Positions 1 to 62,670 of a DNA stretch of 62,670 nucleotides are shown one piece after another. Positions within the stretch are counted from its first letter, which is position 1, and every line of letters begins with the position of its first letter. The translations under genes were made by a program, and so were the position numbers. The stretch lies in NCBI GenBank assembly GCA_002396805.1, contig DGYW01000058.1:118747-181416 (forward strand), read 5' to 3'. This DNA is from Firmicutes bacterium UBA4996 (lineage in GTDB: Bacteria; Bacillota; Limnochordia; Darwinibacteriales; Darwinibacteriaceae). The notes beneath the pieces were generated by a model. The model was not told where the DNA came from. It saw nothing but the letters and a program-made list of their open reading frames with translations, and searched no databases.

Positions 1-495
1 ACAAGAATCCAGGTTGAACATCCTGTTACAGAAATGGTCTACGGTATTGATCTGATCAAGGAACAAATTCGTCTAGCCTCTGGAGAGAGTCTGGGTTATG
101 AGCAAACGGGTATCGTGCCCTATGGACATGCTATTGAGTGTCGCATCAACGCAGAAGCGGTGCGCTTAAATTCTAGACCGTCCCCTGGAGTGATCAGCCA
201 ACTTTTTGTTCCAGGCGGTTATGGAATCCGTTGGGATAGTCATGTTTACTCCGGGTATGCTATTCCCCCTTATTATGATTCGATGTTCGCCAAGTTAATC
301 TCTTGGGGCACAGATCGGGAAGAGGCCATTGAACGACTCAAGCGAGCCTTGGATGAATTGGTGGTGGAGGGTATTGAAACCTCTATTCCTTTCCACCGAG
401 CTATGGTCCGTAATCAAGAGTTTCGGCGAGGTAGTTTTTCCACTAATTTCATCGAACAATGGCTGGAACAATCTAAATTGTCGAAAGAGGAATAG
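1..495 (+). CDS. accC: acetyl-CoA carboxylase biotin carboxylase, C-terminal part (5' end cut by window edge)
   Basis: Frame 1 is open from nt 1 (TRIQVEHPVTEMVYGIDLIKEQIRLASGE...), typical of the biotin carboxylase C-terminal domain. accC-asp23-nusB synteny matches Bacillus. Confidence 0.9.
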   Translation, partial: TRIQVEHPVTEMVYGIDLIKEQIRLASGESLGYEQTGIVPYGHAIECRINAEAVRLNSRPSPGVISQLFVPGGYGIRWDSHVYSGYAIPPYYDSMFAKLISWGTDREEAIERLKRALDELVVEGIETSIPFHRAMVRNQEFRRGSFSTNFIEQWLEQSKLSKEE

Positions 496-506
496 TTTGG
501 TATAAT
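478..506 (+). promoter_or_regulatory. sigma-A-type promoter for the asp23 operon
   Basis: TTGTCG (478-483), N17, then TGgTATAAT (498-506), ahead of the GGAGG RBS and ATG at 529. Confidence 0.5.
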
Positions 507-528
507 ATCCAACAGGAGGTGTAAGAGA

Positions 529-936
529 ATGTCTGAAAAAGAACGACGTGGTGAATTAGGCGAATTAAAGATAGCGAATGATGTCGTAGGTATTATTGCA
601 GGCCTTGCTGCAACCGAAGTTCCAGGTGTAGCTGGAATGAGTGGGGGCATTGCCGGTGGCATTGCAGAAATGTTAGGTCACCGTAACCTCTCTAAAGGTG
701 TTAAAGTGGACGTTGGGGAACATGAGTGTGTTGTAGACCTCTTTGTGATCATTGAGTACGGTTACAGCATTCCTGAAGTGGCCCAACAGATTCAAGAAAA
801 CGTAAAAAGGACCATTGAGGTCATGACTGGCTTGGACGTTATGGAGGTTAACCTTCATGTTCTAGGTGTTCATTTCCCTCAGGAAAAGAAGACTGAGGAA
901 GCGCAAGTAGTTCCTGCGGCACCTAGGGGGAAATAA
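529..936 (+). CDS. Asp23/Gls24 family alkaline shock protein
   Basis: 135 aa. LKIANDVVGIIAGLAATEVPGVAGM... is the characteristic Asp23 family N-terminus. Strong RBS. Confidence 0.85.
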   Translation: MSEKERRGELGELKIANDVVGIIAGLAATEVPGVAGMSGGIAGGIAEMLGHRNLSKGVKVDVGEHECVVDLFVIIEYGYSIPEVAQQIQENVKRTIEVMTGLDVMEVNLHVLGVHFPQEKKTEEAQVVPAAPRGK

Positions 937-937
937 C

Positions 938-1465
938 ATGGCAAATCTCGATCGAGTTTTTCTAGGCTTAATTGCAGTGATCTTGGTGCTAACCGCCGGT
1001 CTATTGACAGCTACCATTTTGGGCAACTATATCCTTGTCGATTGGCTACAGTCCCCAGGTTTGCTATTTGATGGTGGCATTTTGGCAGTGATCTTGTTAC
1101 TGCTAGCCCTTTATCTAATTGTCTTGGTCACTAGACATGAGCCGAACAAGTTCATTGTCTACGAACGGGAGCTAGGCGCAGTGAAGATCAGCGCCGATTG
1201 TGTCCAGGGATTGATTATAGAGGCAGCAAGGGAACTACCAGGTTTGGAAGATGTGATTGCCAAGATCACCGATGTGGAAGAACCTAAGGTTAGTCTCAAA
1301 ATTAGGGTTTATCCCGATTACAATATCCCCCAACTATCTGAAGAATTGCAGCAAAGCGTGAAGGATTATGTGGAAAACACGGTAGGTGTGACCATCAGAG
1401 AGGTTGAGGTATCTGTGGTGGGGATCAGTAACAAAGCAGAGTCAAATCCCGAACCTTCACTATAG
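938..1465 (+). CDS. amaP: alkaline shock response membrane anchor protein AmaP-like
   Basis: 175 aa with two N-terminal TM helices, directly downstream of asp23 as in other Firmicutes. Confidence 0.65.
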   Translation: MANLDRVFLGLIAVILVLTAGLLTATILGNYILVDWLQSPGLLFDGGILAVILLLLALYLIVLVTRHEPNKFIVYERELGAVKISADCVQGLIIEAARELPGLEDVIAKITDVEEPKVSLKIRVYPDYNIPQLSEELQQSVKDYVENTVGVTIREVEVSVVGISNKAESNPEPSL

Positions 1466-1482
1466 AGGGGTGTGTGTGACTA

Positions 1483-1692
1483 ATGACTGAGAAGTTTCGA
1501 GCGATCCTCGTTGCTCACGTGGGCAAGATTTTCGGTTCTGTCATGGGTCTCTTCCTCGGTTGGATTATCATCCGCTATGGAGTGATCCGGGGGTTGTTTG
1601 TGGCCCTTTGTGTTGCGGTAGGTTTTTATGTAGGTGCTCGTTTGGATTCCCCCGGTACGTCAACAGATATAACCAGTCGGTTTTTGAGGTGA
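1483..1692 (+). CDS. small integral membrane protein (DUF2273-like)
   Basis: 69 aa with two hydrophobic helices; third member of the conserved asp23-amaP-DUF2273 trio. Confidence 0.55.
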   Translation: MTEKFRAILVAHVGKIFGSVMGLFLGWIIIRYGVIRGLFVALCVAVGFYVGARLDSPGTSTDITSRFLR

Positions 1693-1698
1693 TCTTAC

Positions 1699-2106
1699 TT
1701 GAGTAGAAGGATAGCACGACAGGTGGCTTTCCAAACTCTCTTTCAGATTGATTTAGGGAAAAATGATGTGGAAGATGCTTTGGAATATAGATTAAGTGAA
1801 GTTGTATTAAATGAACAGGACACGGATTATGTGAGGCGCGCTGTGCGTGGAGTAAACCAGCAGGTTCGGGCCTTGGATAGGCAGATCAATGCTGTGGCAG
1901 ATGGCTGGGAAGTTCATCGCCTAGGCTCAATTGATCGCAGTATTTTACGGCTCGCCATCTACGAAATTGTGTTTATGGATGATATCCCGGTAGGTGTAGC
2001 TGTTAACGAAGCGGTAGAGCTAGCAAAAGAATTTGGGGATGATGATTCTCCCCGTTTCATTAATGGTTTGTTGGGCACCGTAGTTCGAGATGGTGGGTTC
2101 CAATGA
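1699..2106 (+). CDS. nusB: transcription antitermination factor NusB
   Basis: 135 aa. RRIARQVAFQTLFQID...VNEAVELAKEFGDDDSPRFINGLLG is the NusB signature. TTG start. Confidence 0.9.
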   Translation: MSRRIARQVAFQTLFQIDLGKNDVEDALEYRLSEVVLNEQDTDYVRRAVRGVNQQVRALDRQINAVADGWEVHRLGSIDRSILRLAIYEIVFMDDIPVGVAVNEAVELAKEFGDDDSPRFINGLLGTVVRDGGFQ

Positions 2107-3056
2107 GATTAGTCTTAGGTGTAGACACTAGTAGTTATACCACCTCGTTGTGCTTGCTTGGCAGTGATGGAAACATCTTGCTTGACCAACGGAAAATCTT
2201 AGAAGTGGCTTCTGGTTCTCGAGGATTGCGACAATCAGAAGCCCTCTTTCAACATGTGATGAATTTACCGCAACTTACTAGCAAATTGACTCCCTACCTG
2301 GAAGGCAACGAACTAGTGGCCATCGGAGTCTCGATTAAACCGCGTCCGCAGGATGATTCCTATCTACCGGTATTTTTGCCAGGTACTGGTCTAGCTCATT
2401 CCTTAGGTCATGTGCTGGGAGTTCCTTGTTATGATTTAACACATCAAGAAAGTCACATTTGGGCTGGTATTGCTAGTGCTGGCGGACCCAGTAGGTTTCC
2501 CTTCTTAGCGATCCATCTTTCTGGCGGGACTACCGAACTCACACTGGTGGATCGGGATCAAAGTAGTTGGGGTTTGATGATTGATTTGTGGGGGGGCACT
2601 TCTGATCTTCACGCAGGGCAATTTGTGGATCGCTTAGGGGTCAAACTGGGACTACCATTTCCCGCGGGGGCAGCCCTAGAACGTCTGGCTTTGGACGCAC
2701 ACACATCCTTGCCCGTTTCAACCTATCATCGGGAAGGCAAGGTGAGCTTTTCTGGACCTTTGACCGCTTTAGAACGATTAGTGGGACAAAAAGAGCCTGA
2801 GGTTTTGGCCTTGAGTTGTTTTTCGGCCATCAGTCGTACTTTGATCAAATGGATCAGCTGGGCAGAGAGCAGGACCAAGTGCCGGCAACTGCTAATAGTA
2901 GGAGGCGTTGCGGCCAACAGTCTAATCCGTCGGGAGCTAGAACGAACCTTACCCCATTGGGAATTGTTCTTTGCGGAACCGCGTTACAGTGTGGATAACG
3001 CCTTGGGGGCTGCTTATTTCGCAGCGTTAGCTTCTGGTTTGCTGGATAGGGATTGA
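2103..3056 (+). CDS. Kae1/TsaD-like ASKHA-fold protein (peptidase M22 / glycoprotease family)
   Basis: 317 aa. N-terminal LGVDTSSYTTS phosphate-1-like motif, HQESH, and LSGGTTEL. 4-nt overlap with nusB. Confidence 0.55.
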   Translation: MRLVLGVDTSSYTTSLCLLGSDGNILLDQRKILEVASGSRGLRQSEALFQHVMNLPQLTSKLTPYLEGNELVAIGVSIKPRPQDDSYLPVFLPGTGLAHSLGHVLGVPCYDLTHQESHIWAGIASAGGPSRFPFLAIHLSGGTTELTLVDRDQSSWGLMIDLWGGTSDLHAGQFVDRLGVKLGLPFPAGAALERLALDAHTSLPVSTYHREGKVSFSGPLTALERLVGQKEPEVLALSCFSAISRTLIKWISWAESRTKCRQLLIVGGVAANSLIRRELERTLPHWELFFAEPRYSVDNALGAAYFAALASGLLDRD

Positions 3057-3063
3057 GGAAGGT

Positions 3064-4266
3064 GTGGCTATTGTGAACCCCATTTCTGTTAGTGAATTGA
3101 CCAGAAAAATTAAGTGGGCCTTGGCTGGCCAAGAGTTTCAGAACGTCGCGGTAGAAGGGGAAGTATCCAATTTTGTCCATCACAGTTCTGGACATATGTA
3201 TTTCTCCCTAAAGGACGATCAGAGTCGGATCAAAGCCGTCATGTTTCGCAGCCGTAACCAGAAGTTGGGTTTCGTTCCCCAAAACGGTGAGACTCTGATT
3301 GCCGTAGGATCACTAGGTGTTTACGAGCCAAACGGAGAGTATCAATTATATGTTGATCTGCTACTTCCCCGAGGGATTGGCGATTTACACTTGGCTTTCG
3401 AACAGTTAAAAGCGAAACTAGAAGGGGAAGGCCTTTTTGCTAATGAGCGTAAACGCCCCATACCTTTTTTGCCCCATCGTGTGGGAGTGATTACTTCCCC
3501 TACGGGAGCGGCAATTAGGGATATTCTGCAGGTGTTGCAACGTCGTCATCCCGGTGTTCAGGTCTTGGTATTTCCAGCTTTGGTACAAGGCGAAGGGGCA
3601 CCCACCAGCTTAATCCAGGCGCTGCAACGGGCTCAAACGACAGATATAGATGTATTGATTATGGGGCGCGGTGGCGGAAGTTTCGAAGAACTCTCTGCTT
3701 TTAACGATGAAGCTCTAGCCCGGGCAATGGCCCAGTGTTCGATTCCAATTGTCTCTGCGGTAGGACACGAAACAGACTTTACAATAGCAGATTTTGTGGC
3801 TGATTTAAGGGCGCCTACGCCTTCCGCAGCAGCTGAACTAGTCGTTCCCAAACAGGGGGATTTACTGGCTATGGTGGCTCGACTTGATCAGCGCTTAAAA
3901 ACGGCGACCACACGACACTTGGCTGGAGAACGTCGGTATTTGGCTCGCTTGACTCAAGGAGTTGCCTTGCAGCAACCTCAGTTAGTTATTCGCCGTTGGC
4001 GCCAACGAGTTGATGAGTTATGGACAAGCTTGGGTCATCACCAACGTTACGATTTGGAATTGAAAAGGGCGCAACTAGGAAATTTCGCCGGAAAACTAGA
4101 AACCCTGAGTCCCTTAAGTACACTTAGTCGTGGGTACTCTATTTGCCAAGATGCCCAAGGACAAGTGATCCGGCAGGCCAACCAAGTAGAAGTGGGTGGG
4201 ATGGTGCAAATTCGTCTCCATGAAGGTGAGCTAGTTTGCCAGGTGAAGGGGAGAGAACAATCATGA
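3064..4266 (+). CDS. xseA: exodeoxyribonuclease VII large subunit
   Basis: 400 aa. OB-fold N-terminus (VEGEVSNF...SGHMYFSLKD) and GRGGGS motif. Confidence 0.92.
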   Translation: MAIVNPISVSELTRKIKWALAGQEFQNVAVEGEVSNFVHHSSGHMYFSLKDDQSRIKAVMFRSRNQKLGFVPQNGETLIAVGSLGVYEPNGEYQLYVDLLLPRGIGDLHLAFEQLKAKLEGEGLFANERKRPIPFLPHRVGVITSPTGAAIRDILQVLQRRHPGVQVLVFPALVQGEGAPTSLIQALQRAQTTDIDVLIMGRGGGSFEELSAFNDEALARAMAQCSIPIVSAVGHETDFTIADFVADLRAPTPSAAAELVVPKQGDLLAMVARLDQRLKTATTRHLAGERRYLARLTQGVALQQPQLVIRRWRQRVDELWTSLGHHQRYDLELKRAQLGNFAGKLETLSPLSTLSRGYSICQDAQGQVIRQANQVEVGGMVQIRLHEGELVCQVKGREQS

Positions 4267-4484
4267 GCCAGGAATTGAAGTTTGAGGAAGCTTTAGCTCG
4301 ACTCGAGGAAATTGTCCGCAGCTTAGAGCAAGGCGAGACCAGTTTGGAAGAGACTCTGTTGCTTTTTGAAGAAGGGGTAAAGCTCGCCCGGTTCTGTAAT
4401 CAAAAGCTAGATGAGGCTGAAGCGAAGATTGAGATTATGATAGATGAGGGGCAGATCGAAACACTCGAGGTGAGCAATCAGTGA
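4263..4484 (+). CDS. xseB: exodeoxyribonuclease VII small subunit
   Basis: MSQELKFEEALARLEEIVRSLEQGETSLEE... ATGA overlap with the xseA stop. The ORF-track start at 4236 lies inside xseA. Confidence 0.9.
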   Translation: MSQELKFEEALARLEEIVRSLEQGETSLEETLLLFEEGVKLARFCNQKLDEAEAKIEIMIDEGQIETLEVSNQ

Positions 4485-5374
4485 GGGATTTCAAGCAATA
4501 CTGGGCAACCCGTCTGGAGCAGATAGAAGAGATTTTGGAAGCGGCACTACCAACGGAGAACGTGACGCCTGGCAGGCTCCATGAGGCTATGCGCTATTCT
4601 ACTCTCGGTGGAGGCAAGCGTTTGAGGGCTTTATTAGTCATGGCCGCCTGTGAAGCTGTGGGGGGAGACATTTCCAGAACAGCAAATCTTGTGGCTGCGG
4701 TGGAAATGGTTCATGCCTATTCGTTGATCCACGATGATTTACCGTGTATGGATGATGATGACTTGCGGCGTGGTAAACCTACCAACCACCGGGTTTATGG
4801 AGAGGCTATGGCCGTTTTGGCAGGTGATGCCCTTTTAACGGAAGCTTTTGCCGAATTAGCCAAGATGTCTGAGCAATACGGGGTCGCCCCCGAAACTGCA
4901 GTACGCGTTGTAGCTGAATTGGCCCAAGGTGCCGGTTCTCAGGGCATGGTTGGTGGGCAAGTAGTGGATATTTTGGGGCAGGAGCAAGAGCCGGATCGAT
5001 CCACATTAGATTACATCCATCGGCATAAAACCGGTGCCTTAATAACGGCAGCCTTGAGAGGCGGTGCACTCATAGGGGGTTGCACTGAGGGAGAATTGGC
5101 TCAAATCACCATATATGGGGAAAATTTTGGTTTAGCTTTTCAGATCACCGATGATATTCTGGATGAAACTGGACAAACAGCTCAATTAGGGAAGGCTGTA
5201 GGGGCAGATCAGCGCCTTGGAAAGCAGACTTTTCCGCGCCTTTATGGCTTAGAAAAATCAAAGCAGATGGCAAGGGAGAGTGTGGCTAAGTGCCACGCCG
5301 CTCTAGAGGGCTTTTCTAACGAGGCCTGGTTTTTAAGGGAATTAGCCACCTTTATCATCCAGCGAGACCATTAG
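4481..5374 (+). CDS. ispA: polyprenyl (farnesyl/geranylgeranyl) diphosphate synthase
   Basis: 297 aa with both Asp-rich motifs: LIHDDLPCMDDDDLRRG and FQITDDILD. Confidence 0.9.
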   Translation: MRDFKQYWATRLEQIEEILEAALPTENVTPGRLHEAMRYSTLGGGKRLRALLVMAACEAVGGDISRTANLVAAVEMVHAYSLIHDDLPCMDDDDLRRGKPTNHRVYGEAMAVLAGDALLTEAFAELAKMSEQYGVAPETAVRVVAELAQGAGSQGMVGGQVVDILGQEQEPDRSTLDYIHRHKTGALITAALRGGALIGGCTEGELAQITIYGENFGLAFQITDDILDETGQTAQLGKAVGADQRLGKQTFPRLYGLEKSKQMARESVAKCHAALEGFSNEAWFLRELATFIIQRDH

Positions 5375-5379
5375 TTCAC

Positions 5380-5409
5380 TTGCACGGATTTTGCGGCTTA
5401 TGGTATAAT
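5380..5409 (+). promoter_or_regulatory. sigma-A-type promoter preceding the large ncRNA
   Basis: TTGCAC (5380-5385), N18, then TGgTATAAT (5401-5409). Confidence 0.5.
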
Positions 5410-5415
5410 AATATC

Positions 5416-6040
5416 ACCTAAAGGTGAATGGCGCAGTATTCTAGTCACTAGTCTTGTTTTTGAAGACGGGCCTAAAAATCCGTTAAGGGCACATCGATGA
5501 AGTCCTTGGTGGTGGCTTCCGACGCCCAGTCGGGGGTTGCTGCTGGGGGTTAAGGTGGGAGGGCGATCTGCAAGGGCATGCAGGCGTTGACCCTCCCTCC
5601 ACGGAGACCCATGACTGTGGGAACATGGAGAACGTGTTTTTACGGCTTGGGATTAAACCTGCACGCGATACGCACTTGAAGCTAAGACGTACATCAGTGT
5701 TGGGTGCAGTGTAGCCTGTCTTGAGTGGTGATCGGGGGATAGTGGTTGCAAGCTGAATTTCTCTTGGCCAGAGAAGTGTGCCCTCCGCTATGGCGGAAGA
5801 CCCTTGAAACCTTTGCTGCAAAAGAGACTAGAAAGCAAGAACTGGTGTTGGGGAAAACTCCTAGACTGTTTCCTTTCGGGGATAACGAAGTGGGGATTAC
5901 GGTGTGGTCTAAGTGGTAATCCAGCCTCGGCTATGGTGACAAGCGAAAAGATCGGAAAGGGGTAACCGCCAATTACGGTGACGAATTGGAGGATCTTTGG
6001 GAAAACCTGCTGGACCTAAGCCACAATCTTTACTCATTTC
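5416..6040 (+). ncRNA. ole: OLE (ornate, large, extremophilic) RNA; boundaries approximate
   Basis: ~700-nt gap without a credible ORF between ispA and a 4-TM protein gene. Dense GC-rich nested helices: CCGAC/GTCGG 5519-5533, and GGGAGGG/CCCTCCC 5557-5597 enclosing CTGCA/TGCAG 5568-5583. Size and the ispA-RNA-oapA-dxs context match the OLE class. Confidence 0.8.
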
Positions 6041-6077
6041 GTTGCCATTTGCCTCGGTATTTTGAGGAAGGTATAAA

Positions 6078-6644
6078 ATGCAAATTAATTGGAAGTCAAT
6101 ACTTACCTTAACTTTAACCACTTTTGCGTTGTCTGTAGTACTTAATCTAGGTAGTAACAGCGTATTGTCGTTTTTGCCCTTGACACTAAGCTTTTTGTTA
6201 CTACTTTTTATTATCTTTATTGGAGTTATTTTTGACATAATCGGAGTTGCGGCCACCGCGGGTGAAGAAGCTCCCTTTCATGCCATGGCATCCAATCGTC
6301 TAGCTGGGGCGAAACAAGCAATTTGGCTAGTACGGAATGCCGATGGCGTTTCTACTTTTTGTAACGATCTCATTGGGGACGTTGCTGGAACTTTGAGCGG
6401 CGCGATTGGCGTAGCCGTTATCTTTCAGCTTAAGTCGTTCTCCTTAGGGATAGGCGAAGCTTTGGCTACCACCGTGATGGTAGCTTTGGTGGCAGCTTTT
6501 ACTGTTGGGGGTAAATCTATCGGCAAGAGTTTTGCCATTTCTAAGTCAACGGCAATCCTCACAGTAGTTGGTCGGATTCTTTACTCCCTAGAACGGGTGG
6601 GTTTAAGATTTGATTCCACCTCCGCAAAAAACAAGAAGAGGTAG
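6078..6644 (+). CDS. oapA: OLE-associated membrane protein OapA-like
   Basis: 188 aa (~21 kDa) with about four TM segments, immediately downstream of the large structured RNA and upstream of dxs. Confidence 0.7.
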   Translation: MQINWKSILTLTLTTFALSVVLNLGSNSVLSFLPLTLSFLLLLFIIFIGVIFDIIGVAATAGEEAPFHAMASNRLAGAKQAIWLVRNADGVSTFCNDLIGDVAGTLSGAIGVAVIFQLKSFSLGIGEALATTVMVALVAAFTVGGKSIGKSFAISKSTAILTVVGRILYSLERVGLRFDSTSAKNKKR

Positions 6645-6649
6645 GGTAA

Positions 6650-8530
6650 ATGGGTACATTACTGCAAGAAATTAACTCCCCCGACGACATTAAGGGTTTG
6701 GATTTACATAGTCTTGAGGCCTTAGCCCAAGAGATTCGGGATCAGATTATCGAAACTGTAGAGCAAACCGGCGGTCATCTTGGTGCTAATTTAGGTGTAG
6801 TAGAATTGACTTTGGCCCTCCACTCTGTTTTATCCAGTCCGAGGGACCGCATTATTTGGGATGTAGGTCACCAGTGTTATGCGCACAAATTACTCACCGG
6901 TCGGAGGGAAGATTTCCACACCCTGCGCCAGATGGGTGGCATCTCGGGTTTTCCGCACCCACAAGAAAGTGTCCATGATCATTTTGGAGTGGGACACAGT
7001 TCTACTGCTATTTCCGCGGCTGCAGGGATGGCCATTGCCAGAGATCTTCAAGGCGAAGATTATAGCGTTGTGGCAGTTGTGGGTGATGGTGCTCTTACTG
7101 GGGGAATGGCCTTCGAAGCCCTTAATCATATCGGTTCACTGGGCAGAGATATCGTAGTTATTCTTAATGATAATGAAATGTCCATCACGAACAATGTAGG
7201 TGCCATGAGTGATTATTTAGGTCGCATTCGTTCAGACACTAAATTATACAAGGCTCGGGAAGACTTGGCAGCACTCTTGCTTAGGGTGCCTCTAGTTGGT
7301 AAGCCCATGTCGAAGGTGGCTCATTATTTCAAGAACACCCTAAAGAGTATGTTACCAGGCCAACTCTTTGAAGAACTGGGTTTCGCATACCTGGGCCCCT
7401 TTGATGGCCACAATATTCCCCAATTGAAAAAGGCCATTAAAGCAGGAATCCACCGTGGTGGTCCTGTCTTAATTCATGTTTATACTCAAAAGGGGCGTGG
7501 ACATGCCCTGGCTGAAGAGAGTCCCCACCGCTATCATGGTGTGGGCCCTTTACAAGTGGTTCCTAAAAAAGGAGCGGTGTCCTTCAGTGAAGTTTTTGGT
7601 CAATCGGTAGTCGAATTGGCCAAGGTAAATCCAAATGTAGTAGCCATTACAGCAGCTATGCGCGATGGAACCGGTTTAGGACAATTCGCAAAACAGTTCC
7701 CCGATCGCTTCTTTGATGTTGGCATAGCCGAACAACACGCCCTTACCTTAGCCGCAGGCATGGCCAAGGATGGCTTGCGCCCGGTTGTGGCCCTTTATTC
7801 GACTTTTCTACAAAGGGGCTATGATCAGGTGATCCACGACATTGCTCTTCAAGGTCTGCCGGTAATCATTGGTGTGGACAGAGCAGGTGTGGTAGGGGAT
7901 GATGGACCTACCCATCAAGGTGTATTTGACATTAGCTTCTTACGGGCCGTTCCAGGTTTGACTATCTTGGCGCCTCGTAATGGTAGTGAGCTGGTTGCCA
8001 TGTTAAACTGGGCTATTAGCCAAGGAGGTCCGGTGGCCATCCGCTATCCGCGGGGTGGAACTACGGACAACGCTTACCAGGAAAAGTTTTCCGAGGGAGA
8101 GCAAATACCTGCGTTGGAGTTAAAACCTGGGCGAGATGGGGTCATTTTTGCGGTAGGACATATGGTTGACGTAGCTCTAGAGGCTGCACGCCTTCTCGAG
8201 CCCGAATACAGTTGTGGGGTTGTCAATATTAGATCACTCAAACCCTTAGATGAAAGTCTATTGCTAAAGCTAGCCAGGGGAACAAGGTATGTGCTCACCT
8301 TAGAGGATCACGTTCTGGCAGGAGGAATGGGTAGTAGTATTCTAGAATTACTTAGTGAACAACCAGGCATAAAGGTGCAACGTCTCGGTTATCCAGATCA
8401 GTTTATTCCCCAAGGGTCTATTCCTCAACTCCACGAGGCCTATGGTTTGACTGCCCAGCAAGTAGCCAATACGTTCCGGAAAGCCATGTCTGGGGGAGTA
8501 TACCAGCTCGTGGCTAGTCCAGAGAAATAA
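6650..8530 (+). CDS. dxs: 1-deoxy-D-xylulose-5-phosphate synthase
   Basis: 626 aa. GGHLGANLGVVELTLALH, the ThDP motif GDGALTGGMAFEALN, and transketolase-like pyrimidine and C-terminal domains. Confidence 0.95.
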   Translation: MGTLLQEINSPDDIKGLDLHSLEALAQEIRDQIIETVEQTGGHLGANLGVVELTLALHSVLSSPRDRIIWDVGHQCYAHKLLTGRREDFHTLRQMGGISGFPHPQESVHDHFGVGHSSTAISAAAGMAIARDLQGEDYSVVAVVGDGALTGGMAFEALNHIGSLGRDIVVILNDNEMSITNNVGAMSDYLGRIRSDTKLYKAREDLAALLLRVPLVGKPMSKVAHYFKNTLKSMLPGQLFEELGFAYLGPFDGHNIPQLKKAIKAGIHRGGPVLIHVYTQKGRGHALAEESPHRYHGVGPLQVVPKKGAVSFSEVFGQSVVELAKVNPNVVAITAAMRDGTGLGQFAKQFPDRFFDVGIAEQHALTLAAGMAKDGLRPVVALYSTFLQRGYDQVIHDIALQGLPVIIGVDRAGVVGDDGPTHQGVFDISFLRAVPGLTILAPRNGSELVAMLNWAISQGGPVAIRYPRGGTTDNAYQEKFSEGEQIPALELKPGRDGVIFAVGHMVDVALEAARLLEPEYSCGVVNIRSLKPLDESLLLKLARGTRYVLTLEDHVLAGGMGSSILELLSEQPGIKVQRLGYPDQFIPQGSIPQLHEAYGLTAQQVANTFRKAMSGGVYQLVASPEK

Positions 8531-8532
8531 CG

Positions 8533-9318
8533 ATGCGTATTGATCAGCTCTTGGTTGCACTGGGCATGGTTTCTTCTAGACAGCGGGCTAAAGAACTAAT
8601 TACTGGAGGACAGGTGTATGCAGATGGACGCCAGATCTTAAAGTCCAGCTGGATTGTTCCCCAGGGGATCCAGCCGGAAATACGTGGACAAACCCTTGGA
8701 TATCCTAGTCGAGCGGGATTGAAACTAGCTACGGCATTGCAGTTCTTTCGGATCAATGTGGAAAATTTGGTCGCTCTAGACGTAGGGGCTTCAACAGGAG
8801 GATTTACTAGTTGCCTGTTGCAAAATGGTGCTAAGAAGGTTTTCGCAGTGGATGTTGGACAAGACCAGCTGGTACCAGAATTACGGGAGGATACTAGGGT
8901 AGTGAGTTTAGAAAAAACCAATATTCGTGATTTGTCCTCTGAGCATTTAGGAGAATTGGTGGATATTGCTACCATAGATGTGTCTTTTATCTCGCTCAAG
9001 CTGGTGTTTCCCCCGGTGCGTGAATTGCTCAAGCAACAGGGTGAGATCGTTGCTTTAGTAAAACCGCAGTTCGAGACCGGTGGCAGGGGTTTGAACAAAC
9101 ACGGGGTTATTAGTGACCCTTGTGTTCATCGGGAATTTATTCCGCCACTCATTGCAGAATTGCAGAAGAAAGGGTGTGGACTGCGGGGATTCCATAGTTC
9201 GCCCCTCACCGGTGCTAAGGGAAATCTGGAATACTTAGCCCACTTCCAATTGGGCCACCCTATCCAAGATGCAACACAGCTAGTTCTGGAAGTGATCGAA
9301 GCAGCGTGGAGAGATTAG
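8533..9318 (+). CDS. tlyA: TlyA family rRNA (cytidine-2'-O)-methyltransferase
   Basis: 261 aa. S4 domain N-terminus (RIDQLLVALGMVSSRQRAKELI) and SAM motif LDVGASTGGFT. Confidence 0.88.
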   Translation: MRIDQLLVALGMVSSRQRAKELITGGQVYADGRQILKSSWIVPQGIQPEIRGQTLGYPSRAGLKLATALQFFRINVENLVALDVGASTGGFTSCLLQNGAKKVFAVDVGQDQLVPELREDTRVVSLEKTNIRDLSSEHLGELVDIATIDVSFISLKLVFPPVRELLKQQGEIVALVKPQFETGGRGLNKHGVISDPCVHREFIPPLIAELQKKGCGLRGFHSSPLTGAKGNLEYLAHFQLGHPIQDATQLVLEVIEAAWRD

Positions 9319-9337
9319 TTCTCGTGTAAGGGAGGAG

Positions 9338-10183
9338 TTGCCATTGGAGATTGGAATCATTCCGCATACGGGCAAGCCTGTGGCCATGGCTCTGACCACT
9401 GAATTAGAGACCTTTTTAGATAATCGGGGAGTAAATAGCCGAATTATCGAAGAACCCAACCATACCAACTTGGCAGAGTTTGATGTTGTGATTGTCTTAG
9501 GCGGAGATGGTACATTGCTCAATGCGGCACGCTTGACAAGCGAGGTGCAGGTACCTGTTTTTGGAGTTAACGTGGGCCATCTGGGTTTTTTGACTGAAGT
9601 GGAGACCGATGGTCTTTTTCCCGCTGTGGAAAGACTGCTATCTGGCAACTATCAGTTAGAACAACGGATGTTGATTGAAGCATCAGTTAAACGAAAAGGC
9701 GAAATCATTGGAACCTATTTGGCTTTGAATGATTTTGTAATTACAAGGGGTACCTTCGCCCGGATTATTGACTTAAGCATTTTCGTGGACAGTCAACATG
9801 TGACCGATTATGTTGCCGATGGAATAATTGTAGCTACGCCCACAGGTTCCACAGCCTATTCGCTCAGCGCGGGGGGGCCCATTATTGAGCCCCTTTTGGA
9901 GAGTATTTGTGTTACTCCCATTTGTGCCCATTCTCTTGCATCCCGTTCTGTTCTCGCTAGGCCCCAAGCACAAGTTTGTGTTCGCTTGAATAGTGCGAGC
10001 GAAGAAGTAATGCTCACCATCGATGGTCAACACGGTTTTCCTTTGCAGACGGGCGATCAGGTCGCCATCAAACGGGCGGTTCAACCTGCCCTCTTTGTGA
10101 AGTTAAGTGGACGAGGCTTTTTCCAAGTATTACACAGTAGGCTGAAAATGCCTCAAACCTGGGGTGGTATTCATGAAGAATAA
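9338..10183 (+). CDS. nadK: NAD kinase
   Basis: 281 aa. GGDGTLL and ATPTGSTAYSLSAGGPI motifs. TTG start. Confidence 0.9.
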   Translation: MPLEIGIIPHTGKPVAMALTTELETFLDNRGVNSRIIEEPNHTNLAEFDVVIVLGGDGTLLNAARLTSEVQVPVFGVNVGHLGFLTEVETDGLFPAVERLLSGNYQLEQRMLIEASVKRKGEIIGTYLALNDFVITRGTFARIIDLSIFVDSQHVTDYVADGIIVATPTGSTAYSLSAGGPIIEPLLESICVTPICAHSLASRSVLARPQAQVCVRLNSASEEVMLTIDGQHGFPLQTGDQVAIKRAVQPALFVKLSGRGFFQVLHSRLKMPQTWGGIHEE

Positions 10184-10655
10184 AAGGCAGAATAAAATTC
10201 TGGAGATAGTTGCTCAAAATAGTGTAGAAACCCAAGAGGAGCTCATGGGCTTCCTTCACGAAGCGGGGCATCGGGTGACACAGGCTACGGTTTCCCGAGA
10301 TATTAAGGAACTTCGTCTGGCGAAGATCCCGAACGGCCAAGGCGGTTATAAATATTCTGTGTCAACGAGCGTTACTAAAGGGGACTTGCTTCGTCGCGCC
10401 ACGAGAATCTTCGAGGACTACGTGCGGAGTGTTGATTTTAGTGGTTCTTTGATCATGATTAAAACCTATCCTGGAGGCGCTAACGCAGTAGCGGCCGTCA
10501 TTGATGAACTTGAGTGGCCAGAGATGATTGGTAGCATCGCAGGGGATGATTCTATTCTGATCTTAACCCGTTCTGATAACGAAGCTGAGCTAAGCGAGCC
10601 TACAGGACCTACAGGTGAAGTATACTCACGTATTCAGGAATTAATGGAAGGGTGA
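10173..10655 (+). CDS. argR: arginine repressor
   Basis: MKNKRQNKILEIV...QEELMGFL...VTQATVSRDIKEL winged helix plus a C-terminal GDDSILI oligomerisation/arginine-binding motif. ATG at 10173 follows GGGGTGG. Confidence 0.9.
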   Translation: MKNKRQNKILEIVAQNSVETQEELMGFLHEAGHRVTQATVSRDIKELRLAKIPNGQGGYKYSVSTSVTKGDLLRRATRIFEDYVRSVDFSGSLIMIKTYPGGANAVAAVIDELEWPEMIGSIAGDDSILILTRSDNEAELSEPTGPTGEVYSRIQELMEG

Positions 10656-10659
10656 GCCT

Positions 10660-12360
10660 GTGCTAAAGGAACTTCAGATCCGTAATTTCGCCTTAATCGA
10701 AGCGTTAGAATTATCTTTTTATTCTGGATTCAGTGTTCTCACTGGTGAGACGGGCGCTGGCAAGTCTATTATTATTGATGCGCTAGGTCTGCTCTTAGGC
10801 GCGCGGGCCTCCGTGGAGATGATTCGTACAGGGGCCGAAACTACCGAGGTGGCCGGAAGTTTCGCATTAGTTCCCTCAGCTCAAGTTCTTCTTGAATCTT
10901 GGGGAATGCTAGATGGTGGTGAGCTGATTATCTCAAGAGAGCTCAATTTGAACGGACGCAATAAGTGTTGGATTAATGGGCGTTTGGCAACCGTAAGCCA
11001 GCTTGCTGAGCTTGGTGTGCATCTCGTTGATATCATTGGTCAACACGATAGCCAGACTTTGCTGGATCCCCAACAACACAGCAGCCTATTAGATGCTTAT
11101 GGGGGCGCGGAGCATTTGGCCTTATTGGCTGATGTTGCAGGTTTAGCCTCAAAGTGGTCCTCTTTGCAGGCAGAGCAGAAGCGTCTACAGCGGGATGAAC
11201 GAGAACGCAATCGACGTATCGATCTACTGACTTTCCAGATTGAAGAGATTGCCAACGCCCACTTGCAGCCTGGAGAGGACGAAGCTCTAGAAGTGGAACG
11301 TTCTCGGTTAGCTAATTTGGATCGTATTCGTCAAAGCCTACATTTTGTCCTTATGACCCTAGGAGAAACCTTTGAAGAGCAGGAATCTTTGTTAAGGCGC
11401 TTAGCTCTGACAGAGGCAGAATTGGAACGGGCCACAGCCCTAGATTCTACCTTGCAACCACTTACGGAGCGTTATACAGAAATTGCCCTTAATTTCAACG
11501 ATCTCCATGGCGAATTGCGTGATTACCTTGAAGCACTTCCGGCGGATCCAGAATTGCTCCAAGAGATAGAAGAACGCCTTGAACTAATCAATAATTTGCA
11601 GCGTAAATATGGTGCTACTGTTGGTGAAATTCTCCAGTACCAAGAGGACGCCCGAAGAGAACTTGAAGATCTAGAAAATGCCGTAGTGCGTGTTGGTGGC
11701 CTAGAAAAAGAGAGCGACGAAATCAAGGAACATTGGTTGCAACAGGCTCAAAGACTTAGTGCATCAAGGATGGCATTGGCCCAGGACTTAGAGGAACAGA
11801 TTGAAGCCCAATTGGCAGATCTATCCATGGGAAACACCAAATTTAGGGTCCGATTTGATGAACGCTCTCCTAAGTTGCCCAATCCAAATGGCCTGGAAGA
11901 GCTGGAGTTCATGATGGCTCCAAACTTGGGCGAGGAGCTAAAGCCTTTAGCCAAGATCGCCTCAGGAGGCGAACTTTCTCGGGTCATGTTAGCCATCAAG
12001 GCTATCTTAGTAGAAACCGAACAGGTTCCCACGATCATTTTTGACGAAATTGACGCGGGGATTGGCGGACGCACAGCCGTTAATTTAGGGGAAAAGCTCT
12101 TTTCCCTTAGTGGCGTTCGCCAAGTTCTTTGTGTGACTCACCTACCCGTAATTGCTAGCTATGGGACCAACCATTATTCTGTTCGCAAGTCAACTGGAAC
12201 TGAGCGTACCACTGTGACCGTGACTAAACTGGAACCCCAGGATCGGATCGAAGAGCTCACGCGTATGCTAGGAGGCACTAGGGATGAAGCGGTAACTCTG
12301 GAGCATGCTAAAGAGTTACTCAGAAAGAGCAGACCAGACTTGCCCCACTCTGGTATGTAG
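10660..12360 (+). CDS. recN: DNA repair protein RecN
   Basis: 566 aa. Walker A GETGAGKS, long coiled coil, SGGELSR signature and FDEIDAGIGG. Confidence 0.95.
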   Translation: MLKELQIRNFALIEALELSFYSGFSVLTGETGAGKSIIIDALGLLLGARASVEMIRTGAETTEVAGSFALVPSAQVLLESWGMLDGGELIISRELNLNGRNKCWINGRLATVSQLAELGVHLVDIIGQHDSQTLLDPQQHSSLLDAYGGAEHLALLADVAGLASKWSSLQAEQKRLQRDERERNRRIDLLTFQIEEIANAHLQPGEDEALEVERSRLANLDRIRQSLHFVLMTLGETFEEQESLLRRLALTEAELERATALDSTLQPLTERYTEIALNFNDLHGELRDYLEALPADPELLQEIEERLELINNLQRKYGATVGEILQYQEDARRELEDLENAVVRVGGLEKESDEIKEHWLQQAQRLSASRMALAQDLEEQIEAQLADLSMGNTKFRVRFDERSPKLPNPNGLEELEFMMAPNLGEELKPLAKIASGGELSRVMLAIKAILVETEQVPTIIFDEIDAGIGGRTAVNLGEKLFSLSGVRQVLCVTHLPVIASYGTNHYSVRKSTGTERTTVTVTKLEPQDRIEELTRMLGGTRDEAVTLEHAKELLRKSRPDLPHSGM

Positions 12361-12368
12361 TTCCTACA

Positions 12369-12425
12369 ATATCTACCCCCAGAGCAGGGTAACCTACACC
12401 CATAAGGTAGTGAGGGGGTAGGTGG
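12369..12425 (+). promoter_or_regulatory. stem-loop occluding the spoIVB Shine-Dalgarno region
   Basis: CTACCCCC (12373-12380) pairs perfectly with GGGGGTAG (12414-12421), extendable by t72-g22 and a71-t23. The 3' arm is the GAGGGGGTAGGTGG RBS, 4 nt before GTG 12430. No T-run follows. Confidence 0.35.
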
Positions 12426-12429
12426 CTTT

Positions 12430-13869
12430 GTGAGGAAAATCTTGCTCCGTTTGGGGCTCGTAGTTGTTCTCGTTTTGGTTCTCATCCTAGCCGCGGCACC
12501 GTATTGGGTAACAGCAGTTGGTGTTCCTCGGCAATTAAAGGTCTTTCCCGGTATGGAATTGGTCTTGAATTTGCAGCCGCCCTTGCGACTATACGATGGT
12601 GAAGGTCTAGAAATCACGGGATTAATCAATACAGAACAACTAGGTACCAGCACTTATCGGGTAAATCTTTTTGGGTGGTTACCCCTAACTGAAGTTGTCG
12701 TTGACGTAGTACCGCTAATTCAGGTTTATCCCGGGGGGCAATCCATTGGTGTTTTGCTCAGTGCTGATGGACTATTGATTAACCAAGTTGGTGGGGTTGT
12801 GGGCATGGACGGTATCGAGCATTTTCCCGCTAAAGAGGCAGGCATCCAACCTGGTGATATTCTAATCTCCATTGAGGGTCATAGTCTGAGGCGTCCAGAA
12901 CAGGTCAGCCAGCTGGTCAATGCTTTAGCCGAGGAGAAGAACATTCTAACAGTGGTGGTGCGTCGTCAAAATCGCACCTTAACGTGTGACGTTAGACCCG
13001 TGAAAACCCGACGCCTAGATGTCCTAGGGAGAAATACCATTGGTTACTACCTTGGTATTTATGTAGAAAATCCAGCGGCAGGCGTAGGGACAATGAGTTT
13101 TTATCATGCGGAAACGGGGCGTTTTGGGGCGCTAGGGCATACCATTACAGATAGCTTAGGTAGACCTATTCGCATTGTTTCCGGAAGCATTGTGGAGGCT
13201 TCTATCGATAGCATTCGGGTGGGCAGTAAGGGTTCACCAGGGGAAAAAGTAGGCTTCTTCCACGGGGAGCAAGATGTCTTAGGAAGTATTGACTCGAATT
13301 CTAATTTTGGTATCTTCGGTCAGTTAAAGAGTTCATTTCAACATCCGGCCTTTACCCAACCGGTTCCGGTGGCCTTTGCGCACCAAGTAAGGGAAGGACC
13401 GGCAGAGATTTATACGGTGCTAAGGGGCAATCGTGTTGAACGTTTCACCGTTGAGATCATTAAAGTGAGTAATCAAGCTAAACCTAGTGACAAAGGAATG
13501 GTTGTTCAGGTAACGGATGAACGTCTTTTGCGGGAGACTGGAGGAATAATTCAGGGCATGTCTGGTAGCCCAATTTTACAGAATGGAATGTTAGTTGGGG
13601 CAATTACGCATGTTTTCGTAAATGATCCCACTCGCGGTTACGGAAGCTTTGCAGAATGGATGGTTTACGAGGCAGGCTTGACCACAGAACTTCCTGCGAA
13701 ACAATCGGTTTCGCAGGAAGGTTTTTTTTTACATATAGAGAAGAACCCTAGTAAAAGCAAAGACAAGGCATATCTTATAATAAGAGATTTAATAGGGAGA
13801 GTGTGGAATGGAGTCAAAGACACTTGTATTAGGAGTAATTGGGTCAGATGTTCACGCCGTTGGAAATAA
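12430..13869 (+). CDS. spoIVB: SpoIVB peptidase (S55); the 3' end as called is suspect
   Basis: N-terminal TM, PDZ ([13 protein letters not shown]), catalytic [20 protein letters not shown]. The last ~49 codons run through a terminator hairpin and T9 tract and overlap glmS. Confidence 0.9.
13690..13730 (+). terminator. intrinsic terminator inside the called 3' end of spoIVB
   Basis: Perfect 13-bp stem CTTCCTGCGAAAC / GTTTCGCAGGAAG (13690-13702 / 13708-13720), 5-nt loop, 1 nt, then T9 (13722-13730). Confidence 0.8.
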
Positions 13870-14218
13870 AATTTTGGAGGTTTCCTTTCAACAAGCCGGG
13901 TTTGACGTGGTTAATTTAGGTGTCTTGGTCTCCCAAAAAGAATTTGTGGAGGCTGCTGTAGAGACAAACGCGGATGCAATCATGGTTTCATCACTGTATG
14001 GCCATGGCGAAATCGATGTCCGTGGACTACGAGAGGCGTTGATTGAGGCTGGTATTGGGGACATTCTGATGTATATCGGTGGCTATCTAGTTGTAGGGAG
14101 CCAGGACTGGGCCGATGTTGAGAACAAGTTTAAACAATTGGGCTTTGATCGGGTCTATCCACCCAGCACTTTACCTGAAGATGTTATTCCCACACTGAAG
14201 GCCGACCTAGGCATATGA
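13808..14218 (+). CDS. glmS: glutamate (methylaspartate) mutase sigma subunit, B12-binding
   Basis: 136 aa. [18 protein letters not shown] (DxHxxG cobalamin ligand motif), near-colinear with my recollection of clostridial MutS/GlmS. Confidence 0.92.
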
Positions 14219-14231
14219 TGGAGGTCTACGG

Positions 14232-15626
14232 ATGTCAGAAATAATTCTGGTTGATATTGGAAGCACCTTTACCAAAGTTACGGCGGTAGACTTGACCGCC
14301 GCACACCTTATCGCCCAAGCAAATGCCCCAACCACGCCGGATGATGTGAGCATTGGCTTACAAAATGCCTTGGACAACTTGGGGATATCTCAACAAGTGA
14401 TGGCCCGAGCTCGTAAGCTTGCTTGTTCGAGTGCGGCGGGCGGGTTAAGGATGGTGGCAATCGGACTTGTCCAAGATTTGACCGCTGAGGCAGCTAAACA
14501 AGCGGCATTAGGTGCTGGGGCCAGGGTTCTGAAGACATATTCTTTTCAGCTCACAGAGTCTGATTTAGAAGAGATTATCCAGCTTCAACCAGATATTATT
14601 CTTTTGGCTGGAGGTACTGATGGTGGTAATACTGCTAACATCTTGCACAATGCTCAGGCCTTAGCGACTTTGCCCCAGGGAATACCTGTAGTTATCGCCG
14701 GAAATCGTTCGGTTGGACCTGAGGTAGCTCGTTGTTTTCCTGAACGTTTTAGTACTTATGTAGCTCCTAATGTGATGCCCCAAATTGGTAAATTAGAGGT
14801 TGAGCCTGCTCGGGAAGTAATTCGGAAAGTCTTCATGGAAAAGATAATTTATGCCAAGGGTTTAGACAAGGCTGGACGTTTAATTGAGGGGATCTTTATG
14901 CCTACTCCCGCGGCTGTTTTGCGGTCTGGCAGGCTTCTGAGTAGCGGTACCGCACTTACCAAGGGGTGGGGAGATCTCCTCATTGTGGATGTGGGTGGTG
15001 CTACCACCGATGTCCATTCTTTAGGGACCGGATCCCCTAGTAAAGCGGGTGTGGTCCAGAGGGGACTGCCAGAACCTTTCGCCAAACGAACTGTAGAGGG
15101 AGATTTGGGCATGAGGGTTAGTGTTTTATCTCTCCTCGATGCGATTAACCCAGCGGTCTTGGCTCGCGACTTGAATTGGAATCAAGAAAGAGTGGAGCAG
15201 AGGGCGAAGAAATTGTCTGCACAACCCGAATTGCTACCACAAAATCCGGAGGAAATTGCCTTTGATCAAACCTTAGGGTACCAGGCAGTAAAACTCGCAG
15301 TGGGCAGGCATGTAGGGAGACTCTCTGAATTATATACTCCGTCGGGGTTAGTTTGGATGCAAGATGGCAAGGATCTCTCATTAGTGAATAGGGTGATTGG
15401 GACCGGTGGAGTTATGGTAAATAGCGGAAACGCCCACTTTATGCTCAAAGGGGCAGAACATCAGCTAGAAGCCCCTTTGGAATTGCGTCCCGAAAAGCCT
15501 CATTATTTCTTGGATGGAAAGTATATTTTAGCACCTATGGGGCTGTTGGCTGAAGATTATCCAGAAGTGGCCCTGAAAATTCTCAAAGATTCATTAAACG
15601 ATCATGAGCTCGCAAGGAGGGACTAG
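14232..15626 (+). CDS. glmL: glutamate mutase accessory/reactivating protein GlmL (MutL)
   Basis: 464 aa. MSEIILVDIGSTFTKVTAVD ASKHA-type N-terminus. Located between the S and E subunits as in Clostridium. Confidence 0.85.
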   Translation: MSEIILVDIGSTFTKVTAVDLTAAHLIAQANAPTTPDDVSIGLQNALDNLGISQQVMARARKLACSSAAGGLRMVAIGLVQDLTAEAAKQAALGAGARVLKTYSFQLTESDLEEIIQLQPDIILLAGGTDGGNTANILHNAQALATLPQGIPVVIAGNRSVGPEVARCFPERFSTYVAPNVMPQIGKLEVEPAREVIRKVFMEKIIYAKGLDKAGRLIEGIFMPTPAAVLRSGRLLSSGTALTKGWGDLLIVDVGGATTDVHSLGTGSPSKAGVVQRGLPEPFAKRTVEGDLGMRVSVLSLLDAINPAVLARDLNWNQERVEQRAKKLSAQPELLPQNPEEIAFDQTLGYQAVKLAVGRHVGRLSELYTPSGLVWMQDGKDLSLVNRVIGTGGVMVNSGNAHFMLKGAEHQLEAPLELRPEKPHYFLDGKYILAPMGLLAEDYPEVALKILKDSLNDHELARRD

Positions 15627-15629
15627 TAG

Positions 15630-17087
15630 TTGGTGGCGCAAATTACACATGGTAAGTTGGATTGGTACGATCTTAAACAAGAACGGGAAGAAGTATTGGC
15701 TGGTTGGGTTACTGGTCAAGAGGTAGACTTGGAGGATGCGGTTCGCTTTCACCTGGCTCTACCCTCCCATCTCAATTTTGGTGTACGTATGGCCCAGGCC
15801 AAAGAAGAAGGAAAGACTCTCGCTCAGCCCCGGGCAGGGGTGGCTGATTTAACTAGCCATATTGGTTTACTAAAGTTCTTGCAGGATGAAGGTGGCGCAG
15901 ATCTTTTACCGACCACGATCGATTCTTACACCAGACAGAATCGTTATGAAGAAGCGGAAAGAGGTTTGGAAGAAAGTGTCCGTGAAGGTCGTTCACTCTT
16001 GAATGGCTTTCCCGCCGTAAATCACGGTGTGGCCAATTGTCGCCGCCTTGTAGAAAGCTTGTCTGTACCAGTGCAAGTGCGCCATGGCACCCCAGATGCT
16101 CGTTTACTGGCAGAAATAACCTTAGCAGCTGGTTTTACCGCTTATGAGGGAGGCGGTATTTCTTATAACATTCCCTACGCTAAGCGCGTGCCCTTAGAAA
16201 AAAGTATTCGCGATTGGCAATACGTGGATCGACTCACAGGCTTTTATGAGGAGCAAGGCGTTACCATTAACCGTGAACCTTTTGGACCTCTAACTGGAAC
16301 CCTAGTGGCACCTAGTGTCTCCCATAGTGTGGCCATCATCGAAGCCATTCTAGCGGCTAAGCAAGGGGTGAAGAGTCTGACTTTGGGTTACGGACAATGC
16401 GGAAATCTCATGCAGGACGTGGCCGCACTTCAGACATTAACCATACTTGCAGAAGAATACTTAGAAGCAGAAGGTTTAACAGATGTGGAAATCACCACCG
16501 TATTTCACCAGTGGATGGGAGGATTTCCCAATGATGAGGCTCGGGCCTTTGGAGTGATCTCCCTTGGGGGCGCTGCGGCAGCTCTGGGCAAGGCTACTAA
16601 AGTGATCGTAAAAACCCCACATGAAGCCTTAGGCGTTCCTACTAAGGAGGCAAACGCTCAAGGTATTCGCGCCACGAAGCAAGTCCTAAGTATGCTCCAG
16701 GATCAAATGTATCCAGAAAACGATAAACTGGCTTTCGAGCGGGAGATCATTATTCAAGAGACTCGTGAGATTCTCAACAAGACCCGTGAATTGGGTGAAG
16801 GTGATTGGGCAGTAGGTACTGTGCGCTCCTTCGCCGCCGGAGTTATTGACATACCATTTGCGCCTAGCTCGTTTAACGCGGGAAGAACCATGCCTGCTCG
16901 GGATAATGACGGTGCAATACGCTTTTTATCTTGGGGTAATTTGCCCTTCAGCAAGGACATTCAGGATTTCCATCGCTCGAAACTGGCAGAGCGGGGCAAA
17001 GCGGAGCAACGAACCCCCAGTTTCCAAATGGTTATTGACGATGTTTATGCCATTGGTCAAGGTAAGTTAATAGGAAGACCTCGTTAG
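15630..17087 (+). CDS. glmE: glutamate (methylaspartate) mutase epsilon subunit
   Basis: 485 aa. AQPRAGV...[18 protein letters not shown]...[12 protein letters not shown]...FHQWMGGFP...VIVKTPHEA, colinear with my recollection of clostridial MutE. Confidence 0.95.
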
Positions 17088-17104
17088 AGAACTCTCGCTA
17101 GGAG

Positions 17105-18469
17105 ATGATTGAATTGGATGAACTAAGAATTTTGTCCCCCACGGCGATTCTAGGCTATGGTTTTCCCTTAGCCTCTTTTCAGGCCGGATTAGAGCGTAGT
17201 CCACATGTTATTGCGGTTGATGCAGGTTCAACAGACCCAGGTCCTTATTATCTAGGTTCTGGCCAGTCGTTTACCCAACGTTCTGCAGTCAAGCGTGACT
17301 TACGTCACTTAATTGAAGCGGCTCTCACGCGCAATATTCCGCTAGTCATTGGGTCTGCTGGTGGTTCTGGTGCAAAGCCCCATGTGGAGTGGAATTTAGC
17401 CATTGTAGAAGAGGTGTTGGCAGAACTCGGCAAGACTGCCCGATTAGCGGTTATTTATAGTGACATAGATCGTCAATTGGTCGCGGAAAAGCTCAAGAAA
17501 GACCAGGTCCAGCCCCTGGGTCCTATTGCGCAATTGACAGAGGAAGAAATCTTTGCCAGTACGAACCTAGTAGCTCAAATGGGTCTAGAGCCCATCATGG
17601 AGGCACTCCAAGAAGGCGCAGAGATTATTCTGGCGGGTAGGGCCTATGATCCCACTGCTTTTGCGGCGTTGCCAGTCCTTAAGGGCTATGATCTTGCCCT
17701 AGCTTTGCATCTTGGGAAAATACTGGAGTGTGCAGCTATTGCCGCTAATCCAGGCAGCGGTAGTGATTGCTTAATGGGTTACCTTTATAAGGATTCCTTT
17801 GTGTTAGAAGCTCTCAATCCACAGCGGGAGTGCACGAGGATCTCGATTGCCGCCCATACTCTTTATGAAAAGAGTAATCCTTACTTTTTGCCTGGTCCAG
17901 GAGGACGTTTAGATCTAACTAAGACTGTGTTCGAACAGTTGCCAGGAGGCAAGGTTAGGGTTTCGGGAACTACCTTTACACCTACAGATGGTTATTTTGT
18001 CAAACTGGAAGGGGCACGCCTCATCGGATATCGGACTATCAGTATTGCTGGTGTGCGCGATCCTATCATGATTGGACAGATAGACGAGGTAATCGCAGGT
18101 GTTAAGGAACGGGTCGAGGATAATTTTCAAGAACTCCAAGACTATCAGTTACATGTGCACTGTTACGGTAAGAACGGCGTGATGGGGGCTTTAGAACCTC
18201 ATCCTGAACCGGGACATGAGTTGGGGTTAGTAATTGAGGCAGTGGCAAGCACTCAGGAAGTAGCGGATACTATTTGCAGCTTTGCCCGCTCCACACTCTT
18301 ACACTATGGTTATCCAGGCAGGAAATCTACGGCAGGTAACTTAGCTTTTCCCTACTCACCTTCTGACGTTTCAGCGGGAGCAGTTTACAAGTTTAATGTG
18401 CACCACTTGATGCAAATAGAAGATCCGAAGAGCCTATTTCCAATTAAGATGGGGAGGAGTGGTCTATGA
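17105..18469 (+). CDS. uncharacterised protein, DUF1446 (AtuA N-terminal domain)-like
   Basis: 454 aa. Assignment rests mainly on the overlapping downstream DUF4387-like partner (the AtuA domain order split into two genes). No direct catalytic motif recognised. Confidence 0.5.
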   Translation: MIELDELRILSPTAILGYGFPLASFQAGLERSPHVIAVDAGSTDPGPYYLGSGQSFTQRSAVKRDLRHLIEAALTRNIPLVIGSAGGSGAKPHVEWNLAIVEEVLAELGKTARLAVIYSDIDRQLVAEKLKKDQVQPLGPIAQLTEEEIFASTNLVAQMGLEPIMEALQEGAEIILAGRAYDPTAFAALPVLKGYDLALALHLGKILECAAIAANPGSGSDCLMGYLYKDSFVLEALNPQRECTRISIAAHTLYEKSNPYFLPGPGGRLDLTKTVFEQLPGGKVRVSGTTFTPTDGYFVKLEGARLIGYRTISIAGVRDPIMIGQIDEVIAGVKERVEDNFQELQDYQLHVHCYGKNGVMGALEPHPEPGHELGLVIEAVASTQEVADTICSFARSTLLHYGYPGRKSTAGNLAFPYSPSDVSAGAVYKFNVHHLMQIEDPKSLFPIKMGRSGL

Positions 18470-18768
18470 GATACGTCAAGGATGTTGCTTTGGTGATTCG
18501 AAGTAAAAACGCGGGCCCTTATGAACTAACATTTGACCTCATGTTTCCTGATGAAGAAAGCTACGATGAAGTGCGACAAAGTATTACCAAAGCGAAGATT
18601 GCCCAGTTATACCAGATTGAGGAGAGTGAGGTGCTCTCTCTAGTGCACTTTGCTCCGGCCCATGCCATCAAGATTACTATTGTGCGCCCTCGGGCTTCAG
18701 GTGACCTTGGGGAAACGGATGTTTATGGTGCACAGCAACACGCACCCCTTTTTGACCTAACTTATTAA
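18466..18768 (+). CDS. uncharacterised small protein, DUF4387 (AtuA C-terminal ferredoxin-like domain)-like
   Basis: 100 aa. IRSKNAGPYELTFDLMF and DVYGAQQH motifs as I recall them for this family. 4-nt overlap with the upstream gene. Confidence 0.55.
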   Translation: MRYVKDVALVIRSKNAGPYELTFDLMFPDEESYDEVRQSITKAKIAQLYQIEESEVLSLVHFAPAHAIKITIVRPRASGDLGETDVYGAQQHAPLFDLTY

Positions 18769-18782
18769 AGGAGTGGTGGAAA

Positions 18783-20030
18783 TTGAAGATTAAGGATGTC
18801 GTTTTATCCAAAGGGTTAACGGGGTTTTATTTCGACGATCAAAAGGCTATTCGACAAGGGAATTTTCGCGAAAATGGCCTTGCTTATGATGGTGATCCGG
18901 TGACACCAGGATTCACCAGCATTCGCCAAGCTGGCGAAAGCGTTTCTATTCAATTAGTCTTAGAGAGCGGGCAAGTAGCCTATGGTGACTGTGCCGCGGT
19001 GCAATACTCTGGTGCTGGTGGCCGAGATCCCTTGTTTTTAGCTGATGATTATATTCCCCTGATCGAGAAATACGTCGTACCCGTAGTAAAGGGAAAAGCA
19101 TTAACCTCTTTTAAGCAGTTAGCCAAAGAAGTAGATCAGATTAAAGATAGTAATGGTAAACTAATGCATACTGCCATTCGTTATGGAGTGACTCAGGCTC
19201 TGCTTGATGCGGTAGCCCGAAGCAAAGGGGTAACTATGGCAGAAGTAATCGTTGATGAATATGGTTTGGAGCTAACTCCCGAACCAGTCCTAATCTTTTG
19301 CCAAACCGGAGATGATCGCAAGATCAATGCGGACCGCATGATCATTAAGCAAGCAGATATGCTGCCCCACGGTCTGTTTAACAACGTTAATAAACTTGGT
19401 AAGAATGGAGAGCATCTTAAGGAATACTTAGCTTGGTTGAAGGAGCGGGTCCAGGAACTAAAGACATGTCCTGACTATCTACCTGATTTTCAAGTTGACG
19501 TTTACGGTACCATCGGTGAGGCTTTCAATAACGATATTGCTAAGGTAGGCGAATATGCAAGAGAGCTAGCGGAGATAGTTGCACCACATAAGTTGCTCAT
19601 TGAAGGACCCATCGAGTGCTCCACTCGGGATGAGCAAATTAAGGCCATGGCGGATTTGAGGACCTATGTGGATGAGCGTAACATTCCGGTCAAATTCGTA
19701 GTAGATGAATGGTGTAATACTCTTGATGATATCAAGGCCTTTACCGATGCTAAGGCTGGACATATGATTCAGATTAAGGCTCCGGATCTGGGGGGCATCA
19801 ATAATTCTGTAGAAGCGGTAATCTACTGTCACAAAAACGGTATGCTACCGTATTTGGGTGGAACCTGTAATGAAACAGAGCGTTCTGCTCAGATCACTGT
19901 TCAAGTCGCAGTGGCAACCCAGCCGAGACAGATTCTTTCTAAGCCAGGTATGGGTGTGGACGAGGGATTGTCTATATGCACTAACGAAATGAATCGTCTG
20001 GTGGCTCTTTTGAAGAGCAGAGCAAGGTAG
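18783..20030 (+). CDS. mal: 3-methylaspartate ammonia-lyase
   Basis: 415 aa. GLTGFYFDDQ...DCAAVQYSGAGGRDPLF...HMIQIKAPDLGG...GGTCNETERSA, colinear with my recollection of clostridial beta-methylaspartase. Confidence 0.95.
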   Translation: MKIKDVVLSKGLTGFYFDDQKAIRQGNFRENGLAYDGDPVTPGFTSIRQAGESVSIQLVLESGQVAYGDCAAVQYSGAGGRDPLFLADDYIPLIEKYVVPVVKGKALTSFKQLAKEVDQIKDSNGKLMHTAIRYGVTQALLDAVARSKGVTMAEVIVDEYGLELTPEPVLIFCQTGDDRKINADRMIIKQADMLPHGLFNNVNKLGKNGEHLKEYLAWLKERVQELKTCPDYLPDFQVDVYGTIGEAFNNDIAKVGEYARELAEIVAPHKLLIEGPIECSTRDEQIKAMADLRTYVDERNIPVKFVVDEWCNTLDDIKAFTDAKAGHMIQIKAPDLGGINNSVEAVIYCHKNGMLPYLGGTCNETERSAQITVQVAVATQPRQILSKPGMGVDEGLSICTNEMNRLVALLKSRAR

Positions 20031-20039
20031 GGGATAGAA

Positions 20040-20882
20040 GTGAGAGTAATTAAGTATGACGACATAGTGGCCCGGACTAAAGCCCTGTGTTTGGACGCTA
20101 ATCGGCATCTTCCTGCCGATGTCTTTGGAGCCCTGAAGCGCGCTCAAGAGCAAGAGGTCTCTCCCTTAGGCAAAAATGTTTTAGATACCATTTTGGAAAA
20201 CGCGGAGATTGCTCGCACCAAATCCATGGCGCTTTGTCAGGACACTGGTATGGTTGTTGTTTTCGCCGAGGTCGGTCAAGACGCACGGATTGAAGGTGGA
20301 TTACTCACTGATGCAATTGACGAGGGTGTGCGTCAGGCTTATGATGAAGGGTATCTACGCAAAAGCGTCGTTGGTGACCCCTTAGAGCGAGTAAATACAG
20401 GAGATAACACTCCCGCGGTTGTGCACGTCTCTTTGGTAGCAGGCGATCAACTGCGCCTGACTGTGGCACCAAAAGGTTTTGGTAGTGAAAACATGTCTGC
20501 CCTCCGTATGCTTAAACCTGCGGAAGGCGTACAAGGTGTGAAGGACTTCATTGTGGAGACAGTTACCAAGGCTGGCGGTAATCCCTGTCCACCCATTATT
20601 ATTGGAGTTGGGATTGGAGGTACCTTTGAAAAGGCGGCCTTGATGGCCAAGCGATCTGTCTTGCGGGAAATTGGATCCAAGCATCCAAAACCACACCTGG
20701 CTCAGCTTGAAGAAGAGCTCTTAGAACTGGTCAACAAAACTGGTGTAGGACCGCAGGGCTTTGGTGGTACGCAAACAGCCTTAGCCGTCTTTGTGGATAC
20801 TTATCCAACCCATATAGCGGGATTGCCAGTGGCCGTAAACATTAACTGCCATGTGGCAAGACATGTGGAGGCGATTCTCTAA
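20040..20882 (+). CDS. Fe-S type hydro-lyase alpha subunit (class I fumarase / tartrate dehydratase alpha type; candidate mesaconase alpha)
   Basis: 280 aa. ALCQDTGMVVVF, VAPKGFGSENMS, and IIIGVGIGGTFE motifs of the FumA N-terminal domain. Confidence 0.85.
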   Translation: MRVIKYDDIVARTKALCLDANRHLPADVFGALKRAQEQEVSPLGKNVLDTILENAEIARTKSMALCQDTGMVVVFAEVGQDARIEGGLLTDAIDEGVRQAYDEGYLRKSVVGDPLERVNTGDNTPAVVHVSLVAGDQLRLTVAPKGFGSENMSALRMLKPAEGVQGVKDFIVETVTKAGGNPCPPIIIGVGIGGTFEKAALMAKRSVLREIGSKHPKPHLAQLEEELLELVNKTGVGPQGFGGTQTALAVFVDTYPTHIAGLPVAVNINCHVARHVEAIL

Positions 20883-21748
20883 TGCACTATACTACTCTAG
20901 TTCAGGCGGTTTACTATGCGCCTAGGGGCCGCAAAAGGTTAATGCACTTGGGCATGCTAATTTCCCAGCGATATTTGGGTGCAGAAAACCGCCTGATTGG
21001 GGTGGTTGGTGACTCAGGGGCAGGCAAATCCCTATTGATTCGAGGGATGTTTCCTGGTCTTGTCTTAACAAATGACGATGATGGGGTGAACAACCGACCT
21101 CTTCCGGTCTTGGATGATGCTGGGAACGACTTTTTTCGGACCCACAGCTATCACTTAGATGTGCGTTTTGAAATGGCCTTTACTCCTCTGTGGGAGTTAG
21201 CTGATGCGGTTCGAAAGGCGGTCTCCAGTGGACATCGGGTGATTGTAGAGCACTTCGATTTGCTGTATCCTTTACTCAACCTTAACGCTGAAGTGTTAAT
21301 TGGGATTGGGGAAGAAGTTGTTGTTACTGTTCCCACTCTATTTGGTCCCTTTCCAGCTGAAGTGGCTCAGCAGGCCTTCGATTCCTTAGTTTATCGCAAA
21401 ATGGCCCATAGTGCAGAAGACCTTACTTCTGTAGTTTTCGAACAAATGGGGTTTGAGGCACCAACTATGCACAGCGATGTACGGAGAGGTTTTGTTGTGG
21501 AGTTTTCCCAGAAGCCAGAAGTTGATTTGGCCGAAGTGGAGCGCAGGGTACTGGAATATATTGCCCAGGATTTGCCGATTGGATTTTACAAAGACAATGC
21601 CATCTTAATCGGTGACGAGGTTTTGGAATGTACTGGGCCGCGGATTCATATGTCTTCTACGGGTAAAATTGAACGATTTCGTTTGGATAAAAGTTTTCAG
21701 TATTCGCCGATCACCAAGACTTTCTTGCTGGCCGGACGAGTTGGGTAA
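20882..21748 (+). CDS. uncharacterised P-loop protein
   Basis: 288 aa. Walker A-like IGVVGDSGAGKSLLIRG resembles the HPr kinase-type P-loop. Start overlaps the upstream stop (TAATG). Confidence 0.45.
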   Translation: MHYTTLVQAVYYAPRGRKRLMHLGMLISQRYLGAENRLIGVVGDSGAGKSLLIRGMFPGLVLTNDDDGVNNRPLPVLDDAGNDFFRTHSYHLDVRFEMAFTPLWELADAVRKAVSSGHRVIVEHFDLLYPLLNLNAEVLIGIGEEVVVTVPTLFGPFPAEVAQQAFDSLVYRKMAHSAEDLTSVVFEQMGFEAPTMHSDVRRGFVVEFSQKPEVDLAEVERRVLEYIAQDLPIGFYKDNAILIGDEVLECTGPRIHMSSTGKIERFRLDKSFQYSPITKTFLLAGRVG

Positions 21749-21761
21749 TGGGGTGAAGTCC

Positions 21762-22523
21762 ATGTCGGGGGCGATTAGGATTTTGCAGGCGGACGCGGAC
21801 AGCGTTTTCAGGCAAGATGTGTCTAGATATTTTGAAAGTTTGGAAGACTTTGTCTATATAGAAGGACTAGAGGCTGCAGACAGGATTTTAGATTCTATTG
21901 CAGAGCACCAGCCCAATATTGTTCTCTTGGATTTGGATTTACCACCACAGGGTGGTTTCCCAGTTCTCGGGGAAATTCGAAAACGTTGGAGTAACGATAC
22001 TTTACCTATAATAATGCTCGCCAGATCACATAAGGCAGAAGCTCATCTAACACAAGCAGTTGCTTTGGGTGCCAGCTATTTTATTCTCCGCCCAGTGGAT
22101 TTGGTGGTGCTGGAAAACCGTGTTCGGCAGCTCCTCAATACCACTCCCCTTGTTATTGACAATGGTTTATCACTAAAGCAAGTGCAGGAGATCTGTGTGC
22201 GCTATTTTGATGCCATGGGGATACCTCCCCACTACAAGGGTTATCGCTATTTGATCGAAGGGATTTGGTTAGCTTCCCTGCATCCAACTTGGTTAAGTTC
22301 TATGACGAAAAAACTCTACCCTGCCATTGGTCAGCGCTTTGGTACTAGTGGATCTCAGGTGGAGCGAGCCATGCGTTATGCCTTGGATATGACATGGGAA
22401 AAGGGCGTTCTAGAAGAATTGTATCGTTTGTTTCCCTACGAGGTGCGGGAAAACAAAGGCAAACCTACTAACTCCGCTTTTATCGCTAAGATGGCAGACT
22501 TGGTGGCTTTAGAAGCGGGGTAG
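21762..22523 (+). CDS. spo0A: sporulation master regulator Spo0A (receiver domain non-canonical)
   Basis: C-terminal Spo0A DNA-binding domain (HYKGYRYLIEGI..., SQVERAMRYALD, KPTNSAFIAKMAD). ATG 21762 follows GGGGTGA. The ORF-track start at 21612 overlaps the previous gene. Confidence 0.9.
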   Translation: MSGAIRILQADADSVFRQDVSRYFESLEDFVYIEGLEAADRILDSIAEHQPNIVLLDLDLPPQGGFPVLGEIRKRWSNDTLPIIMLARSHKAEAHLTQAVALGASYFILRPVDLVVLENRVRQLLNTTPLVIDNGLSLKQVQEICVRYFDAMGIPPHYKGYRYLIEGIWLASLHPTWLSSMTKKLYPAIGQRFGTSGSQVERAMRYALDMTWEKGVLEELYRLFPYEVRENKGKPTNSAFIAKMADLVALEAG

Positions 22524-22555
22524 CCAGACTAAACCCCCGAAAAAAACAGCATACT

Positions 22556-22584
22556 AAGAGAGACGGTAGAACCGTCTCTTTTTA
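22556..22584 (+). terminator. intrinsic terminator after spo0A
   Basis: AGAGACGG (22559-22566) / CCGTCTCT (22572-22579), loop TAGAA, then a T-run. Confidence 0.8.
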
Positions 22585-22602
22585 TCTTCCTAAGGGGGTT
22601 AC

Positions 22603-23721
22603 ATGATGCAAGGGAGAGTACGACTAGGCAAAAGAACAAAGGAACTAGCCCCTTTCTTGCAGCCACAAGAGATTGCCATTATTTCTCATCAGGACCTTGA
22701 TGCGATTGGTGCAACGGGATTAGTAGATGGAGGTGTTAGTGCGGTCATCAACGCCCAAAGCTCACTAACTTGCCGTTATCCGAATTTGGGTCCACAACTC
22801 TTAGTGGACCATGGTGTGTTGCTTTTGGATAGTGTAGGGGAAGAGATCTTTGACCTTCTGAAGGATGGTGACGTGGTCGAAATTAGAGGCCGGCGGGTCA
22901 TTCACGAGGGCCGAACCATTGCCGTTGGTACCATCGTGACTCCTTATCGAATTGAGGAAAGAACAAGGCTCGCCCGGCTTAACTTGCCGCAAGAACTAGA
23001 CCGCTTTGTGTCTAACACCCTAACTTATGCAGCTCAGGAAAAGCAAACCATTCTAGCTGACATGAGTTTCCCGCGGCTTCGGCACGAGTTAGCAGGTAAA
23101 TCCGTAGTAGTGGTGGTTAGGGGCCTAGGTTACCGTGAAGATCTACAGACCCTGGCTCCTTTCATTCTAGAGGCTAAACCAATTCTACTAGGAGTAGATG
23201 GCGGTGCGGATGCCCTCTTGGCTTCTGGGTATGATCCTCAGATTATTGTGGGGGATATGGATAGCGTCAGTGATCGGGCTCTTCTTTCGGGTGGTCAACT
23301 ACTAGCCCACGCCTACGGCGATGGTCATTGCCCTAGTGCTCTTCGCTTAGATCGGCTAGGTGTAGCCTATGATGTGGTTTCAGCGCCGGGCACTAGTGAA
23401 GATCTTGCCTTGTTAGTGGCGCACCATTACGGAGCGGAGCTTATTGTTTTGGTAGGGTCCCACTCCAATATGATCGATTTTTTAGAGAAAGGTCGGCCAG
23501 GTATGGCTTCTACCTTTTTGACTAGGTTAAAAATAGGTCCCATTCTCTTGGACGCAAAAAAAGTGAGCGAGCTCTATCAGTCCGGAAGTTCTCTCAGTGT
23601 TTTACCGGTGGTCTTTGCAGCTCTAATTCCTATCTTGGTTTTTGTTGGTTTAGCTTCGCCTTGGCGACAATATTTTCGCCTCCTTTGGTTACAGCTCCGT
23701 CTGATTGCGGGGTGGTTGTAG
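22603..23721 (+). CDS. steA: SteA-like putative cytokinetic ring protein (thiamine pyrophosphokinase-like domain, C-terminal TM)
   Basis: 372 aa. GKRTKELAPFLQPQEIAIISHQDLD...AVINAQSSLTCRYPNLGPQLL matches the SteA N-terminal pattern. Hydrophobic C-terminus. Confidence 0.65.
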   Translation: MMQGRVRLGKRTKELAPFLQPQEIAIISHQDLDAIGATGLVDGGVSAVINAQSSLTCRYPNLGPQLLVDHGVLLLDSVGEEIFDLLKDGDVVEIRGRRVIHEGRTIAVGTIVTPYRIEERTRLARLNLPQELDRFVSNTLTYAAQEKQTILADMSFPRLRHELAGKSVVVVVRGLGYREDLQTLAPFILEAKPILLGVDGGADALLASGYDPQIIVGDMDSVSDRALLSGGQLLAHAYGDGHCPSALRLDRLGVAYDVVSAPGTSEDLALLVAHHYGAELIVLVGSHSNMIDFLEKGRPGMASTFLTRLKIGPILLDAKKVSELYQSGSSLSVLPVVFAALIPILVFVGLASPWRQYFRLLWLQLRLIAGWL

Positions 23722-24366
23722 ATGAACTTTGGCTTCCGTTATCATTTAGCCTCTTTGATGGCAGTGTTTTTAAGCTTATTTTTGGGAATTCTGATTGGAG
23801 GTGCCCTATTTCAAGATAGTGCCCTCGTTGAAGAACAGGGGCTTTTGATTGCTGAAATGGAGACACGCTTCAAAGAAATGCAAGGCAATCTAGCCCACTT
23901 TCAAAAGGAATTAGATTTCTCGCAGGAGGCTTGGGTAGCATTGAGAGACACTTTTTTACAAGGTCAACTAAGTCAGAAGACCGTGGTTTTAATTACGGAG
24001 AAGGATGGCGATCAAGTTACTTTGATGCAGGTTTTAGAGTTAGCGGGTGCGGATGTGAAAACTTTGCCCCTCGAAGAACTAGACCAGATTACCCTAGCTG
24101 CGGATATGGCTATTATTGTACCGATAGCTAATTTAACGCTTGATACACCATCTAAAGGGGAATTGTATCGGCTAGTAACCGATGGCGCAAGCCTCGTCTA
24201 TGTATGGGGTAGGCAAGAAAACCCGTTTCTAGATGGTTTGCCTCGGGGTTTGCAAATTGATAGTGTGGATACGGTTCTGGGAGAGATTGCCCTCATTTTA
24301 GGACTAGCCAAGGGTAGCCTAGGACATTATGGCTTTCAAATGGGGGCGGAGGGGCTGTTTCCATGA
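23722..24366 (+). CDS. MctB-like 'copper transporter' family membrane protein (SteB-position partner)
   Basis: 214 aa. FRYHLASLMAVFLSLFLGILIGGALF N-terminal anchor typical of the family. Abuts the steA-like stop. Confidence 0.55.
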   Translation: MNFGFRYHLASLMAVFLSLFLGILIGGALFQDSALVEEQGLLIAEMETRFKEMQGNLAHFQKELDFSQEAWVALRDTFLQGQLSQKTVVLITEKDGDQVTLMQVLELAGADVKTLPLEELDQITLAADMAIIVPIANLTLDTPSKGELYRLVTDGASLVYVWGRQENPFLDGLPRGLQIDSVDTVLGEIALILGLAKGSLGHYGFQMGAEGLFP

Positions 24367-25064
24367 GAGTTGTTGCCCTTATCCCAGCTTATAACGAGGA
24401 GGCAACCATTGCGGCAACCCTTTCTGCATTAGCAACCATCCAACCCTTAGATGAGATTGTGGTGATAAATGATGGTTCAACCGACCAGACGGCAAACAGT
24501 ATCAAGCAGATCAGGGTTGATAGTCCCAACATCACTCTTCTCAACTTACCGAAAAACGGGGGAAAGGGTACGGCCTTAAATCGTGGGCGGGAAGTCTCAT
24601 CTGCAGATGTCTTTCTTTTGGTTGATGCAGATTTAGGTGAGACTGCTAGTTTGGCCCAAGAACTTTTAGCTCCTGTGTTACGGGGTGATGCGGATATGAG
24701 TATTGCCCGCTTTGGTGCTCAACAAACCCAGAACAAAATGGCCATGGGTTTTGGCCTAGTCCGCCGGACCGCTTGTTTAGGTGTGTGGATCCTAACTGGA
24801 AACACCGTCGCAAGTCCCTTATCGGGTCAACGAGCTATCACAGCTGAGTTATTGCACACCCTGGGGCCGTTTTTCGAAGGTTTTGGGGTGGAAATCGGAC
24901 TTACCGTAGGGGCGTTACACCATGGTTTTCGAGTTGTGGAGGTTCCCTTGGCTATGCAACACCGGGCCTATGGTCGAGGGCTAAAGGGTATTAGGCATCG
25001 AGGTCGACAGTTGGTCCATGTTTTTAAGGCACTTTGGCGATGTTGGCGAAGGGGCTGGTATTAA
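24363..25064 (+). CDS. family 2 glycosyltransferase
   Basis: 233 aa. VALIPAYNEEATI...VVINDGSTDQT...LLVDADL (DxD). Confidence 0.8.
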   Translation: MRVVALIPAYNEEATIAATLSALATIQPLDEIVVINDGSTDQTANSIKQIRVDSPNITLLNLPKNGGKGTALNRGREVSSADVFLLVDADLGETASLAQELLAPVLRGDADMSIARFGAQQTQNKMAMGFGLVRRTACLGVWILTGNTVASPLSGQRAITAELLHTLGPFFEGFGVEIGLTVGALHHGFRVVEVPLAMQHRAYGRGLKGIRHRGRQLVHVFKALWRCWRRGWY

Positions 25065-25826
25065 GTGTTTGGGGCTTTGATGTTGGTTGTGGCTACCTAT
25101 GTGCTAGTTCCTCTATTACAGCCACTTTTTGTTGCTCAATCTAAGCAGAACTATCATGGTCACTCAATTCCCTCGGCATTAGGCTTCACCTTCGTCTTGT
25201 CATCCGTAGTTGTGCTAATATCAGGTGGAGAAGGAATGCCTTACTTGTTCGCGATAGTCATGTTGTATTTTGCCCTCTTGGGCCTGGTGGATGATCTTTT
25301 AGGCGAGAGTGATTCGAAGGGTATTAGGGGTCATTTTGGACGAAGAACCCTGTCAACAGGTACTCTGAAAGCGCTGGGCGCAATGGGTTTCACATTTGCC
25401 TTAAGTCTGCGGCTCCCTGGGGGATGGTTGGAGACAATCATCAACGCAATACTCATTGCCTCTGCGGCTAACTTCTTAAACTTATTAGACCTTAGGCCAG
25501 GACGGACAGGGAAGGCCTTCATTATTTTTGCCTTCCCATTTATTGCCCTGGCACCTTCCCTGCGTGACTATCTACTATGGATATTGGGAGCGGTGGTTGG
25601 ATATTTGCCCTGGGATCTGAGAGAACAGGTCATGATGGGTGATACAGGTTCTAATCCTTTAGGGGCAACATTAGGTTTGGCGGCGGTCATGGTTTTACCT
25701 CAAACGGCGAAAACTATCTTGGCTTTAGTCCTCGTTGGTCTAAATCTGCTCGCTGAACGTATCTCCTTTTCTCGCGTTATTGAGGACAATCGGTTATTAG
25801 ATTTTCTTGACCGTCTAGGTCGTTGA
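25065..25826 (+). CDS. MraY/WecA-like polyprenyl-phosphate sugar-phosphate transferase (GT4 family), short form
   Basis: 253 aa polytopic membrane protein. GLVDDLLG, NFLNLLDLRPG, and MGDTGSNPLG motifs. Confidence 0.6.
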   Translation: MFGALMLVVATYVLVPLLQPLFVAQSKQNYHGHSIPSALGFTFVLSSVVVLISGGEGMPYLFAIVMLYFALLGLVDDLLGESDSKGIRGHFGRRTLSTGTLKALGAMGFTFALSLRLPGGWLETIINAILIASAANFLNLLDLRPGRTGKAFIIFAFPFIALAPSLRDYLLWILGAVVGYLPWDLREQVMMGDTGSNPLGATLGLAAVMVLPQTAKTILALVLVGLNLLAERISFSRVIEDNRLLDFLDRLGR

Positions 25827-25888
25827 AGGAGAATGGGATTTGGTGTGGAATCCCAAGACATATTGTTAATTTTTCGGGGGAAGATCTC

Positions 25889-26479
25889 ATGCGCAGTTTT
25901 TTCGCTGTTTTAGGAATTCTTATCTTGTTTTTTTCGCTTGCCCAAGCTAGCCCGTATCCAACCTACACTGTTCAACCTGGTGATACCTTGTATGACATTT
26001 CTATGGCCCACGGCATTTCTTGGCAGGAACTAGCTAGTTTAAACAAAATCAAAGAACCTACTAGCATGCAAGTAGGCACTGTTTTACGATTGCCATCCCA
26101 CTTGACACCACAATACGAGTTGACTCCCAGAGAGAAGGAACTGCTTACTAAGCTTGTTTACGCAGAAGCTAGAGGCGAACCTCTCGAGGGCCAGATCGCT
26201 GTTGCGGCGGTAGTACTAAATCGCGTCCGGAGCCCTAAGTTTCCTGATACAGTGTGGGATGTGATTCATCAGCCAGGGCAATTTACTCCAGTGGAGACGG
26301 GGTTATTACCGGGTACCGCTCGTGGAAGCGCAATTGAGGCGGTGGAGCGAGCGATCTTGGGGGAAGACCCGACTGGTGGCGCCCTTTTCTTTTACAACCC
26401 AACTACTTCTCAAGCTATGGACTACTGGAAAACCAAACCTGTATTAAAACGGATCGGTAATCATAACTTTGCCCTTTAG
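25889..26479 (+). CDS. LysM-domain cell wall hydrolase, SleB/CwlJ (hydrolase_2) family
   Basis: Signal peptide, LysM (YTVQPGDTLYDISMAHGISWQELASLN), and LVYAEARGEP...VVLNRV...VIHQPGQF. ATG 25889 follows GGGGGAAG. Confidence 0.8.
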   Translation: MRSFFAVLGILILFFSLAQASPYPTYTVQPGDTLYDISMAHGISWQELASLNKIKEPTSMQVGTVLRLPSHLTPQYELTPREKELLTKLVYAEARGEPLEGQIAVAAVVLNRVRSPKFPDTVWDVIHQPGQFTPVETGLLPGTARGSAIEAVERAILGEDPTGGALFFYNPTTSQAMDYWKTKPVLKRIGNHNFAL

Positions 26480-26508
26480 CTGAATATGAATACACGAGGG
26501 GTGATCTT

Positions 26509-27279
26509 ATGCGTGTATTCGTCTTTAGGGTAAAGTGGTGGTATCTGTGGTTCGTTCTGATTATAGCCTTCCTCAGCCTGCTTCCGCAGGTGCGAACACC
26601 GCTAATTATATCGGTAACTTCGCGGGGAAGGCTTATTCCTATTTACGATGTAAAAACAACAGCTAAAGAAGTGGCCATTTCTTTTGATGCCACATGGGGT
26701 ACGGAATTAACCGATGAAATCTTAGAGATCCTGCGGAATCACAAGATTATTACTACTTTTTTTCTGGCAGGCTATTGGGTGGATAAACACCCGGATTATG
26801 TAGTGAAGATTGCAACTGCGGGACACGAGATCGGCAACCACAGTTTTTCTCATCCTCATATGAATAGCCTGGATGAAAAGGGCATTGCCTACGAACTACA
26901 GCGAAACGAAAGTCTAATCTTTGACTTAACAGGTCAGCGTACCACGCTCTTTAGACCCCCTTTTGGAGAGTATAACAATCAAGTAATCTCGACAGCATCT
27001 GCCCTTGGTTACCATACTATTCAGTGGTCGGTAGACTCTTTGGATTGGAAAAACCTAACCAGCAATCAAATTTACGATCGGGTCATGGGTCAAATTAAGT
27101 CAGGTTCCATTGTGCTCTTTCATAACGCGGCCCCTGGAACTCCTGGGGCGATTCGACGCATAGTTCCAGATCTTCTTAAGGCAGGTTATACAATTGTGCC
27201 AATCTCTAAGCTTTTGCACCAAGGAGATTATTACATTGATCATGCGGGAACCCAACACCCAGGGAAAGGTGTGAACTAA
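26509..27279 (+). CDS. pdaB: polysaccharide deacetylase family sporulation protein PdaB-like
   Basis: 256 aa. N-terminal TM and NodB domain (ISFDATWG, TFFLAGYW, HEIGNHSFSHP). Confidence 0.8.
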   Translation: MRVFVFRVKWWYLWFVLIIAFLSLLPQVRTPLIISVTSRGRLIPIYDVKTTAKEVAISFDATWGTELTDEILEILRNHKIITTFFLAGYWVDKHPDYVVKIATAGHEIGNHSFSHPHMNSLDEKGIAYELQRNESLIFDLTGQRTTLFRPPFGEYNNQVISTASALGYHTIQWSVDSLDWKNLTSNQIYDRVMGQIKSGSIVLFHNAAPGTPGAIRRIVPDLLKAGYTIVPISKLLHQGDYYIDHAGTQHPGKGVN

Positions 27280-27281
27280 GC

Positions 27282-28250
27282 ATGATAATTACCAAGCGAG
27301 GGATTCTTCTGGGCCTGACCTTGCTTTTAGCATTTGTACTCATTTTGTTTGGACCTACGGTTTTCACTAAGATTCGGCGCCAGGTCTACGGAGTAAAGTT
27401 AGGGGTTAGCCTCGACGGCCAACTGGTGGAACGGCTCGTAAGAGAAGAATTATATGACGTGGTAGCTAGTCTAGCGGAGACTGCCTATGTGGAGGCAGGC
27501 AATGCACGTTGGGACTGGAATACAGGAGAAGTCAAGGCGGAAGTAATTGGGCAAGTCGTTGATGTCCAGGCCACAGTGAACGCCCTCTTGGCGGCTCCGG
27601 CCCATACAGACCTCCAATTAGTAACAGTCTCGGTTTTGCCCTCAATTACTCGTGCCCACTTTCAACCCTATTATCGGGGTCCAACTAGTGAGCCGAGGGT
27701 GTCTTTGATGATCAATGTGGATTGGGGTAACGAGTTCATCCTAGACATGCTAAAGGTCTTCTCGGATTACGATGTAATTGTTACTTGGTTCCCAACGGGG
27801 CGATGGGTGGACCAAGCTCCTGATCTAGTTAAGGCCATGGCTCAGGCTGGGCATGAAATCGGTAACCACGGTGGGTGGCATGGCATGGCAAGCCAAATGA
27901 GCCGGAGTGAAGTCACCCGGCTCATTCAGGAAGGAGAAGACAAAATCTTGGCCGCTAGTGGTCAAAAACCTCAGGTTTTTGCGCCCCCAGCAGGTGACTT
28001 CAACAAACAGACCGTGGCCGTAGCAGCCGAACTAGGCTACAAGACGGTGCTTTGGACCGTGGATACGGTGGATTGGCAGAGACCGGCTCCTACCGTCATT
28101 GTTGATCGGGTGATCGGCAAGATTAGTAATGGTACCCTCGTATTGATGCACCCCACCAAACCGACCCTAGAGGCTCTGCCGGTGATTTTGGACCACCTGG
28201 TAACAAGGGGTTATCAATTCGTTACTGTCAGTGAACTCTTGGCTGACTAG
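27282..28250 (+). CDS. polysaccharide deacetylase (NodB domain) with N-terminal extension
   Basis: 322 aa. N-terminal TM, then INVDWG..., TWFPTGRW, and HEIGNHGGWH. Confidence 0.75.
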   Translation: MIITKRGILLGLTLLLAFVLILFGPTVFTKIRRQVYGVKLGVSLDGQLVERLVREELYDVVASLAETAYVEAGNARWDWNTGEVKAEVIGQVVDVQATVNALLAAPAHTDLQLVTVSVLPSITRAHFQPYYRGPTSEPRVSLMINVDWGNEFILDMLKVFSDYDVIVTWFPTGRWVDQAPDLVKAMAQAGHEIGNHGGWHGMASQMSRSEVTRLIQEGEDKILAASGQKPQVFAPPAGDFNKQTVAVAAELGYKTVLWTVDTVDWQRPAPTVIVDRVIGKISNGTLVLMHPTKPTLEALPVILDHLVTRGYQFVTVSELLAD

Positions 28251-29467
28251 AGATTTTTCTCTAAAATCGGCCAAATTTCAGGATCTTCTTGACCCAAGTT
28301 TTGCAGGGCAATGCCTGCGATTTTCTGGGACCTGATCAGATCCACTTTGTATTTGATGCTATACCTATTTTCAAACCAAACTACGTGGCCTGACCCGTAA
28401 TGGAAGTAGGGCGCCTGGGCTTGGGCGTCCCACTTTATGGTGGCACCTTCGGTAGCTGCTAGTTGCAATACCTCGTCATGGGTGAGGGGAGTTGGTAGTC
28501 CACTCCGCGGCCAATCAAATCCGGCAGTCGAAACAGCCAAGATGATTTTTTCTGGTGTCACCTGTTGGACAATGCTCTCGAGCATGCTTTTTAACTGCGC
28601 AACATCTTGTCGCGGGCCTGGCTGAAGGGCGTTCGTATCTGCTCCACCTTTGAGTATTAGATAATCAACACTATCCGCTACGCTTGCATAATCTAGATTT
28701 TCGTCCCAGGGTAGGGCTAAAAATGATTTGAGTTCCCGTTCTTTCAGTGTGGTGGCTAGTTTATCAATGAAGGGGCCTAATTGAGTTTGCTCAGCTCCTG
28801 GAACGTAGTTAAGGTCTAGCAATACGCCCTTAAGACCCCAGTTTTCTGTTGTGTCCATGATTCTAGCAATACTCTCTTCTTGTAGATGGGTATTTGCTAA
28901 CAGACGTGAGGGATTGGCGAGTATCTTAATTTGACCATAGGTTTCTAGTTCTTGGTTTCCGGCAAAATATAGGCTCCGGCCCATTTTTTCTGGATCGAAG
29001 TCTGCTTGGAGTTCCCCATAGCTATTGAGCTGCCAACCAAGTGGGGCCACGCTAGTTAACTGAGAACCATGCTCTAGTAAACTTTCATAGGCAGACTCAT
29101 CTCCTGGATAATATCCGAGGACCACCTTTTCTATACTTCTTTGCGCTGGTTGCGAAATGGTTACTGAGTATTCGGGCACCCAGCCCTCTAATCCAGAACT
29201 CAGCCGAATCTTGTACCAACCTTCGTTCTTGTCCAAAATGATGACAGCCTGCCCCTCTTTCACTGTTGCCACAGGGGTTCCCTCGCCGTGGGGAATCCTC
29301 CTTATAGTAATATCCGCGAGAATGTTGCCTGTTTGCCCAATCACATAGTACGCTTGTTGCTCTGTGGGAGGATTCTGGGGCTGAAGTGATTGGCCCATTC
29401 CTCCACCTAGTAGATTTGAGAGATACAATAAAATCGATAGAATGGCCACAATTAGTCCCTGGCCCAT
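28247..29467 (-). CDS. SH3-domain glycoside hydrolase family 18 protein (YaaH/YdhD-like spore peptidoglycan hydrolase)
   Basis: 406 aa. N-terminal anchor, SH3b-like segment (GWYKIRLSSGLEGWVPE), and a GH18-like TIM barrel (GVLLDLNYV). Confidence 0.7.
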   Translation of the reverse strand: MGQGLIVAILSILLYLSNLLGGGMGQSLQPQNPPTEQQAYYVIGQTGNILADITIRRIPHGEGTPVATVKEGQAVIILDKNEGWYKIRLSSGLEGWVPEYSVTISQPAQRSIEKVVLGYYPGDESAYESLLEHGSQLTSVAPLGWQLNSYGELQADFDPEKMGRSLYFAGNQELETYGQIKILANPSRLLANTHLQEESIARIMDTTENWGLKGVLLDLNYVPGAEQTQLGPFIDKLATTLKERELKSFLALPWDENLDYASVADSVDYLILKGGADTNALQPGPRQDVAQLKSMLESIVQQVTPEKIILAVSTAGFDWPRSGLPTPLTHDEVLQLAATEGATIKWDAQAQAPYFHYGSGHVVWFENRYSIKYKVDLIRSQKIAGIALQNLGQEDPEIWPILEKNL

Positions 29468-29576
29468 AATAACCCCCCTTCCTGCTCTCTGTAATCTATG
29501 GTATCATATTAATAATGCAAAATCAGTGGAAAGAAAAGTATGGACTGGATTGCTTTTCCCCATACTGGAGGTCAAT

Positions 29577-30833
29577 ATGTACCAAAAAACTGTGCTACCC
29601 AATGGAATTAGGATTGTTAGCGAATATTTGCCTTACCTGCGCTCGGTGACCTTAGGGGCTTGGTTTGAGGTTGGAAGTCGTCATGAACAGCCGCAAGAGT
29701 GGGGTCTTTCTCATTTTATCGAACACATGATGTTCAAGGGGACTGACAAGTATTCGGCGCGTCAGATTGCTGAAGTGATGGACAAACATGGTGGTTATCT
29801 GAATGCTTTTACCGGAAAAGAACACACTTGCTATTATTTCAAGGTATTGGATGAGCATTTCGCCCTAGCTTCGGACGTCTTGCAGCATATGCTTCTCCAC
29901 TCCTTGTTTTTACCAGAAGAGATAACCAAGGAGCGTAATGTTGTCCTAGAAGAGCTTAACATGTATGAAGACTCCCCAGAGGAGTTAGTCCATGACTTGT
30001 TCGCCAACGTACTCTGGCCTCAGCATCCTTTAGGCAACAGCATTATCGGATCGGCATCCACTATTAGTGGCTTTGATCGAAAGATGATCTTTCGTTTTCT
30101 GGAGGAGCACTATACCACAGATCGTTTAGTTATTGTCAGTGCCGGCAATATTCCCCACGAGCGAGTGGTGGAAGAGTTTGCTGACGCTCTTGGTCATTTA
30201 CCAAGGGGGAACAAACCCCAAATCGAGCAGCCCGCTAGTGAGGGGGGGAACTGCTTGTTTCACGATAAGGATACAGAACAAGTTCATCTTTGTTTAGGGG
30301 GAGCCTCTCTTTCTAGGACAGATCAGGCCAAGTACGCAATTCATTTATTAGATACCATTATAGGTGGAGGAGTTAGTTCCTTGCTTTTCCAAGAACTGAG
30401 GGAAGAGAGGGGATTGGTGTATAGCACTTACTCGTTTAACTCACTTTATCAGGATGCTGGTGCGTATGGAGTCTATGCTGGATTTAGTCCCCAACATTGG
30501 AATCAGGTGTGGGAGGTAATTTCTACACAGTTTTCCGCTTTACCCCAGCTGCTTACGGAAGATATGTTAGCTAGGGCCAAGGGACAGTTAACGGGTAGTA
30601 TTCTGCTATCCTTGGAAAGCACTAGTAACAGGATGACTAGATTAGCCAAGGGTGAGCTGGATGAAGGCAGAATTATTACTGTTGAGGAAGTCTTGGCTAA
30701 TATTGAAGCGGTGCAGCACGAGGAGTTGTTAAGGGTGGCCACTACAGTGTACGATCCCCAATCTTGGAGTTGGGTGGGACTAGGGCCTAAAAATCTAGTA
30801 GAGGAGGACATTTTGTGTCGCAAGATATGCTAA
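29577..30833 (+). CDS. M16 family (insulinase-like) zinc peptidase, YmxG/MlpA-like
   Basis: HFIEHMMFKG inverted zinc motif. ATG 29577 follows GGAGG. The ORF-track start at 29442 overlaps the divergent gene. Confidence 0.88.
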   Translation: MYQKTVLPNGIRIVSEYLPYLRSVTLGAWFEVGSRHEQPQEWGLSHFIEHMMFKGTDKYSARQIAEVMDKHGGYLNAFTGKEHTCYYFKVLDEHFALASDVLQHMLLHSLFLPEEITKERNVVLEELNMYEDSPEELVHDLFANVLWPQHPLGNSIIGSASTISGFDRKMIFRFLEEHYTTDRLVIVSAGNIPHERVVEEFADALGHLPRGNKPQIEQPASEGGNCLFHDKDTEQVHLCLGGASLSRTDQAKYAIHLLDTIIGGGVSSLLFQELREERGLVYSTYSFNSLYQDAGAYGVYAGFSPQHWNQVWEVISTQFSALPQLLTEDMLARAKGQLTGSILLSLESTSNRMTRLAKGELDEGRIITVEEVLANIEAVQHEELLRVATTVYDPQSWSWVGLGPKNLVEEDILCRKIC

Positions 30834-31180
30834 GAGATATTTTCCGGTTGCAGGCCGAGTTTGACCAAGCTGTAATTGAGCATCGTGGACTAGAGTTTAG
30901 TCCAGAGGTTTGGATTCAAAAAGAGGTCTTAGCGATTATTTCTGAACTCAGTGAGATTCTTGATGAGGTGAATTTTAAGTGGTGGAAGGATCCCCAAGAG
31001 ATTAACGGGGAAGCACTTAAAGGCGAAATTGTTGATGTATTACATTTCTTCGTGAGTATGTGCCTAAAGGCTGGGATTGGTCCCGACGAGCTTTACGAGG
31101 CCTATGTGGAAAAGAATCGAGAGAATTTCGCTCGCCAACAGGGCAAGACGGATCGGGAAGGATACGCTTGGAAGAAATAG
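30815..31180 (+). CDS. all-alpha NTP pyrophosphohydrolase, dimeric dUTPase (dUTPase_2)-like
   Basis: 121 aa. ELSEILDEVNFKWWK and DVLHFFVS patterns. GTG start 8 nt after GAGGAGG. Confidence 0.55.
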   Translation: MSQDMLRDIFRLQAEFDQAVIEHRGLEFSPEVWIQKEVLAIISELSEILDEVNFKWWKDPQEINGEALKGEIVDVLHFFVSMCLKAGIGPDELYEAYVEKNRENFARQQGKTDREGYAWKK

Positions 31181-31241
31181 ACTATTATGATATAATCGAA
31201 TTACTCCGCGCCCAGGGAGATGCCCAAAGGAGAGTGTTCTT

Positions 31242-32480
31242 TTGAGCATGCGCGGAGTTTTTTTTGTACTGTTTTTTCTTCTGCTTTGTATTTCGGCAGG
31301 AGAGGCTTATGACGTTCGAGGCGGGATCCAAGGTTCGCTAGGTAGCGAAGGAGTGGAGCATGAACTAAGCTTGGACGCTAAGCAGCAGTGGTCGGGCTTA
31401 AAAATAGACGCGGGGTGGAAGGGGCAGTGGCTTAGTTCGTCTGCTGAAACAAAGCACTATTTGAACTGGCAGATGTGTTTTGATGCCAAACACCTACAGC
31501 TGATTTTTAGTGGGAACAAACCCCATTATACTTCAGGGGACCTTTTTCGTTTGGTCCACAAAGACAACTTTGGCCCGGATAGTAGCTCCTTCTTAATAGT
31601 AAGCGAAGGGTTGACGTTAGGATTGCTGAGGAGGATTCCCTTAAGGAGTTTAGATCAGGTTGATGTTTGGTTCTATGAAAGCGCATTGGATTTAGGACCC
31701 TTTAGTTTAAAGGGGATGCAGCTGCAATATTCTGGTTTCAAGGAGGCTGGCGCAGCCCAAGTTTTGCATGGGGAAGGCAGTTGGCGCGACTGGAAAGTTT
31801 TAGTTGGTCGCGGCTGGCAGACCAATTCAAGTGGGGTGGAGAGCAGAGCACGGTTAGCAGAAATCAGAAACAACGGAGATTTTTGGGAAGTGCTCTTAAC
31901 CTACCAGTCAATCGATCCTCAGTTCTCGAGCCTTTTAGCCAAGACCAACAAACACACTCCTGACCGGCGGGGTTGGCGGGTGGAGGCAGTATACAATTCT
32001 GCTACTTGGCGACTTAAGTTCAATCGTCGCCAACATAGTAACATCGAAGGGAGTAAAAAATACAATCAGCTGTCTTGGCAGTTGAGTTCTCATGACAAGA
32101 AGTCTTCGATACAGTTGCGTCTAGAGCCTACGCCTGCTTTTATTCTGCGTGCTGTTGGGGAGGGAGTGGTAGCACAGTTCGATGCTTGGAATGGAGCCAT
32201 GCGGGTCGATTGGCACCGGGACCAACTACGCTATGGGTTTCGTTGGGACGTGGAGCGCGGCATTATCCGTTTTGAGCTCGGTCACCAGTTACCCTTCGAG
32301 TGGAGGATCATTGCCAAATTCGATGTGGCTCAACGGCGTCAGCATTACTCTCTGCTAGCGAGTTATGCCACCAAGACAGCTGAACTCAAATTGGAGATTG
32401 GCAGTTATGATCGGGGCAATTTGCTCGCCGGCTTTAACAATCCACCGAGTTACCGCATATCATGGGGATGGAAGTTCTAG
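31242..32480 (+). CDS. secreted protein of unknown function with beta-barrel/OMP-like features
   Basis: 412 aa. Signal peptide (VFFVLFFLLLCISAGEA), many alternating amphipathic strands, and C-terminus YRISWGWKF. Confidence 0.5.
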   Translation: MSMRGVFFVLFFLLLCISAGEAYDVRGGIQGSLGSEGVEHELSLDAKQQWSGLKIDAGWKGQWLSSSAETKHYLNWQMCFDAKHLQLIFSGNKPHYTSGDLFRLVHKDNFGPDSSSFLIVSEGLTLGLLRRIPLRSLDQVDVWFYESALDLGPFSLKGMQLQYSGFKEAGAAQVLHGEGSWRDWKVLVGRGWQTNSSGVESRARLAEIRNNGDFWEVLLTYQSIDPQFSSLLAKTNKHTPDRRGWRVEAVYNSATWRLKFNRRQHSNIEGSKKYNQLSWQLSSHDKKSSIQLRLEPTPAFILRAVGEGVVAQFDAWNGAMRVDWHRDQLRYGFRWDVERGIIRFELGHQLPFEWRIIAKFDVAQRRQHYSLLASYATKTAELKLEIGSYDRGNLLAGFNNPPSYRISWGWKF

Positions 32481-32519
32481 TAGAATTTCGCACTTCATAA
32501 GTTATGCCGAGGTGATGGT

Positions 32520-32819
32520 ATGAGGTATTCGGAGTTGTCGGGCAAAGAGATCGTGTGCATTGATGAAGGCATCAGGCTCGGAGTAGTGGATCATACCGAT
32601 CTAATCATCAACTTGCGGACAGGCGAAGTGGATTCTATTGTGATTCCCTATGGTAATCGCTGGTTTCGACCTAGATTAATTGTGATTCCTTGGAAGGGTG
32701 TTAAGAAGATCGGCAGAGACTTAATAATCGTTGATTTGACTACTGCTCAGGATTATTCTGAGGTAATGCGGAAGCTTGAAGATAAACCCCGATGGAATAA
32801 GCCCCCTTTTATTGGGTAA
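32520..32819 (+). CDS. ylmC: YlmC/YmxH family sporulation protein (PRC barrel)
   Basis: 99 aa. MRYSELSGKEIVCIDEGIRLGVV...DLIIN..TGEVDSIVIP is characteristic. Confidence 0.85.
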   Translation: MRYSELSGKEIVCIDEGIRLGVVDHTDLIINLRTGEVDSIVIPYGNRWFRPRLIVIPWKGVKKIGRDLIIVDLTTAQDYSEVMRKLEDKPRWNKPPFIG

Positions 32820-32852
32820 GCTAGACTTAAGAAACTAAAAGGGGGAATTCTT

Positions 32853-33365
32853 TTGTCAACCGTTATAGGTGTTTTTCGTGATCTCACCACAGCAGAAAAT
32901 GCAGTAAAAGCCCTCAGAAATAAAGGGTTTGGAGATAACGAAATTTCCATTATAGCAAAGGACGACAAAAAAGGACGTACTAGATCGCAAGACATGGAGA
33001 CTGGAGGAGACTTCGGTACAGATTCTTTGGGTGATGGGACTGCTTGGGGTGGTGCACTAGGTGGAATGGCTGGATTGCTAGCCGGTGTAGGTGCCCTGGC
33101 CATTCCTGGGATTGGGCCTATCGTGGCGGCAGGACCATTAGCTGGAGTACTCTCTGGAGCAGTAACTGGTGGCGTAGCGGGTGGTTTGATTGATTTGGGT
33201 ATTCCCGAAGAGCGGGGTCGGCAATATGAAGCAGATCTAAAACAAGGGGGAGTACTCGCAGTTATAGAAACCAGTGAAGATAAGGTGAACGATGCTAGTT
33301 CTATTCTTCGAGACAATGGGGCGAAGGACGTAGAAGCCCACGGAGGAGAAACAAGAAACAACTAG
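32853..33365 (+). CDS. general stress protein (YflT/GSP17M-like) with glycine-zipper membrane segment
   Basis: 170 aa. VIGVFRDLTTAENAVKALRNKGF N-terminal domain, a Gly-rich hydrophobic core, and a repeated C-terminal domain. Confidence 0.55.
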   Translation: MSTVIGVFRDLTTAENAVKALRNKGFGDNEISIIAKDDKKGRTRSQDMETGGDFGTDSLGDGTAWGGALGGMAGLLAGVGALAIPGIGPIVAAGPLAGVLSGAVTGGVAGGLIDLGIPEERGRQYEADLKQGGVLAVIETSEDKVNDASSILRDNGAKDVEAHGGETRNN

Positions 33366-33375
33366 AGTTTGCTTT

Positions 33376-33401
33376 AAGACCGCCTTCGGCGGTCTTTTTT
33401 A
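33376..33401 (+). terminator. intrinsic terminator
   Basis: AAGACCGCC TTCG GGCGGTCTT followed by TTTT. Confidence 0.85.
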
Positions 33402-33483
33402 CTTTGTGACAGGGGTTGAGATGAGGCAGGAATGTTTAGCTCAATAGTAGAATCAATTCCAATGGCAAAGAGGAGGTAGAAAA

Positions 33484-34191
33484 ATGAGAGTTCTGGTTAA
33501 CGGGGCCACCGGAAAGATGGGACAAGAAGTCTGCAAAGCTATCGCAGATTCTCCCGAGTACACCCTAGTTGGTGGAGTAAACGTTTCCGGTCGTGCCTTA
33601 CCAGGTGTAGAAATATTCACAGATTTGAGCCAGGCTTTAGATGTTACCCAAGCCCAGGTGGTAGTTGACTTTACCACGCCTGATGCAGTGCAAAAGAATA
33701 TGGAAGTCTGTTTCGCAGCTAAGGTGCCCATGGTTATTGGGACCACTGGTTTTTCAGAAACTGATTTGGCCAAGTGGCAAGAAAGGACCAAAGCTACCAA
33801 GTGGAAGGCTATCATTGCCCCCAATTTCGCCATTGGTGCGATTTTACTCATGAAATTTTCCCAGGAGGCCATGGGCTATTTCCAAGGGGCAGAGATCATT
33901 GAATATCATCATGCTCAAAAGTTAGATGCGCCTTCGGGAACAGCCTTAAGAACGCAAGCCCTAATGGCCAAGGAACATACTAAGCCTATTCCTATTCATA
34001 GTGTTCGTCTGCCCGGGTTGGTAGCCCATCAAGAAGTAATTTTCGGTTTACCAGGGCAGACCTTGACCATTCGACATGATTCCACTAATCGAGAGAGTTT
34101 CATGCCCGGAGTTTTGTTAGCTATCTCCAAGATCCCCGAAATCGAAGGGGTGGTTTTAGGACTAGAACACATTCTCTTCACCGACATATAG
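33484..34191 (+). CDS. dapB: 4-hydroxy-tetrahydrodipicolinate reductase
   Basis: 235 aa. VNGATGKMGQEV NAD(P)-binding motif and EIIEYHHAQKLDAPSGTA catalytic motif. Confidence 0.88.
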   Translation: MRVLVNGATGKMGQEVCKAIADSPEYTLVGGVNVSGRALPGVEIFTDLSQALDVTQAQVVVDFTTPDAVQKNMEVCFAAKVPMVIGTTGFSETDLAKWQERTKATKWKAIIAPNFAIGAILLMKFSQEAMGYFQGAEIIEYHHAQKLDAPSGTALRTQALMAKEHTKPIPIHSVRLPGLVAHQEVIFGLPGQTLTIRHDSTNRESFMPGVLLAISKIPEIEGVVLGLEHILFTDI

Positions 34192-34222
34192 TAACAATGA
34201 GTTCAGGTGAGGAGGGCTGGCT

Positions 34223-35137
34223 ATGGCAGGTAAATTGGCGGGGATACCCATTGCCATGCTCGGTTGCGATCTACGTGAAGTTGATCTGGCCATAGCTTTG
34301 GTTGGACTTGGTGTGGACTTACGGCTGGTGGGTTACCCCAAGCACGGAGTACTGAAAAAAGCCTTACACTTTCAGCTAGCCAACGAGGCGGTTAGGGAGA
34401 GTCGTGCAGTAATTGCGCCCATGAGTAATACGGATGCGGCTGGTGTCATTCACAGCCGTATGGATGATAGTCAGGGGGCACCTATTGATCTAGCTGAAGT
34501 GATACCTTTGATTCGAGCCAAAACCCCCGTATTGATCGGAGTTGCCAAACCAGTGATTAGGGGTCTGGCTACCCAATACGGACTTGTGCTTCTTGAAATG
34601 GCGGAAATCGATGAAATTGCCATTCTGAATTCTATTCCCACTGCAGAAGGGGCTATTCAGGTGGCCATGGAGAACACTGACTTCACCCTTCATGATTCTC
34701 ACTGTTTGGTCTTGGGTCTAGGCCGCTGCGGGACCACCTTGGTACAGGATCTTGTAGCTTTAGGGGCTAAAGTAACGGTCGGTTCGCGCTCCGGTAAAGA
34801 TTTAGCTAGAGCGGTGGCACTTAATGCTGACCCCTTGCTCTTGGCTGATTTACATGTCCGCTCAGATTTCGATATAATTTTCAACACGATTCCAGCTATG
34901 GTTTTGCCCCGTGCGTATTTACGTCTCTTAGAGCAACAGACCCTAATCATTGATATTGCTTCAGGTCCTGGAGGGACCGACTTTGCGGCAGCGGAGCAAC
35001 TTGGAATTACGGCGATTCACGCCCTTTCCCTTCCAGGTAAGGTAGCACCTAAGACCGCGGGTGAAATCTTAGTTAGAACTATTCCTCACCTACTTGAAAA
35101 ATTGTTGGGGGAGGAACAACATGACTTTGAACGGTAA
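34223..35137 (+). CDS. dpaA: dipicolinate synthase subunit A
   Basis: 304 aa. Rossmann motif LVLGLGRCG. Position upstream of dpaB-asd-dapG as in Bacillus spoVF. Confidence 0.88.
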   Translation: MAGKLAGIPIAMLGCDLREVDLAIALVGLGVDLRLVGYPKHGVLKKALHFQLANEAVRESRAVIAPMSNTDAAGVIHSRMDDSQGAPIDLAEVIPLIRAKTPVLIGVAKPVIRGLATQYGLVLLEMAEIDEIAILNSIPTAEGAIQVAMENTDFTLHDSHCLVLGLGRCGTTLVQDLVALGAKVTVGSRSGKDLARAVALNADPLLLADLHVRSDFDIIFNTIPAMVLPRAYLRLLEQQTLIIDIASGPGGTDFAAAEQLGITAIHALSLPGKVAPKTAGEILVRTIPHLLEKLLGEEQHDFER

Positions 35138-35723
35138 GAATGTAGGATTTGCCCTCACAGGTAGTCACTGCACTTATGAAGAAATTTGGCCAGAGGTGGA
35201 AAAATTGAGACAGGATGGTGCTAATGTCTATCCAATCGTCTCAGAGACTGTGGCTAAGTCCGACACGCGTTTTGGAAAAGGTGCAGAAATTGTGGCAAGG
35301 TTTTCTGCTTTGACTGGACGTTCTGTGATTAGCACTATTGTAGAGGCAGAACCACTAGGCCCAGCTAAGATTTTGGACTGTCTAGTGATTGCTCCTTGCA
35401 CCGGTAACACATGTGCAAAGTTGGCTAATGCGATTACAGATAGCGCAGTACTTATGGCCGCCAAAGCCCATTTGCGGAATGGCAAACCTGTAGTGTTGGC
35501 CATCTCGACGAATGATGCTTTAGGTCTAAATGCGAAGAACTTGGGAGTATTATTGAGTACTCCTCAAATTTATTTTGTGCCCTTCGGCCAGGATAATCCT
35601 ACTGAAAAACCCAGATCCTTAGTGGCACAGATGGATTTGATTTACCCTACAGTGGAAAGAGCTCTAGAACACCGGCAACTTCAACCGGTTTTGATCGAAA
35701 GACAGTTAAGAAGAGTGCGATGA
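35121..35723 (+). CDS. dpaB: dipicolinate synthase subunit B (flavoprotein-like)
   Basis: MTLNGKNVGFALTGSHCTYEE... ATG 35121 follows GGGGGAGG. Confidence 0.9.
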   Translation: MTLNGKNVGFALTGSHCTYEEIWPEVEKLRQDGANVYPIVSETVAKSDTRFGKGAEIVARFSALTGRSVISTIVEAEPLGPAKILDCLVIAPCTGNTCAKLANAITDSAVLMAAKAHLRNGKPVVLAISTNDALGLNAKNLGVLLSTPQIYFVPFGQDNPTEKPRSLVAQMDLIYPTVERALEHRQLQPVLIERQLRRVR

Positions 35724-35740
35724 TAAAGGAGAGATTAGCG

Positions 35741-36787
35741 ATGCAAGGTTTAAATGTAGCAATATTAGGTGCAACTGGGATGGTGGGCCAAGAACTTCTG
35801 GACATTTTGGTGGAAAGAGAGTTCCCCATCAAAGATTTAACCCTTTTATCCTCGGCTCGCTCAGCCGGAACTAGAGTATTAGTAGGTGGTAAGGAGTATG
35901 CTGTGCAAGAAGCCACTCCCGAAGCTTTTCAAGGGGTTGATGTTGCCTTCTTCGCTGCAGGAGGCCAAGTGAGTCAAGCATGGGTTGATGTAGCTGTTCA
36001 GGCCGGAGCCCTAGTCATCGATAACACCAGTGCCTTTCGCCTACGTGATGATGTGCCCTTGATTGTTCCAGAGGTCAATGGAGAGGAGATCTTCAAGCAT
36101 CAGGGCATTGTGTCTAACCCCAATTGTTCTACCATTATCTTAGCCTTAGTGCTGAAGCCGATTTTGGATAAGGCTGGTATTAAACGAGTGGTCGTCTCTA
36201 CCTACCAAGCTGTCTCTGGAGCCGGTGGACGAGGGATGGACGAATTGCGGCGACAAACAGAGGACTATGTGGCTGGGAGAGAACTAGAAGCCGCCATACT
36301 CCCTGTAGCCGGTGCTCCTAAGCATTATCCTATTGCATTTAACGTCATTCCTCAAATTGACGCATTTGATGAAGCAGGCTATACCAAGGAAGAATGGAAA
36401 ATGGTCCGGGAGACCCAGAAATTGTTTAAGGATCCTGACCTAAGGGTTTCTCCTACCACTGTTCGAATTCCAGTGATGCGTTCACATAGTGAGAGTATTA
36501 ACGTAGAGACCATCCATCCTCTTTCTCCTGAGGAATGTCGTGAGATTTTGGCTAAGGCACCAGGAGTTGTGGTTATGGACAATCCAGAGCAGCAAGAATA
36601 TCCTATGCCTCTGTTCACCTCGGGTAAAGATCCCGTTTATGTCGGACGGATCAGAAAAGATTTATCAGTTGAGCATGGGTTAAACCTTTGGGTGGTAGGA
36701 GATCAAATTAGGAAAGGCGCCGCCCTTAATGCGGTTCAAATCGCCGAGTATTTCGCCCATAACAAGGGTTCCCAGAAAATGGGGTGA
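35741..36787 (+). CDS. asd: aspartate-semialdehyde dehydrogenase
   Basis: VAILGATGMVGQ, the active-site NPNCSTI, and GDQIRKGAALNAVQIAE. Confidence 0.95.
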   Translation: MQGLNVAILGATGMVGQELLDILVEREFPIKDLTLLSSARSAGTRVLVGGKEYAVQEATPEAFQGVDVAFFAAGGQVSQAWVDVAVQAGALVIDNTSAFRLRDDVPLIVPEVNGEEIFKHQGIVSNPNCSTIILALVLKPILDKAGIKRVVVSTYQAVSGAGGRGMDELRRQTEDYVAGRELEAAILPVAGAPKHYPIAFNVIPQIDAFDEAGYTKEEWKMVRETQKLFKDPDLRVSPTTVRIPVMRSHSESINVETIHPLSPEECREILAKAPGVVVMDNPEQQEYPMPLFTSGKDPVYVGRIRKDLSVEHGLNLWVVGDQIRKGAALNAVQIAEYFAHNKGSQKMG

Positions 36788-38025
36788 GTGTATTGAGAAT
36801 CGTTGTGCAGAAGTTTGGTGGAAGCTCCCTAGCTAATGCTTCGATACGGAACGAAGCCCTACAGCGGGTGTGGGAAGCGGTAGAGCTTGGCTTAACGCCA
36901 GTTGTGGTTGTTTCGGCTATGGGGCGCGGGGGGGATCCCTATGCAACCGACACTTTGCTGAGCTTGCTCTACGAAGTCAATCCTGAAGCGGATGTTGTTA
37001 ATACGGATCTGCTGTTGTCTTGTGGTGAAATCATTTCGGCTGCGATTTTCGCCGTGGGGTTACAAAAACTGGGTCTACCAGCAGTTGCCCTAACTGGTTG
37101 GCAATCGGGTATTTACACAGACGACGTTCATCTAGGCGCTAGGGTTCAGGCTGTACATGCCGAGAAAATCTGGGATGTTCTAAAAGCTGGTAAAATTCCT
37201 GTGGTAGCTGGCTTTCAAGGGGTGACCGCACAAGGGACCATTACTACTCTAGGTCGAGGTGGTAGTGACACGACCGCGGCTGTGTTGGGTGTAGTCTTAC
37301 AAGCGGAACGAGTGGAAATTTTCACCGATGTGGATGGAATCAAGACCGCGGATCCTCAGTTAATTCCTGATGCCCCAACCCTAAGGGTGTTATCATATCG
37401 GGAGGTTGTGGAATTGGCGCACATGGGGGCTAAGGTGCTTCATCCTCGGGCGGCCGAGATTACTATGGAGGAAGGTATTCCTATTCAAGTCCTGTCCGTA
37501 ACCCAGTCTAGCGGAGGTACGATGATCGGACATGGTGTGAAGACCAAGGGTGGATTCGGTTCTGAGCCGGTTTTGGATCGGGTTGTTACTGGCATTGCAC
37601 ACCTTGGCAAAAGGGCTCAGGTTAAGATCGCAGGATTGCAAGATTTTCATAGTTCGGGTTTGGGACCCCAGATTTTCCAGAGGTTGGCCACCGCAGGGGT
37701 CAGTGTAGATTTGATTTTTATGTCCCCCGATCTGATAGCCTTTGTGATCGATGAAACCAAGATGGAAGTAACACAAAATGTTTTGACCCCCTTAGACTTA
37801 AATGTTAAGATCAAGAAGGGTTTTGCCAAAGTATCGGTTGTTGGGGCCGGTATGCATGGGGTGCCAGGGGTTATGGCCAGGGTCGTGAATTGCCTAGAAC
37901 GTGAGGGCGTTCAGATTTTCCAAACCACGGACTCCCACGCTAATATTTCTTGTTTGGTCTTAGAAGAACATATACCACAGGCCGTACAGGCATTGTATCG
38001 AGAATTTAGTCTTGATCGAATTTAG
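36784..38025 (+). CDS. dapG: aspartate kinase (DapG-type)
   Basis: 413 aa. VQKFGGSS, GRGGSDTTA, and C-terminal ACT repeats. Confidence 0.92.
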   Translation: MSVLRIVVQKFGGSSLANASIRNEALQRVWEAVELGLTPVVVVSAMGRGGDPYATDTLLSLLYEVNPEADVVNTDLLLSCGEIISAAIFAVGLQKLGLPAVALTGWQSGIYTDDVHLGARVQAVHAEKIWDVLKAGKIPVVAGFQGVTAQGTITTLGRGGSDTTAAVLGVVLQAERVEIFTDVDGIKTADPQLIPDAPTLRVLSYREVVELAHMGAKVLHPRAAEITMEEGIPIQVLSVTQSSGGTMIGHGVKTKGGFGSEPVLDRVVTGIAHLGKRAQVKIAGLQDFHSSGLGPQIFQRLATAGVSVDLIFMSPDLIAFVIDETKMEVTQNVLTPLDLNVKIKKGFAKVSVVGAGMHGVPGVMARVVNCLEREGVQIFQTTDSHANISCLVLEEHIPQAVQALYREFSLDRI

Positions 38026-38037
38026 GAGGTTTCAATA

Positions 38038-38919
38038 ATGAAGTCAGGTCAGCTTATTACCGCTATGATTACCCCCATGCAGAAGGATGGTTCGGTCAAT
38101 TACAGAGCCGCGGTAGAATTAGCACAACGGTTAGGGGAAAATGGGTCAGATGGGGTAGTGCTCAGCGGTACCACAGGCGAAAGTCCAACATTGAGTTTTG
38201 AAGAAAAAACTAAACTGTTTTCGGAAGTAACTGACGCCCTCGGCGGTCAGTTGGAGATTATTGCAGGCACTGGTTCTAATAGTACCGAGGAGACCATAGC
38301 CCTGACTAAGGCCGCTGAAACGGCTGGGGTAGATGGAATCATGCTAGTCACTCCCTATTACAACAAACCATCTCAAGGGGGACTCTATGAGCATTTTAAG
38401 GAAGTGGCGAGCAATACCTCTTTGCCAGTTATGCTCTATAATGTTCCAGGGAGAACTAGCGTAAACTTATTGCCGGAGACGGTGGCAAAACTTGCCCAAA
38501 TAGATAATATCGTCGCCATAAAGGAAGCCAGTGGTAATCTAGAACAAGTTAGTGTATTAAAGACTTTGGTCCCAGGGGATTTTCTCATTTATTCTGGTGA
38601 CGATGCCTTAACGTTGCCCGTTTTAGCTGTGGGTGGGGCTGGGGTTGTGAGTGTCGTCTCTCATTTAGTAGGTAGGGAAATTAAAGCCATGATTCAAGCT
38701 TTTTCTGCAGGTAAAGTCGGGGAGGCTCTAGATATTCACTTACAGTTGATGCCCCTGTTCAAGGCCATGTTCTTAACCACTAATCCCGTTCCCGTGAAGC
38801 GAGCTTTGGAGTATGTGGGAGTGGAGACTGGGCCCCTGCGATTACCCTTGGTGGATCTAACAGAGGCTGAAAGCCAGACCATCAAAGAAGTGCTCTTCAA
38901 AGTGGGATTACGCTCTTAG
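38038..38919 (+). CDS. dapA: 4-hydroxy-tetrahydrodipicolinate synthase
   Basis: 293 aa. [17 protein letters not shown], and the IKEASG Schiff-base lysine motif. Confidence 0.95.
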
Positions 38920-38932
38920 AATTAGGTTATAA

Positions 38933-38967
38933 AGCCTCCCCTTGGTGATCCCAAGTGGAGGTTTTTG
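38933..38967 (+). terminator. intrinsic terminator after dapA
   Basis: CCTCCCCTTGG / CCAAGTGGAGG stem (one mismatch), loop TGATC, then TTTTT. Confidence 0.7.
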
Positions 38968-39003
38968 CATGGCTAACATAATGGAGAAAGAAGCGAACTT
39001 GCA

Positions 39004-40374
39004 ATGCTGACCAAACCCAGGGATCTAGATATGTCCAATGGACCGTTAGTTAGGACACTAATAATTTTTGCCTTGCCGATTATGGCCATGAATATTCTGC
39101 AACTACTGTTCAATGCGGCTGATATGATAATTGTTGGACGGTTTTCCAGTAGTGAAGCTTTGGCTGCTGTTGGGGCCACAGGATACCTTATCAATCTACT
39201 AGTTAACCTATTTATGGGCTTGTCTATAGGGACAAGCGTGGTTGTGGCACAGGATTATGGAGCAGACAAGAGGGACGGTGTGCGCCGTACTGTCCATACT
39301 TCCATTACCATTAGTACAATTGGTGGAATTTTCGTCATGGTTTTGGGTTTGGCTACCTGCGAGCCCCTGCTCCATATGATGGGCACACCAGAGGACATAA
39401 TCCATTTGTCAGTGTTGTATATGAAAATCTATTTTTTGGGTTTGCCTGCGTCCATGGTTTACAATTTCGGCGCCGCTATCTTGCGGGCAACCGGTAACAG
39501 CCAAACTCCCATGGTAATTTTGGTGATAACCGGAATTTTTAACGTGCTATTAAATATGTTTTTTGTGCTTGTGTTGCACATGAGCGTGGACGGAGTTGCC
39601 TTGGCAACAGTAATTTCTCAATATCTCTCCCTAATTCTCATCATGAGAAGCCTAATTAAGAGCGAGAGTTCGATTCGCTTTAAATTCCAAGAGCTTGGTG
39701 TTGACCCGACTAAGCTTAGAGACATAGTGCGAATCGGTCTTCCTGCGGGTCTACAGGCTCTGCTCTTTTCGCTCTCAAATGTACTCATCCAATCTGCGGT
39801 AAATTCTTTTGGCTCTGTCATGGTAGCGGCGAGCTCCGCCGCGGATAATGTTGAAGGTTTTTTAGATACCACTATGAATGCCTATTATAATGCTGCAGTT
39901 ATCATTACGGGGCACAACATGGGAGCTCGGAAATACGACCGTATTGACTCGATTGCCAAGGTTTGCGCAGGAATGATCCTTACTACTTGGATCGTGTTAG
40001 GTGGCGGAATTCTTGTTTTCGGCCGAACCTTGCTAGGCTTCTACACGCTTAATCCAGAAGTTGTTGAACTGGGCATACTAAGGATGAGACTTTTTATGGG
40101 TGCTTACTTCGCTTTTGGAACGATGACAGTATTTCCAGGTTTAAGCCGCGGGATGGGTTATTCTGTCCTACCTATGCTTTGGACGTTGGTAGGGGTTTGC
40201 TTGATGAGAATTGTCTGGTTGGTCACGGTTTTTGCTTGGCGTCCCACCATAATGGTACTGTTCGCTTGTTACCCGGTTACTTGGATCTTGACGGGGATTG
40301 GTCAAGTTGCTATTTTCTTCTATGCCCGGCACCAGGTCCGGAGTGATGTAGACTCTAGTTTTTCTGTTATTTGA
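39004..40374 (+). CDS. MATE family efflux transporter
   Basis: 456 aa, ~12 TM. N-terminal GPLVRTLIIFALPIMAMNILQLLFNAADMIIVGRF is typical of MATE. Confidence 0.85.
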   Translation: MLTKPRDLDMSNGPLVRTLIIFALPIMAMNILQLLFNAADMIIVGRFSSSEALAAVGATGYLINLLVNLFMGLSIGTSVVVAQDYGADKRDGVRRTVHTSITISTIGGIFVMVLGLATCEPLLHMMGTPEDIIHLSVLYMKIYFLGLPASMVYNFGAAILRATGNSQTPMVILVITGIFNVLLNMFFVLVLHMSVDGVALATVISQYLSLILIMRSLIKSESSIRFKFQELGVDPTKLRDIVRIGLPAGLQALLFSLSNVLIQSAVNSFGSVMVAASSAADNVEGFLDTTMNAYYNAAVIITGHNMGARKYDRIDSIAKVCAGMILTTWIVLGGGILVFGRTLLGFYTLNPEVVELGILRMRLFMGAYFAFGTMTVFPGLSRGMGYSVLPMLWTLVGVCLMRIVWLVTVFAWRPTIMVLFACYPVTWILTGIGQVAIFFYARHQVRSDVDSSFSVI

Positions 40375-40514
40375 TTATTTGGCCCAAGCTGTGTATAATA
40401 TAAGAATGCATGACTTGTTCGGTTTGGCGCAATTCGACCACCTAATTGGCCGGCGGTGGTTAAATTACTTAAAGCTCAATCAAAGTCATAGTTTATGGAG
40501 GTGTATAGAACTGC

Positions 40515-42179
40515 ATGACCAAAGAAAATAATATACGTTTGGTTCCCTTGGGTGGACTAGGCGAAATCGGTAAAAACATGATGGTAGTAGAGATCGGAGA
40601 CGATCTAGCCATTATTGATGCCGGTGTGATGTTTCCCGAAGAGGATATGCCTGGTGTGGATCTAGTTATTCCAGACATCACTTATCTACTAGATAACGCT
40701 AGTCGGGTAAAGGGGATTTTCCTCACCCATGGACACGAGGACCATATTGGAGGCGTACCCTATGTGCTACGCCATTTGAACGTGCCTGTGTATGGCACAA
40801 GGTTAACCCTGGGATTATTGCGGGTTAAGCTAATTGAACATGGTTTGGAGCGAAGTGCTGATCTGCGAGAAATTAGCGCTGGTCAGAGAATCCAAGTAGG
40901 CAATTTTGATGTGGAATTTATCCACGTTAATCATAGCATCGCGGGTGTTGTGGCTTTAGCCTTCCACACTCCGCTGGGAGCTATCGTCCATTGTAGTGAC
41001 TTTAAGTTTGATCAGACTCCCTATGATGGAAATGTGGCTGATTTTTACAAGTTCGCTCACCTGGGTAAACAAGGGGTCTTGTGTTTACTTTCCGACTCTA
41101 CTAACGCGGAGCGGCCTGGTTACACAGCTTCCGAAAGAAAGGTAGGCGAAACTTTTCAACAGCTCTTCGGCAACGCTGAAGGGCGGATTCTAGTGGCCAC
41201 CTTTGCCTCGAACGTACATCGCATTCAGCAAATTTTTGATGCTGCAGTCCGTGAGGGGCGCTATGTCAGCGTTACCGGTCGTAGTATGATTAGGGTGGTG
41301 GAGGTTGCAAGTGAATTAGGCTATCTCGACATCCCCGAAGGTACCTTGGTAGAACTGGATCAATTAGACCGTCTACCTCGGGAAAAATCCGTAATTATTA
41401 CGACTGGGAGCCAAGGTGAACCTATGTCTGCCTTGAGCCGCATGGCTATGGCAGAGCACAATCGCATTTCGATCGCTCCAGGCGATACAGTAATCATTTC
41501 AGCTTCGCCCATTCCAGGTAATGAAAAGTCTGTAGGACGCATTATTAACCAGCTCTTCAAAGAGGGGGCCAATGTAATTTACGAGCCTCATCTTGGAGTG
41601 CACACTTCTGGTCACGCCCAACAGGAAGAGTTAAAACTCTTGCTTAACTTGTGTAAGCCCCGCTACTTCATTCCCATTCATGGTGAGCATCGTATGCTCC
41701 TCAAGCACGCGGAATTAGCAGAAGCCACGGGGATGCACAAGGAAAATATAATTATTAGCGAAATCGGACTTCCCATAGAGTTTGCTGCAGAAGGAGTGCA
41801 GATTAAGGATCGGGTAGTCTCTGGCCAAGTTTTTGTAGATGGACTAGGCGTTGGTGATGTGGGGAATATTGTCCTAAGAGATCGCCGTCAACTGTCTACC
41901 GATGGTATTTTGATTGTGGTCGTAACTGTAAATAAACAATCTGGCAAAGTTGTGGCGGGTCCAGACATAGTCTCTCGGGGCTTTGTCTACGTGCGTGAGT
42001 CCGAGGAGTTGATGGAGGCGGCGCGTCTTAAGGCTAAGGATGCCTTGGATGCATGCGTTGCCCAGAATCAGACTGATTGGGGCGCCCTGAAGAGTGCCGT
42101 TAGGGACTCTTTGAATCGCTATGTTTGGGAGAAGACCAAGAGAAGGCCAATGATTCTTCCCATCATTATGGAAATTTAG
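40515..42179 (+). CDS. rnj: ribonuclease J
   Basis: 554 aa. LGGLGEIGKNM, the metallo-beta-lactamase motif THGHEDHIGG, and a beta-CASP domain. Confidence 0.95.
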   Translation: MTKENNIRLVPLGGLGEIGKNMMVVEIGDDLAIIDAGVMFPEEDMPGVDLVIPDITYLLDNASRVKGIFLTHGHEDHIGGVPYVLRHLNVPVYGTRLTLGLLRVKLIEHGLERSADLREISAGQRIQVGNFDVEFIHVNHSIAGVVALAFHTPLGAIVHCSDFKFDQTPYDGNVADFYKFAHLGKQGVLCLLSDSTNAERPGYTASERKVGETFQQLFGNAEGRILVATFASNVHRIQQIFDAAVREGRYVSVTGRSMIRVVEVASELGYLDIPEGTLVELDQLDRLPREKSVIITTGSQGEPMSALSRMAMAEHNRISIAPGDTVIISASPIPGNEKSVGRIINQLFKEGANVIYEPHLGVHTSGHAQQEELKLLLNLCKPRYFIPIHGEHRMLLKHAELAEATGMHKENIIISEIGLPIEFAAEGVQIKDRVVSGQVFVDGLGVGDVGNIVLRDRRQLSTDGILIVVVTVNKQSGKVVAGPDIVSRGFVYVRESEELMEAARLKAKDALDACVAQNQTDWGALKSAVRDSLNRYVWEKTKRRPMILPIIMEI

Positions 42180-42196
42180 CGCAGCCATGTTTAGAG

Positions 42197-42237
42197 TTCC
42201 TCCTTTCTTATCATAATAACTGATAGGGAAGGAGGAA
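42197..42237 (+). promoter_or_regulatory. anti-Shine-Dalgarno hairpin upstream of the tepA-like gene
   Basis: TTCCTCCTT (42197-42205) is the exact complement of AAGGAGGAA (42229-42237), which is the RBS 5 nt before ATG 42243. 23-nt loop. Confidence 0.45.
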
Positions 42238-42242
42238 TTTTC

Positions 42243-42953
42243 ATGTCCGAGAAACCAGGACTTCCTCAGGAAGAAGTGACACTGCAAACCATCAAAGAAC
42301 TAGGCCAAGCGGAAGTGGCGCAGGTCTCACCTGAAGTAGAAACGCAACCGTTTCACTGTCTAACGATTATTGGCCAGATTGAGGGCCATATGGTCTTACC
42401 TCCTCGCAACAAAACCACGAAATATGAGCATGTTATTCCCCAATTAGTGGCAATTGAGCAAAACCCCAAGATCAAAGGTCTCTTAGTGGTACTAAATACG
42501 GTGGGAGGAGATATCGAAGCGGGTTTAGCCATTGCAGAAATGTTGAAAACAATGAGCACACCTACAGTTTCTTTAGTCTTGGGTGGGGGTCACTCCATTG
42601 GGGCTCCAATCGCGGTGGCCGCAGACTACTCCGTCATTTCTGCAACGGCCACAATGACCATTCACCCTATCCGGTTGAGTGGTTTAGTGATTGGGGTACC
42701 TCAAACTTATGAGTATTTGGATAAGATGCAAGATAGGGTAATTCGGTTCATTGTAGAGCATTCGCGGGTTAGTACAGAGGTGTTGCGAGATATGATGTTT
42801 CGCACCGGCGAGCTCGTGCGGGATGTGGGCACCGTCTTGGTCGGAGAAGAAGCGGTACGGGTGGGCCTGATTAACGAAGTGGGGGGTGTGGGTACGGCTC
42901 TGAGTCGTCTTTCACAAATGGTCTCCCAACGTTCGGTGGAGGGAGTGCAATAA
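42243..42953 (+). CDS. tepA: ClpP-family protein TepA-like (translocation-enhancing protein)
   Basis: 236 aa. ClpP/crotonase-fold pattern ([22 protein letters not shown]...[11 protein letters not shown]). rnj-tepA-ylzJ synteny as in Bacillus. Confidence 0.78.
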
Positions 42954-43162
42954 TGTTGTATACAGTAGTGCCAATAGACGATGTTCTAGAAGGCATGGAA
43001 GAAGAACCTGCACCCACCATGGAATTAATCGTCGGTGGAGTACTGATGGAATTGGAACCACAGGGGGATTTTCAAGCTAAAGTAGTGCGGATAATCAGTT
43101 CTGACCCCCAAGATTATCTTGCTAGCCAGCACCAACCAGGATCTATAGTTCGCTGGACATAG
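42953..43162 (+). CDS. ylzJ: YlzJ-like protein
   Basis: 69 aa. [14 protein letters not shown]..., abutting tepA (ATG starts the nt after the tepA TAA stop). Confidence 0.65.
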   Translation: MLYTVVPIDDVLEGMEEEPAPTMELIVGGVLMELEPQGDFQAKVVRIISSDPQDYLASQHQPGSIVRWT

Positions 43163-43196
43163 TCTAAGCCCAAGGGGATTTTCATATGGTTCTCGT

Positions 43197-44147
43197 ATGA
43201 AAATCTTTTTGTTTTTCTCTGGATTTGTTGTTGGCATGGGAATCTTTCTATTGGGGTTAAGGCTAATGGGCACCGCCCTAGAGAGTGTCTTAGGCCATCG
43301 CCTCCGTATCCTATTAACGGGTCTTACTGCCACAAAAGGACGGAGTGTAGTGGCAGGCATGCTCGGTACTGTTCTAGTACAAAGCAGTAGTGCTATCGCC
43401 TCCGCCATGGTTATTTTGGTGGACAATGGTGTTCTTTCCATATCCCAGGCGTTTGGTGTAATTTTGGGTGCAAATATTGGCACTACTTTCACCGCACAGA
43501 TCATTGCTTTTCCTTTAGGAGTTGTGGCCTGGCCCCTGTTAGTTGGCGGCTTACTTCTATTTTGTTTGCGGAGGACTCGTTCTGTGGGCCTCGCAGTTTT
43601 TGGACTTGGGGCTCTTTTTTATGGTCTTACCGTGACCACTAGTAGCCTAAGTCCTCTTCTAGAGTACCCTCTGGTGAAACAAACCCTCATCAAGCTAACA
43701 AATACCCCTGCACAAGCCATTCTCGTTGGCATATTGCTGACAGCCCTAGTACAGTCTAGTAGTGCCATAACAGGCTTGGTGGTTAGTCTGGTAAGTCTCA
43801 ATTCACTCTCTCTAGGAGCCGCAGTGGGCTTGGCCTTAGGTAGCAATATTGGGACCGTAGTGACCACATTGATAGCAGGTTTTGGTAGAGAGCGGTCCAG
43901 TAAAGCGACTGCCTATGCCGATCTCTTGTTTAATTTAGGGGGAGTGCTTTTGATTCTACCAGTTTTCCCTCTGTTTTTACGCGCCATCAGCTATACCTCG
44001 ATCTACCCTGCCCGTCAAGTAGCTAATGCTCACACACTCTTTAACGCGATCACAGCCTTACTTGCTGTGCCCTTTTTAGATTATCTTGCGGGAGTAGCAT
44101 GGTGGTGGGCAGGAATACGCAGGGGAAACACGAATAATAAAGGTTGA
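43197..44147 (+). CDS. Na/Pi cotransporter family protein
   Basis: 316 aa polytopic. Duplicated QSSSA(I/T) and GANIGTT / GSNIGTV motifs. Confidence 0.8.
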   Translation: MKIFLFFSGFVVGMGIFLLGLRLMGTALESVLGHRLRILLTGLTATKGRSVVAGMLGTVLVQSSSAIASAMVILVDNGVLSISQAFGVILGANIGTTFTAQIIAFPLGVVAWPLLVGGLLLFCLRRTRSVGLAVFGLGALFYGLTVTTSSLSPLLEYPLVKQTLIKLTNTPAQAILVGILLTALVQSSSAITGLVVSLVSLNSLSLGAAVGLALGSNIGTVVTTLIAGFGRERSSKATAYADLLFNLGGVLLILPVFPLFLRAISYTSIYPARQVANAHTLFNAITALLAVPFLDYLAGVAWWWAGIRRGNTNNKG

Positions 44148-44157
44148 TCGAAGGGGA

Positions 44158-44988
44158 GTGTGGTTAGTGTCAACTGTTAAAGCTATTTTTCTAGGGGTTA
44201 TCCAAGGTCTAACTGAATTCTTGCCAGTGAGTTCTTCTGGTCATCTGGTTTTGTTTTCTCAATTATTGAAGGTACAAGAACCTTCTTTGGTTTTTGAAGT
44301 AATGGTCCACGTAGGCACTTTAGTTGCGGTCCTAGTGGTCTTTCGCTCAGAAGTGGTGCTTTTAATCTCCTCGTTTTTTAAGCTCGTGAGCAAACCCAAG
44401 CAAGCCAAGCAGTTGGTTCAAACCGATCCAGGTTGTGCTCTATTGTGGGGGTTAATCCTGGCCACCTTACCTGTAGTGTTTGTAGCTTTAGCGTTTAAAG
44501 ATTACATAGAAAATCTGTTTATGAGTAGTCTCTTTGTAGGCTTCATGCTCCTGATTACGGGGACAATTTTATACTTGAGTCAGCGTCATGAGACTGGTGG
44601 GAAAGACCTAGCTAAGCTATCTTCTCTTGATGCTCTACTTGTGGGTGTGGGTCAAGCGGTGGCTGTTTTCCCAGGTATTTCCCGGTCTGGAACAACCATT
44701 GCAGTGGGTCTAACTAGGGGTCTGGATAGAGATAGTGCCGCACGCTTGTCTTTTTTGCTATCCATTCCAGCAATTCTAGGGGCTCTGGTATTTTCGCTCG
44801 ATGATCTATTTGGGGGGGCCACAACCATTGGGACCGGCCCCTTGATAGCAGGATTGTTGGCCTCAGCTGTTACAGGATATTTAGCTATTCATTTGTTGTT
44901 GGATCTCATTAAGAGGGGAAAACTGGTGTGGTTCTCTTATTACACATGGTTTATTGGTACTTTAGTGATTCTCCTCAGTATTCTCTAG
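44158..44988 (+). CDS. uppP: undecaprenyl-diphosphate phosphatase
   Basis: 276 aa. QGLTEFLPVSSSGHL and PGISRSGTTI motifs. Confidence 0.92.
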   Translation: MWLVSTVKAIFLGVIQGLTEFLPVSSSGHLVLFSQLLKVQEPSLVFEVMVHVGTLVAVLVVFRSEVVLLISSFFKLVSKPKQAKQLVQTDPGCALLWGLILATLPVVFVALAFKDYIENLFMSSLFVGFMLLITGTILYLSQRHETGGKDLAKLSSLDALLVGVGQAVAVFPGISRSGTTIAVGLTRGLDRDSAARLSFLLSIPAILGALVFSLDDLFGGATTIGTGPLIAGLLASAVTGYLAIHLLLDLIKRGKLVWFSYYTWFIGTLVILLSIL

Positions 44989-45018
44989 GGTTTTAGGGGC
45001 AGGAAAAAGATTGACAAG

Positions 45019-45711
45019 GTGGAATTTATGACTATTAAGGATAATTTGGAACATGTACAGCAGAGAATTAGACAAGCTACCTTGCGTAGCGGGCGTGACG
45101 AATCGGCTGTACAATTAGTAGGTGTTACGAAGTTTGCTAACGATGACGCGGTTCAAGAACTATTGGATGCCGGGTTATGTGTCTTTGGAGAAAATCGGAT
45201 TCAAAATGCAACCAAGCGTCTTGAAAGGTTTCCTGATGCTAACTGGCATTTCATCGGTAGTTTGCAGACTAATAAGGTTCGTTATTGCGAGCAGTTTGAA
45301 CTAATTCATTCTTTAGATCGTTGGAGTTTGGCACGGGCTTTAAATGCTCGTGCAGATCATTGGGGCAAAGTTCAAGATGTGTTAATCCAGGTAAATGTCT
45401 CGGGAGAAGAGAGCAAGAGCGGCTTAGATCCCAGCGAAGTAAAGAGCTTTGCAGAGAAGGTGTTGCAGAAGTGTCCCCTTGTGAAGGTTCGGGGTTTAAT
45501 GACAATGGCCCCGTTTATTGAAGCGGAGAAAACTCGCCCCATCTTTCGGAAGACGAAGCAGCTGTATGACAGTCTACAGCAAGAACTTGGAGTGACTTGG
45601 GACACTTTATCTATGGGCATGACGAATGACTTTGAAGTAGCTATTGAAGAAGGAGCCACGTTGGTACGCATCGGATCGGCCCTGTTTGCGAAGGAGGATG
45701 AGGATGAGTGA
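45019..45711 (+). CDS. yggS: YggS/YlmE family pyridoxal phosphate homeostasis protein
   Basis: 230 aa. LVGVTKF (PLP lysine), WHFIGSLQTNK, and MGMTNDFEVAIEEGATLVRIGSALF. Confidence 0.9.
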   Translation: MEFMTIKDNLEHVQQRIRQATLRSGRDESAVQLVGVTKFANDDAVQELLDAGLCVFGENRIQNATKRLERFPDANWHFIGSLQTNKVRYCEQFELIHSLDRWSLARALNARADHWGKVQDVLIQVNVSGEESKSGLDPSEVKSFAEKVLQKCPLVKVRGLMTMAPFIEAEKTRPIFRKTKQLYDSLQQELGVTWDTLSMGMTNDFEVAIEEGATLVRIGSALFAKEDEDE

Positions 45712-46183
45712 CTTTGTAGACAAGTTAAAAGTTCTACTGGGGGTCAAAGAGGATTACACAGATGATGAGCAATCGGTAATACTGCAGCACTCCGTGGAAG
45801 ATGATGTAGTACCCTTGCGTCGTGAACGCTCGAAAAAACAAGGGGGAGAACCCCGCCCAACAGCAAAGCCTAACTTGGTGGGCTTAGCGGGGGGACAGAC
45901 GGGACAGAGTAAGATGTATATTGTGGAACCGAGAGCCTTCGAAGATGTGAAATCTTATGTGCAGCATCTGAAGAATCGTAAGTCTTTAATTATGCGTCTG
46001 CACCTGGTAAACAAAGGAGAGGCGCAGCGCATAGTGGATTTCATGAGCGGTACAACACATGCTTTAGATGGAAATATGCGGAAGTTAGGTGAGACGATTT
46101 TTTGCTTTACTCCGCCGTCAGTTGTAATTGAAGGTGATTTGGAGGCGGACTTTTTTGAGATGATTAAGAATGAAGGTGACTAG
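45704..46183 (+). CDS. sepF: cell division protein SepF
   Basis: MSDFVDKLKVLLG..., then the conserved IVEPRAFEDVKSYVQHLKNRKSLIMRL core. ATG 45704 follows AAGGAGG. Confidence 0.9.
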   Translation: MSDFVDKLKVLLGVKEDYTDDEQSVILQHSVEDDVVPLRRERSKKQGGEPRPTAKPNLVGLAGGQTGQSKMYIVEPRAFEDVKSYVQHLKNRKSLIMRLHLVNKGEAQRIVDFMSGTTHALDGNMRKLGETIFCFTPPSVVIEGDLEADFFEMIKNEGD

Positions 46184-46456
46184 GTGCTGATCATAAACAT
46201 CGTTGATATTCTCTTTCAAGCGTACTGGTGGATGTTGATGGCAAGATTTCTGATCACTTGGCTACCTAACGTAAATTTCGGTCATCCCATTATTCAATTC
46301 TTGTACAGGGTGACAGATCCTGTGGTGAAGCCGTTTGAGGGCATTATCCCCCCCTACGGGAGTGTGGATTTTTCGCCTCTAATCCTTTTTTTAGTGTTGC
46401 GTTTAATGTATCCTCTAGTGCGTACGCTGTTGGTCCAGCTTTTGTTGCTGTTCTAG
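46184..46456 (+). CDS. yggT: YggT family membrane protein
   Basis: 90 aa. ARFLITWLP...VTDPVVKPF...G.VDFSPLILF is the YggT pattern. Confidence 0.8.
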   Translation: MLIINIVDILFQAYWWMLMARFLITWLPNVNFGHPIIQFLYRVTDPVVKPFEGIIPPYGSVDFSPLILFLVLRLMYPLVRTLLVQLLLLF

Positions 46457-46475
46457 AGAAAGGGCGGAGAATTAC

Positions 46476-47261
46476 TTGAACAAAGAACAACTTTTAGGGC
46501 ATCTGCGGGGTGAGAGTGAGGCGGTGATTGGTAGCCATGTGCTAGATTTGGCTCGGATCGCTTGGGAAACCAACCGTCCTCAAACCACAGACTTTTATGA
46601 TCCCTATGAGCGAAAGGTTGCCCAAAGTGTCCTTGGTGGTATCCCCGAGGTGGGAGTAATTTACCAAGGAGGCTATAAACAGGCCGAACGGGCCCGCTTA
46701 GTTATTTATCCTCAGTTTTACTTAATGGAAACCATAGCATCATCCATACGTGTCTTGGAAGCTCAAGGCAATTTTTCCTTTCAAGAAATTGGCCATGGAG
46801 ATTATTTGGGCTCGATTCTAGGCACTGGTCTAAAACGGTCTAAGATTGGAGATCTGATTATTCTTCAAAATGGTTGTCAGGCGGTGGTCGCGACTGAAGT
46901 GGCCGACTATCTCTTGAGTAACTGGACCCAAGTGCATCGCGTGTCGATTACCCTTAAGGAAATCGATGAAGAACAATTGGCTGTAGAACCTGAACGAATA
47001 AAGGAGATCAAGACAACCGTTGCTTCTTTGCGTCTAGATGCTGTCGCTGCTGAAGGGTACAGTACTTCTCGATCCAAAATGGTCCGGGAGATCAAGGCAG
47101 AAAAAGTTAAATTAAACTGGAAGCCCGTGAACAATCCAGCCCTCACTATTTCTCAGGGGGATGTACTTTCTATTCGCGGACGGGGGCGGGTCCTAGTTTC
47201 TGAAGTGGGAGGTACGACTCGTAAAGGTCGTACTAGTATAGTCTTACATCGCTATTTTTAA
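46476..47261 (+). CDS. ylmH: S4-domain RNA-binding protein YlmH
   Basis: 261 aa. FYDPYERKV N-terminal region and a C-terminal S4 domain (LRLDAVAAEGYSTSRSKMVREIKAEKVKLN). Confidence 0.8.
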   Translation: MNKEQLLGHLRGESEAVIGSHVLDLARIAWETNRPQTTDFYDPYERKVAQSVLGGIPEVGVIYQGGYKQAERARLVIYPQFYLMETIASSIRVLEAQGNFSFQEIGHGDYLGSILGTGLKRSKIGDLIILQNGCQAVVATEVADYLLSNWTQVHRVSITLKEIDEEQLAVEPERIKEIKTTVASLRLDAVAAEGYSTSRSKMVREIKAEKVKLNWKPVNNPALTISQGDVLSIRGRGRVLVSEVGGTTRKGRTSIVLHRYF

Positions 47262-47265
47262 GGAG

Positions 47266-47823
47266 GTGGCTACCTTGCTAAAGCCCATGGATATTCATAA
47301 TGTGGAGTTCAAGCGTTCCTTTAAAGGCTATAATCCTGAAGAAGTGGATGATTATCTAGCCTCCATAGTCAGTAAGTACGAAACTGTTTATCAGGAGAAT
47401 CGTCGACTGCACGAAGAGCTCAAGGTACTACAGGAGGAAATGGAGGGGAAGGTACATCAAGAACAGGATGTTTTGGACCTCATTTCTCTCACAAAACAGA
47501 CTGTGCAAGAATTGAAGAACATGGCCAATCAAGAATCAGCCAGCGTGGTTCAAGCGGCTGAAGCGGAGGCTGAAAGAATTATTAGTGAAGCCCGCCTAGA
47601 AGCTCAGCGTTTGTTGTCCGATGCCGAAGAGCGACTGGCTAAGGCCCAAAGGGCGGAACAACAATTGCGAGAAAGAATCCGTCTGACTATGGAGTCTATT
47701 TGGAGTTCGCTTACTACTACCGCCGAAGAGTTCAAGATCACCGAGGCCACTCGACCATATCGAGAGATAGTACCTGCTTCCATCGAAGCGGATGATAAAG
47801 AAGCGCAGTTGACTTCTGACTAG
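47266..47823 (+). CDS. divIVA: DivIVA domain protein
   Basis: 185 aa. LKPMDIHNVEFKRSFKGYNPEEVDDYL lipid-binding N-terminus followed by a coiled coil. Confidence 0.88.
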   Translation: MATLLKPMDIHNVEFKRSFKGYNPEEVDDYLASIVSKYETVYQENRRLHEELKVLQEEMEGKVHQEQDVLDLISLTKQTVQELKNMANQESASVVQAAEAEAERIISEARLEAQRLLSDAEERLAKAQRAEQQLRERIRLTMESIWSSLTTTAEEFKITEATRPYREIVPASIEADDKEAQLTSD

Positions 47824-47838
47824 GGGTTAGGGTATAAT
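47809..47838 (+). promoter_or_regulatory. sigma-A promoter of the ileS leader
   Basis: TTGACT (47809-47814), N18, TATAAT (47833-47838). Confidence 0.7.
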
Positions 47839-47845
47839 GGCCATA

Positions 47846-48082
47846 ATATTGAAAAGACGATGAATAGGAGAGTACTGACTAAGATTGGGTACAGAGAGTC
47901 TGGTGAGCTGAAAACAGACCCCATGAATAGTTGAGGAAAATCACCTAGGAGTTGCTAGTCCGAATTTTAGTAAGCTAAGCCGGTGGTTACGTTAAAACCA
48001 GAAAGTGGAGGCATTGCTACAATGCCTTAACTAGGGTGGTACCGCGGGTTTCTCGTCCCTTTTTGGGGGGCGAGTTTTTTTA
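47846..48082 (+). promoter_or_regulatory. T-box riboswitch leader, Ile specifier (AUC)
   Basis: Stem I AGAGAG/GGTGAG elements. AUC followed by A at 47940-47943. T-box AACTAGGGTGGTACCGCG at 48029-48046. Terminator CTCGTCCC/GGGGCGAG plus T7 at 48052-48081. Confidence 0.9.
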
Positions 48083-48092
48083 TGGAAAATAA

Positions 48093-50891
48093 TTGGAGGA
48101 GTTGTTAGCCTTGGAAAAGGGTTCAGTGTATCAAAAAACACTACAGTTGCCGGTCACAGAATTTCCCATGCGGGGCAATTTGCCCACGCGGGAACCTCAA
48201 ATGTTAGCTCAGTGGGATCAAGAGGATTATTACGGCCAGCTGCAAAAGTTGGGCCAGGAGCAAAATAGACCCACATTTATTCTCCATGATGGTCCTCCTT
48301 ATGCCAATGGTGATATTCACATTGGGACTGCACTAAACAAGATTCTTAAAGATATTGTGATCCGTTCTCGGGCTTTAGCTGGCTATCGGGTGCCTTATGT
48401 ACCTGGGTGGGATACCCACGGCTTGCCCATCGAGCTCCATGTTGTCAGGGAGTTAGGTCAACGGCGAGAAGGTATGCCTGTTGACGTGTTGAGAGAGCAT
48501 TGTGCTAAGTACGCCTTAGAACAACTGGATATTCAGCGCCAGCAGTTTCGCCGTCTAGGAGTGTGGGGTGATTGGGAGTCGCCCTACGTGACCTTAGATC
48601 CCGAGTATGAAGCCATTCAGATTGAAGTCTTTGGCGAAATGGCTGAAAAGGGTTATGTGTATAAGGCACTCAAACCTGTCTACTGGTGTGCTGATTGTCA
48701 AACAGCTTTAGCCGAGGCGGAGATTGAATACGCAGATCATCGCTCGCCTAGTATCTTCGTGCGTTTCCCTGTAAAAGATGGTAAGGGAGTACTAAGCGAA
48801 CAGGACACTTACTTCGTAATCTGGACCACCACACCTTGGACCATTCCCGCCAACTTGGGAATTGCCTTACATCCTTATTACGATTACGTTTTGGTTCAGA
48901 CTGAGCGAGGGAGACTGATTCTAGCTAAAGAGTTAGCTGACAATGTGCTCCAAGAGCTAGCCCTTACTAATCAGGGAATCCTTGGCGAATTTAAGGGTAG
49001 TCAGTTGGAAGGTATTATCTGTTCCCATCCCCTTATGAACAGGGATTCGCTGGTGATTCTAGGTGATCACGTAACTCTAGAAGCAGGTACCGGGTGCGTT
49101 CATACTGCCCCAGGACACGGCCATGAAGACTATATCGTCGGTTTGCAATATGGCTTATCGATCTTATCACCTGTAGATGCCCAAGGTCGTTTTACTGATG
49201 AAGCAGGTCCCTACGCCGGACTCACTCTTGATGAGGGTAACAAGGCAGTGGTTCAGGATTTAGAAACCAATGGTGCTCTACTGAAGATGGACTTCGTGGA
49301 TCACTCCTATCCCCATTGTTGGCGTTGTAAGGAGCCGGTGATTTATCGTGCTACGGATCAATGGTTTGTATCTATTGACGGGTTTAGGACAGGTATGCTC
49401 ACAGCTATTAACGATGTCCAGTGGATTCCCAGTTGGGGTATTGATCGTATTGGTGGTATGATCGCAGATCGTGGTGATTGGTGCATTTCTCGTCAAAGAG
49501 TATGGGGTGTGCCTATCCCGGTTTTATATTGTGATTGCGGAGAGAATATTATCGCTCCAGAGACTATTAAGCACATTGCGGAAGTATTCCGGGTGGAGGG
49601 CTCTAATGCTTGGTACAGTAAGTCTGCTCAGGAACTGTTACCACAGGGTTACAGTTGCCCAGCTTGCGGTGGAAAATCCTTCCGCAAAGAGACCGATACC
49701 ATGGATGTCTGGTTTGACTCGGGCGTGTCCCATCAGGCAGTCTTGACTAGTCGCCCAGAACTCTCTTGGCCAGCGGATCTTTATCTGGAGGGTAGTGACC
49801 AACATCGGGGTTGGTTCCAATCTTCACTATCAACATCGGTGGCCACCACTGGGACAGCACCCTATAAGGCTGTGCTTACTCACGGTATGGTTGTGGATGG
49901 AGAAGGTAAGAAGATGTCCAAGTCCATTGGCAATGTAGTAGCACCCGAAGAAGTTTGGAAGAAATATGGTGCGGATGTGCTCCGTCTATGGGTGTCCTCA
50001 GCAGAATTTCGCGGCGATATCAGAATTTCTGACGATATTCTGAAGCAACTTTCCGAGGCCTATCGACGGATTCGAAATACTGCTCGCTTCATTTTGGGCA
50101 ATCTCCACGACTTTGAGCCAGATCGTCATGCTGTTCCCTACGAGGAAATGGAAGAACTTGATCGCTGGGCCCTAATGAAACTCGCTAAATTAAGCGATCG
50201 CATGCGTAAGGCCTATGAGAAGTATGATTTCCACCTTGCTTACTATGCGGTTCATCAGTTTTGCTCAGTAGATTTAGGTGGCTTTTACTTGGATGTGCTA
50301 AAGGATCGCTTGTATTGTGATAAACCTAATGGTCGTGAACGGCGTTCGGCACAAACCGCGTTCACAGTGATCATTAAGGAGCTTGCTCAGTTGATAGCTC
50401 CAATTTTGGTTTTTACTTCTGAGGAAATCTGGCAACATCTGCCTGAACAGACTAGGTGTGAAAAGAGCGTGCACTTTAGTACATGGCAAGAAATGCCTCA
50501 AGAGTATCGAGATCCACAATTAGAACAACGCTGGGATGAGTTTTTAGAACTGCGCAGAGTAGTCTCTAAATCCCTTGAGTTGGCCAGAGCCGACAAGGTC
50601 ATTGGAGCGGCTAACGAAGCCCAGGTGGTCATCTATGCCAATGAGCAAATGCGAGCGATTTTAGATGCATTCTCCGCTGATCTACGCTTGTTGTTCATCG
50701 TATCTAGTGTGGAAGTGCTTCCCTTTGACGAGGGGCAAGGGGCCCTCTATGGCGAAGAAGGTATCGCTGTTGATGTCCAACGCGCCACCGGAGAAAAGTG
50801 TGAGAGATGTTGGAAATACTTTTCAGAAATGAGTTCTGATCCGGAGCATACCCAGATTTGCCAGCGTTGTCTTGACGCCATTCAAAGCTAG
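48093..50891 (+). CDS. ileS: isoleucine--tRNA ligase (start codon uncertain within the first ~12 codons)
   Basis: 932 aa. PPYANGDIHIGT (HIGH), KMSKS, CP1 editing domain, and a C-terminal CxxC...CxxC zinc finger. Conserved N-terminus starts around YQKTLQLPVTEFPMRGNL. Confidence 0.95.
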   Translation: MEELLALEKGSVYQKTLQLPVTEFPMRGNLPTREPQMLAQWDQEDYYGQLQKLGQEQNRPTFILHDGPPYANGDIHIGTALNKILKDIVIRSRALAGYRVPYVPGWDTHGLPIELHVVRELGQRREGMPVDVLREHCAKYALEQLDIQRQQFRRLGVWGDWESPYVTLDPEYEAIQIEVFGEMAEKGYVYKALKPVYWCADCQTALAEAEIEYADHRSPSIFVRFPVKDGKGVLSEQDTYFVIWTTTPWTIPANLGIALHPYYDYVLVQTERGRLILAKELADNVLQELALTNQGILGEFKGSQLEGIICSHPLMNRDSLVILGDHVTLEAGTGCVHTAPGHGHEDYIVGLQYGLSILSPVDAQGRFTDEAGPYAGLTLDEGNKAVVQDLETNGALLKMDFVDHSYPHCWRCKEPVIYRATDQWFVSIDGFRTGMLTAINDVQWIPSWGIDRIGGMIADRGDWCISRQRVWGVPIPVLYCDCGENIIAPETIKHIAEVFRVEGSNAWYSKSAQELLPQGYSCPACGGKSFRKETDTMDVWFDSGVSHQAVLTSRPELSWPADLYLEGSDQHRGWFQSSLSTSVATTGTAPYKAVLTHGMVVDGEGKKMSKSIGNVVAPEEVWKKYGADVLRLWVSSAEFRGDIRISDDILKQLSEAYRRIRNTARFILGNLHDFEPDRHAVPYEEMEELDRWALMKLAKLSDRMRKAYEKYDFHLAYYAVHQFCSVDLGGFYLDVLKDRLYCDKPNGRERRSAQTAFTVIIKELAQLIAPILVFTSEEIWQHLPEQTRCEKSVHFSTWQEMPQEYRDPQLEQRWDEFLELRRVVSKSLELARADKVIGAANEAQVVIYANEQMRAILDAFSADLRLLFIVSSVEVLPFDEGQGALYGEEGIAVDVQRATGEKCERCWKYFSEMSSDPEHTQICQRCLDAIQS

Positions 50892-50899
50892 CTCATAAG

Positions 50900-50937
50900 C
50901 AAACCCCCAATCGTAGCGAATACGAGAGGGGGTTTTG
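50900..50937 (+). terminator. intrinsic terminator after ileS
   Basis: AAACCCCC (50901-50908) / GGGGGTTT (50928-50935) with a 19-nt loop and a short T-run. Confidence 0.6.
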
Positions 50938-50962
50938 CATACTCTAAAGGAAGAAGGGGCGT

Positions 50963-51277
50963 ATGACTATGGCGAACAAGATCAGCTCTGGCTTGGTGCA
51001 AAACCTTCTACAGAAACTTGAAGAACTAAACGAATCTCTGGAAAAAGCCAGCATCGCAGAATATATCGAATTATACCGAAAACCTAGGCGATTGCTCTAT
51101 CTCAATTTCCTAGCTGGAATAGTCCGTGGTTTTGGGATCGCCATTGGTTTTACTGTAGTAGGGGCCTTTTTTCTCTATGGCTTGGGAAAAATCGCCTCTC
51201 TCAATCTGCCGGTAGTTGGGGAATTTGTTGCCGAGATCACCCGCATTGTCCAAAACGAGTTGGCCCGGAGGCCTTAG
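50963..51277 (+). CDS. small membrane protein (DUF5665-like)
   Basis: 104 aa. YRKPRRLLYLNFLAGIVRGFGIAIGFTVVGA with one or two TM helices. Confidence 0.45.
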   Translation: MTMANKISSGLVQNLLQKLEELNESLEKASIAEYIELYRKPRRLLYLNFLAGIVRGFGIAIGFTVVGAFFLYGLGKIASLNLPVVGEFVAEITRIVQNELARRP

Positions 51278-51286
51278 GAGGCAAAT

Positions 51287-51784
51287 ATGAGGAAACAACG
51301 CATTAACCAGTTGGAGCAGATGTTAGCGGAAGAAAAAGAGAAGCTCTTGGAGGTGGAGGCTAGTTTAGCTGGTGTAGGTGGTCTAGGTCAACCCATGGAT
51401 GTAGCCGATACTGAGCTTTCTGCTTATGACAATCATCCTGGAGATTATGGCTCGCAAATGTACGAGCGTAGTAAGGACTTTGGTCTACTACAAATTACAA
51501 GGGAGCACATTGCCGAGATTGAAGAGGCCCAAAAGGCCATAAGGGAGGGGAGCTACGGCTATTGTCGCAATTGTGGGCTTCCCATTCCTGAACCACGATT
51601 ACATGCCCTTCCTCGCACCTTGTTATGTGTGCAGTGTAAACGGGAGCAAGAGGATCGGGATCTTAATGATCGTCCCGTTGAAGAGGAGGTGATGTATCCC
51701 CCCTTCGGAGGTAGTCTGGATAGGGAAGACGCTTGGGAGGCAGTAGCTCGCTATGGGACTTCTAGTTATGTGGATAAAGATTAG
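51287..51784 (+). CDS. ylyA: TraR/DksA family C4 zinc-finger protein, YlyA/YteA-like
   Basis: 165 aa. Coiled-coil N-terminus and CRNCGLPIPEPRLHALPRTLLCVQC zinc finger. ileS-ylyA-lspA-rluD synteny as in Bacillus. Confidence 0.7.
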   Translation: MRKQRINQLEQMLAEEKEKLLEVEASLAGVGGLGQPMDVADTELSAYDNHPGDYGSQMYERSKDFGLLQITREHIAEIEEAQKAIREGSYGYCRNCGLPIPEPRLHALPRTLLCVQCKREQEDRDLNDRPVEEEVMYPPFGGSLDREDAWEAVARYGTSSYVDKD

Positions 51785-51845
51785 GGTAGGCAGGGAAATT
51801 CTTTCCAACGCAGAATTAAGGAGAGATAGAACGTAGGAAGGAGCC

Positions 51846-52298
51846 ATGCTGTTGAACTATGTGCTTTTAGCTGGCTTTATCTTGATTTGCGATCGCCTGT
51901 CGAAGTTCTTGGTCATGAATAGGATGATAGAAGGAGAGAGTATTCCTATCATACCATCCTTTCTCTATCTAACCTATGTCCGCAACCAAGGGGCGGCCTT
52001 TGGTTTTCTGCAGGGTCAGGTAATATTTCTTTCGGCTATTGCCGTTGTGTGTCTTTTATTCATTTTGACCCAATGGAAAAAGATCATGGAAAGAGGTCCC
52101 TTTGTAAGGTGGGGTGTAGTAATAAGCTTAGTTGGGGCCATTGGCAATCTCATCGATCGTCTCCGCTGGGGAGCGGTTATTGACTTTGTGGATGTGATAA
52201 TTTTTCCCCCGATTTTTAATATTGCTGATGTGGCCATAGTGTTCGGGGTGGCACTCCTTTTTTGGGAGGTTTTAGTTAATGACCGCAAGGCCAGCTAA
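51846..52298 (+). CDS. lspA: lipoprotein signal peptidase II
   Basis: 150 aa. YVRNQGAAFG, GAIGNLIDR, VIDF, and FNIADV motifs. Confidence 0.92.
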   Translation: MLLNYVLLAGFILICDRLSKFLVMNRMIEGESIPIIPSFLYLTYVRNQGAAFGFLQGQVIFLSAIAVVCLLFILTQWKKIMERGPFVRWGVVISLVGAIGNLIDRLRWGAVIDFVDVIIFPPIFNIADVAIVFGVALLFWEVLVNDRKAS

Positions 52299-53199
52299 GG
52301 ATCTCCAATTTACAGTGAGTCAAGATCCTAACCTGCGTTTGGATCTTTGGCTGAGTGAACGTGTGGGTCTTAGCCGTTCCCAATTGAAGAAGATGATTGA
52401 TCAAGGGAGCGTTTTAGTTAACGGAGTAACTGCTAAGGGTGGTTATCGCCTGCAGTTAGGCGATCAACTCGTGGTTACACTACCAGAGGTAGAGACTCCC
52501 TCATTACAGCCGGAGCCCATACCGTTGGAGATTGTCTACGAAGATGAATATTTAGCAGTGGTTAACAAGCCTAAAGACCTAGTGGTGCATCCAGGGGCAG
52601 GTAACTTAGATGGGACTCTTGTGAACGCCTTGCTATTTCACGTTGGTAAATTAGCAGGGGGCGATGAAGAATTGCGCCCCGGAATAGTCCACCGTTTGGA
52701 CAAGGATACTAGCGGATTAATGATGATTGCTAAGACGCAAGAAAGCTACGCCTTTCTTAGCCATCAGCTAAAAGAGCGTTTGGTAGAAAGGCATTATCTC
52801 GCTCTGGTGCAGGGTGTTGTTTCCGCCGATGAGGGAATTATTGATCGTCCCTTAGGGCGCCATCCCAAGAATCGCAAAAAAATGGCGATCCTAGAGACGG
52901 GGCGAGAAGCCCAGACTTATTACAGCGTGCAAGAACGTTTTGCGAAACACTCTTTAGTATTGTGCCGTTTAGTGACTGGCAGAACCCATCAAATTCGCGT
53001 ACACTTAGCGAGTTTGCACCACCCCATAGTGGGCGATCCTCTCTATGGGTTTAAAACAAACAATCTAGGGGCCACAAGTCAGGTTCTCCAAGCTGTTTAC
53101 CTGGGATTTAGGCATCCTCAAGGGGAATATTTAAGATTTGAGATTGACCTTGATCGTGAACTTCAAGAAATTGTGCAAAAAGCCCGTTTGCTTAATTGA
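52279..53199 (+). CDS. rluD: RluA family 23S rRNA pseudouridine synthase (RluD-like)
   Basis: 306 aa. S4 domain, HRLDKDTSGLMM catalytic motif, and TGRTHQIRVH. Confidence 0.92.
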   Translation: MTARPAKDLQFTVSQDPNLRLDLWLSERVGLSRSQLKKMIDQGSVLVNGVTAKGGYRLQLGDQLVVTLPEVETPSLQPEPIPLEIVYEDEYLAVVNKPKDLVVHPGAGNLDGTLVNALLFHVGKLAGGDEELRPGIVHRLDKDTSGLMMIAKTQESYAFLSHQLKERLVERHYLALVQGVVSADEGIIDRPLGRHPKNRKKMAILETGREAQTYYSVQERFAKHSLVLCRLVTGRTHQIRVHLASLHHPIVGDPLYGFKTNNLGATSQVLQAVYLGFRHPQGEYLRFEIDLDRELQEIVQKARLLN

Positions 53200-53224
53200 C
53201 AAGCTGTGGCTTTTGGTGTAATCT
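53196..53224 (+). promoter_or_regulatory. sigma-A promoter of the pyr leader
   Basis: TTGACA (53196-53201, overlapping the rluD stop), N17, TAATCT (53219-53224). Confidence 0.55.
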
Positions 53225-53239
53225 TTAGTAAGAATGATG

Positions 53240-53892
<653 letters not shown>

Positions 53893-53930
53893 AACCTTTA
53901 AGTGGGTCCTGTGAGACCCGGAAGGAGGAA
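53893..53930 (+). promoter_or_regulatory. second PyrR-binding-like hairpin abutting the pyrP RBS
   Basis: CCTTTAAGT repeated, then GGGTC CTGTGA GACCC (53904-53919) followed directly by GGAAGGAGG (53920-53928). No terminator follows. Confidence 0.55.
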
Positions 53931-53935
53931 CATTG

Positions 53936-55177
53936 ATGAATTCGACTATTGGTAGCCAACAAAAGCTAGGTGTCGGACAGAACTTAGCTTTAGGTTTTCA
54001 GCATCTATTCGCCATGTTTGGAGCAACAGTTTTGGTACCTGTTTTGACTGGACTTGATCCGGCTGTAGCCTTATTTTCGTCAGGCACTGGCACTCTCCTA
54101 TTCATGCTTGTCACTAAGGGTAAAGTTCCAGCATATCTAGGCTCTTCTTTTGCCTTTATTGCACCTATAATTAGTGTTTCTGGCTTATGGGGCATTCAGT
54201 ACGCTCTTGGTGGGGCGGTGGCGGTAGGCTTAGTGTACATCGCAATTGCCCTAATTATCTCCAAGATTGGATTAGACTGGATAGACAGAGTTTTACCTTC
54301 GGTTGTCATTGGCTCAGTAATCATGGTCATCGGTTTGGGTCTTGCATCAACGGCAGTGGATATGGCTGGTTTTACTGGTGGCGGATCCCTCGCTAATGCC
54401 GATGTAAGGATTGCCTTATTTACCTTAGTGGTCACAGTAATTGGTACTATGTTCTTTAAGGGATTCTTCGCTGTAGTGCCTATTCTCATCGGGATTGTTG
54501 CCGGTTATATTTTTGCCATTACCCAAGGAGCTATTGACTTTACGCCTGTGAAGGAAGCGGCTTGGATTGGCTTACCGCAATTTGTTGCTCCGAAATTTAG
54601 CGCGGCAGCCATCGCCATGATGTTACCTGTTGCTCTTGTCTCAATTACTGAACACTTAGGCGATGTGATGGTTCTCAGTAGAGTGACAGGAAATGATTTT
54701 TATCGATCACCTGGTTTACATCGAACATTGTTAGGCGACGGATTGGCTACTTCCTGGGCAGGATTATGGGGGGGACCACCTAACACGACTTATGGCGAAA
54801 ACATTGGTGTTATGGCTATCACACAGGTTTTTAGTGTATCCGTTATTCGTACAGCTGCCATGATCGCCATAGTTCTTTCCTTTGTGCAAAAAATGGGTGC
54901 TCTGATTTCTACAATTCCAGCTCCAGTTATGGGTGGCGTTTCTATCGTACTATTTGGGGTCATCGCAGCTTCCGGAATCAGAACTCTAGTGGAAAGTGGC
55001 ATAGACTATGGTGATAAACGTAATCTAGTTATTTCCTCAGTAATCTTAGTTTTAGGGATTGGCGGCGCCGAACTTGGTCTTGGACCAGTGAAACTTCATG
55101 GTATGGCTCTGGCCACTGTAGCAGGAATCATTCTCAATCTTGTTTTACCTAAGAACGGGAAGGAAATGTCTGAATAG
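53936..55177 (+). CDS. pyrP: uracil permease (NCS2 family)
   Basis: ~413 aa polytopic. GFQHLFAMFGATVLVP and ITEHLGD motifs. pyrR-pyrP order as in Bacillus. Confidence 0.9.
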   Translation: MNSTIGSQQKLGVGQNLALGFQHLFAMFGATVLVPVLTGLDPAVALFSSGTGTLLFMLVTKGKVPAYLGSSFAFIAPIISVSGLWGIQYALGGAVAVGLVYIAIALIISKIGLDWIDRVLPSVVIGSVIMVIGLGLASTAVDMAGFTGGGSLANADVRIALFTLVVTVIGTMFFKGFFAVVPILIGIVAGYIFAITQGAIDFTPVKEAAWIGLPQFVAPKFSAAAIAMMLPVALVSITEHLGDVMVLSRVTGNDFYRSPGLHRTLLGDGLATSWAGLWGGPPNTTYGENIGVMAITQVFSVSVIRTAAMIAIVLSFVQKMGALISTIPAPVMGGVSIVLFGVIAASGIRTLVESGIDYGDKRNLVISSVILVLGIGGAELGLGPVKLHGMALATVAGIILNLVLPKNGKEMSE

Positions 55178-55187
55178 CAGAAAAAGA

Positions 55188-55215
55188 CGAGAGGAGCCTG
55201 ATGGCTCCTCTTATT
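55188..55215 (+). terminator. intrinsic terminator after pyrP
   Basis: GAGGAGCC TGAT GGCTCCTC (55191-55210) followed by TTATT. Confidence 0.75.
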
Positions 55216-55452
55216 CGCGTAAACTAGGCAAAACAACGATTAGGGAAACTGTTCAATGGGTGTGAATACTCTAGCACAGTTGATGTGTGTTCTTCGCTGA
55301 TCACCGTAGAGACGAGCGGGTAGCCTTTTATCCCTAATCATCAAACGTCTTACCTAAGTTTACGTTGTTGGCGACGTCTCTTGCGGTGCACATTGAGCAA
55401 TTGGTCTACCCTCAACCTTATTTTGAACAACAAAATTAAGAATTATTCACTT

Positions 55453-56076
55453 TTAGAAAAAAAGCTTGAATAACCCGAGAAAAAGTATGATGGTCCCCGG
55501 GACCCAGCGCCAATCCTGCTGTTTTTTGGGGTCATCAACTAGACTTGCCCCAACTTTGAGGCCTTGCGATATAAACACTAGGCTGGCAAGCATTACGGCC
55601 ATTGTAGTGGGCCAAACTGGCAAGGTTAAGACAGCTGCACCAAAGCCAGCAGCAGTTGCGTCGAGAGCCAAGGCACCGCCTAGAATTAGTGCTTCTGCAG
55701 ATGTAATATGTTTGGACTGATCAGCATCTGCACTCAAGGGTTCTTTGAATACTTGAATAATCAGACCCAAAACTGGAATACGCCAGTTAATTAGAACGCC
55801 TGAGACTTGGGGGACACGATAGTTGCGCCATAGGCTGTAGAAACCTAGGGCAAGAAAAATAACGCCCCCTAGAATAGTTGTTAAACGTGGGTCCAACCGC
55901 CGTTCAAAAAGAGCGCCTAGGAGCATGGTCACTAAAAAAGTGCAACCGGAAACTAAACTCAACACCACGTTAGACCACAGGGGGATGGTAATGCGGTTTA
56001 GACCGTAGGTGATTCCAATGGCCAGCGCGTCGAAACTCACAGCAATGGCAAGGAAGACCACTGATAACAATACCAT
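55453..56076 (-). CDS. ytaF: sporulation membrane protein YtaF (MntP/DUF204 family)
   Basis: 207 aa. LAIAVSFDALAIGITYGLNRITIP N-terminus, ~6 TM. A CATACTAT element ~35 nt upstream resembles mother-cell sigma -10 boxes (weak). Confidence 0.7.
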   Translation of the reverse strand: MVLLSVVFLAIAVSFDALAIGITYGLNRITIPLWSNVVLSLVSGCTFLVTMLLGALFERRLDPRLTTILGGVIFLALGFYSLWRNYRVPQVSGVLINWRIPVLGLIIQVFKEPLSADADQSKHITSAEALILGGALALDATAAGFGAAVLTLPVWPTTMAVMLASLVFISQGLKVGASLVDDPKKQQDWRWVPGTIILFLGLFKLFF

Positions 56077-56142
56077 AGAAACTACCTCCTCTTCTCATTC
56101 TTCATAGTATGGATAAAGTGAGGTAGATGTGTAGGTTAACCC

Positions 56143-56171
56143 TTGACAGCTGAGGCTAAAGGTGGTAATAT
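56143..56171 (+). promoter_or_regulatory. sigma-A promoter driving tRNA-Cys
   Basis: TTGACA (56143-56148), N17 with TGg, TAATAT (56166-56171), ~13 nt before the tRNA 5' end. Confidence 0.75.
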
Positions 56172-56184
56172 TTAATTTGCTTGA

Positions 56185-56259
56185 GGCGGCATAGCCAAGT
56201 GGTAAGGCAGAGCTCTGCAAAAGCTCCATTCCCCAGTTCAAATCTGGGTGCCGCCTCCA
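56185..56259 (+). tRNA. tRNA-Cys (GCA), CCA encoded
   Basis: Acceptor GGCGGCA/TGCCGCC, anticodon stem GAGCT/AGCTC with loop CTGCAAA, T-arm CCCAG TTCAAAT CTGGG, 3' TCCA. Confidence 0.93.
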
Positions 56260-56298
56260 TTTTATTTGCATTCAACATGGCAAAGGGGGGAGTCATTC

Positions 56299-56433
56299 AT
56301 GGCTAAAGCCAAAAGAGGAAAGAATATTAAAACCCTTGGTTGGAGAGGGACCTGCCCCTCTTGCCAAAAGTCTGGTGTGAAATTACTTTGGGAAAAAGAT
56401 AGTGCCAAAGTCTGCAAAGCATGTGGTAAATAG
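56299..56433 (+). CDS. 44-aa CxxC...CxxC zinc-ribbon mini-protein
   Basis: MAKAKRGKNIKTLGWRGTCPSCQKSGVKLLWEKDSAKVCKACGK. GGGGGGAG RBS 8 nt upstream. A terminator follows directly. Confidence 0.55.
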   Translation: MAKAKRGKNIKTLGWRGTCPSCQKSGVKLLWEKDSAKVCKACGK

Positions 56434-56443
56434 AGATATTAAG

Positions 56444-56467
56444 AAACGGCTCAACGCCGTTTTTTTG
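56444..56467 (+). terminator. intrinsic terminator after the mini-protein gene
   Basis: AAACGGC TCAAC GCCGTTT followed by a T-run. Confidence 0.75.
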
Positions 56468-56472
56468 TATAA

Positions 56473-56510
56473 GAAAAAGACCTGGATTTGAGTCCAGGTC
56501 TCATTTTTTT
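56473..56510. terminator. bidirectional terminator (serves rpsD on the minus strand)
   Basis: GACCTGGA TTTGAG TCCAGGTC (56479-56500) flanked by an A-run and a T-run. Confidence 0.75.
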
Positions 56511-56517
56511 GCCCATG

Positions 56518-57117
56518 CTATTTGGAGTAGAACTCAACGATTTCAGCTTCGTTAATGTCTGGGTTGAGTTCATCACGACGAGGTAACCTGATATACTGAC
56601 CGGTTCTGGAATTCTCATCATAGCTGAGATATTCAGGAACATTGGGGCGTACCTCTAGAGCATCTTCAACAACTACTAGGTTGCGGCTCTTTTCTCGTAA
56701 ACCAATTGTATCGCCAACACTTACGCGATAGCTGGGGATATCAACTTTGTGGCCATTCACGGTAATGTGACCGTGGGTGACTAATTGTCTGGCACCTGCT
56801 CTGCTACGGGCAAACCCGAGGCGGAAGACGAGGTTGTCTAGGCGAGATTCTAAAAGAATCATGAAGTTTTCGCCGGTAATACCAGGCATCTTAGCGGCCT
56901 CTTGAAAGAGGTTTCTAAATTGCTTTTCGCCTAATCCGTAAAGAAAACGAAGCTTTTGTTTTTCTTGTAGTTGCAGTCCATAGTTGCTTTGTTTGCGGCG
57001 ACCTTGACCGTGCTGCCCCGGTGGATATGGACGTTTCCGCAGCTCTTTTCCAGTTTCGCTTAGGGAAAATCCTAAACGTCTACTTACTTTCCACGTTGGA
57101 CCCGTGTAACGTGACAT
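56518..57117 (-). CDS. rpsD: 30S ribosomal protein S4
   Basis: 199 aa. [16 protein letters not shown]..., S4 domain. Confidence 0.97.
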
Positions 57118-57277
57118 GTACTTCTCTCCAATCCTAATCTAATCTTTTTACCAAAGCAGCCGCGCCTTGTAAATCTTTCTCTCATAAGGATACCACATTT
57201 CTTTAAATTTGCAAGGGTAATTTGTCTATCTTTAGTGGGTAAGCTAAACCAAAAGATGACGAGGGGAGAGCACCGAG

Positions 57278-58081
57278 ATGAGAGCCATGTGGAAAGGATC
57301 TATTTCCTTTGGTCTGGTGAACATTCCGGTAAGAATGTACACAGCCACTCAAGAGAAAAGTCTCCGTTTCACCCAGTTACATGAGTTGTGCCATACACCT
57401 ATTAAGTACGACAAAGTTTGTCCTCACTGTGAACGCTCCGTGGCTGGCGAAGAAATCATTCGGGGTTATGAGTACAACCCAGGCCAATATGTAGTGATTA
57501 ATGATCAAGAGTGGGACAGCTTTGTGGAACGCTCCACTCATACAATTGACATCTTGCGCTTTGTAGACCTCAGTGAAGTTGACCCGGTCTTTTTTAATAA
57601 GACCTATTATTTAGAACCTGCGGAAACAGGAGGAAAGGCCTACTCCCTTTTACAGCAGGCCTTAGCCTCCACAGACAAGATTGCAGTTGCGAAAATTACC
57701 ATTCGCTCGAAAGTATCGTTGGCTGTGGTACGTGTTTATCAGGGCATGCTAGCTTTAGAAACCATTTTCTATCCTGACGAGATTCGAGACGAGGGTGAAC
57801 TCGATTTGGACATACAGGGAAAGGTGCAAGAAAAAGAGCTAACCATGGCCCTTTCTTTAATAGCCAGTTTAACCGAGCCCTTTCAGCCGGAGCATTACAG
57901 TGACGAGCGACGCTTAGGTATGTTGGAACTAATCGAAAGGAAGATTCAAGGACAAGATGTAGTGGTGGCTAGAGGCCCCAAAGAAGGAGCTCCAGTAGTA
58001 GATCTACTGGCCGCCTTAGAGGCATCTTTGCAAGCTCAGCAACATAAGTCCAGTGACTTTCCTGATGGGGTGCGTCATTGA
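57278..58081 (+). CDS. ku: non-homologous end-joining protein Ku
   Basis: 267 aa. MWKGSISFGLVNIPVRMYTAT is the bacterial Ku signature. Confidence 0.93.
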   Translation: MRAMWKGSISFGLVNIPVRMYTATQEKSLRFTQLHELCHTPIKYDKVCPHCERSVAGEEIIRGYEYNPGQYVVINDQEWDSFVERSTHTIDILRFVDLSEVDPVFFNKTYYLEPAETGGKAYSLLQQALASTDKIAVAKITIRSKVSLAVVRVYQGMLALETIFYPDEIRDEGELDLDIQGKVQEKELTMALSLIASLTEPFQPEHYSDERRLGMLELIERKIQGQDVVVARGPKEGAPVVDLLAALEASLQAQQHKSSDFPDGVRH

Positions 58082-59007
58082 GACTGCCGCGGTTTGAGCC
58101 TATGTTGCCTGTTAGCCAATGTGTAGGGGATGCTGGCGCCTTCGCACAAGAGATAAAATGGGATGGTTTTAGAGCCCTCGCCTATTTGGAGGGGGCTGTA
58201 CGCTTGGAAAGCAGAAATGGAAAGAGCTTTAATCGGCGGTTTCCTACAATCGTGGCAGAACTGGAGTACCTAGGGCAAGGAATTATTCTGGACGGGGAAA
58301 TAATTGCTCTTACTGCGGAGGGACGTCCGGAGTTTTCCCTCCTGCGCAAACTGCCCAATTCGACCACACGACTTTTCTATATTGTCTTTGACTTGCTATT
58401 TTCGGAGGGGCGTTCCATTTGTTCAGAACCGTGGTCTAAACGACGCCGGCATTTGGAACTACTCCTAAAGTCGAACAGGGGGGGTGGCAGTGTTATCATC
58501 TCACCACTTTTATCTGATGTGGTGGAGGACTGTCTCGCTTTCGCCAAACAACACCAGCTTGAAGGCATTGTATCAAAGCAGAAAGACTCTCCCTATTTAC
58601 CAGGAGTGCGCTCATCCTTTTGGCGCAAACACAGACTTAAGAAAAGTATAGATTGTGTCGTGGTGGCCCTTAATTTTTCAGGGAACCGCCTCCGTTCTCT
58701 TGGAGTTGCCGTCTATAATCGAAATCAGGCTTGGCAGTATATTGGCAATGTAGGTAGTGGGCTAGGTCAAGTGGAGCTAGACTTCCTACGGCAGGCGATG
58801 CCATTGCTACAGACAGAGGTGGTTCCTGTAGTGAACCCACCGTCTGTTGATTTCGAAGTGGTTTGGTTAAAACCACATTTAGTTGTGGAACTTGAATATT
58901 TGGAGTTCACCCCTCAAGGAAGGTTGCGGCATCCTGTTTTTATCCGTTTTCGCATAGACAAGGATGCTCAAGCCTGCCTATTAGGAGTTGATGATTGTGA
59001 CAAGTAA
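58078..59007 (+). CDS. ligD: ATP-dependent DNA ligase (LigD ligase domain only)
   Basis: 309 aa. Adenylation motif EIKWDGFRA, EGIVSK, and an OB domain. ATGA-type overlap with ku. Confidence 0.88.
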   Translation: MRLPRFEPMLPVSQCVGDAGAFAQEIKWDGFRALAYLEGAVRLESRNGKSFNRRFPTIVAELEYLGQGIILDGEIIALTAEGRPEFSLLRKLPNSTTRLFYIVFDLLFSEGRSICSEPWSKRRRHLELLLKSNRGGGSVIISPLLSDVVEDCLAFAKQHQLEGIVSKQKDSPYLPGVRSSFWRKHRLKKSIDCVVVALNFSGNRLRSLGVAVYNRNQAWQYIGNVGSGLGQVELDFLRQAMPLLQTEVVPVVNPPSVDFEVVWLKPHLVVELEYLEFTPQGRLRHPVFIRFRIDKDAQACLLGVDDCDK

Positions 59008-59893
59008 GCAAGTTGTCCAGGTTGAAGGTAGAGCTGTACAACTAACCAATTTAGACAAGGTACTGTGGCCTAAACAGGGTTTCACTAAAGCAGATTTGCT
59101 TGATTATCATGTGCGCATGCAGACTTTGACTAGCGCCCACTGGGGAAGTCGGGCCCTTACTGTAACCCGTTACCCCCATGGAGTAGATGGAGAATTCTTT
59201 TTCCAAAAAAACGTACCTACCTCAGCCCCTCCCTGGGTAGTCACAAACCTTTTAGGTGAGACGGAATACGTAATAGCGAATGATCTTAGCACCATTATAT
59301 GGCTAGCTAACTCGGCCGCCATAGAATTTCACCCTTCGACCTTTCAGATTGGTGATCCTAACATCCCCAGTTATGCTATTATAGATCTTGATCCCACTAA
59401 GCCCCTAGGATTTACGGAAACGGTGGACATGGCCAAACGTTGTGGCGATTTGTTGCTGGAAATAGGGCTTCGGGGCTATCCGAAGTTTTCTGGCGCTACG
59501 GGAATCCACATTTACATTCCCTTAGAAGCCCACTATGACTTCAAAATTAGCTCCGAATTGGTGCGTTTGCTCGGTGTCAGCTTACAACGGCTGTATCCTA
59601 CACAGATCACCTTGGAGCGCCTAATTAGAAATCGCAGGGGCATTTATATTGACTACTTGCAGAATCATCAAGGGAAAACAATTGTGGGGGTCTATAGTCC
59701 AAGACCTACACCTGAAGGTACAGTATCTACACCGGTGGATTGGGTTGACTTGGACTATTACCAACCACAAGACTTTACCATAAAAACGGTACCCCAATGG
59801 GTGGCTGAACGTGGGGATCTTTTTGGAGATGTTCTCTATAGACCGCAGTCATTGGAGCATTTCACACAAATTTTTTCCATGCTGAAGCCTTGA
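58988..59893 (+). CDS. LigD polymerase/primase domain protein (stand-alone)
   Basis: 301 aa. VQLTNLDKVLWP, FFQKN, IIDLDP, and SGATGIHIYIPL motifs of the AEP-type LigD polymerase domain. 20-nt overlap with the ligase gene. Confidence 0.88.
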   Translation: MMIVTSKQVVQVEGRAVQLTNLDKVLWPKQGFTKADLLDYHVRMQTLTSAHWGSRALTVTRYPHGVDGEFFFQKNVPTSAPPWVVTNLLGETEYVIANDLSTIIWLANSAAIEFHPSTFQIGDPNIPSYAIIDLDPTKPLGFTETVDMAKRCGDLLLEIGLRGYPKFSGATGIHIYIPLEAHYDFKISSELVRLLGVSLQRLYPTQITLERLIRNRRGIYIDYLQNHQGKTIVGVYSPRPTPEGTVSTPVDWVDLDYYQPQDFTIKTVPQWVAERGDLFGDVLYRPQSLEHFTQIFSMLKP

Positions 59894-59918
59894 CGCAGCC
59901 AAAATACTATGTTATACT
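59890..59918 (+). promoter_or_regulatory. sigma-A promoter of the infC-rpmI-rplT operon
   Basis: TTGACG (59890-59895), N17, TATACT (59913-59918). Confidence 0.65.
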
Positions 59919-59924
59919 TCTATC

Positions 59925-60074
59925 GTCAAGCAGAAGCCACCGCTTCTCACCTTGTGACTCAGTGTTTTCAAGGTTTTAGACCCTGATATGTTTTTATTGC
60001 ATAATGCAGATTGTCTGCAGATATGTAGTTGCGATCATGGGATTGAACGGGTGGCTAATGCCATCCGTTTTTTG
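59925..60074 (+). promoter_or_regulatory. L20 leader-type attenuator upstream of infC
   Basis: ~180-nt leader ending in terminator AACGGGTGGC TAAT GCCATCCGTT (60046-60069) plus a T-run. The position matches the Firmicute L20-responsive leader. Confidence 0.6.
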
Positions 60075-60105
60075 TGTAATACTAACTTACTGGAGGGGTG
60101 ACACC

Positions 60106-60669
60106 ATTAGCAAAGAACTAAGAGTGAACAGTGATATTCGAGCCCGCGAGGTGCGAGTTGTTGATGCCAATGGAGACCAGCTAGGAATTATGAGTGCCCG
60201 GGAGGCCTTGTCCATAGCTGGGGAGCGGGGATTGGATTTGGTGGAGGTGGCACCTAATGCTAAACCTCCCGTGTGCCGGATCATGGATTATGGAAAACAC
60301 AGATATGAACAAAGTAAACGTGACAAGGCAGCTAAGAAAAAGCAAAAGGTAGTAAACGTCAAGGAAATTCGCATGAGTCCTAAGATTGATGAGCATGACT
60401 TTGACGTAAAGTTGCGAGCTGCTGAACGGTTCTTAAAGTCCGGTGACAAAGTAAAAGTTTCGGTACGTTTTAGGGGAAGAGAGATTGTCCATTCTGATTT
60501 AGCCAAAGGCAAACTTGATGACTTAGCAAATCAGTTAAAGGAAATAGCAGTTGTTGAACGTCCGCCTAAGTTGGAAGGTCGTCAGATGATTGCTGTATTG
60601 GCTCCCAGAACTGATGCCGGCCAAAAAGCGGAAACAAAGCAAGCAGATACTGTCGAAGCAAACAATTAG
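60106..60669 (+). CDS. infC: translation initiation factor IF-3, AUU start codon
   Basis: GGAGGGG, 7 nt, then ATT AGC AAA GAA... ([20 protein letters not shown]). The ORF-track start at 60004 lies in the leader/terminator. Confidence 0.92.
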
Positions 60670-60683
60670 GAGGTGTGTCAACC

Positions 60684-60881
60684 ATGGCTAAAATGAAAAC
60701 CCATAGGGGTGCAGCTAAACGCTTCAAGGTTACTGGTACTGGTAAAGTGTTGAAGTATAGCTCACACAAGAGTCATATTTTGGAGAAGAAATCTTCTAAG
60801 CGCAAGCGTCAACTAAGACACGGGCAAGTGGCGAGTAAGCCAGATACAAAACGAGTTCGCGAGCTATTGCCGTATAAATAG
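60684..60881 (+). CDS. rpmI: 50S ribosomal protein L35
   Basis: [21 protein letters not shown]... Confidence 0.95.
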
Positions 60882-60906
60882 ATGGTTAATTTAGGAGGAA
60901 CAGACA

Positions 60907-61254
60907 ATGTCTAGAGTTAAAGGTGGCACCGTAACTCGCCAAAGGCGTAAAAAGACCCTTAAACTTGCAAAGGGCTATTATGGTGATAAAAGCAAGAAAT
61001 TTCGCGTAGCCAATCAACAGGTCATGAAGTCTGGAAACTACGCTTATCGCGATCGCAAGGCCAAGAAACGTGATTTCCGCAAACTGTGGATTACCCGTAT
61101 TAATGCGGCCGCACGATTGAATGGTATGTCTTATAACGCATTCATCCATGGTTTGAAGAAAAATGGCGTTGAAGTCAATCGCAAGGTTCTCGCTGACATC
61201 GCTGTACATGATGCGGATGCCTTTGCCGAATTGGTTTCCCTTGCCAAACAATAA
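60907..61254 (+). CDS. rplT: 50S ribosomal protein L20
   Basis: [26 protein letters not shown]... Confidence 0.97.
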
Positions 61255-61271
61255 GTGTTGATCAAGTAGTT

Positions 61272-61318
61272 CCGGGGTGGTTTCGTCATTAATGACGTTC
61301 CTCCCGGTATTTCTTTTT
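61272..61318 (+). terminator. probable (leaky) terminator after rplT
   Basis: CCGGG/CCCGG outer stem (61272-61276 / 61303-61307), CGTCA/TGACG inner stem (61284-61288 / 61293-61297), followed by T-rich TATTTCTTTTT. Confidence 0.45.
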
Positions 61319-61330
61319 GGGGGTAAAGAT

Positions 61331-62119
61331 GTGGAGCGGACAATTATCACCAGTAGGCAGAATGAGCAGGTTAGATGGGCCAGGCGTTTGCAGCAGAAGA
61401 AATATCGAGATCAAGAAGCCTCGTTCTACCTTGAAGGCGTGCGTGTGGTAGAAGAGGCGTTGGCAACCGATCTTGTCCGAAGCCTCTTTTTTAGCGAGCG
61501 TTTATTGACTACGCCACGGGGAAAAGGTCTACTAGAACAAGCTCAGAAACTGGATATTCCTCGTTGGGAGTGTACTGAGCAAGTGTTGTCCGAGTTAACC
61601 GATACAGTTAACTCCCAGGGAGTTGTGGCCATAGTACATAAGCCAACCTGGCCAATGAAAACCCAAGGAGTGCTTCTTGTAGCAGACGAAATTCAGGATC
61701 CAGGAAATATGGGCACGTTACTCCGCACTGCGGTAGGAGCTGGGGTGAGTGGTCTTTTGGTTGTGGATGGTTCGGTAGACTTGTATAACCCCAAGGTACT
61801 TCGGGCCAGTATGGGTGCTATATTTCATTTGCCCCATTGGTTTTTTAGCAGGGACGCCGCTTTGGAGTTATTAGCCACAAGTGGATCCACTCTGGTGGTA
61901 GCCGATTTAGTGGATGCCAAGGATTATTGGGATGTAGCTTACCCTCAAAATCTGGCAGTAGTGATTGGCAACGAAGCCAGGGGGGTGCACCCCGAATTTC
62001 GAGATAGGGCCAACCTAAGAGTGAAGATTCCTTTAATTGGTCCGGTTGAATCCCTTAACGCTTCTGTCGCCGCCGGTGTGTTGCTTTATGAGATACTACG
62101 ACAGAATGGTTCTGTTTAA
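61331..62119 (+). CDS. TrmH/SpoU family RNA 2'-O-methyltransferase (YsgA-like)
   Basis: ITSRQNEQVRWARRL..., SpoU motifs QDPGNMGTLLRTA, VIGNEARGV, and ESLNASVAAGVLLYE. GTG 61331 preferred over 61277, which lies in the hairpin. Confidence 0.85.
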   Translation: MERTIITSRQNEQVRWARRLQQKKYRDQEASFYLEGVRVVEEALATDLVRSLFFSERLLTTPRGKGLLEQAQKLDIPRWECTEQVLSELTDTVNSQGVVAIVHKPTWPMKTQGVLLVADEIQDPGNMGTLLRTAVGAGVSGLLVVDGSVDLYNPKVLRASMGAIFHLPHWFFSRDAALELLATSGSTLVVADLVDAKDYWDVAYPQNLAVVIGNEARGVHPEFRDRANLRVKIPLIGPVESLNASVAAGVLLYEILRQNGSV

Positions 62120-62272
62120 TCCTAGGTGAATTATTGTAGCTCTGGGTATAAGATGCGAGGTTGTACCAAGAATGGGCTAGCATGGGGTCTATACTCAAAT
62201 CTAGAACCAGATACAGAAAGAATTTCTGCTCGTACAGAAGAAGGAAGCGGAATACCGCTTCCTTTGTGAATA

Positions 62273-62500
62273 TTAACTTACATTGTTAATGTTGCTAACC
62301 CAATGCTTGATTTCGCCCATTTGCCTATACGTTTTAGTGAGCTCTTGGATTGTCTCGTTATCCAACCCATAGGCGCGAAGTTCGCTCTGAAAAATCGTGA
62401 TAGCACGTCTTTTCTGTAGTGCCAGGCCTGGGGTCATCCAGACTATAGTCCCAATAGTCTTGGTTGCACTAACAAGGGTTTTCCCAATTGTCTTGAGCAT
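62273..62500 (-). CDS. hypothetical 75-aa protein
   Basis: AGGTGA RBS 6 nt before the ATG. One hydrophobic segment (TIGTIVWMTPGLAL). Stem-loop GGAAGCGG/CCGCTTCC downstream. No family recognised. Confidence 0.4.
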   Translation of the reverse strand: MLKTIGKTLVSATKTIGTIVWMTPGLALQKRRAITIFQSELRAYGLDNETIQELTKTYRQMGEIKHWVSNINNVS

Positions 62501-62510
62501 TTTAGTTCAC

Positions 62511-62642
62511 CTAAGAGCTTTGAAACTGGCTAGTCAAAGTCTGTAGCGTACTCATATACTCTTGGGTAAGGCGCATGGCATCCTCCTTATCCATTTCAGC
62601 ATCGATCAGGTTTCTATAGAAGGTGCCAACCGCTTTGCTCAT
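62511..62642 (-). CDS. hypothetical 43-aa helical protein (below the ORF-track cutoff)
   Basis: GGAAGGGG RBS, then ATG. MSKAVGTFYRNLIDAEMDKEDAMRLTQEYMSTLQTLTSQFQSS. The stop overlaps the RBS of the 75-aa ORF. Confidence 0.3.
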   Translation of the reverse strand: MSKAVGTFYRNLIDAEMDKEDAMRLTQEYMSTLQTLTSQFQSS

Positions 62643-62670
62643 GGTGGTAGCCCCTTCCTCTGAAAAGAGA

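Follow-up and report, generated by a model that had tools for sequence, protein, structure and literature searches.

The question raised by this locus is what is encoded in the 703 nt that separate the end of ispA (farnesyl diphosphate synthase; position 5374) from the start of a 188-aa ORF (position 6078) in the window, i.e., the whole 62,670-nt stretch of DNA analyzed here (features lie on the forward strand unless stated otherwise). A preliminary description of the sequence had read the interval 5375-6077 as free of any credible ORF, and the stretch between ispA and dxs as an OLE RNA gene followed by the gene for its membrane partner OapA. Its statement that the only ORFs are two antisense ones holds for ORFs of at least 60 aa, but at a cut-off of at least 40 aa three short sense ORFs (57, 53, and 41 aa) overlap the gap as well. 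The antisense ORFs are located at 5483-5821 (112 aa, TTG start) and 5909-6256 (115 aa, GTG start); both translations had been called P/R/S-rich, which is true of the first (P, S, and R at 14, 12, and 9%) but not of the second, which is rich in K, L, and I. No reading frame is kept open throughout 35 homologous OLE sequences. A search with the Rfam OLE covariance model RF01071, the check that the preliminary description had proposed, matched positions 5412-6064 (653 nt) over the full length of the model (positions 1-616 of 616) with 468.7 bits and an E value of 2e-134, far over the gathering score of 50 bits. Together with the OapA homology of the downstream product described below, this upheld the reading of the gap as OLE RNA followed by OapA, and from sequence comparison we hold it to be close to certain that a functional, full-length ole gene occupies 5412-6064 and its partner gene oapA 6078-6644.

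The match is close in detail as well as in overall score. Of 158 base pairs in the model, 144 are canonical in the window, and the sequence retains every one of the 156 nucleotides found invariant among 27 out-of-clade OLE RNAs. At the level of columns that are 90% conserved in the out-of-clade RNAs, 223 of 227 are retained, and two of the four deviations, C5719U and G5827A, make up a compensatory pair. When 35 OLE RNAs were compared, 87.1% of the pair cells were paired and 116 of the 158 pairs changed on both sides; the covariation score was 0.47 as against at most 0.15 with the partners slid and 0.21 with shuffled partners. The folding energy of the 653-nt stretch is -241 kcal/mol (z = -5.7 vs. 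dinucleotide shuffles). Its identity is 86% to the nearest OLE RNA found here and 62% to that of the model species Halalkalibacterium halodurans (H. halodurans), and all known structural elements of OLE RNA are present. We saw no sequence feature that argues against the OLE identification.

The elements can be placed along the RNA as follows. The three nested helices singled out earlier, CCGAC 5519-5523/GTCGG 5529-5533, GGGAGGG 5557-5563/CCCTCCC 5591-5597, and CTGCA 5568-5572/TGCAG 5579-5583, were all found where they had been reported and correspond to helices of the Rfam model. The P3/P3.1 helix, in which 5447-5461 pairs with 5831-5846, is a 15-bp duplex with one bulge that also appears in the minimum-free-energy fold; it covaries over the 35 OLE RNAs, in which cognate strands pair at -14.3 kcal/mol vs. 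-6.5 kcal/mol for non-cognate strands. This helix has been proposed, from partial cryo-EM structures, to span the membrane (PMC12265935). The P4 hairpin (5465-5484), an Rfam helix, carries the A-rich loop CCUAAAAA at 5471-5478, whose nucleotides are invariant in the 35 sequences and which is a dimerization contact in the cryo-EM structures (PMC12265935). The J4a/5 segment CAUCGAUGAAG at 5492-5502 holds a palindromic AUCGAU and one strand of the OapC kink-turn. Nucleotides of this kink-turn flank P5 and include a conserved C85-G144 pair in H. halodurans (PMC9723947), which maps to C5495-G5554 in the window, where 5493-5502 has the same sequence as H. halodurans nucleotides 83-92. As one OapA site has been mapped to a palindrome in the P4a region (PMC9723947, PMC12265935), AUCGAU is probably the P4a palindrome of that site. 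The P5/P5.1 hairpin (5503-5549) has 20 bp, 97% of its cells paired, and a loop GCCCA (5524-5528); P6/P6.1 (5554-5600) has a loop AGGGCA (5573-5578), and the GGGC of the P6.1 loop is complementary to the GCCC of the P5.1 loop, these loops being intermolecular kissing partners in OLE (PMC12265935). Downstream, P7 (5608-5651) was identified by the Rfam model and by covariation, and is followed by P8 (5659-5709; terminal loop of 25 nt at 5672-5696) and by the P9 arm (5718-5828; helices 7-11), whose palindromic GGCC kissing loop (5766-5769) corresponds to the reported dimer bridge (PMC12286853). The P13 hairpin (5927-5946) is the predicted OapB site. [quoted passage not shown] A P14.1-type hairpin at 5968-5990 presents a second GNRA loop, GUGA (5978-5981), which in H. 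halodurans is a weak secondary OapB site (PMC7936274).

The predicted protein-binding and dimerization sites of OLE are thus retained in the window RNA. Compared with H. halodurans OLE, it has the same full-length match and the same helices, P7 and P8 included, the same GUGA loop on P13, two pairs above a single-nucleotide bulge, and the same kink-turn nucleotides, dimerization loops, and P3/P3.1 helix; it differs in the identity of the P13 bulge (A instead of U) and in the enlarged P8 and P9 considered at the end. Two reduced forms of the family, OLE variants 1 and 2, have been described from the TANB77 and RF39 clades (Fernando and Breaker, 2024; PMC11332333). They share the conserved core with the window OLE, but their P7, P8, and P9 are shortened or missing and they often have no OapB site, whereas the window OLE has all of these. 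Since P7, P8, P9, and the P13 site are present, the window OLE is of the full-length type, and since P7 is present, it is not a reduced variant 2.

The protein encoded downstream at 6078-6644 has 188 aa, 19.7 kDa, a pI of 9.8, four predicted transmembrane helices, and a basic C-terminus. It had been described as a four-transmembrane protein of about 21 kDa; the four hydrophobic segments are there, but the mass was set too high. Pfam and NCBIfam gave no match to it at default thresholds, and because neither holds a curated OapA family, homology was established through H. halodurans and through genomic context. The reference from H. halodurans, which was called OapA by its position directly downstream of OLE and not by its name in the source, shares 47% identity with the window protein over 176 residues (E 9e-51), making the latter a clear homolog, as had been anticipated. 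Both have four transmembrane helices, a DxxxD motif, a basic C-terminus, a gene beside ole, and a fold of the CNNM type that lacks CBS and CorC domains; the window protein is 12 residues shorter, and the loop joining its third and fourth helices is shorter too. It aligns throughout in a 13-sequence OapA alignment with 27 invariant columns, among them D97, G100, and D101 of its motif DLIGD (residues 97-101). DxxxD is distinctive of OapA and absent from CNNM domains (PMC11332333).

An AlphaFold2 model of moderate confidence (pLDDT 76) predicted long helices at residues 5-32, 35-61, 88-121, and 126-155, and its top five fold matches in the PDB were CorB and CorC chains, though weakly so (best E 0.028, TM-score about 0.5). 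The CNNM family PF01595 scored 17.1 bits against the window protein, under the cut-off of 28.4 bits, and gave weak matches in 10 of the 13 homologs, a pattern already reported for OapA (PMC11332333); an OapA profile searched against PDB sequences found no match at E up to 1. The MpfA/CorB/CorC CNNM transporters (PF01595; PDB 7M1T, 7M1U, 7CFF) therefore resemble OapA as its best structural matches and through weak CNNM sequence similarity. Unlike them, OapA has four helices instead of three and a DxxxD motif, and it is without the CBS and CorC domains found in their cytoplasmic part. OapA is a distant relative and not a strict member of the CNNM family, as already stated in PMC11332333, and the product of 6078-6644 is, as judged by homology and modeling, OapA with a predicted CNNM/CorB-like fold. 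OapA has been reported to bind OLE RNA at about 2:1 and to localize the RNA to the membrane (literature cited in PMC12265935).

The wider neighborhood fits this assignment. Pfam and NCBIfam confirmed the previously proposed order, nadK included, as xseA-xseB-ispA/ole-oapA/dxs-tlyA-nadK-argR-recN, with spoIVB and spo0A as further flanking genes in the window. That this is the described genomic signature of OLE is backed by the H. halodurans locus, xseA-xseB-ispA/OLE/oapA/dxs-tlyA-argR-recN, and by general statements in PMC12265935 and PMC10898510. The flanking genes are mostly the same in the two species; the window has nadK between tlyA and argR and a TsaD-like gene in the place of the H. halodurans folD. 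OapB is a KOW-type protein (ybzG family) and OapC belongs to the L7Ae family (ybxF). A Pfam scan covering 60 of the 74 greedily called ORFs of at least 55 aa in the 62.7-kb window gave no match of either type. Of the remainder, ten ORFs toward the 3′ end measure 199-309 aa, more than would be expected of OapB and OapC, which are small proteins. In the genome as a whole, oapB and oapC would be expected to occur and mpfA to be missing, in line with a published anticorrelation. In H. halodurans, oapB and oapC lie outside the ole cluster.

We then consider how ole is expressed and how it is linked to oapA. The promoter reported earlier, TTGCAC-N18-TGgTATAAT, could be read at 5380-5409, with the -35 hexamer TTGCAC at 5380-5385, an 18-nt spacer, and the extended -10 element TGgTATAAT at 5401-5409 (TATAAT at 5404-5409), and transcription of ole would start near 5416. 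The TGnTATAAT element abuts the start of OLE in 15 of 18 species examined, and H. halodurans has it in the same position; this conservation among distant species is much stronger evidence for a promoter than a match in a single sequence. A consensus promoter scan of the window did not report the ole promoter because the -35 hexamer matches at only three of six positions. The miss was set aside as an argument against the promoter, since the poor -35 match explains it and the extended -10 is conserved across species. At the other end of the RNA, the oapA ribosome-binding site GAGGAAGG (6064-6071) lies 6 nt from the ATG and shares sequence with the 3′ tail of the Rfam match; the match itself ends 14 nt before the oapA start codon. 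As a scan of the sequence found no terminator-like site between OLE and oapA, the two genes are most likely co-transcribed.

This arrangement, with the ribosome-binding site directly after the RNA, no terminator in between, and a promoter upstream of the RNA but none directly at oapA, could also be expected if the structured region acted mainly in cis, as a long 5′ leader controlling oapA-dxs and the genes downstream, and not as part of a trans-acting particle; for H. halodurans, a single polycistronic transcript of the cluster has been reported (PMC12265935). We nevertheless consider this very improbable. About 25% of the 600 nt is near-invariant and about 19 helices covary, which is far beyond known leaders, and the RNA retains predicted sites for trans-acting proteins and for self-dimerization. 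Moreover, OLE RNA is abundant, localized to the membrane, and required in trans-complementation experiments (PMC12265935, PMC9723947). In other genomes, relatives of OapA adjoin OLE in all 37 public loci with enough flanking sequence, with OLE upstream in 36 and downstream in one (L046), and since oapA precedes OLE in L046, the RNA there is no leader of oapA. A purely cis-acting leader was rejected on this gene order.

That ole is decaying here and survives only as a non-functional remnant is less probable still. The score of 468.7 bits is below the 538.6 bits of H. halodurans OLE, two insertions set the RNA apart from the model, and 14 of its 158 model pairs are non-canonical. Against this, the lower score is common to the whole clade (457-466 bits), both insertions are kept within the clade, one of them with compensatory changes, and oapA is intact, with a product that aligns with its homologs along its whole length. 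The remnant was rejected on the invariant nucleotides, all 156 of which are retained. Finally, the two antisense ORFs exceed 100 aa and might be taken to encode a protein, a notion to which we give next to no weight and which was rejected on frame openness and translation composition, as they start with TTG and GTG and give low-complexity translations, none of the frames stays open consistently over the homologs, and the substitutions are compensatory in RNA helices.

With a functional ole-oapA pair as the preferred reading, a working model can be drawn from H. halodurans and two Clostridium species (PMC12265935, PMC12286853, PMC7936274, PMC9723947, PMC10898510). The RNA would consist of two domains joined through the P3/P3.1 helix and would dimerize via the A-rich P4 loops, the P5.1-P6.1 kissing loops, and the palindromic GGCC loop of P9. 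OapA, a four-helix membrane protein and kin to the transmembrane domain of CNNM/CorB Mg2+ transporters, would bind near P2 and P4a and keep the RNA at, or possibly even across, the membrane. The particle would be completed by two proteins whose genes lie elsewhere in the genome, namely OapB, bound at P13/P12.2, and OapC, bound at the kink-turn beside P5. It may aid adaptation to stress, for example from alcohols, cold, excess Mg2+, or poor carbon sources. Although unproven for any OLE RNA, the route would most likely be that the RNA modulates OapA-dependent handling of divalent cations, replacing the cytoplasmic regulatory domains of MpfA/CorB proteins.

Among bacterial non-coding RNAs that still lack an established biochemical function, as the preliminary description noted in agreement with current literature (PMC12265935, PMC11332333), OLE is one of the largest and best conserved. 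It is also a candidate for the first natural RNA to span a membrane, and these features give the class its importance. To this the window copy adds little, as it is canonical in all tested respects and a published survey lists 2,822 OLE species. Its modest value lies in giving the right annotation, within an uncultured lineage, to a 700-nt gap that otherwise has none and to a membrane protein labeled 'hypothetical', in one more divergent OLE sequence for covariation analysis, and in the documentation of small clade-specific additions in P8 and P9.

In these additions the window OLE runs opposite to variants 1 and 2, with P8 and P9 slightly enlarged where those of the variants are reduced. The closest relatives are uncultured Bacillota/Limnochordia genomes, and the sequence comparison indicates that the enlarged P8 loop and an extra hairpin in P9 are specific to this uncultured Bacillota clade. 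It is conceivable, though we think it rather unlikely, that an anaerobic-digester clade of Bacillota carries an undescribed 'expanded' OLE, in which the additions could dock a lineage-specific partner or alter the spacing of the P9 dimer bridge. If so, an expansion on the P9 arch might help to reveal the role of P9, the published variants all being reductions. The P9 addition, a 13-nt insertion relative to the Rfam model, is predicted to fold into an additional hairpin of some 14 nt (5784-5797; UCCGC-UAUG-GCGGA), which branches off the arm on its 3′ side and which H. halodurans OLE does not have. MAFFT left the stems out of register in this 35-nt region, and each sequence was folded singly instead. 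The results showed a hairpin at the same place in the window and in all seven clade relatives, formed by different complementary stems; the case for it is built on this shared position and on the differing stems, and not on the z-scores of the single hairpins, which are modest (-0.7 to -3.8). In P8, a 23-nt insertion relative to the model enlarges the terminal loop to 25 nt as compared with H. halodurans. The enlarged loop is common to six of the seven closest relatives, which have it at the same length (L003, L004, L007, L008, L010, and L046), and is shorter in L009. We term it an enlarged loop and not an extra stem because the sequence comparison gave no convincing covarying helix within it. 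A conserved GUAC-containing segment lies within the 25-nt loop.

The 703-nt gap between the farnesyl diphosphate synthase gene ispA (4481-5374) and an ORF of 188 amino acids (6078-6644) had been proposed in the preliminary description to encode OLE, a large membrane-bound bacterial non-coding RNA, with its protein partner OapA encoded between it and dxs. An Rfam scan of the whole window returned three matches above threshold, by far the best being RF01071 (OLE) at 5412-6064 (+), with 468.7 bits (gathering score 50), an E-value of 2e-134 and model positions 1-616 of 616. Both the observation and its interpretation were correct. This 653-nt stretch had a folding energy of -241 kcal/mol, which is lower than that of dinucleotide shuffles by 5.7 standard deviations; the three helices described earlier (5519-5533, 5557-5597 and 5568-5583) could be read at those positions, and 144 of 158 pairs were canonical when the RF01071 structure was mapped onto the window. 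The OLE RNAs of 34 other genomes, reached via relatives of the downstream protein and each confirmed by Rfam at 441-542 bits, were then aligned with that of the window using MAFFT. The results showed that standard pairs made up 87.1% of pair cells in these 35 sequences, with both-side changes in 116/158 pairs and a covariation score of 0.47, as against 0.21 in column shuffles (0/500 as high as the real alignment) and 0.11-0.15 on sliding partners by 1-3 columns.

The 188-aa protein gave no Pfam or NCBIfam match at default thresholds, and its homologs, which number in the hundreds, are nearly all named ‘hypothetical’. It was 47% identical (E 9e-51) to a protein (P0105) of Halalkalibacterium halodurans, a species with a characterized OLE. 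The P0105 locus has OLE directly upstream at 538.6 bits, in the order xseA-xseB-ispA, OLE, the gene itself and dxs-tlyA-argR-recN, and P0105 was taken to be OapA because of this position, not by any source name. The window protein (19.7 kDa, pI 9.8) has four hydrophobic segments, a basic C-terminus and the motif D97-L-I-G-D101, DxxxD being distinctive of OapA (PMC11332333); the identity, motif and segments bear out its earlier assignment as OapA. The five best PDB matches to its AlphaFold2 model (pLDDT 76) were the CNNM transporters MtCorB (7M1T, 7M1U) and CorC (7CFF), in agreement with what has been published for OapA of H. halodurans. Its PF01595 score was 17.1 bits, under the 28.4 cut-off, just as OapA is described in the literature as related to CNNM domains but scoring below threshold.

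The ole promoter claimed earlier is present, its -35 TTGCAC (5380-5385) being separated by 18 nt from TGgTATAAT, whose last base is 5409; it was absent from the list of a consensus promoter scan because its -35 agrees at only 3/6 positions. In 15 of the 18 species compared, which extend from the nearest relatives to H. halodurans and cover very different Bacillota lineages, the homologous RNA begins right next to a TGnTATAAT; this is good comparative evidence that the predicted extended -10 promoter is real. In two more species (L015 and L016) TGnTATAAT lies ~40 nt further upstream of the OLE start. A terminator-like hairpin with a T-run was also seen inside the ispA 3′ end (5308-5337), ~45 nt before the promoter; terminator-like sites around it were not in excess (3 vs 1.9 in shuffles). 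OLE adjoined the relative's gene in 37 of 40 scanned species-representative loci carrying an OapA relative, and in the remaining three the sequence ends <260 nt upstream of that gene. OLE is upstream of oapA in 36 of these loci, whereas in a Bacillota MAG, AS20ysBPTH_44 (L046, JAAYMS010000075.1, 2992-4263), the order is ispA-oapA-OLE-dxs, with a single oapA copy in the locus and OLE having its own TGnTATAAT promoter. The reading of the structured region as a purely cis-acting leader is contradicted by the data. No terminator was found between OLE and oapA in the window.

The window retains 156/156 nucleotides invariant in 27 OLE sequences outside its own clade and 223/227 at the 90% level, and the four exceptions include a compensatory pair, C5719U and G5827A; that the locus is a decaying remnant of ole is contradicted by these data. 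Functional sites were mapped in H. halodurans numbering anchored on the P13 GUGA loop (nucleotides 501-504, PMC7936274). The predicted OapB site is intact by sequence (GUGA 5936-5939, P12.2 receptor pair G5924-C6010), with a single nucleotide bulged two pairs below the loop, A5933 where H. halodurans has U498. The OapC kink-turn segment (5493-5502) is identical to H. halodurans nucleotides 83-92, and C5495-G5554 corresponds to C85-G144, disruption of which inactivates the OLE particle (PMC9723947). All dimerization contacts seen by cryo-EM (PMC12265935, PMC12286853) have sequence counterparts, predicted as the A-rich P4 loop (5471-5478), the loops GCCCA (5524-5528) and AGGGCA (5573-5578) facing each other, and a palindromic GGCC (5766-5769). 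The P3/P3.1 helix (5447-5461 with 5831-5846; 15 bp, one bulge), proposed in the literature to span the membrane, lies outside the Rfam model and was compared separately by strand pairing over the 35 RNAs, with mean energies of -14.3 kcal/mol for cognate vs -6.5 kcal/mol for non-cognate strands. Since P7 and P8 are present, the window OLE is of the full-length type, not reduced variant 1 or 2 (PMC11332333). The gap had been described as holding no credible ORF and only two antisense ones; two antisense ORFs (112 aa, TTG start; 115 aa, GTG start) do touch it, but so do three sense ORFs, each <60 aa, and no frame was consistently open across the 35 homologous sequences, the reading of the interval as an antisense gene being contradicted by the data.

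The window OLE was 76-86% identical to those of seven uncultured Bacillota (L003, L004, L007-L010 and L046), and this clade scored ~70 bits lower than H. halodurans OLE owing to two insertions that the Rfam model lacks. One makes the terminal loop of P8 larger, at 25 nt (shorter in L009), and no covarying helix was found in it; the other adds a small hairpin (5784-5797) to the 3′ side of P9, present in the window and 7/7 relatives with a different stem sequence in each, including UCCGC/GCGGA, CCCAUUU/AAAUGGG, UUCGC/GCGAA and GUCCAG/CUGGAC. Such trivial embellishments of a variable arm are ordinary lineage-specific elaborations. The OLE of a Symbiobacteriaceae MAG (L043, 1496-2172) has different insertions, 27 nt after P5 and another on the P9 5′ side.

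OLE and OapA have been known since 2006. A 2024 survey listed 2,822 species with OLE (PMC11332333), and the best matches among the searched species representatives, which do not include UBA4996, were 74% identical for OapA and 86% for OLE. The locus is thus a further instance of the known OLE-oapA class. The window holds a promoter, a complete OLE RNA and an intact OapA; by analogy with other species (PMC12265935, PMC11332333, PMC10898510), the RNA would dimerize, be held at or across the membrane by OapA and be bound by OapB and OapC, and the particle would help the cell adapt to stress from alcohol, cold, Mg2+ and carbon source; the RNA may serve a CNNM-like cation transporter as its regulatory module.

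Elsewhere in the window, a T-box leader (47851-48063, 127.3 bits) immediately precedes a 932-aa ORF (48093-50891), most likely ileS, whose product is a class I aminoacyl-tRNA synthetase with an IleRS-type zinc finger. Neither of the ORFs 31242-32480 (+, 412 aa) and 32753-33361 (-, 202 aa) matched a Pfam family at E up to 0.001. A 317-aa TsaD/Kae1-like protein (2103-3056) is encoded between nusB and xseA, in the place taken by folD in H. halodurans; it scored 104 bits, far under the NCBIfam TsaD cut-off of 296, and may be a divergent paralog. A methylaspartate-pathway cluster (14232-20882) between spoIVB and spo0A encodes a MutL-type glutamate mutase reactivase, glutamate mutase E chain, an AtuA-like protein, DUF4387, methylaspartate ammonia-lyase and a fumarase-type hydratase, and a single tRNA-Cys (GCA) gene is at 56185-56259. 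In a Clostridiales genome (L018), a c-di-AMP riboswitch (863-990, 91 bits) lies ~1.3 kb upstream of OLE.

Follow-up and report, generated by a model that had tools for sequence, protein, structure and literature searches.

The eight genes located between spoIVB and a spo0A-family gene in the window (the whole stretch of 62,670 nucleotides from Firmicutes bacterium UBA4996 that was analysed) probably constitute a complete and vertically inherited methylaspartate operon, in which a citramalate lyase of the CmlAB type replaces CitDEF and which was inserted in the ancestor of the order DTU010 or earlier. We give this reading a probability of roughly two-thirds (0.68). In biogas reactors, the order DTU010 (MBA03, "Ca. 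Darwinibacteriales") ranks with the most abundant and most active of the uncultured bacterial groups, and its share of the metaproteome reached 20-25% at one full-scale biogas plant (PMC10608942). Genome-based descriptions present it as a fermenter of sugars and amino acids or as a possible syntrophic acetate oxidiser, and those checked make no mention of glutamate mutase or of the methylaspartate pathway. The family considered here, f1, is the GTDB family DTU010 ("Ca. Darwinibacteriaceae", Limnochordia).

The open reading frames of the window were called and then identified by Pfam and NCBIfam profile searches. Eight tightly packed genes of the + strand, from position 13808 to 21748, occupied the interval between the spoIVB terminator and the spo0A-family gene. 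The features are as follows:

12430-13869, + strand: spoIVB, the upstream flank (TIGR02860, 407 bits; PF05580)
13690-13730, + strand: intrinsic terminator (13-bp stem, 5-nt loop, T9)
13808-14218, + strand: glmS/mutS, cobalamin-binding sigma subunit of glutamate mutase (NF002612, 215 bits, cut-off 110; TIGR01501, 197 bits)
14232-15626, + strand: glmL/mutL, glutamate mutase reactivating accessory protein (NF040745, 590 bits, cut-off 475; PF13941, 551 bits)
15630-17087, + strand: glmE/mutE, catalytic epsilon subunit of glutamate mutase (TIGR01503, 744 bits, cut-off 390; PF06368, 737 bits)
17105-18469, + strand: cmlA, AtuA/DUF1446-type large subunit (phmmer against PDB 9ERQ/9EVF chain A)
18466-18768, + strand: cmlB, small DUF4387 subunit (PF14330, 126 bits; E-value of 2.8e-23 to 9ERQ chain B)
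18783-20030, + strand: mal, methylaspartate ammonia-lyase (TIGR01502, 562 bits, cut-off 286; MAAL_N PF05034 and MAAL_C PF07476)
20040-20882, + strand: alpha subunit of a two-subunit class I Fe-S hydro-lyase, mesaconase/fumarase (PF05681, 389 bits; NF004885, 417 bits)
20882-21748, + strand: 288-aa two-domain protein, TsaE/YjeE-like P-loop ATPase plus AlaX/AlaRS-editing-like domain (Foldseek on an AlphaFold2 model)
21762-22523, + strand: Spo0A-family regulator, the downstream flank (Spo0A_C and Response_reg domains)
Other contig, G000:C69:43950-44489: beta subunit of the hydro-lyase (PF05683), single copy in the genome

The intergenic gaps along the block were 13, 3, 17, -4, 14, 9 and -1 nt, the negative values corresponding to the overlap of the cmlB start with the cmlA end (4 nt) and of the P-loop gene start with the alpha stop (1 nt). 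A further 13 nt separated the P-loop gene from the spo0A ATG at 21762. The gaps or overlaps of 18 nt or less described in the original prediction were thus found at every junction, including the spo0A side, and its gene identifications agreed with the Pfam and NCBIfam matches. The SpoIVB homology stopped near residue 417 (about position 13681), and the spoIVB frame in this assembly continued past the terminator and covered the first 62 nt of glmS; the position of the stop differed among relatives. The terminator hairpin with its T6-T9 run was kept in the 18 family DTU010 loci examined (18/18), and would set the transcription of spoIVB apart from that of the eight-gene cluster. There was no terminator between the P-loop gene and spo0A. 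We infer that the eight genes are expressed as an operon. The downstream spo0A was a divergent copy, scoring 173 bits with TIGR02875, under the 200-bit cut-off, and a paralog on contig C1 scored 261 bits. No integrase or transposase was present among the window ORFs, and a search for a direct or inverted repeat pair bracketing the block found none, as had been predicted.

GlmS carried the B12-binding domain PF02310, with the cobalamin motif DxHxxG present as D-V-H-A-V-G at positions 13847-13864. The products of the adjacent genes glmL and glmE both scored above the curated equivalog cut-offs, and Mal was a full-length match to its equivalog model, including the enolase-type MAAL_C domain. The cmlA product aligned with chain A of 9ERQ/9EVF from residues 7-441 on 5-439 (E-value of 1.2e-155, 522 bits). 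In the PDB, this chain is deposited as "Citramalate lyase, subunit A (cmlA)", and chain B of 9ERQ as "Citramalate lyase, subunit B (cmlB)". From the similarity to these deposits, the DUF1446/DUF4387 pair is predicted to be a CmlAB citramalate lyase. The presence of a DUF1446 gene beside mal, with the fate of citramalate unexplained, was already noted by Kronen & Berg in 2015 (PMC4682846). More recently, CmlAB was described as cleaving citramalate directly to pyruvate and acetate, and the mesaconate-dependent growth of E. coli as going through FumA and Cml (bioRxiv 10.64898/2026.01.16.699985). The citramalate lyase had been declared missing, which is correct for the CitDEF type, as there was no CitF (PF04223) match in the 93%-complete draft genome, where gene absences are provisional, and the CitE search returned only a 25.9-bit HpcH_HpaI segment within a 476-aa protein. 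It would not hold for the function, since the predicted CmlAB is encoded inside the cluster.

Similarly, the beta subunit of the hydro-lyase is missing from the window, as was stated, but not from the genome, in which it is encoded by the single gene on contig C69, placed upstream of rph-rdgB. The alpha gene was also single copy, and the two subunits were found together in 33 of the 41 genomes of the order, both being absent from the other 8. The specificity of this enzyme for mesaconate is assumed because alpha follows mal and because class I fumarases are documented as promiscuous enzymes (PMC4682846). In the genera of family f3 which possess alpha and beta and are devoid of glm, mal and cml, the enzyme presumably acts as a fumarase. 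With CmlAB in the cluster and beta elsewhere in the genome, the gene set is complete and extends beyond the first two steps, to which the pathway had been limited in the original prediction.

We propose the following flow, in the catabolic direction. The adenosylcobalamin-dependent GlmS/GlmE, kept active by GlmL, would convert L-glutamate to (2S,3S)-3-methylaspartate, from which Mal would take off ammonia to yield mesaconate. The Fe-S hydro-lyase, with alpha in the cluster and beta unlinked, would hydrate mesaconate to (S)-citramalate, and CmlAB would split the latter directly into pyruvate and acetate. Pyruvate would go onward via pyruvate:ferredoxin oxidoreductase, an enzyme represented in the genome by four POR_N matches, two of them of about 1190 aa. 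The cofactor would be obtained by corrinoid salvage, as suggested by the lack of the de novo corrin genes CobS and CbiD among the genes of the 93%-complete genome. A cobalamin riboswitch (88.8 bits) was found in the genome, upstream of BtuF-like (Peripla_BP_2) and FecCD genes, which would form the riboswitch-controlled importer, and a PduO-type adenosyltransferase is encoded. In the supplement text of the biogas metaproteome (PMC10608942), there was no entry for K04835, K19268, K01846 or "methylaspartate".

The same enzymes might work in the opposite direction and provide an ATP-free synthesis of glutamate, with CmlAB joining acetate and pyruvate into citramalate, followed by dehydration, amination and rearrangement. 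All four steps are in principle reversible (established enzymology), the high acetate and ammonium of digesters would favour glutamate synthesis, and the cluster is universal in family DTU010 and better conserved than its housekeeping neighbours. Glutamate dehydrogenase was not detected in the window genome and a congener, where the Glu_synthase match was only marginal, and citrate synthase and aconitase were not found in the window genome, so that the cluster is the sole recognisable link between glutamate and central carbon in the genus of the window. These are absences from 91-93% complete MAGs, and as such weak evidence. Glutamate dehydrogenase was present in 20 of the 26 family genomes, most other members also possessing a Glu_synthase-domain protein, and the cluster was nevertheless kept. 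At normal metabolite levels, the joining of free acetate to pyruvate is thermodynamically unfavourable (a general estimate), and the family has been described as auxotrophic for numerous amino acids and well equipped with transporters for peptides and amino acids (PMC12663870, PMC10608942), which speaks for uptake and catabolism. The biosynthetic direction is distinctly improbable. For the family as a whole, the distribution of glutamate dehydrogenase ruled out the cluster as the only glutamate route, an idea that survives for the genus of the window only: there, the cluster may be the sole connection of glutamate to central carbon, used in either direction in high-acetate, high-ammonia digesters. 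A pathway that goes no further than mesaconate or citramalate, the view formerly held for E. coli O157:H7, with the AtuA-like/DUF4387 pair otherwise employed, appears very unlikely. The Pfam AtuA family comprises proteins of differing function, and the match of the cmlA product to it was weak (74 bits). Against this stand the 522-bit full-length match to the subunit A chain, the match of the partner to subunit B, the in vivo work of Cml as a citramalate lyase reported in the above preprint, and the position of the pair, embedded between glmE and mal here and following mal in the clusters of Bacteroidales and Feifaniaceae.

The catabolic cluster proposed here was compared with known systems. 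The enterobacterial glm-mal-DUF1446-fumD cluster (E. coli O157:H7, Raoultella planticola; PMC4682846; CmlAB PDB 9ERQ/9EVF) has in common with it the mutase, MutL and methylaspartase, a class I Fe-S mesaconase/fumarase, an AtuA/DUF1446-type lyase and the absence of CitDEF. It differs by a fused FumD, where the window genome has two subunits encoded by unlinked genes, by the location of the lyase after mal instead of between glmE and mal, and by the lack of the extra P-loop/AlaX-like gene. It is also strain-variable, whereas the cluster of the window is fixed family-wide in an anaerobic spore-former lineage. The clostridial cluster (Clostridium tetanomorphum, C. tetani), glmS/mutS-mutL-glmE/mutE-mal-mesAB-citDEF + citCXG, supports the same four chemical steps with the same mutase, reactivase and lyase families and a two-subunit Fe-S mesaconase, but citramalate is cleaved by an ACP-containing CitDEF-type complex instead of CmlAB, and mesB lies within the cluster. 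The Peptococcaceae/Carboxydothermus-type cluster (loci L074, L119 and L120), glmS-mutL-glmE-(mal)-HGD-D-BcrAD-MBL-P-loop-rph-rdgB, has in common with the block of the window glmSLE, the same P-loop/AlaX-like gene at its 3' end and, in L119 and L120, also mal. It is located at the murI/rph locus and not at spoIVB/spo0A, and in place of cmlAB and the fumarase subunits it carries a 2-hydroxyacyl-CoA-dehydratase-like protein, its activator and a metallo-beta-lactamase-fold protein. In the haloarchaeal methylaspartate cycle, which serves acetate assimilation, glutamate is likewise converted to mesaconate by glutamate mutase and methylaspartase. Mesaconate is then activated to mesaconyl-CoA (Mct, Mch), and the cluster of the window is devoid of such CoA-transferase and hydratase genes.

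The original prediction described the block as an island splitting the spoIVB-spo0A pair, and named universality in the lineage with native composition as the mark of an ancestral insertion. The split was confirmed, as four of the five genomes that represented other orders of the class had spoIVB and spo0A adjacent. The island was not: the GC content was flat along the whole window, the GC3 was 0.435 in the cluster and 0.447 +/- 0.034 in the flanks, and of the 43 other five-gene blocks, 38 were as far as the cluster, or farther, from the remaining window in their codon usage. All 10 genera of the family had the eight-gene block at this site, with the same genes, order and position in 17 family DTU010 loci and two f5 loci, and also in named MAGs. 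The glmE gene was present in 24/24 family DTU010 and 3/3 family f5 genomes. A tree of five flanking genes placed f1 as sister to (f3, f4, f5) with a support of 1.0, the f5+f3 node being weak (0.46); f5 is a non-sister family to f1. In the tree of the cluster genes, f1 and f5 were monophyletic (1.0) and the topology mirrored that of the flanks. Protein identity was 70-90% for the cluster, compared with 34-60% for spo0A and 54-70% for recN. Between f1 and f5, it was 53-72% for the cluster proteins and 47-60% for the flanks.

That this organism or its near relatives acquired the block recently by horizontal transfer has accordingly almost no chance of being correct. The block does interrupt a pair that is adjacent elsewhere in the class, and the closest sampled outside homologs of the P-loop protein (about 60% identity) are named as Desulfosporosinus, Desulfitobacterium, Carboxydothermus and genera of that kind, but the distribution across the family refutes such a transfer, the divergence of the cluster tracks that of the flanks, and both the native composition and the lack of repeats and mobility genes oppose it. 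A gain after the diversification of the order, either by f1/f5 transfer via the conserved flanks or by assembly around a resident alpha upstream of spo0A, is unlikely, although it deserves more weight. An alpha-only interval exists in the f3 genera g17 and g18, and probably also in f2, so that alpha could be an older resident; in the tree built from alpha alone, where Desulfosporosinus was nested next to f1, resolution was too poor for dating the arrival of alpha at this site. The P-loop gene within the class, and glmE within the 41-genome sample of the order, are confined to f1 and f5, the two cluster-bearing families, and a five-gene species tree is limited. A late gain would require that the same eight-gene architecture arose twice at a single site, or that a transfer left the flanks untouched, and the f1-f5 divergence of the cluster is proportionate to that of the flanks. 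Moreover, the f3 genera with alpha only branch basally to those with an empty interval, and the loss of alpha coincides with that of the unlinked beta, which indicates decay rather than build-up. Most likely, the insertion dates to the ancestor of the order DTU010 or before, as judged from these sequence comparisons. It would have been followed by vertical inheritance with strong conservation in family DTU010, and by stepwise decay in the sister family from eight genes to alpha only and then to none.

The interval between spoIVB and spo0A thus illustrates, on a small scale, the stepwise decay of a probably ancient insertion, and the operon is a genomic marker telling family DTU010 from its sister family. 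Every sampled member of the family carries the complete and conserved B12-dependent operon, predicted to lead from glutamate to pyruvate and acetate, a testable catabolic trait. The predicted corrinoid dependency may be helpful for cultivation attempts. The CmlAB assignment closes the "missing lyase" gap, for which annotators would otherwise score the pathway as incomplete, and extends the range of CmlAB-type lyases to Limnochordia and, from the fetched loci, to Bacteroidales.

The last gene of the block encodes a protein for which the Pfam, NCBIfam and PDB sequence searches gave no useful family match, and the ESM Atlas search only its own unnamed family. It has 3279 homologs. An AlphaFold2 model built from a 45-sequence alignment reached a pLDDT of 90.5, compared with 35 from the single sequence. 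According to Foldseek searches with this predicted structure, the N-terminal half resembles TsaE/YjeE/YdiB (1htw, 6n9a_E, 5np9), and the C-terminal half AlaX (1v4p, 1wnu; E-value of 1e-5, TM-score of about 0.6 on target). H176, D180, H197, C250 and H256 of the C-terminal domain were invariant in the 45 homologs, and the AlaX zinc motifs HxxxH/CxxxH appear altered to H176-x3-D180 and C250-x5-H256. The possibility of a divergent hydro-lyase beta subunit was ruled out by this TsaE-like and AlaX-like fold and by the existence of a genuine beta gene. Tentatively, the fusion might be a dedicated and previously unrecognised accessory component of the Bacillota methylaspartate pathway. Examples of such a role would be an ATP-dependent factor that maintains or assembles the oxygen- and turnover-labile Fe-S mesaconase or the B12 mutase, or else an amino-acid-sensing regulator of the pathway. 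In all seven distant genomes sampled, the P-loop gene was located at most about 7 kb from glmSLE/mal or from fumarase alpha/beta. Across Bacillota, the TsaE-like/AlaX-like fusion gene accompanies methylaspartate or fumarase genes.

Eight open reading frames on the + strand, spanning positions 13808–21748 of the window, lay between spoIVB and a spo0A-family gene, with argR, recN and spoIVB on their 5' flank. They were closely packed (spacing from gene 1 to gene 8 of 13, 3, 17, −4, 14, 9 and −1 nt), and 13 nt separated the last of them from the ATG of the spo0A-family gene at position 21762. Pfam and NCBIfam identified seven of the eight.

13690–13730: 13-bp hairpin, then T9, located 3' of the spoIVB homology in the window sequence
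Block gene 1, + strand: glmS (NF002612, 215 bits)
Block gene 2, + strand: glmL (NF040745, 590 bits)
Block gene 3, + strand: glmE (TIGR01503, 744 bits)
Block gene 4, + strand: AtuA/DUF1446-like gene, cmlA (weak Pfam match, 74 bits)
Block gene 5, + strand: DUF4387 gene, cmlB (126 bits); cmlA and cmlB together span 17105–18768
Block gene 6, + strand: mal (TIGR01502, 562 bits)
Block gene 7, + strand, 20040–20882: class I Fe-S hydro-lyase alpha subunit (PF05681, 389 bits)
Block gene 8, + strand: 288-aa protein, no family match in Pfam or NCBIfam

A repeat pair bracketing the block was sought and none was found. The original prediction had described the block accurately in its genes, its hairpin and its lack of such repeats; its interpretation was borne out in part. 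In the DTU010/MBA03 lineage the block is a methylaspartate-pathway operon that is complete, has a CmlAB-type lyase and became fixed long ago, rather than an island with a missing lyase.

The citramalate lyase thought to be missing appears to be inside the cluster. Searched against PDB sequences, the AtuA-like protein had a single strong match, chain A of 9ERQ/9EVF (E 1.2e-155, 522 bits; residues 7–441 aligned to 5–439), deposited as [quoted passage not shown]. The DUF4387 protein matched chain B, “Citramalate lyase, subunit B (cmlB)” (E 2.8e-23). Cml (cmlAB) from Raoultella planticola was employed in a 2026 preprint, in which FumA and Cml supported mesaconate-dependent growth and isotope tracing was done (bioRxiv 10.64898/2026.01.16.699985). 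By homology to the deposited chains, and with this preprint, the DUF1446/DUF4387 pair is the lyase, of CmlAB type. A DUF1446 gene adjoining mal was previously recorded for E. coli O157:H7 and Dictyoglomus; in E. coli O157:H7 no citramalate lyase activity was found, and the fate of citramalate was called unclear (Kronen & Berg, PMC4682846). The genome search proposed for a CitDEF-type lyase returned no CitF in the draft assembly (2.46 Mb, 75 contigs, 93% complete) and only an HpcH segment of 25.9 bits.

The alpha gene of the window is the sole PF05681 gene of the genome. The beta subunit, reported as missing, is indeed absent from the window but present in the genome as a sole PF05683 gene on contig C69, flanked by a Mur-ligase gene and rph-rdgB. 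Alpha and beta were single-copy together in 33 of the 41 genomes of the order and both missing from the other eight; on large contigs they were plainly unlinked (in genome G014, alpha on C1 and beta on C2). With the mutase, mal, alpha plus beta and CmlAB all present, the genome encodes the whole four-step route from glutamate to pyruvate and acetate, the hydro-lyase presumably acting on mesaconate. For metabolism downstream of this route it carries four PFOR-family genes. A check for cobalamin genes, also proposed earlier, revealed uptake functions, with one cobalamin riboswitch 5' of a BtuF-like binding protein and a FecCD permease; the genome also encodes an adenosyltransferase of the PduO type, and a search for CobS and CbiD found neither. 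This points to corrinoid salvage.

We favour a role of the cluster in glutamate catabolism, with a probability of about 0.65–0.7. The opposite direction, in which the pathway would form glutamate, is kept alive by the gene content of the window's genus: citrate synthase, aconitase and glutamate dehydrogenase (GDH) were not recognisable in the window's genome, where the Glu_synthase match was only marginal, and a congener (G001) had neither GDH nor a convincing Glu_synthase, so that in this genus glutamate and central carbon may be linked by the cluster alone. This reverse route is nevertheless quite unlikely, because GDH was found in 20 of the 26 family genomes and a Glu_synthase-domain protein in most, the cluster being kept regardless, and because the group is described as a consumer of peptides and amino acids with many auxotrophies (PMC10608942, PMC12663870).

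The composition of the cluster was native. GC was flat across the window (0.45–0.50), GC3 was 0.435 in the cluster versus 0.447 ± 0.034 in the other genes, and 38 of the 43 other contiguous five-gene blocks lay at least as far from the remainder of the window in codon usage. The distribution was equally regular within the window's GTDB family (f1): glmE occurred in all 24 other genomes (10 genera), and 17 loci showed argR-recN-spoIVB, the same eight genes, spo0A and three conserved downstream genes, an arrangement also seen in named MAGs. Since the block stands at the same site in the sampled family loci with native composition, the outcome named beforehand as refuting an island, it cannot be called an island as first proposed. 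Within the family, cluster proteins were 70–90% identical, versus 54–70% for recN, 60–73% for spoIVB and 34–60% for spo0A. Among the other families of the order, glmE was found in 3/3 genomes of f5 and 0/9 of f3. The f5 loci L028 and L029 read recN-[eight genes]-spo0A with a recN-glmS gap of about 160–260 nt, and spoIVB had no match at either locus. One family genome carried a second, divergent glmE (61–62% identity) on another contig (L030:2187-3614, G012:C51); tblastn with the remaining window queries gave no match on the 9 kb around it.

In five genomes representing other orders of the class the arrangement was argR-recN-spoIVB-spo0A, four with the pair adjoining and one with a 2.3-kb gap. 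Adjacency is thus ancestral for the class, and the block does split the spoIVB-spo0A pair, as had been claimed. Within the order four states of the interval were observed: the eight genes (f1 and f5); only alpha (g17 and g18 of f3, probably also f2, where the contig begins within alpha); an empty interval (f3 genera g12, g15 and g19); and in f4 an unrelated 11-kb MoxR AAA/DUF58/VWA operon (G027, L061:3756-14511), indicating that more than one insertion took place in this interval. A tree was built from five flanking proteins, with the other orders as outgroup; it recovered the order (1.0) and made f1 sister to f3, f4 and f5 together (1.0), so that f5 was not the sister of f1; the f5+f3 node had a support of 0.46, and inside f3 the alpha-only genera diverged before those with an empty interval. 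A tree of GlmE, CmlA, Mal and GlmS placed f1 and f5 in a monophyletic group (1.0) relative to Carboxydothermus, Feifaniaceae and Bacteroidales; within this group the branching order mirrored that of the flanks. The P-loop tree agreed with this grouping (0.98), and the alpha tree was poorly resolved. The most parsimonious history has the block inserted once, no later than the common ancestor of the order, and passed on vertically thereafter; a later gain, or a transfer between families, is unlikely. Under a single ancient insertion, f3 would have undergone a stepwise decay from eight genes to alpha only and then to none. The final step would have removed both alpha and the unlinked beta.

The hairpin and T-run after spoIVB were kept in 18/18 family loci examined, which argues for a transcription unit apart from spoIVB throughout the family. 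In the window (13690–13869) the spoIVB frame runs through its own conserved terminator into glmS, a long read-through shared with a few other family loci. Taking the glmS start as reference, the spoIVB stop ranged between species of the family from −134 to +59 and depended on how long the T-run was. The T-run was followed by a conserved ACATRTAGAGAAAGA-like motif. No terminator was present between the P-loop gene (gene 8) and the spo0A-family gene, so that the two are possibly co-transcribed. This spo0A-family gene (21762–22523) scored 173 bits on TIGR02875, against a cut-off of 200, and conserved receiver positions were substituted (MLA and LRP versus ITA and LKP in the paralog). The unlinked paralog (G000:C1:115750-116487; L071:3751-4491, − strand) scored 261 bits with canonical motifs. 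Both copies were found in 41/41 genomes of the order.

The 288-aa protein had 3279 homologs, named [quoted passage not shown] by NCBI, none with a precomputed Pfam domain. An AlphaFold2 model from a 45-sequence alignment (pLDDT 90.5, pTM 0.83) was searched with Foldseek: the N-terminal part resembled TsaE/YjeE/YdiB P-loop ATPases (1htw, 6n9a_E, 5np9), and the C-terminal part AlaX and AlaRS editing domains (1v4p, 1wnu; E 1e-5). Invariant positions included the Walker A motif, H176, D180, H197, C250 and H256, residues that look like a modified editing-domain metal site. Within the class the gene was confined to f1 (25/26) and f5 (3/3). In seven distant genomes it lay at most about 7 kb from pathway genes, and in each of the six other than L052, those with downstream genes listed, it was directly upstream of rph-rdgB. 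The distant arrangements were:

L075: Fumerase_C-P-loop-rph
L073, L118: Fumerase alpha and beta a few kb upstream of the P-loop gene
L074, L119, L120: glmS-mutL-glmE-(mal)-HGD-D-BcrAD-MBL-P-loop-rph
L052: glmSLE-mal-cmlAB-P-loop

In the window's genome the slot directly upstream of rph-rdgB holds the orphan Fumerase_C (beta) gene (L001:1456-2016, G000:C69); elsewhere in Bacillota the P-loop gene stands there. In this lineage the pair appear to have swapped neighbourhoods. The association of the protein with the methylaspartate pathway is strong. The chemistry can do without it, as Bacteroidales clusters lack it, and our best guess is that it may serve the pathway as a sensor or as an ATP-dependent factor with an accessory or maintenance role. 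It is the operon's one uncharacterised accessory protein and is worth study.

The order DTU010 corresponds to SILVA MBA03, named “Ca. Darwinibacteriales”, with the families DTU010 (“Ca. Darwinibacteriaceae”) and DTU012 (“Ca. Wallacebacteriaceae”) (PMC12663870). One family locus (L050, also L031) belongs to MAG UBA3914, a member of the class Limnochordia classified in GTDB as “DTU010 sp002391385”. In a full-scale biogas plant a conspecific MAG (ANI 99.9%) ranked first in abundance, with 11–18% of metagenome reads and 20–25% of the metaproteome (PMC10608942). The terms “methylaspartate” and “glutamate mutase” are absent from both papers. The general interest of the operon is moderate to low; its practical value is as an aid to the cultivation and understanding of a bacterium that is dominant in biogas plants.

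The cluster of Carboxydothermus ferrireducens and Peptococcaceae-type genomes (L074, L119, L120) is a conserved alternative that ends with MBL (metallo-beta-lactamase)-P-loop-rph-rdgB and lacks cmlAB and fumarase genes; its HGD-D/activator/MBL trio may be another, undescribed route for the pathway intermediate. Gut and rumen Bacteroidales MAGs (Prevotella, Muribaculaceae and others; L051, L053–L056, L058–L060) carried glmS-glmL-glmE-mal-cmlA-cmlB, and with eight such loci the CmlAB-type methylaspartate pathway is widespread there as well. A fumarase-like gene (not detected in L051) lay divergently upstream in seven of these eight loci.

Follow-up and report, generated by a model that had tools for sequence, protein, structure and literature searches.

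A predicted CmlAB-type citramalate lyase encoded within the glutamate mutase-methylaspartase operon of an uncultured member of the Bacillota

The two overlapping genes that lie between the glutamate mutase and methylaspartase genes of Firmicutes bacterium UBA4996, here called cmlA and cmlB, in all likelihood encode a CmlAB-type citramalate lyase, predicted to split (S)-citramalate into pyruvate and acetate as the last step of glutamate fermentation. This assignment is based on homology and predicted fold identity to a crystallised CmlAB, on operon membership, and on a distribution complementary to that of citDEF, the genes of the other type of citramalate lyase. The analysis covers a window of 62,670 nucleotides, that is, the whole stretch of DNA studied, taken from contig DGYW01000058.1. 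An initial annotation of this DNA had described the pair as a module with no established biochemical role, a statement that no longer holds, as PDB entries 9ERQ and 9EVF name the pair citramalate lyase CmlA/CmlB and a 2026 preprint makes use of the enzyme. Its proposal of an alternative step acting on a C5 dicarboxylate was right in substance, the pair being an alternative enzyme for citramalate cleavage. The observation itself is real, the function of the pair is very probably already explained by the solved CmlAB, and the window departs from that characterised system only in gene order and host lineage.

Organisation of the operon and of the gene pair

All the genes of the operon are on the forward strand, in the order glmS-glmL-glmE-cmlA-cmlB-mal-mesA-U288, with glmS first and U288 last. 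Glutamate mutase is encoded by glmS (mutS, 13808..14218), for the B12-binding small subunit (NF002612/TIGR01501 equivalog, 215 bits; Pfam B12-binding), glmL (mutL, 14232..15626), for the accessory or reactivating protein (NF040745, 590 bits; MutL, PF13941), and glmE (mutE, 15630..17087), for the catalytic subunit (TIGR01503, 744 bits; PF06368). On the other side of the pair, mal (18783..20030; TIGR01502, 562 bits; MAAL_N and MAAL_C) encodes methylaspartate ammonia-lyase, which converts 3-methylaspartate into mesaconate and ammonia, and mesA (20040..20882; PF05681 Fumerase, 389 bits; NF004885) encodes the alpha subunit of a class I fumarase-type mesaconase, converting mesaconate into (S)-citramalate. 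The last gene, U288 (20882..21748), codes for a conserved and unnamed P-loop protein of 288 residues with the Walker A motif GDSGAGKS.

The genes within 10 kb comprise recN, spoIVB, the glm genes, mal, mesA, spo0A, steA and cell-wall genes. The GC content of the operon (47.8%) is near that of the whole window (47.2%), and the recN-spoIVB-[operon]-spo0A-steA layout is common to relatives whose flanking genes are just 34-72% identical; a recent horizontal gain of the operon was rejected on these two observations. Scanning for promoters and terminators gave counts at chance level (11 vs 11.2 and 10 vs 10.8), the sole feature standing out being a hairpin at 13690-13729, and no riboswitch or leader was found with Rfam upstream of glmS.

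The pair itself consists of cmlA (17105..18469), for the large subunit of the predicted lyase (AtuA/DUF1446 family), and cmlB (18466..18768), for the small one (DUF4387). Both open reading frames are present between glmE and mal, as first described, and share an ATGA overlap (junction GGTCTATGAGATACG) by which cmlB is translationally coupled to cmlA; moreover, GGAGG is found 8-9 nt upstream of the cmlB ATG. The length of 100 aa originally given for the small product was borne out, but the 454 aa of the large open reading frame exceed the 451 aa of the public gene calls. These calls imply a start of cmlA at the TTG at 17114, which lies 9 nt past AGGAG (17100-17104), and the ATG at 17105 immediately adjoins the same AGGAG, with no gap; a true start at the TTG, giving a product of 451 aa, is likely.

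As regards protein families, Pfam agrees with the earlier reading of a DUF1446/AtuA large part with a separately encoded DUF4387. CmlA matches PF07287 (AtuA, formerly DUF1446) with 73.9 bits and an E-value of 1.4e-20 (Pfam cut-off, 22.8 bits), although the match is partial, its best stretch pairing residues 63-213 with positions 59-209 of the 437 in the profile. In turn, CmlB matches PF14330 (DUF4387) over its full length (126 bits, E 7.4e-37), and the motifs IRSKNAGP and DVYGAQQH, already noticed from the letters, occupy its residues 11-18 and 85-92. No NCBIfam model matches either protein. That cmlA and cmlB are real genes and not chance reading frames follows from the existence of more than 7,800 homologs of the window protein in a homolog search and from the 118 residues that are invariant among 32 CmlA sequences, including 9erq_A. 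The window CmlA keeps all of these (118/118), which serves as a proxy for conservation of the active site, and CmlB likewise keeps the 26 subfamily-invariant residues (26/26), RSKNxGP and DVYGAQQH among them.

Relationship to the crystallised CmlAB and to AtuA

The structures 9ERQ and 9EVF are those of the CmlAB citramalate lyase of Raoultella planticola (Berg laboratory), in which chains A and B are named "Citramalate lyase subunit A (cmlA)" and "subunit B (cmlB)"; 9EVF, released on 2025-10-08, is entitled "Citramalate lyase – ADP – pyruvate complex". The window CmlA aligns with 9erq_A over residues 7-441 vs 5-439 (phmmer, E 1.2e-155, 522 bits), with 54.5% identity over 435 aa (BLASTP), and CmlB aligns with 9erq_B over residues 7-98 (E 2.8e-23) and shares 48% identity with its E. 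coli counterpart. The AF2 model of CmlA (pLDDT 88) matches 9evf_A with a Foldseek TM of 0.92 (E 5.6e-64, rmsd 3.0, 451 columns), the comparison being of a predicted with a solved structure; no further PDB match to the model reached E <= 0.001, the next one having a TM of 0.14.

The resemblance to the R. planticola enzyme covers an AtuA-family subunit of about 455 aa and a DUF4387 subunit of about 105 aa encoded by overlapping genes, nearly full-length identity (54.5% for A and about 48% for B), the predicted fold, and a location inside a glmS-glmL-glmE-mal cluster devoid of citDEF. Furthermore, the crystallised CmlA is 92% identical to the protein encoded directly 3' of mal in E. coli, where the cluster reads glmS-glmL-glmE-mal-[AtuA fam]-[DUF4387]-gltP-fumD-cobO, and it therefore comes from the same type of cluster. 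Unlike in R. planticola, cmlAB in the window separates glmE from mal and does not follow mal, the host is an uncultured spore-forming member of the Bacillota and not an enterobacterium, and the operon holds U288 and a split mesA in place of a full-length FumD.

The activity assigned to CmlAB derives from the names given by the PDB depositors and from one preprint with in-vivo use (10.64898/2026.01.16.699985). In that work, R. planticola cmlAB in E. coli allowed the plasmid-dependent, 13C-verified use of mesaconate as an acetyl-CoA source, and the enzyme, received as a gift, is said to split citramalate into pyruvate and acetate directly. Our search of the accessible literature library found this preprint and a 2015 note on DUF1446, with no primary peer-reviewed description of CmlAB. 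The 2015 note (Kronen et al., PMC4682846) concerns a 'DUF1446' gene 3' of mal in Enterobacteriaceae and Dictyoglomus, often misannotated as methylaspartate ammonia-lyase, which belongs to the same family and the same kind of cluster as the window cmlA; the paper gave it no function, whereas the later PDB depositions did. Among the homologs collected here, P0087 bears the same wrong name. At an identity of 54%, the substrate preference of the window CmlAB may have shifted.

In acyclic terpene utilisation, AtuA is made as one fused polypeptide from a gene of the atuABCDEFGH cluster and acts on a CoA ester. It shares the PF07287 and DUF4387 families with the window pair, and the same type of reaction, cleavage beside a tertiary carbinol with release of acetate, is proposed for it, AtuA having long had a tentative assignment as a lyase that releases acetate from 3-hydroxy-3-isohexenylglutaryl-CoA. 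Given this assignment, the placement of CmlA in the AtuA family by Pfam, and an identity of just 54% to the characterised CmlA, the pair could be imagined as an AtuA-type lyase for another 3-hydroxy-3-substituted acid or acyl-CoA, or for a C5/C6 hydroxy-dicarboxylate, and not for (S)-citramalate. This is very unlikely: the large protein reaches 522 bits with CmlA but matches Pfam AtuA weakly and in part only (74 bits), the domains of the window pair are split into two genes as in CmlAB and stand in a glutamate-fermentation context, while a cited AtuA is 615 aa long, and genes for acyl-CoA carboxylase, dehydrogenase and hydratase are absent within 10 kb. Moreover, citramalate cleavage is the sole unassigned step of the operon, and the pair was never found together with citDEF in the surveyed loci. 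A role of the pair in acyclic terpene metabolism was rejected on the split architecture and the gene context.

Complementary distribution of cmlAB and citDEF

In the classical citramalate lyase an acyl carrier with a phosphoribosyl-dephospho-CoA group works with the acyl transferase CitF and the HpcH/HpaI-fold lyase CitE, and three maturation enzymes are required. This enzyme (EC 4.1.3.22; Clostridium tetani, C. tetanomorphum) shares with the predicted CmlAB its pathway position, its overall reaction and the kind of glm-mal-mes cluster in which it is encoded, but it is a CitD/CitE/CitF complex accompanied by CitC/X/G, and its proteins are unrelated: neither CmlA nor CmlB matches the CitDEF Pfam families (ACP gamma PF06857, HpcH/HpaI CitE, CitF). 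A tblastn search of the whole window with the C. tetani proteins found no citD, citE, citF, citC, citX or citG (best E 0.036). With no citDEF in the window, cmlAB would supply the final step of the pathway, and without cmlAB the operon would lack it.

The recurrence of the pair in such neighbourhoods, which the initial annotation had suggested surveying, was followed in 80 loci from different species, anchored on methylaspartase (Mal), of which at least 588 loci were found in all. The pair cmlAB is present in 30 of the 80 loci and a citDEF-type citramalate lyase in 33, with both in none (0/80); when only loci with at least 8 kb on each side of mal are counted, the figures are 19 with cmlAB, 22 with citD/E/F, none with both and 2 with neither. 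No sub-threshold cross hits between the two kinds of loci were seen among the 80. The associated Fisher p of 4e-10 overstates the significance, because the surveyed loci share phylogeny and are not independent. The replacement of citDEF by cmlAB is a textbook case of non-orthologous replacement.

Genes for glutamate mutase, methylaspartase and mesaconase accompany cmlAB in the window, in the 30 Mal loci and in E. coli, and the cmlAB-bearing loci include those of Prevotella, Porphyromonas and Treponema. Among the surveyed loci, an order with cmlAB ahead of mal is confined to the window and its two nearest relatives (L002 and L003), the pair following mal in 28 others and in E. coli, where the glmE locus was found in 1,095 of 5,426 complete genomes. 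The classical clostridial order given in the initial annotation, with mal directly after glmE, is seen in C. tetani (L058). Outside this cluster type, Desulfotomaculum nigrificans has a 63%-identical pair behind a TRAP dicarboxylate transporter and near mesA/mesB, with no glm or mal genes, a setting that fits C5-dicarboxylate catabolism.

These data also bear on the maintenance role that had been offered for the pair, in which it would be a nucleotide-dependent accessory factor of glutamate mutase or methylaspartase. The crystallisation of a homolog with ADP and the position between glmE and mal speak for such a role, to which we attach next to no likelihood. The 9EVF structure also holds pyruvate, a reaction product, and is named a lyase; in about half of the glm-mal clusters the pair is absent, and it is these that carry citDEF. 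The complementarity with citDEF, the presence of GlmL, which already fills the mutase accessory role, and the close D. nigrificans homolog in the absence of any glm or mal genes led us to reject it, and the suggestion is left unsupported.

Mesaconase and the P-loop protein U288

The less ordinary features of the locus are the conserved unnamed P-loop protein found in these clusters and the absent mesaconase beta subunit. A search with MesB found no mesB in the whole window (best E = 1.4), and the gene is also missing from the cluster in the two closest relatives, while mesA and mesB occur together in 40 other loci. As the mesaconase would have to supply CmlAB with its substrate, the lack of this subunit counts against the lyase assignment. 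This absence would favour cmlAB as a stand-in for the missing subunit, acting with MesA in the hydration linking mesaconate and citramalate and not at the lyase step. That reading is extremely improbable. It was rejected since at least 15 surveyed loci (e.g. L020, L023, L028, L040, L066, L074 and L080) carry cmlAB along with mesA and mesB. Furthermore, E. coli has cmlAB as well as a full-length FumD, it is citDEF and not mesB whose distribution complements that of cmlAB, and the fold search gave CmlA no similarity to the fumarase C-terminal domain.

The stop codon of mesA and the ATG of U288 share 1 nt (TAATG). The protein has more than 3,000 homologs and no match in Pfam or NCBIfam; it occurs in 32 of the 80 Mal loci, and stands beside or near cmlAB in 21 of the 30 cmlAB-type loci. 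Its AF2 model (pLDDT 89) gave TsaE-like and AlaX-like fold matches too weak to assign either function (TM 0.3-0.58), and a profile search against PDB sequences returned P-loop-level noise only. As CmlAB binds ADP in 9EVF and U288 lies near cmlAB in those 21 loci, U288 could be a partner of CmlAB; similarly, since this clade is the only one to lack mesB, MesA may serve as the mesaconase by itself or together with an unconventional partner protein. Taken together, a clade variant with U288 as a nucleotide-dependent activation or maintenance partner of CmlAB and with such a mesaconase is unlikely.

Proposed pathway and significance

In the pathway proposed for this organism, glutamate would first be converted into (2S,3S)-3-methylaspartate by GlmS/GlmE with the help of GlmL, 3-methylaspartate into mesaconate by Mal, and mesaconate into (S)-citramalate by the MesA-type mesaconase, after which CmlAB would yield pyruvate and acetate. 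The predicted enzyme would be a heteromer of an AtuA-family subunit of about 450 aa and a DUF4387 subunit of about 100 aa, cleaving its substrate directly, with no need for the acyl carrier protein and the thioester machinery on which the CitDEF-type enzyme relies. We infer a retro-aldol-type C-C cleavage, with the -CH2-COO- fragment leaving as acetate, and the conserved, glycine-rich loops G83-x-x-G86-G87-x-G89, D39-x-G-S-x-D44-P-G-P and P216-G-S-G-S-D221 probably contribute to the ADP site of 9EVF.

If true, the variant involving U288 and the mesaconase would mean that the methylaspartate pathway has a component not described before. As for the pair itself, glutamate fermentation would end with CmlAB in about half of the surveyed glm-mal clusters, and the main value of the finding lies in annotation, given that Pfam, NCBIfam and RefSeq still label such proteins "AtuA family", "DUF1446" or "DUF4387", and sometimes methylaspartate ammonia-lyase. 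The clean cmlAB-or-citDEF pattern over 80 species backs the deposited function with independent evidence from genomes and, at the same time, offers a simple either-or rule for pathway reconstruction in metagenome-assembled genomes.

Identity of the gene pair

The two genes lying between glmE and mal, here called cmlA (17105-18469, + strand, 454 aa) and cmlB (18466-18768, + strand, 100 aa), overlap by ATGA, as the initial annotation described, and both motifs which it reported in the small protein, IRSKNAGP and DVYGAQQH, are found there. Its family assignment, checked against Pfam, was also right: the large protein belongs to PF07287, AtuA (formerly DUF1446), with a partial match (E 1.4e-20), and the small one to PF14330, DUF4387, along its full length (E 7.4e-37); NCBIfam gave a model for neither. 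The start of cmlA is ambiguous, the ATG at 17105 directly abutting an AGGAG sequence (17100-17104) and a TTG at 17114 being located 9 nt past it; public gene calls give a product of 451 aa, which implies the TTG start.

A PDB sequence search returned a single strong match per protein, and entries 9ERQ and 9EVF each contain both: the large protein matches chain A (E 1.2e-155, residues 7-441), named "Citramalate lyase, subunit A (cmlA)", and the small one matches chain B (E 2.8e-23, residues 7-98), named "Citramalate lyase, subunit B (cmlB)". The identity of the window CmlA to 9erq_A is 54.5% across 435 residues. Moreover, its AlphaFold2 model (pLDDT 88) matches 9evf_A with a TM of 0.92 (E 5.6e-64), and the second-best PDB structure reaches a TM of just 0.14, so that the fold is otherwise unrepresented in the PDB. 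Judging from these sequence and model comparisons, the pair very probably encodes a CmlAB-type citramalate lyase, which would be the alternative enzyme for the last step of the methylaspartate pathway (glutamate to 3-methylaspartate, mesaconate, (S)-citramalate, and finally pyruvate and acetate). The general intuition of the initial annotation, an alternative step within this pathway, was correct, the step being very probably citramalate cleavage. What it observed does exist, and an explanation for the module is already at hand.

Conservation and proposed mechanism

The entry 9EVF, "Citramalate lyase - ADP - pyruvate complex", was released on 2025-10-08 (PDB). In the deposited structures (9ERQ/9EVF) A and B chains together form the CmlAB heteromer, which in 9EVF has pyruvate and ADP bound, and direct cleavage of citramalate by the enzyme has been shown or deposited by others. 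Furthermore, when cmlAB of Raoultella planticola was placed in E. coli, a plasmid-dependent and isotope-verified conversion of mesaconate-derived citramalate to acetyl-CoA precursors was reported in a preprint (10.64898/2026.01.16.699985). No primary paper describing CmlAB was found in the literature searched.

CmlA was compared among 32 sequences (the window protein, that of E. coli, 29 from surveyed loci and 9erq_A). All 118 invariant positions are kept by the window protein; among the near-invariant columns it departs at just two, with D for G at 133 and V for F at 351. The window CmlB retains 26 of 26 invariant positions. Citramalate would be split in a retro-aldol-type reaction, at the bond that joins the tertiary carbinol carbon to the -CH2-COO- group. 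Nucleotide, metal and substrate may be bound by the invariant glycine-rich loops of CmlA and by charged residues, for example D39, D44, H93, R179, D182, K205, E208, C209, H251, E255, K256, R395, H400 and R406.

Operon organization and genomic context

The pair belongs to an operon in which every gene lies on the + strand, with intergenic gaps of at most 26 nt or short overlaps. Pfam and NCBIfam identify glmS (13808-14218), glmL (14232-15626), glmE (15630-17087), mal (18783-20030, downstream of the Pfam-identified cmlA and cmlB) and mesA (20040-20882), which resembles genes for the alpha subunit of class I fumarases; the last gene, U288 (20882-21748), is without family match. No cit genes, those of the classical citramalate lyase, were detected in the window (tblastn best E 0.036), which leaves cmlAB as the sole candidate for the last pathway step.

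In Firmicutes, spoIVB and spo0A are normally neighbours. Here the 8-kb glutamate-fermentation operon is flanked by recN/spoIVB and spo0A/steA (region 12430-22523), a layout common to L002 and L003, the loci of the nearest relatives in the genome collection, and its GC content (47.8%) presents no anomaly with respect to the whole window (47.2%). A recent island, which was considered as the origin of the operon, is ruled out by this common layout and normal GC; for the same reasons the placement is an old, clade-wide arrangement. The nearest named homologs come from Bacillota/Firmicutes MAGs, and contigs of identical sequence from fermentation and digester metagenomes.

Upstream of the operon, about 80 nt 5' of the glmS ATG, a GC-rich hairpin with 13 perfect base pairs and a run of T9 behind it (13690-13729, + strand) resembles a terminator. 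It falls within the 3' end region of the spoIVB ORF (12430-13869, 479 aa), which overlaps glmS by 62 nt. The hairpin could terminate spoIVB, whose ORF would then be called too long, or it could belong to the leader of the glm operon; Rfam gave no match at this site. Elsewhere in the window, Rfam detects a full-length OLE (Ornate Large Extremophilic) RNA, a type typical of anaerobic Bacillota (5412-6064, + strand, 469 bits, E 2e-134), a T-box leader (47851-48063, + strand, 127 bits) located 5' of a 932-aa ORF (48093-50891), and a single tRNA gene (56185-56256, + strand).

Distribution of cmlAB and citDEF

The neighbourhood of mal was surveyed in other genomes. A Mal-anchored scan, with one genome per species, gave 588 confirmed loci, and the best 80 of these were scored by tblastn with Glm, Cml, Mes, Cit and U288 proteins, the classical MesB and CitD/E/F/C/X/G queries being taken from C. 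tetani. The pair recurs in 30 of the 80 Mal loci, always without citD/E/F; 33 carry citD/E/F only, none both and 17 neither; in 15 of these 17, one or both flanks of mal are shorter than 8 kb. For the 43 loci in which both flanks reach at least 8 kb, the corresponding figures are 19, 22, 0 and 2. With the coverage filter off, there were still no hidden cross matches between cmlAB and cit among the 80 loci. The exclusivity gives a Fisher p of 4e-10, although the loci lack phylogenetic independence. Such mutual exclusion is to be expected of two unrelated enzymes serving one step.

Loci of the cmlAB type range over Bacillota, Bacteroidota (Prevotella, Porphyromonas, Tannerella), Treponema, Sumerlaeota, deltaproteobacterial MAGs and E. 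coli. Among the surveyed loci, cmlAB precedes mal only in the window, L002 (83% identity) and L003 (69% identity), whereas it lies 3' of mal in the remaining 28 cmlAB loci and in E. coli; the order found here is a rearrangement of local extent, and no functional significance of it is obvious. A close homolog (62% identity) occurs within glmS-glmL-glmE-mal-cmlA-cmlB, followed by a 309-aa gene without Pfam match in the position usually occupied by U288. In Desulfotomaculum nigrificans (L086, region 6062-10694), cmlAB (63% identity) directly follows the genes of a dctPQM TRAP transporter; mesA and mesB lie some 7 kb further downstream, and glm and mal genes are absent. This context is compatible with citramalate or mesaconate catabolism and suggests a self-contained module through which either compound would be taken up and degraded.

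U288 and the mesA gene

U288 encodes a 288-aa protein with the Walker A motif GDSGAGKS and no match in Pfam or NCBIfam, whose family, with more than 3,000 homologs, bears the NCBI placeholder name [quoted passage not shown]. In its AlphaFold2 model (pLDDT 89) the N-terminal half weakly resembles TsaE/YjeE ATPases and the C-terminal half, also weakly, AlaX/tRNA_SAD domains. Homologs are present in 32 of the 80 Mal loci (21/30 of cmlAB type, 8/33 of citDEF type and 3/17 with neither), usually directly 3' of cmlB. U288 is a conserved and still uncharacterised component of the clusters for glutamate fermentation.

The mesB gene (Fumerase_C beta subunit) was found neither near mesA nor across the 62.7-kb window (best tblastn E 1.4). 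The two genes occur together in 40 of the surveyed loci; mesA stands alone only in the window, in L002 and L003, and in L041, which is truncated.

The E. coli cluster and database annotation

Matches to glmE are present in 1,095 of 5,426 complete E. coli genomes. The cluster, examined in one strain, reads glmS-glmL-glmE-mal-[AtuA family]-[DUF4387]-gltP-fumD-cobO, is devoid of citDEF, and its AtuA-family/DUF4387 pair has a 4-nt overlap, as in the window. The large subunit of E. coli shares 54% identity with the window CmlA (48% for the small subunits) and 92% with 9erq_A, which indicates that the crystallised enzyme comes from the same cluster type.

The presence of a DUF1446 gene 3' of mal in Enterobacteriaceae and Dictyoglomus, and its frequent misannotation as methylaspartate ammonia-lyase, were already pointed out by Kronen et al. 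2015 (PMC4682846). Some CmlA homologs, the database protein P0087 among them, are indeed misnamed "3-methylaspartate ammonia-lyase, partial", and RefSeq names the E. coli pair (L001 11430-13114) "AtuA family protein" and "DUF4387 domain-containing protein". Database names thus trail behind the deposited CmlAB structures.

Follow-up and report, generated by a model that had tools for sequence, protein, structure and literature searches.

A stretch of 62,670 nucleotides from Firmicutes bacterium UBA4996 (class Limnochordia), here called the window, encodes a predicted outer-membrane β-barrel. It represents a real, unnamed family within a familiar class of proteins, whose predicted build is uncommon (26 strands within some 390 residues, and no plug) and whose leader is uncatalogued. 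The open reading frame, its predicted fold, synteny and distribution, the promoter motif, the covarying leader hairpin and the diderm nature of the host were all obtained by computation. The family adds an unnamed, class-restricted outer-membrane barrel to the least-studied class of diderm Firmicutes, and the leader is an uncatalogued cis-regulatory element that overlaps the signal-peptide sequence. Together they bear on the outer-membrane content of diderm Firmicutes, in an order in which lpxC was not detected (41 genomes), while nothing in monoderm or forespore biology is overturned by the barrel.

The gene order is M16 peptidase - dUTPase_2 - barrel ORF - PRC-barrel gene - YflT-like - dapB - dpaA/B. 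This order and the Pfam matches agree with the original prediction, which had placed the barrel between M16 peptidase/dUTPase genes and a ylmC/ymxH-type gene. The flanking genes and regulatory signals are as follows.

30815..31180, + strand: dUTPase_2 family gene (PF08761), whose 3' end contains the -35 box of the barrel promoter
31168..31196, + strand: sigma-A/sigma-70-type promoter with -35 hexamer, 17-nt spacer and extended -10 (TGn-TATAAT); 10/12 consensus matches, TG present
31203..31265, + strand: conserved terminator-like leader hairpin (31203-31258) and 8-U run, from folding energy, covariation and a covariance model
32496..32503, + strand: CATA-type -10 box before ymxH, after the barrel stop codon, from CATA recurrence across loci
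32520..32819, + strand: ymxH/ylmC-type PRC-barrel gene (PF05239; TIGR02888 over cut-off)

The PRC-barrel gene is one of two ylmC/ymxH paralogues in the genome, and we take it to be the ymxH type because of its position at the locus, compared with the Bacillus gene order. It lies directly downstream of the barrel in 30/30 loci compared, and in most distant loci. Within the family the barrel is 28-56% identical, evolving fast while its loops are kept, compared with 64-94% for ymxH. Two further observations concern the upstream genes. In families f6-f8 (L059-L069) a different dUTPase, presumably of the trimeric type by its motif, replaces the dUTPase_2 gene in a non-orthologous swap. Within the M16 gene, a 34-nt stretch (window 30265-30298) coincides with identical loose contig ends on both sides in three RNA runs of one study; it is either a repeat common to another locus or a strain insertion.

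The barrel gene itself was originally described as encoding 412 aa with a signal-peptide-like N-terminus and a last strand ending in Phe, and this description stands.

31242-32480, + strand: barrel gene ORF, TTG start, 412 aa
31242..31307, + strand: Sec signal peptide of the signal peptidase I type, residues 1-22, from sequence pattern, model helix and Ala22 conservation
31311..32477, + strand: predicted 26-stranded outer-membrane β-barrel, residues 24-412, without plug or periplasmic domain, from AlphaFold2 and fold searches
31515..31583, + strand: first long conserved loop, following strand 5 (residues 92-114, with D100 and R103); 23 residues in 56/56 aligned homologues
31914..31964, + strand: second long conserved loop, following strand 13 (residues 225-241, with F228, and running on to R242 and G244); length 15-17 residues across the 56 homologues
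32400..32450, + strand: third long conserved loop, following strand 25 (residues 387-403, with G387, D390 and G392); 17 residues in 56/56 homologues
32451..32477, + strand: last strand with BAM-type β-signal and terminal Phe, from sequence and the AlphaFold2 model

The N-terminus has a basic residue, a hydrophobic stretch and a G-E-A cleavage site (a pattern judged by eye), and residues 3-15 form a helix in the AlphaFold2 model. Together with Ala22, which is present in 75% of the 56 aligned homologues, the pattern supports a cleavable Sec signal peptide. At the other end F, W, W, I and Y occupy positions 1, 3, 5, 7 and 9 counted from the C-terminus, exactly the β-signal originally proposed; the last residue is F in 37 homologues, W in 11 and another residue in 8 (F or W in 48/56). 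Among the 2116 genome ORFs with 150 aa or more, 8 have the strict form of this pattern, most of them in hydrophobic helix tails, and thus the motif alone is only moderately specific and needs support from the fold. Signal-like N-termini and β-signal-like ends are also combined in ORFs elsewhere in the genome (C38:64095-65405, C38:49250-49858, C50:39076-40371, C8:2452-3117 and C14:182247-182957). The first two have no Pfam match, and C38:64095 lies two genes upstream of a polysaccharide-export gene.

That support comes from structure prediction. AlphaFold2 modeled the query (47-sequence alignment) with 26 strands and no plug domain (pLDDT 93.1, pTM 0.78), and a homologue only 12% identical to it (56 sequences) with 26 barrel strands, leaving aside a 3-residue strand within a loop (pLDDT 91.4, pTM 0.84); the two models are not fully independent, since their alignments have many rows in common. 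The original call of a barrel is thus upheld, and a soluble non-barrel fold was not seen. The number of amphipathic strands is even, and most of them alternate hydrophobic and polar faces. Connections average 7.7 residues after odd strands versus 2.6 after even ones, so that long loops and short turns lie on opposite sides. Long outer loops and short periplasmic turns are the usual pattern of outer-membrane barrels. The three long loops, where D390 and G392 are each 98% conserved, account together with R343 and K359 (strands 22-23) for most of the conserved residues across the 56 homologues, and the net charges of the polar faces add up to about +2.6 on average. Aligned structurally to closed barrels of 18 and 24 strands, the model matches from about residue 20 to 412, and this near full-length match suggests that the modeled barrel is closed.

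By sequence, the family has no match over cut-off in Pfam, NCBIfam or the PDB (profile A2, 0 matches at E 1), and a plasmid sequence search likewise returned nothing over cut-off. The barrel scores 18.2 bits with Porin_4 (PF13609), against a curated cut-off of 27, and 2/56 members match this model weakly. The original prediction had allowed that this might be an ordinary annotated porin of a known diderm lineage. The lineage part is right, as Limnochordia are a known diderm class; the porin part is not, as the family is unannotated and without a match over cut-off. There is no paralogue of the barrel among the 3002 ORFs of the genome, and a scan of named genomes gave no confirmed relative. Kinship with the OmpM-like protein of the same host was considered and rejected (hhalign probability 0.3%). 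Two homologue clusters hold members labeled ‘hypothetical protein [Limnochordia bacterium]’, and we found no description of the barrel family or of its leader in the openly available papers searched.

Fold searches with Foldseek and VIA-align returned only outer-membrane and mitochondrial barrels (Occ/OprD, AlgE, ushers, TonB receptors, MtrB, LptD), the best Z being 16.8 (rmsd 7.9) and identities ranging over 4-12%; among the matches listed there are generic barrels only and no specific family. OprD/Occ and AlgE, which are 18-strand, loop-constricted and often cationic monomeric pores, have the top Z-scores (about 16-17), but they differ from the barrel in strand number, and the rmsd of 7-8 marks the match as one of generic barrel geometry. 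The best Foldseek matches are the PapC/FimD ushers (E from about 1e-8 down to 3e-9, TM-scores reaching 0.52), yet the barrel lacks a plug and periplasmic N- or C-terminal domains, has no pilus genes nearby and is only 7-10% identical to them. MtrB/PioB is, like the barrel, large and plug-less, with 26 strands (Z 15.3); in contrast to it, the barrel has no adjacent multihaem cytochrome gene, is much shorter, shares 8-9% identity and has no Pfam match.

We propose that the protein is a low-copy, loop-gated, vegetative outer-membrane channel of Limnochordia for large solutes, a reading to which we give about an even chance. Transcription would start at the sigma-A promoter; the leader hairpin would then hide the ribosome-binding site and the weak UUG start, and the U-run that follows it would probably end many transcripts. 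Under this proposal, the hidden start and the probable early termination would keep the number of barrel copies small. Sec would export the protein, and after cleavage behind Ala22 BamA would recognize its β-signal and insert it as a 26-stranded barrel; its three outer loops of fixed length would fold back into an otherwise empty lumen, held by conserved Arg, Lys and Asp residues (R343, K359, D390; D100, R103; R242). From this we infer a gated, mildly cationic pore in the outer membrane for solutes too large for ordinary porins, for example oligosaccharides or peptides. The position of the gene among sporulation genes would be inherited gene order. Speaking against a channel, three short loops are small relative to the lumen of a 26-strand barrel, which would fit a separate plug partner.

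The main rival to the channel, ranking ahead of a sporulation role, a small RNA and a monoderm barrel in that order, takes up this last point. The protein could be a translocon or sheath like LptD or MtrB, housing a separately encoded lipoprotein or periplasmic partner and exporting lipid, polymer or surface protein; we regard this as possible but doubtful. In its favor, the homologue model aligns with MtrB over 346 residues (rmsd 4.8) and with LptD over 369 (rmsd 5.1), and the gene is single-copy behind a tightly throttled leader. LptD (Z 11.6-13.2) is itself an outer-membrane barrel of 26 strands, according to the Acetonema longum study (PMC13018214). By language-model features, the nearest named clusters are those of DUF6029 (PF19494; 0.94-0.95), a family of similar length for which polysaccharide export has been suggested (PMC9603273), but 0/56 barrel homologues match PF19494 at E 0.05 and the shared-feature counts of 164-172 are borderline.

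Against this rival, the barrel has no jellyroll, POTRA or plug domain. Where LptD has an N-terminal jellyroll, strand 1 of this barrel of about 390 residues directly follows the signal peptide, and none of the 56 members has an LptD Pfam match. The gene lies outside the lpt cluster, in which the genome has its own, separate lptD-like gene. No exported partner is encoded alongside, the neighbors are lost independently of the barrel, and the barrel is dispensable in at least four genomes of the same order and present both with and without lpxC. SonA and the other uncharacterized barrels of A. longum are similarly unannotated; they, too, come from a Firmicute that is diderm and forms spores, and their presence does not follow sporulation. 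SonA differs in having 10 strands and POTRA domains, and Table 1 of that study has no barrel above 22 strands, with two undetermined (PMC13018214). A bolder variant, which we consider fairly unlikely, would make the minimal plug-less 26-strand barrel a gated translocon of a type new to diderm Firmicutes, with an unlinked partner or for envelope-polymer export, and its leader a new switch in which a protein or ligand bound to the conserved bulge opens the start-burying terminator.

The distribution of the gene bears on its relation to sporulation. A single-protein search found a match in 26/26 other genomes of the family, and the barrel profile matched 69/95 class genomes, with one copy in each except where the gene is split or interrupted by a contig end. 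Divergent copies at the same locus in five more (G077, G078, G080, G082, G083) bring the count to 74/95. Of the 21 genomes with no match, 17 had their locus read, and the barrel is absent from it in each (four in genus g15, 5/6 in f6, 2/2 in f7, 4/4 in f8 and 2/4 in f13). A two-gene tree, weak in its deep branches, places the gene-less groups apart, which suggests at least two or three losses of the gene. Its absence from otherwise intact loci in several lineages is as expected of an accessory channel. Three copies (G054, G058, G014) are broken, through decay or assembly error. Phylum samples of 301 and 401 genomes yielded only class members and, outside the class, one weak, non-syntenic match, a 626-aa exported protein (L081:628-2508, genome G309) that resembles the barrel near the second conserved loop (E 2.4e-4) and may mark a wider barrel superfamily.

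A role in sporulation or germination, for example as a mother-cell outer-membrane pore or an early barrel in the remodeling of the outer spore membrane, is unlikely on this distribution. Four genomes from two related families (G029, G030, G031 and G068, at 98, 95, 79 and 86% completeness) lack spoIVA, both ylmC/ymxH genes, spoIIIAA and a full-length spoIIE, and nevertheless keep the promoter, the leader and the barrel. G029 and G031 have the barrel complete, and in G030 and G068 contig ends truncate it; dapB comes immediately after it in G029, G031 and G068. Conversely, spoIVA is present in 20 of the 21 class genomes in which the barrel was not found. Genome G019 likewise has no spoIVA match, but it retains two ylmC/ymxH genes and was left out of the non-sporulating set. 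The barrel is therefore neither restricted to genomes that have core sporulation genes nor consistently retained in them, and its conserved upstream motif is of the sigma-A type rather than that of a sporulation sigma factor, although a second promoter is conceivable. For a sporulation role speaks the neighborhood: ymxH adjoins the barrel wherever both exist, no terminator was found between the two at this locus, and several families have ymxH immediately next to the stop codon of the barrel, without a CATA box in the upstream region tested, so that co-transcription with a sporulation gene is possible. On the other hand, ymxH has its own CATA box whether or not the barrel is present (CATA 15-60 nt upstream of ymxH in 53/83 loci, including loci without the barrel, versus 229/1741 background ORFs), a box that we take to resemble the mother-cell sporulation promoter consensus. 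In A. longum, two outer-membrane proteins appear germination-specific, a precedent for such a role, but mature spores are without outer-membrane proteins (PMC13018214).

The extended -10 of the promoter recurs 61-69 nt before the Arg codon in 25/27 homologous loci, which as kin are not independent, compared with 89/1731 genome ORFs. Downstream of it, the hairpin (-27 kcal/mol, z -3.8) encloses the Shine-Dalgarno site (31226-31232) and the UUG start (31242-31244), and its 5' arm pairs with the first codons, a pairing that explains why these codons of the signal peptide are so oddly conserved. Across 30 sequences 94.6% of cells are paired and 6/17 pairs have changed on both sides. None of 500 shuffles reached as high a pairing, a test inflated by relatedness, and slid controls gave 24-60%. 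Six or seven U occur within 8 nt after the hairpin in 30/30 sequences; the run lies over Phe codons within the signal-peptide sequence, and some distant members have a weak run or none. A comparable hairpin and U-run over the start occurs in only 2/1705 genome ORFs. A covariance model found the leader in 36/37 barrel-bearing genomes of the order, missing G039, and in 0/4 that lost the gene; 30 of the 36 matches were in the training set and 6 are new. Distant families have no match to this model, yet they carry the promoter and hairpins that differ in sequence but likewise bury the start, some with a U-run and others without; the promoters of family f9 escaped the strict pattern search and were read by eye.

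Rfam 15 has no match to the leader (best 19.4 bits against a gathering score of 67, E 0.66), and a pattern search for further copies gave 6 matches versus 3 in the control, near chance. RNAalifold predicts a short alternative helix inside the leader bulge, which would make a two-state switch possible. Both the bulge and the ribosome-binding site contain an ANGGA-like motif, which we take to be the consensus of a CsrA site, and the genome has csrA; control of the leader by CsrA was considered on this basis. Two csrA genes score over cut-off, at G000:C38:98523-98678 and C12:2733-2879.

The same architecture could mean that promoter and hairpin serve chiefly to produce a free small RNA ~65 nt long, with the barrel a read-through by-product. 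A strong promoter just upstream of a stable hairpin with a U-run, and the well-conserved sequence of the bulge, would fit such an RNA. However, the hairpin, itself single-copy, always encloses the ribosome-binding site and start of the barrel, is missing in 4/4 genomes of the order that lost the barrel, and keeps its architecture in distant families despite a different sequence, all of which makes this origin very unlikely.

The host was described originally as either a diderm spore-former or a monoderm encoding a barrel possibly targeted to the forespore, and the first alternative is the right one. Its genome (G000, 93% complete) was checked for bamA, omp85 and lpx genes, and carries bamA with POTRA domains. 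The same contig holds OmpH-like (skp-like), lptF/G, lptD-like, lptC, lptA-like, ABC ATPase, lpxB-like, SLH-domain OmpM-like and flgH/flgI (flagellar L/P ring) genes, and Omp85 occurs in 93/95 class genomes; lpxC was not found in G000. The sporulation genes are spo0A, spoIVA, spoIIE and spoIIIAA, of which the last two have strong scores that fall below the curated cut-offs. An outer membrane has been seen by electron microscopy in cultured Limnochordia (PMC11456536). With this record, the outer-membrane and sporulation genes identify a diderm spore-former, and what had seemed surprising in the original prediction is gone. A monoderm-encoded barrel targeted to the double membrane of the forespore, for which the sporulation-gene neighborhood alone speaks, along with the missing lpxC, is already refuted at the genome level by these genes and by Omp85 across the class, is further disfavored by the retention of the barrel after sporulation-gene loss and by the sigma-A-type promoter, and has a probability close to nil.

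Several observations on the host stand apart from the barrel. The gene lpxC was not found in the 41 genomes of the order, nor in 4 of family f12, and the region G000:C38:36000-72000 (L033, L034) keeps lptF/G, lptD-like, lptC, lptA-like and lpxB-like genes; the outer membrane of this order is possibly one without canonical lipid A. Taib et al. 2020 may already describe this. Two spo0A-like genes are present, one in the window (21612-22523, below the TIGR02875 cut-off) and one at G000:C1:115747-116484 (above it), and G029 and G030 also have two. Finally, window positions 13808-20882 contain a glutamate-fermentation cluster, with B12-binding and MutE glutamate mutase subunits, a MutL-like protein, methylaspartate ammonia-lyase and a fumarase-like enzyme.
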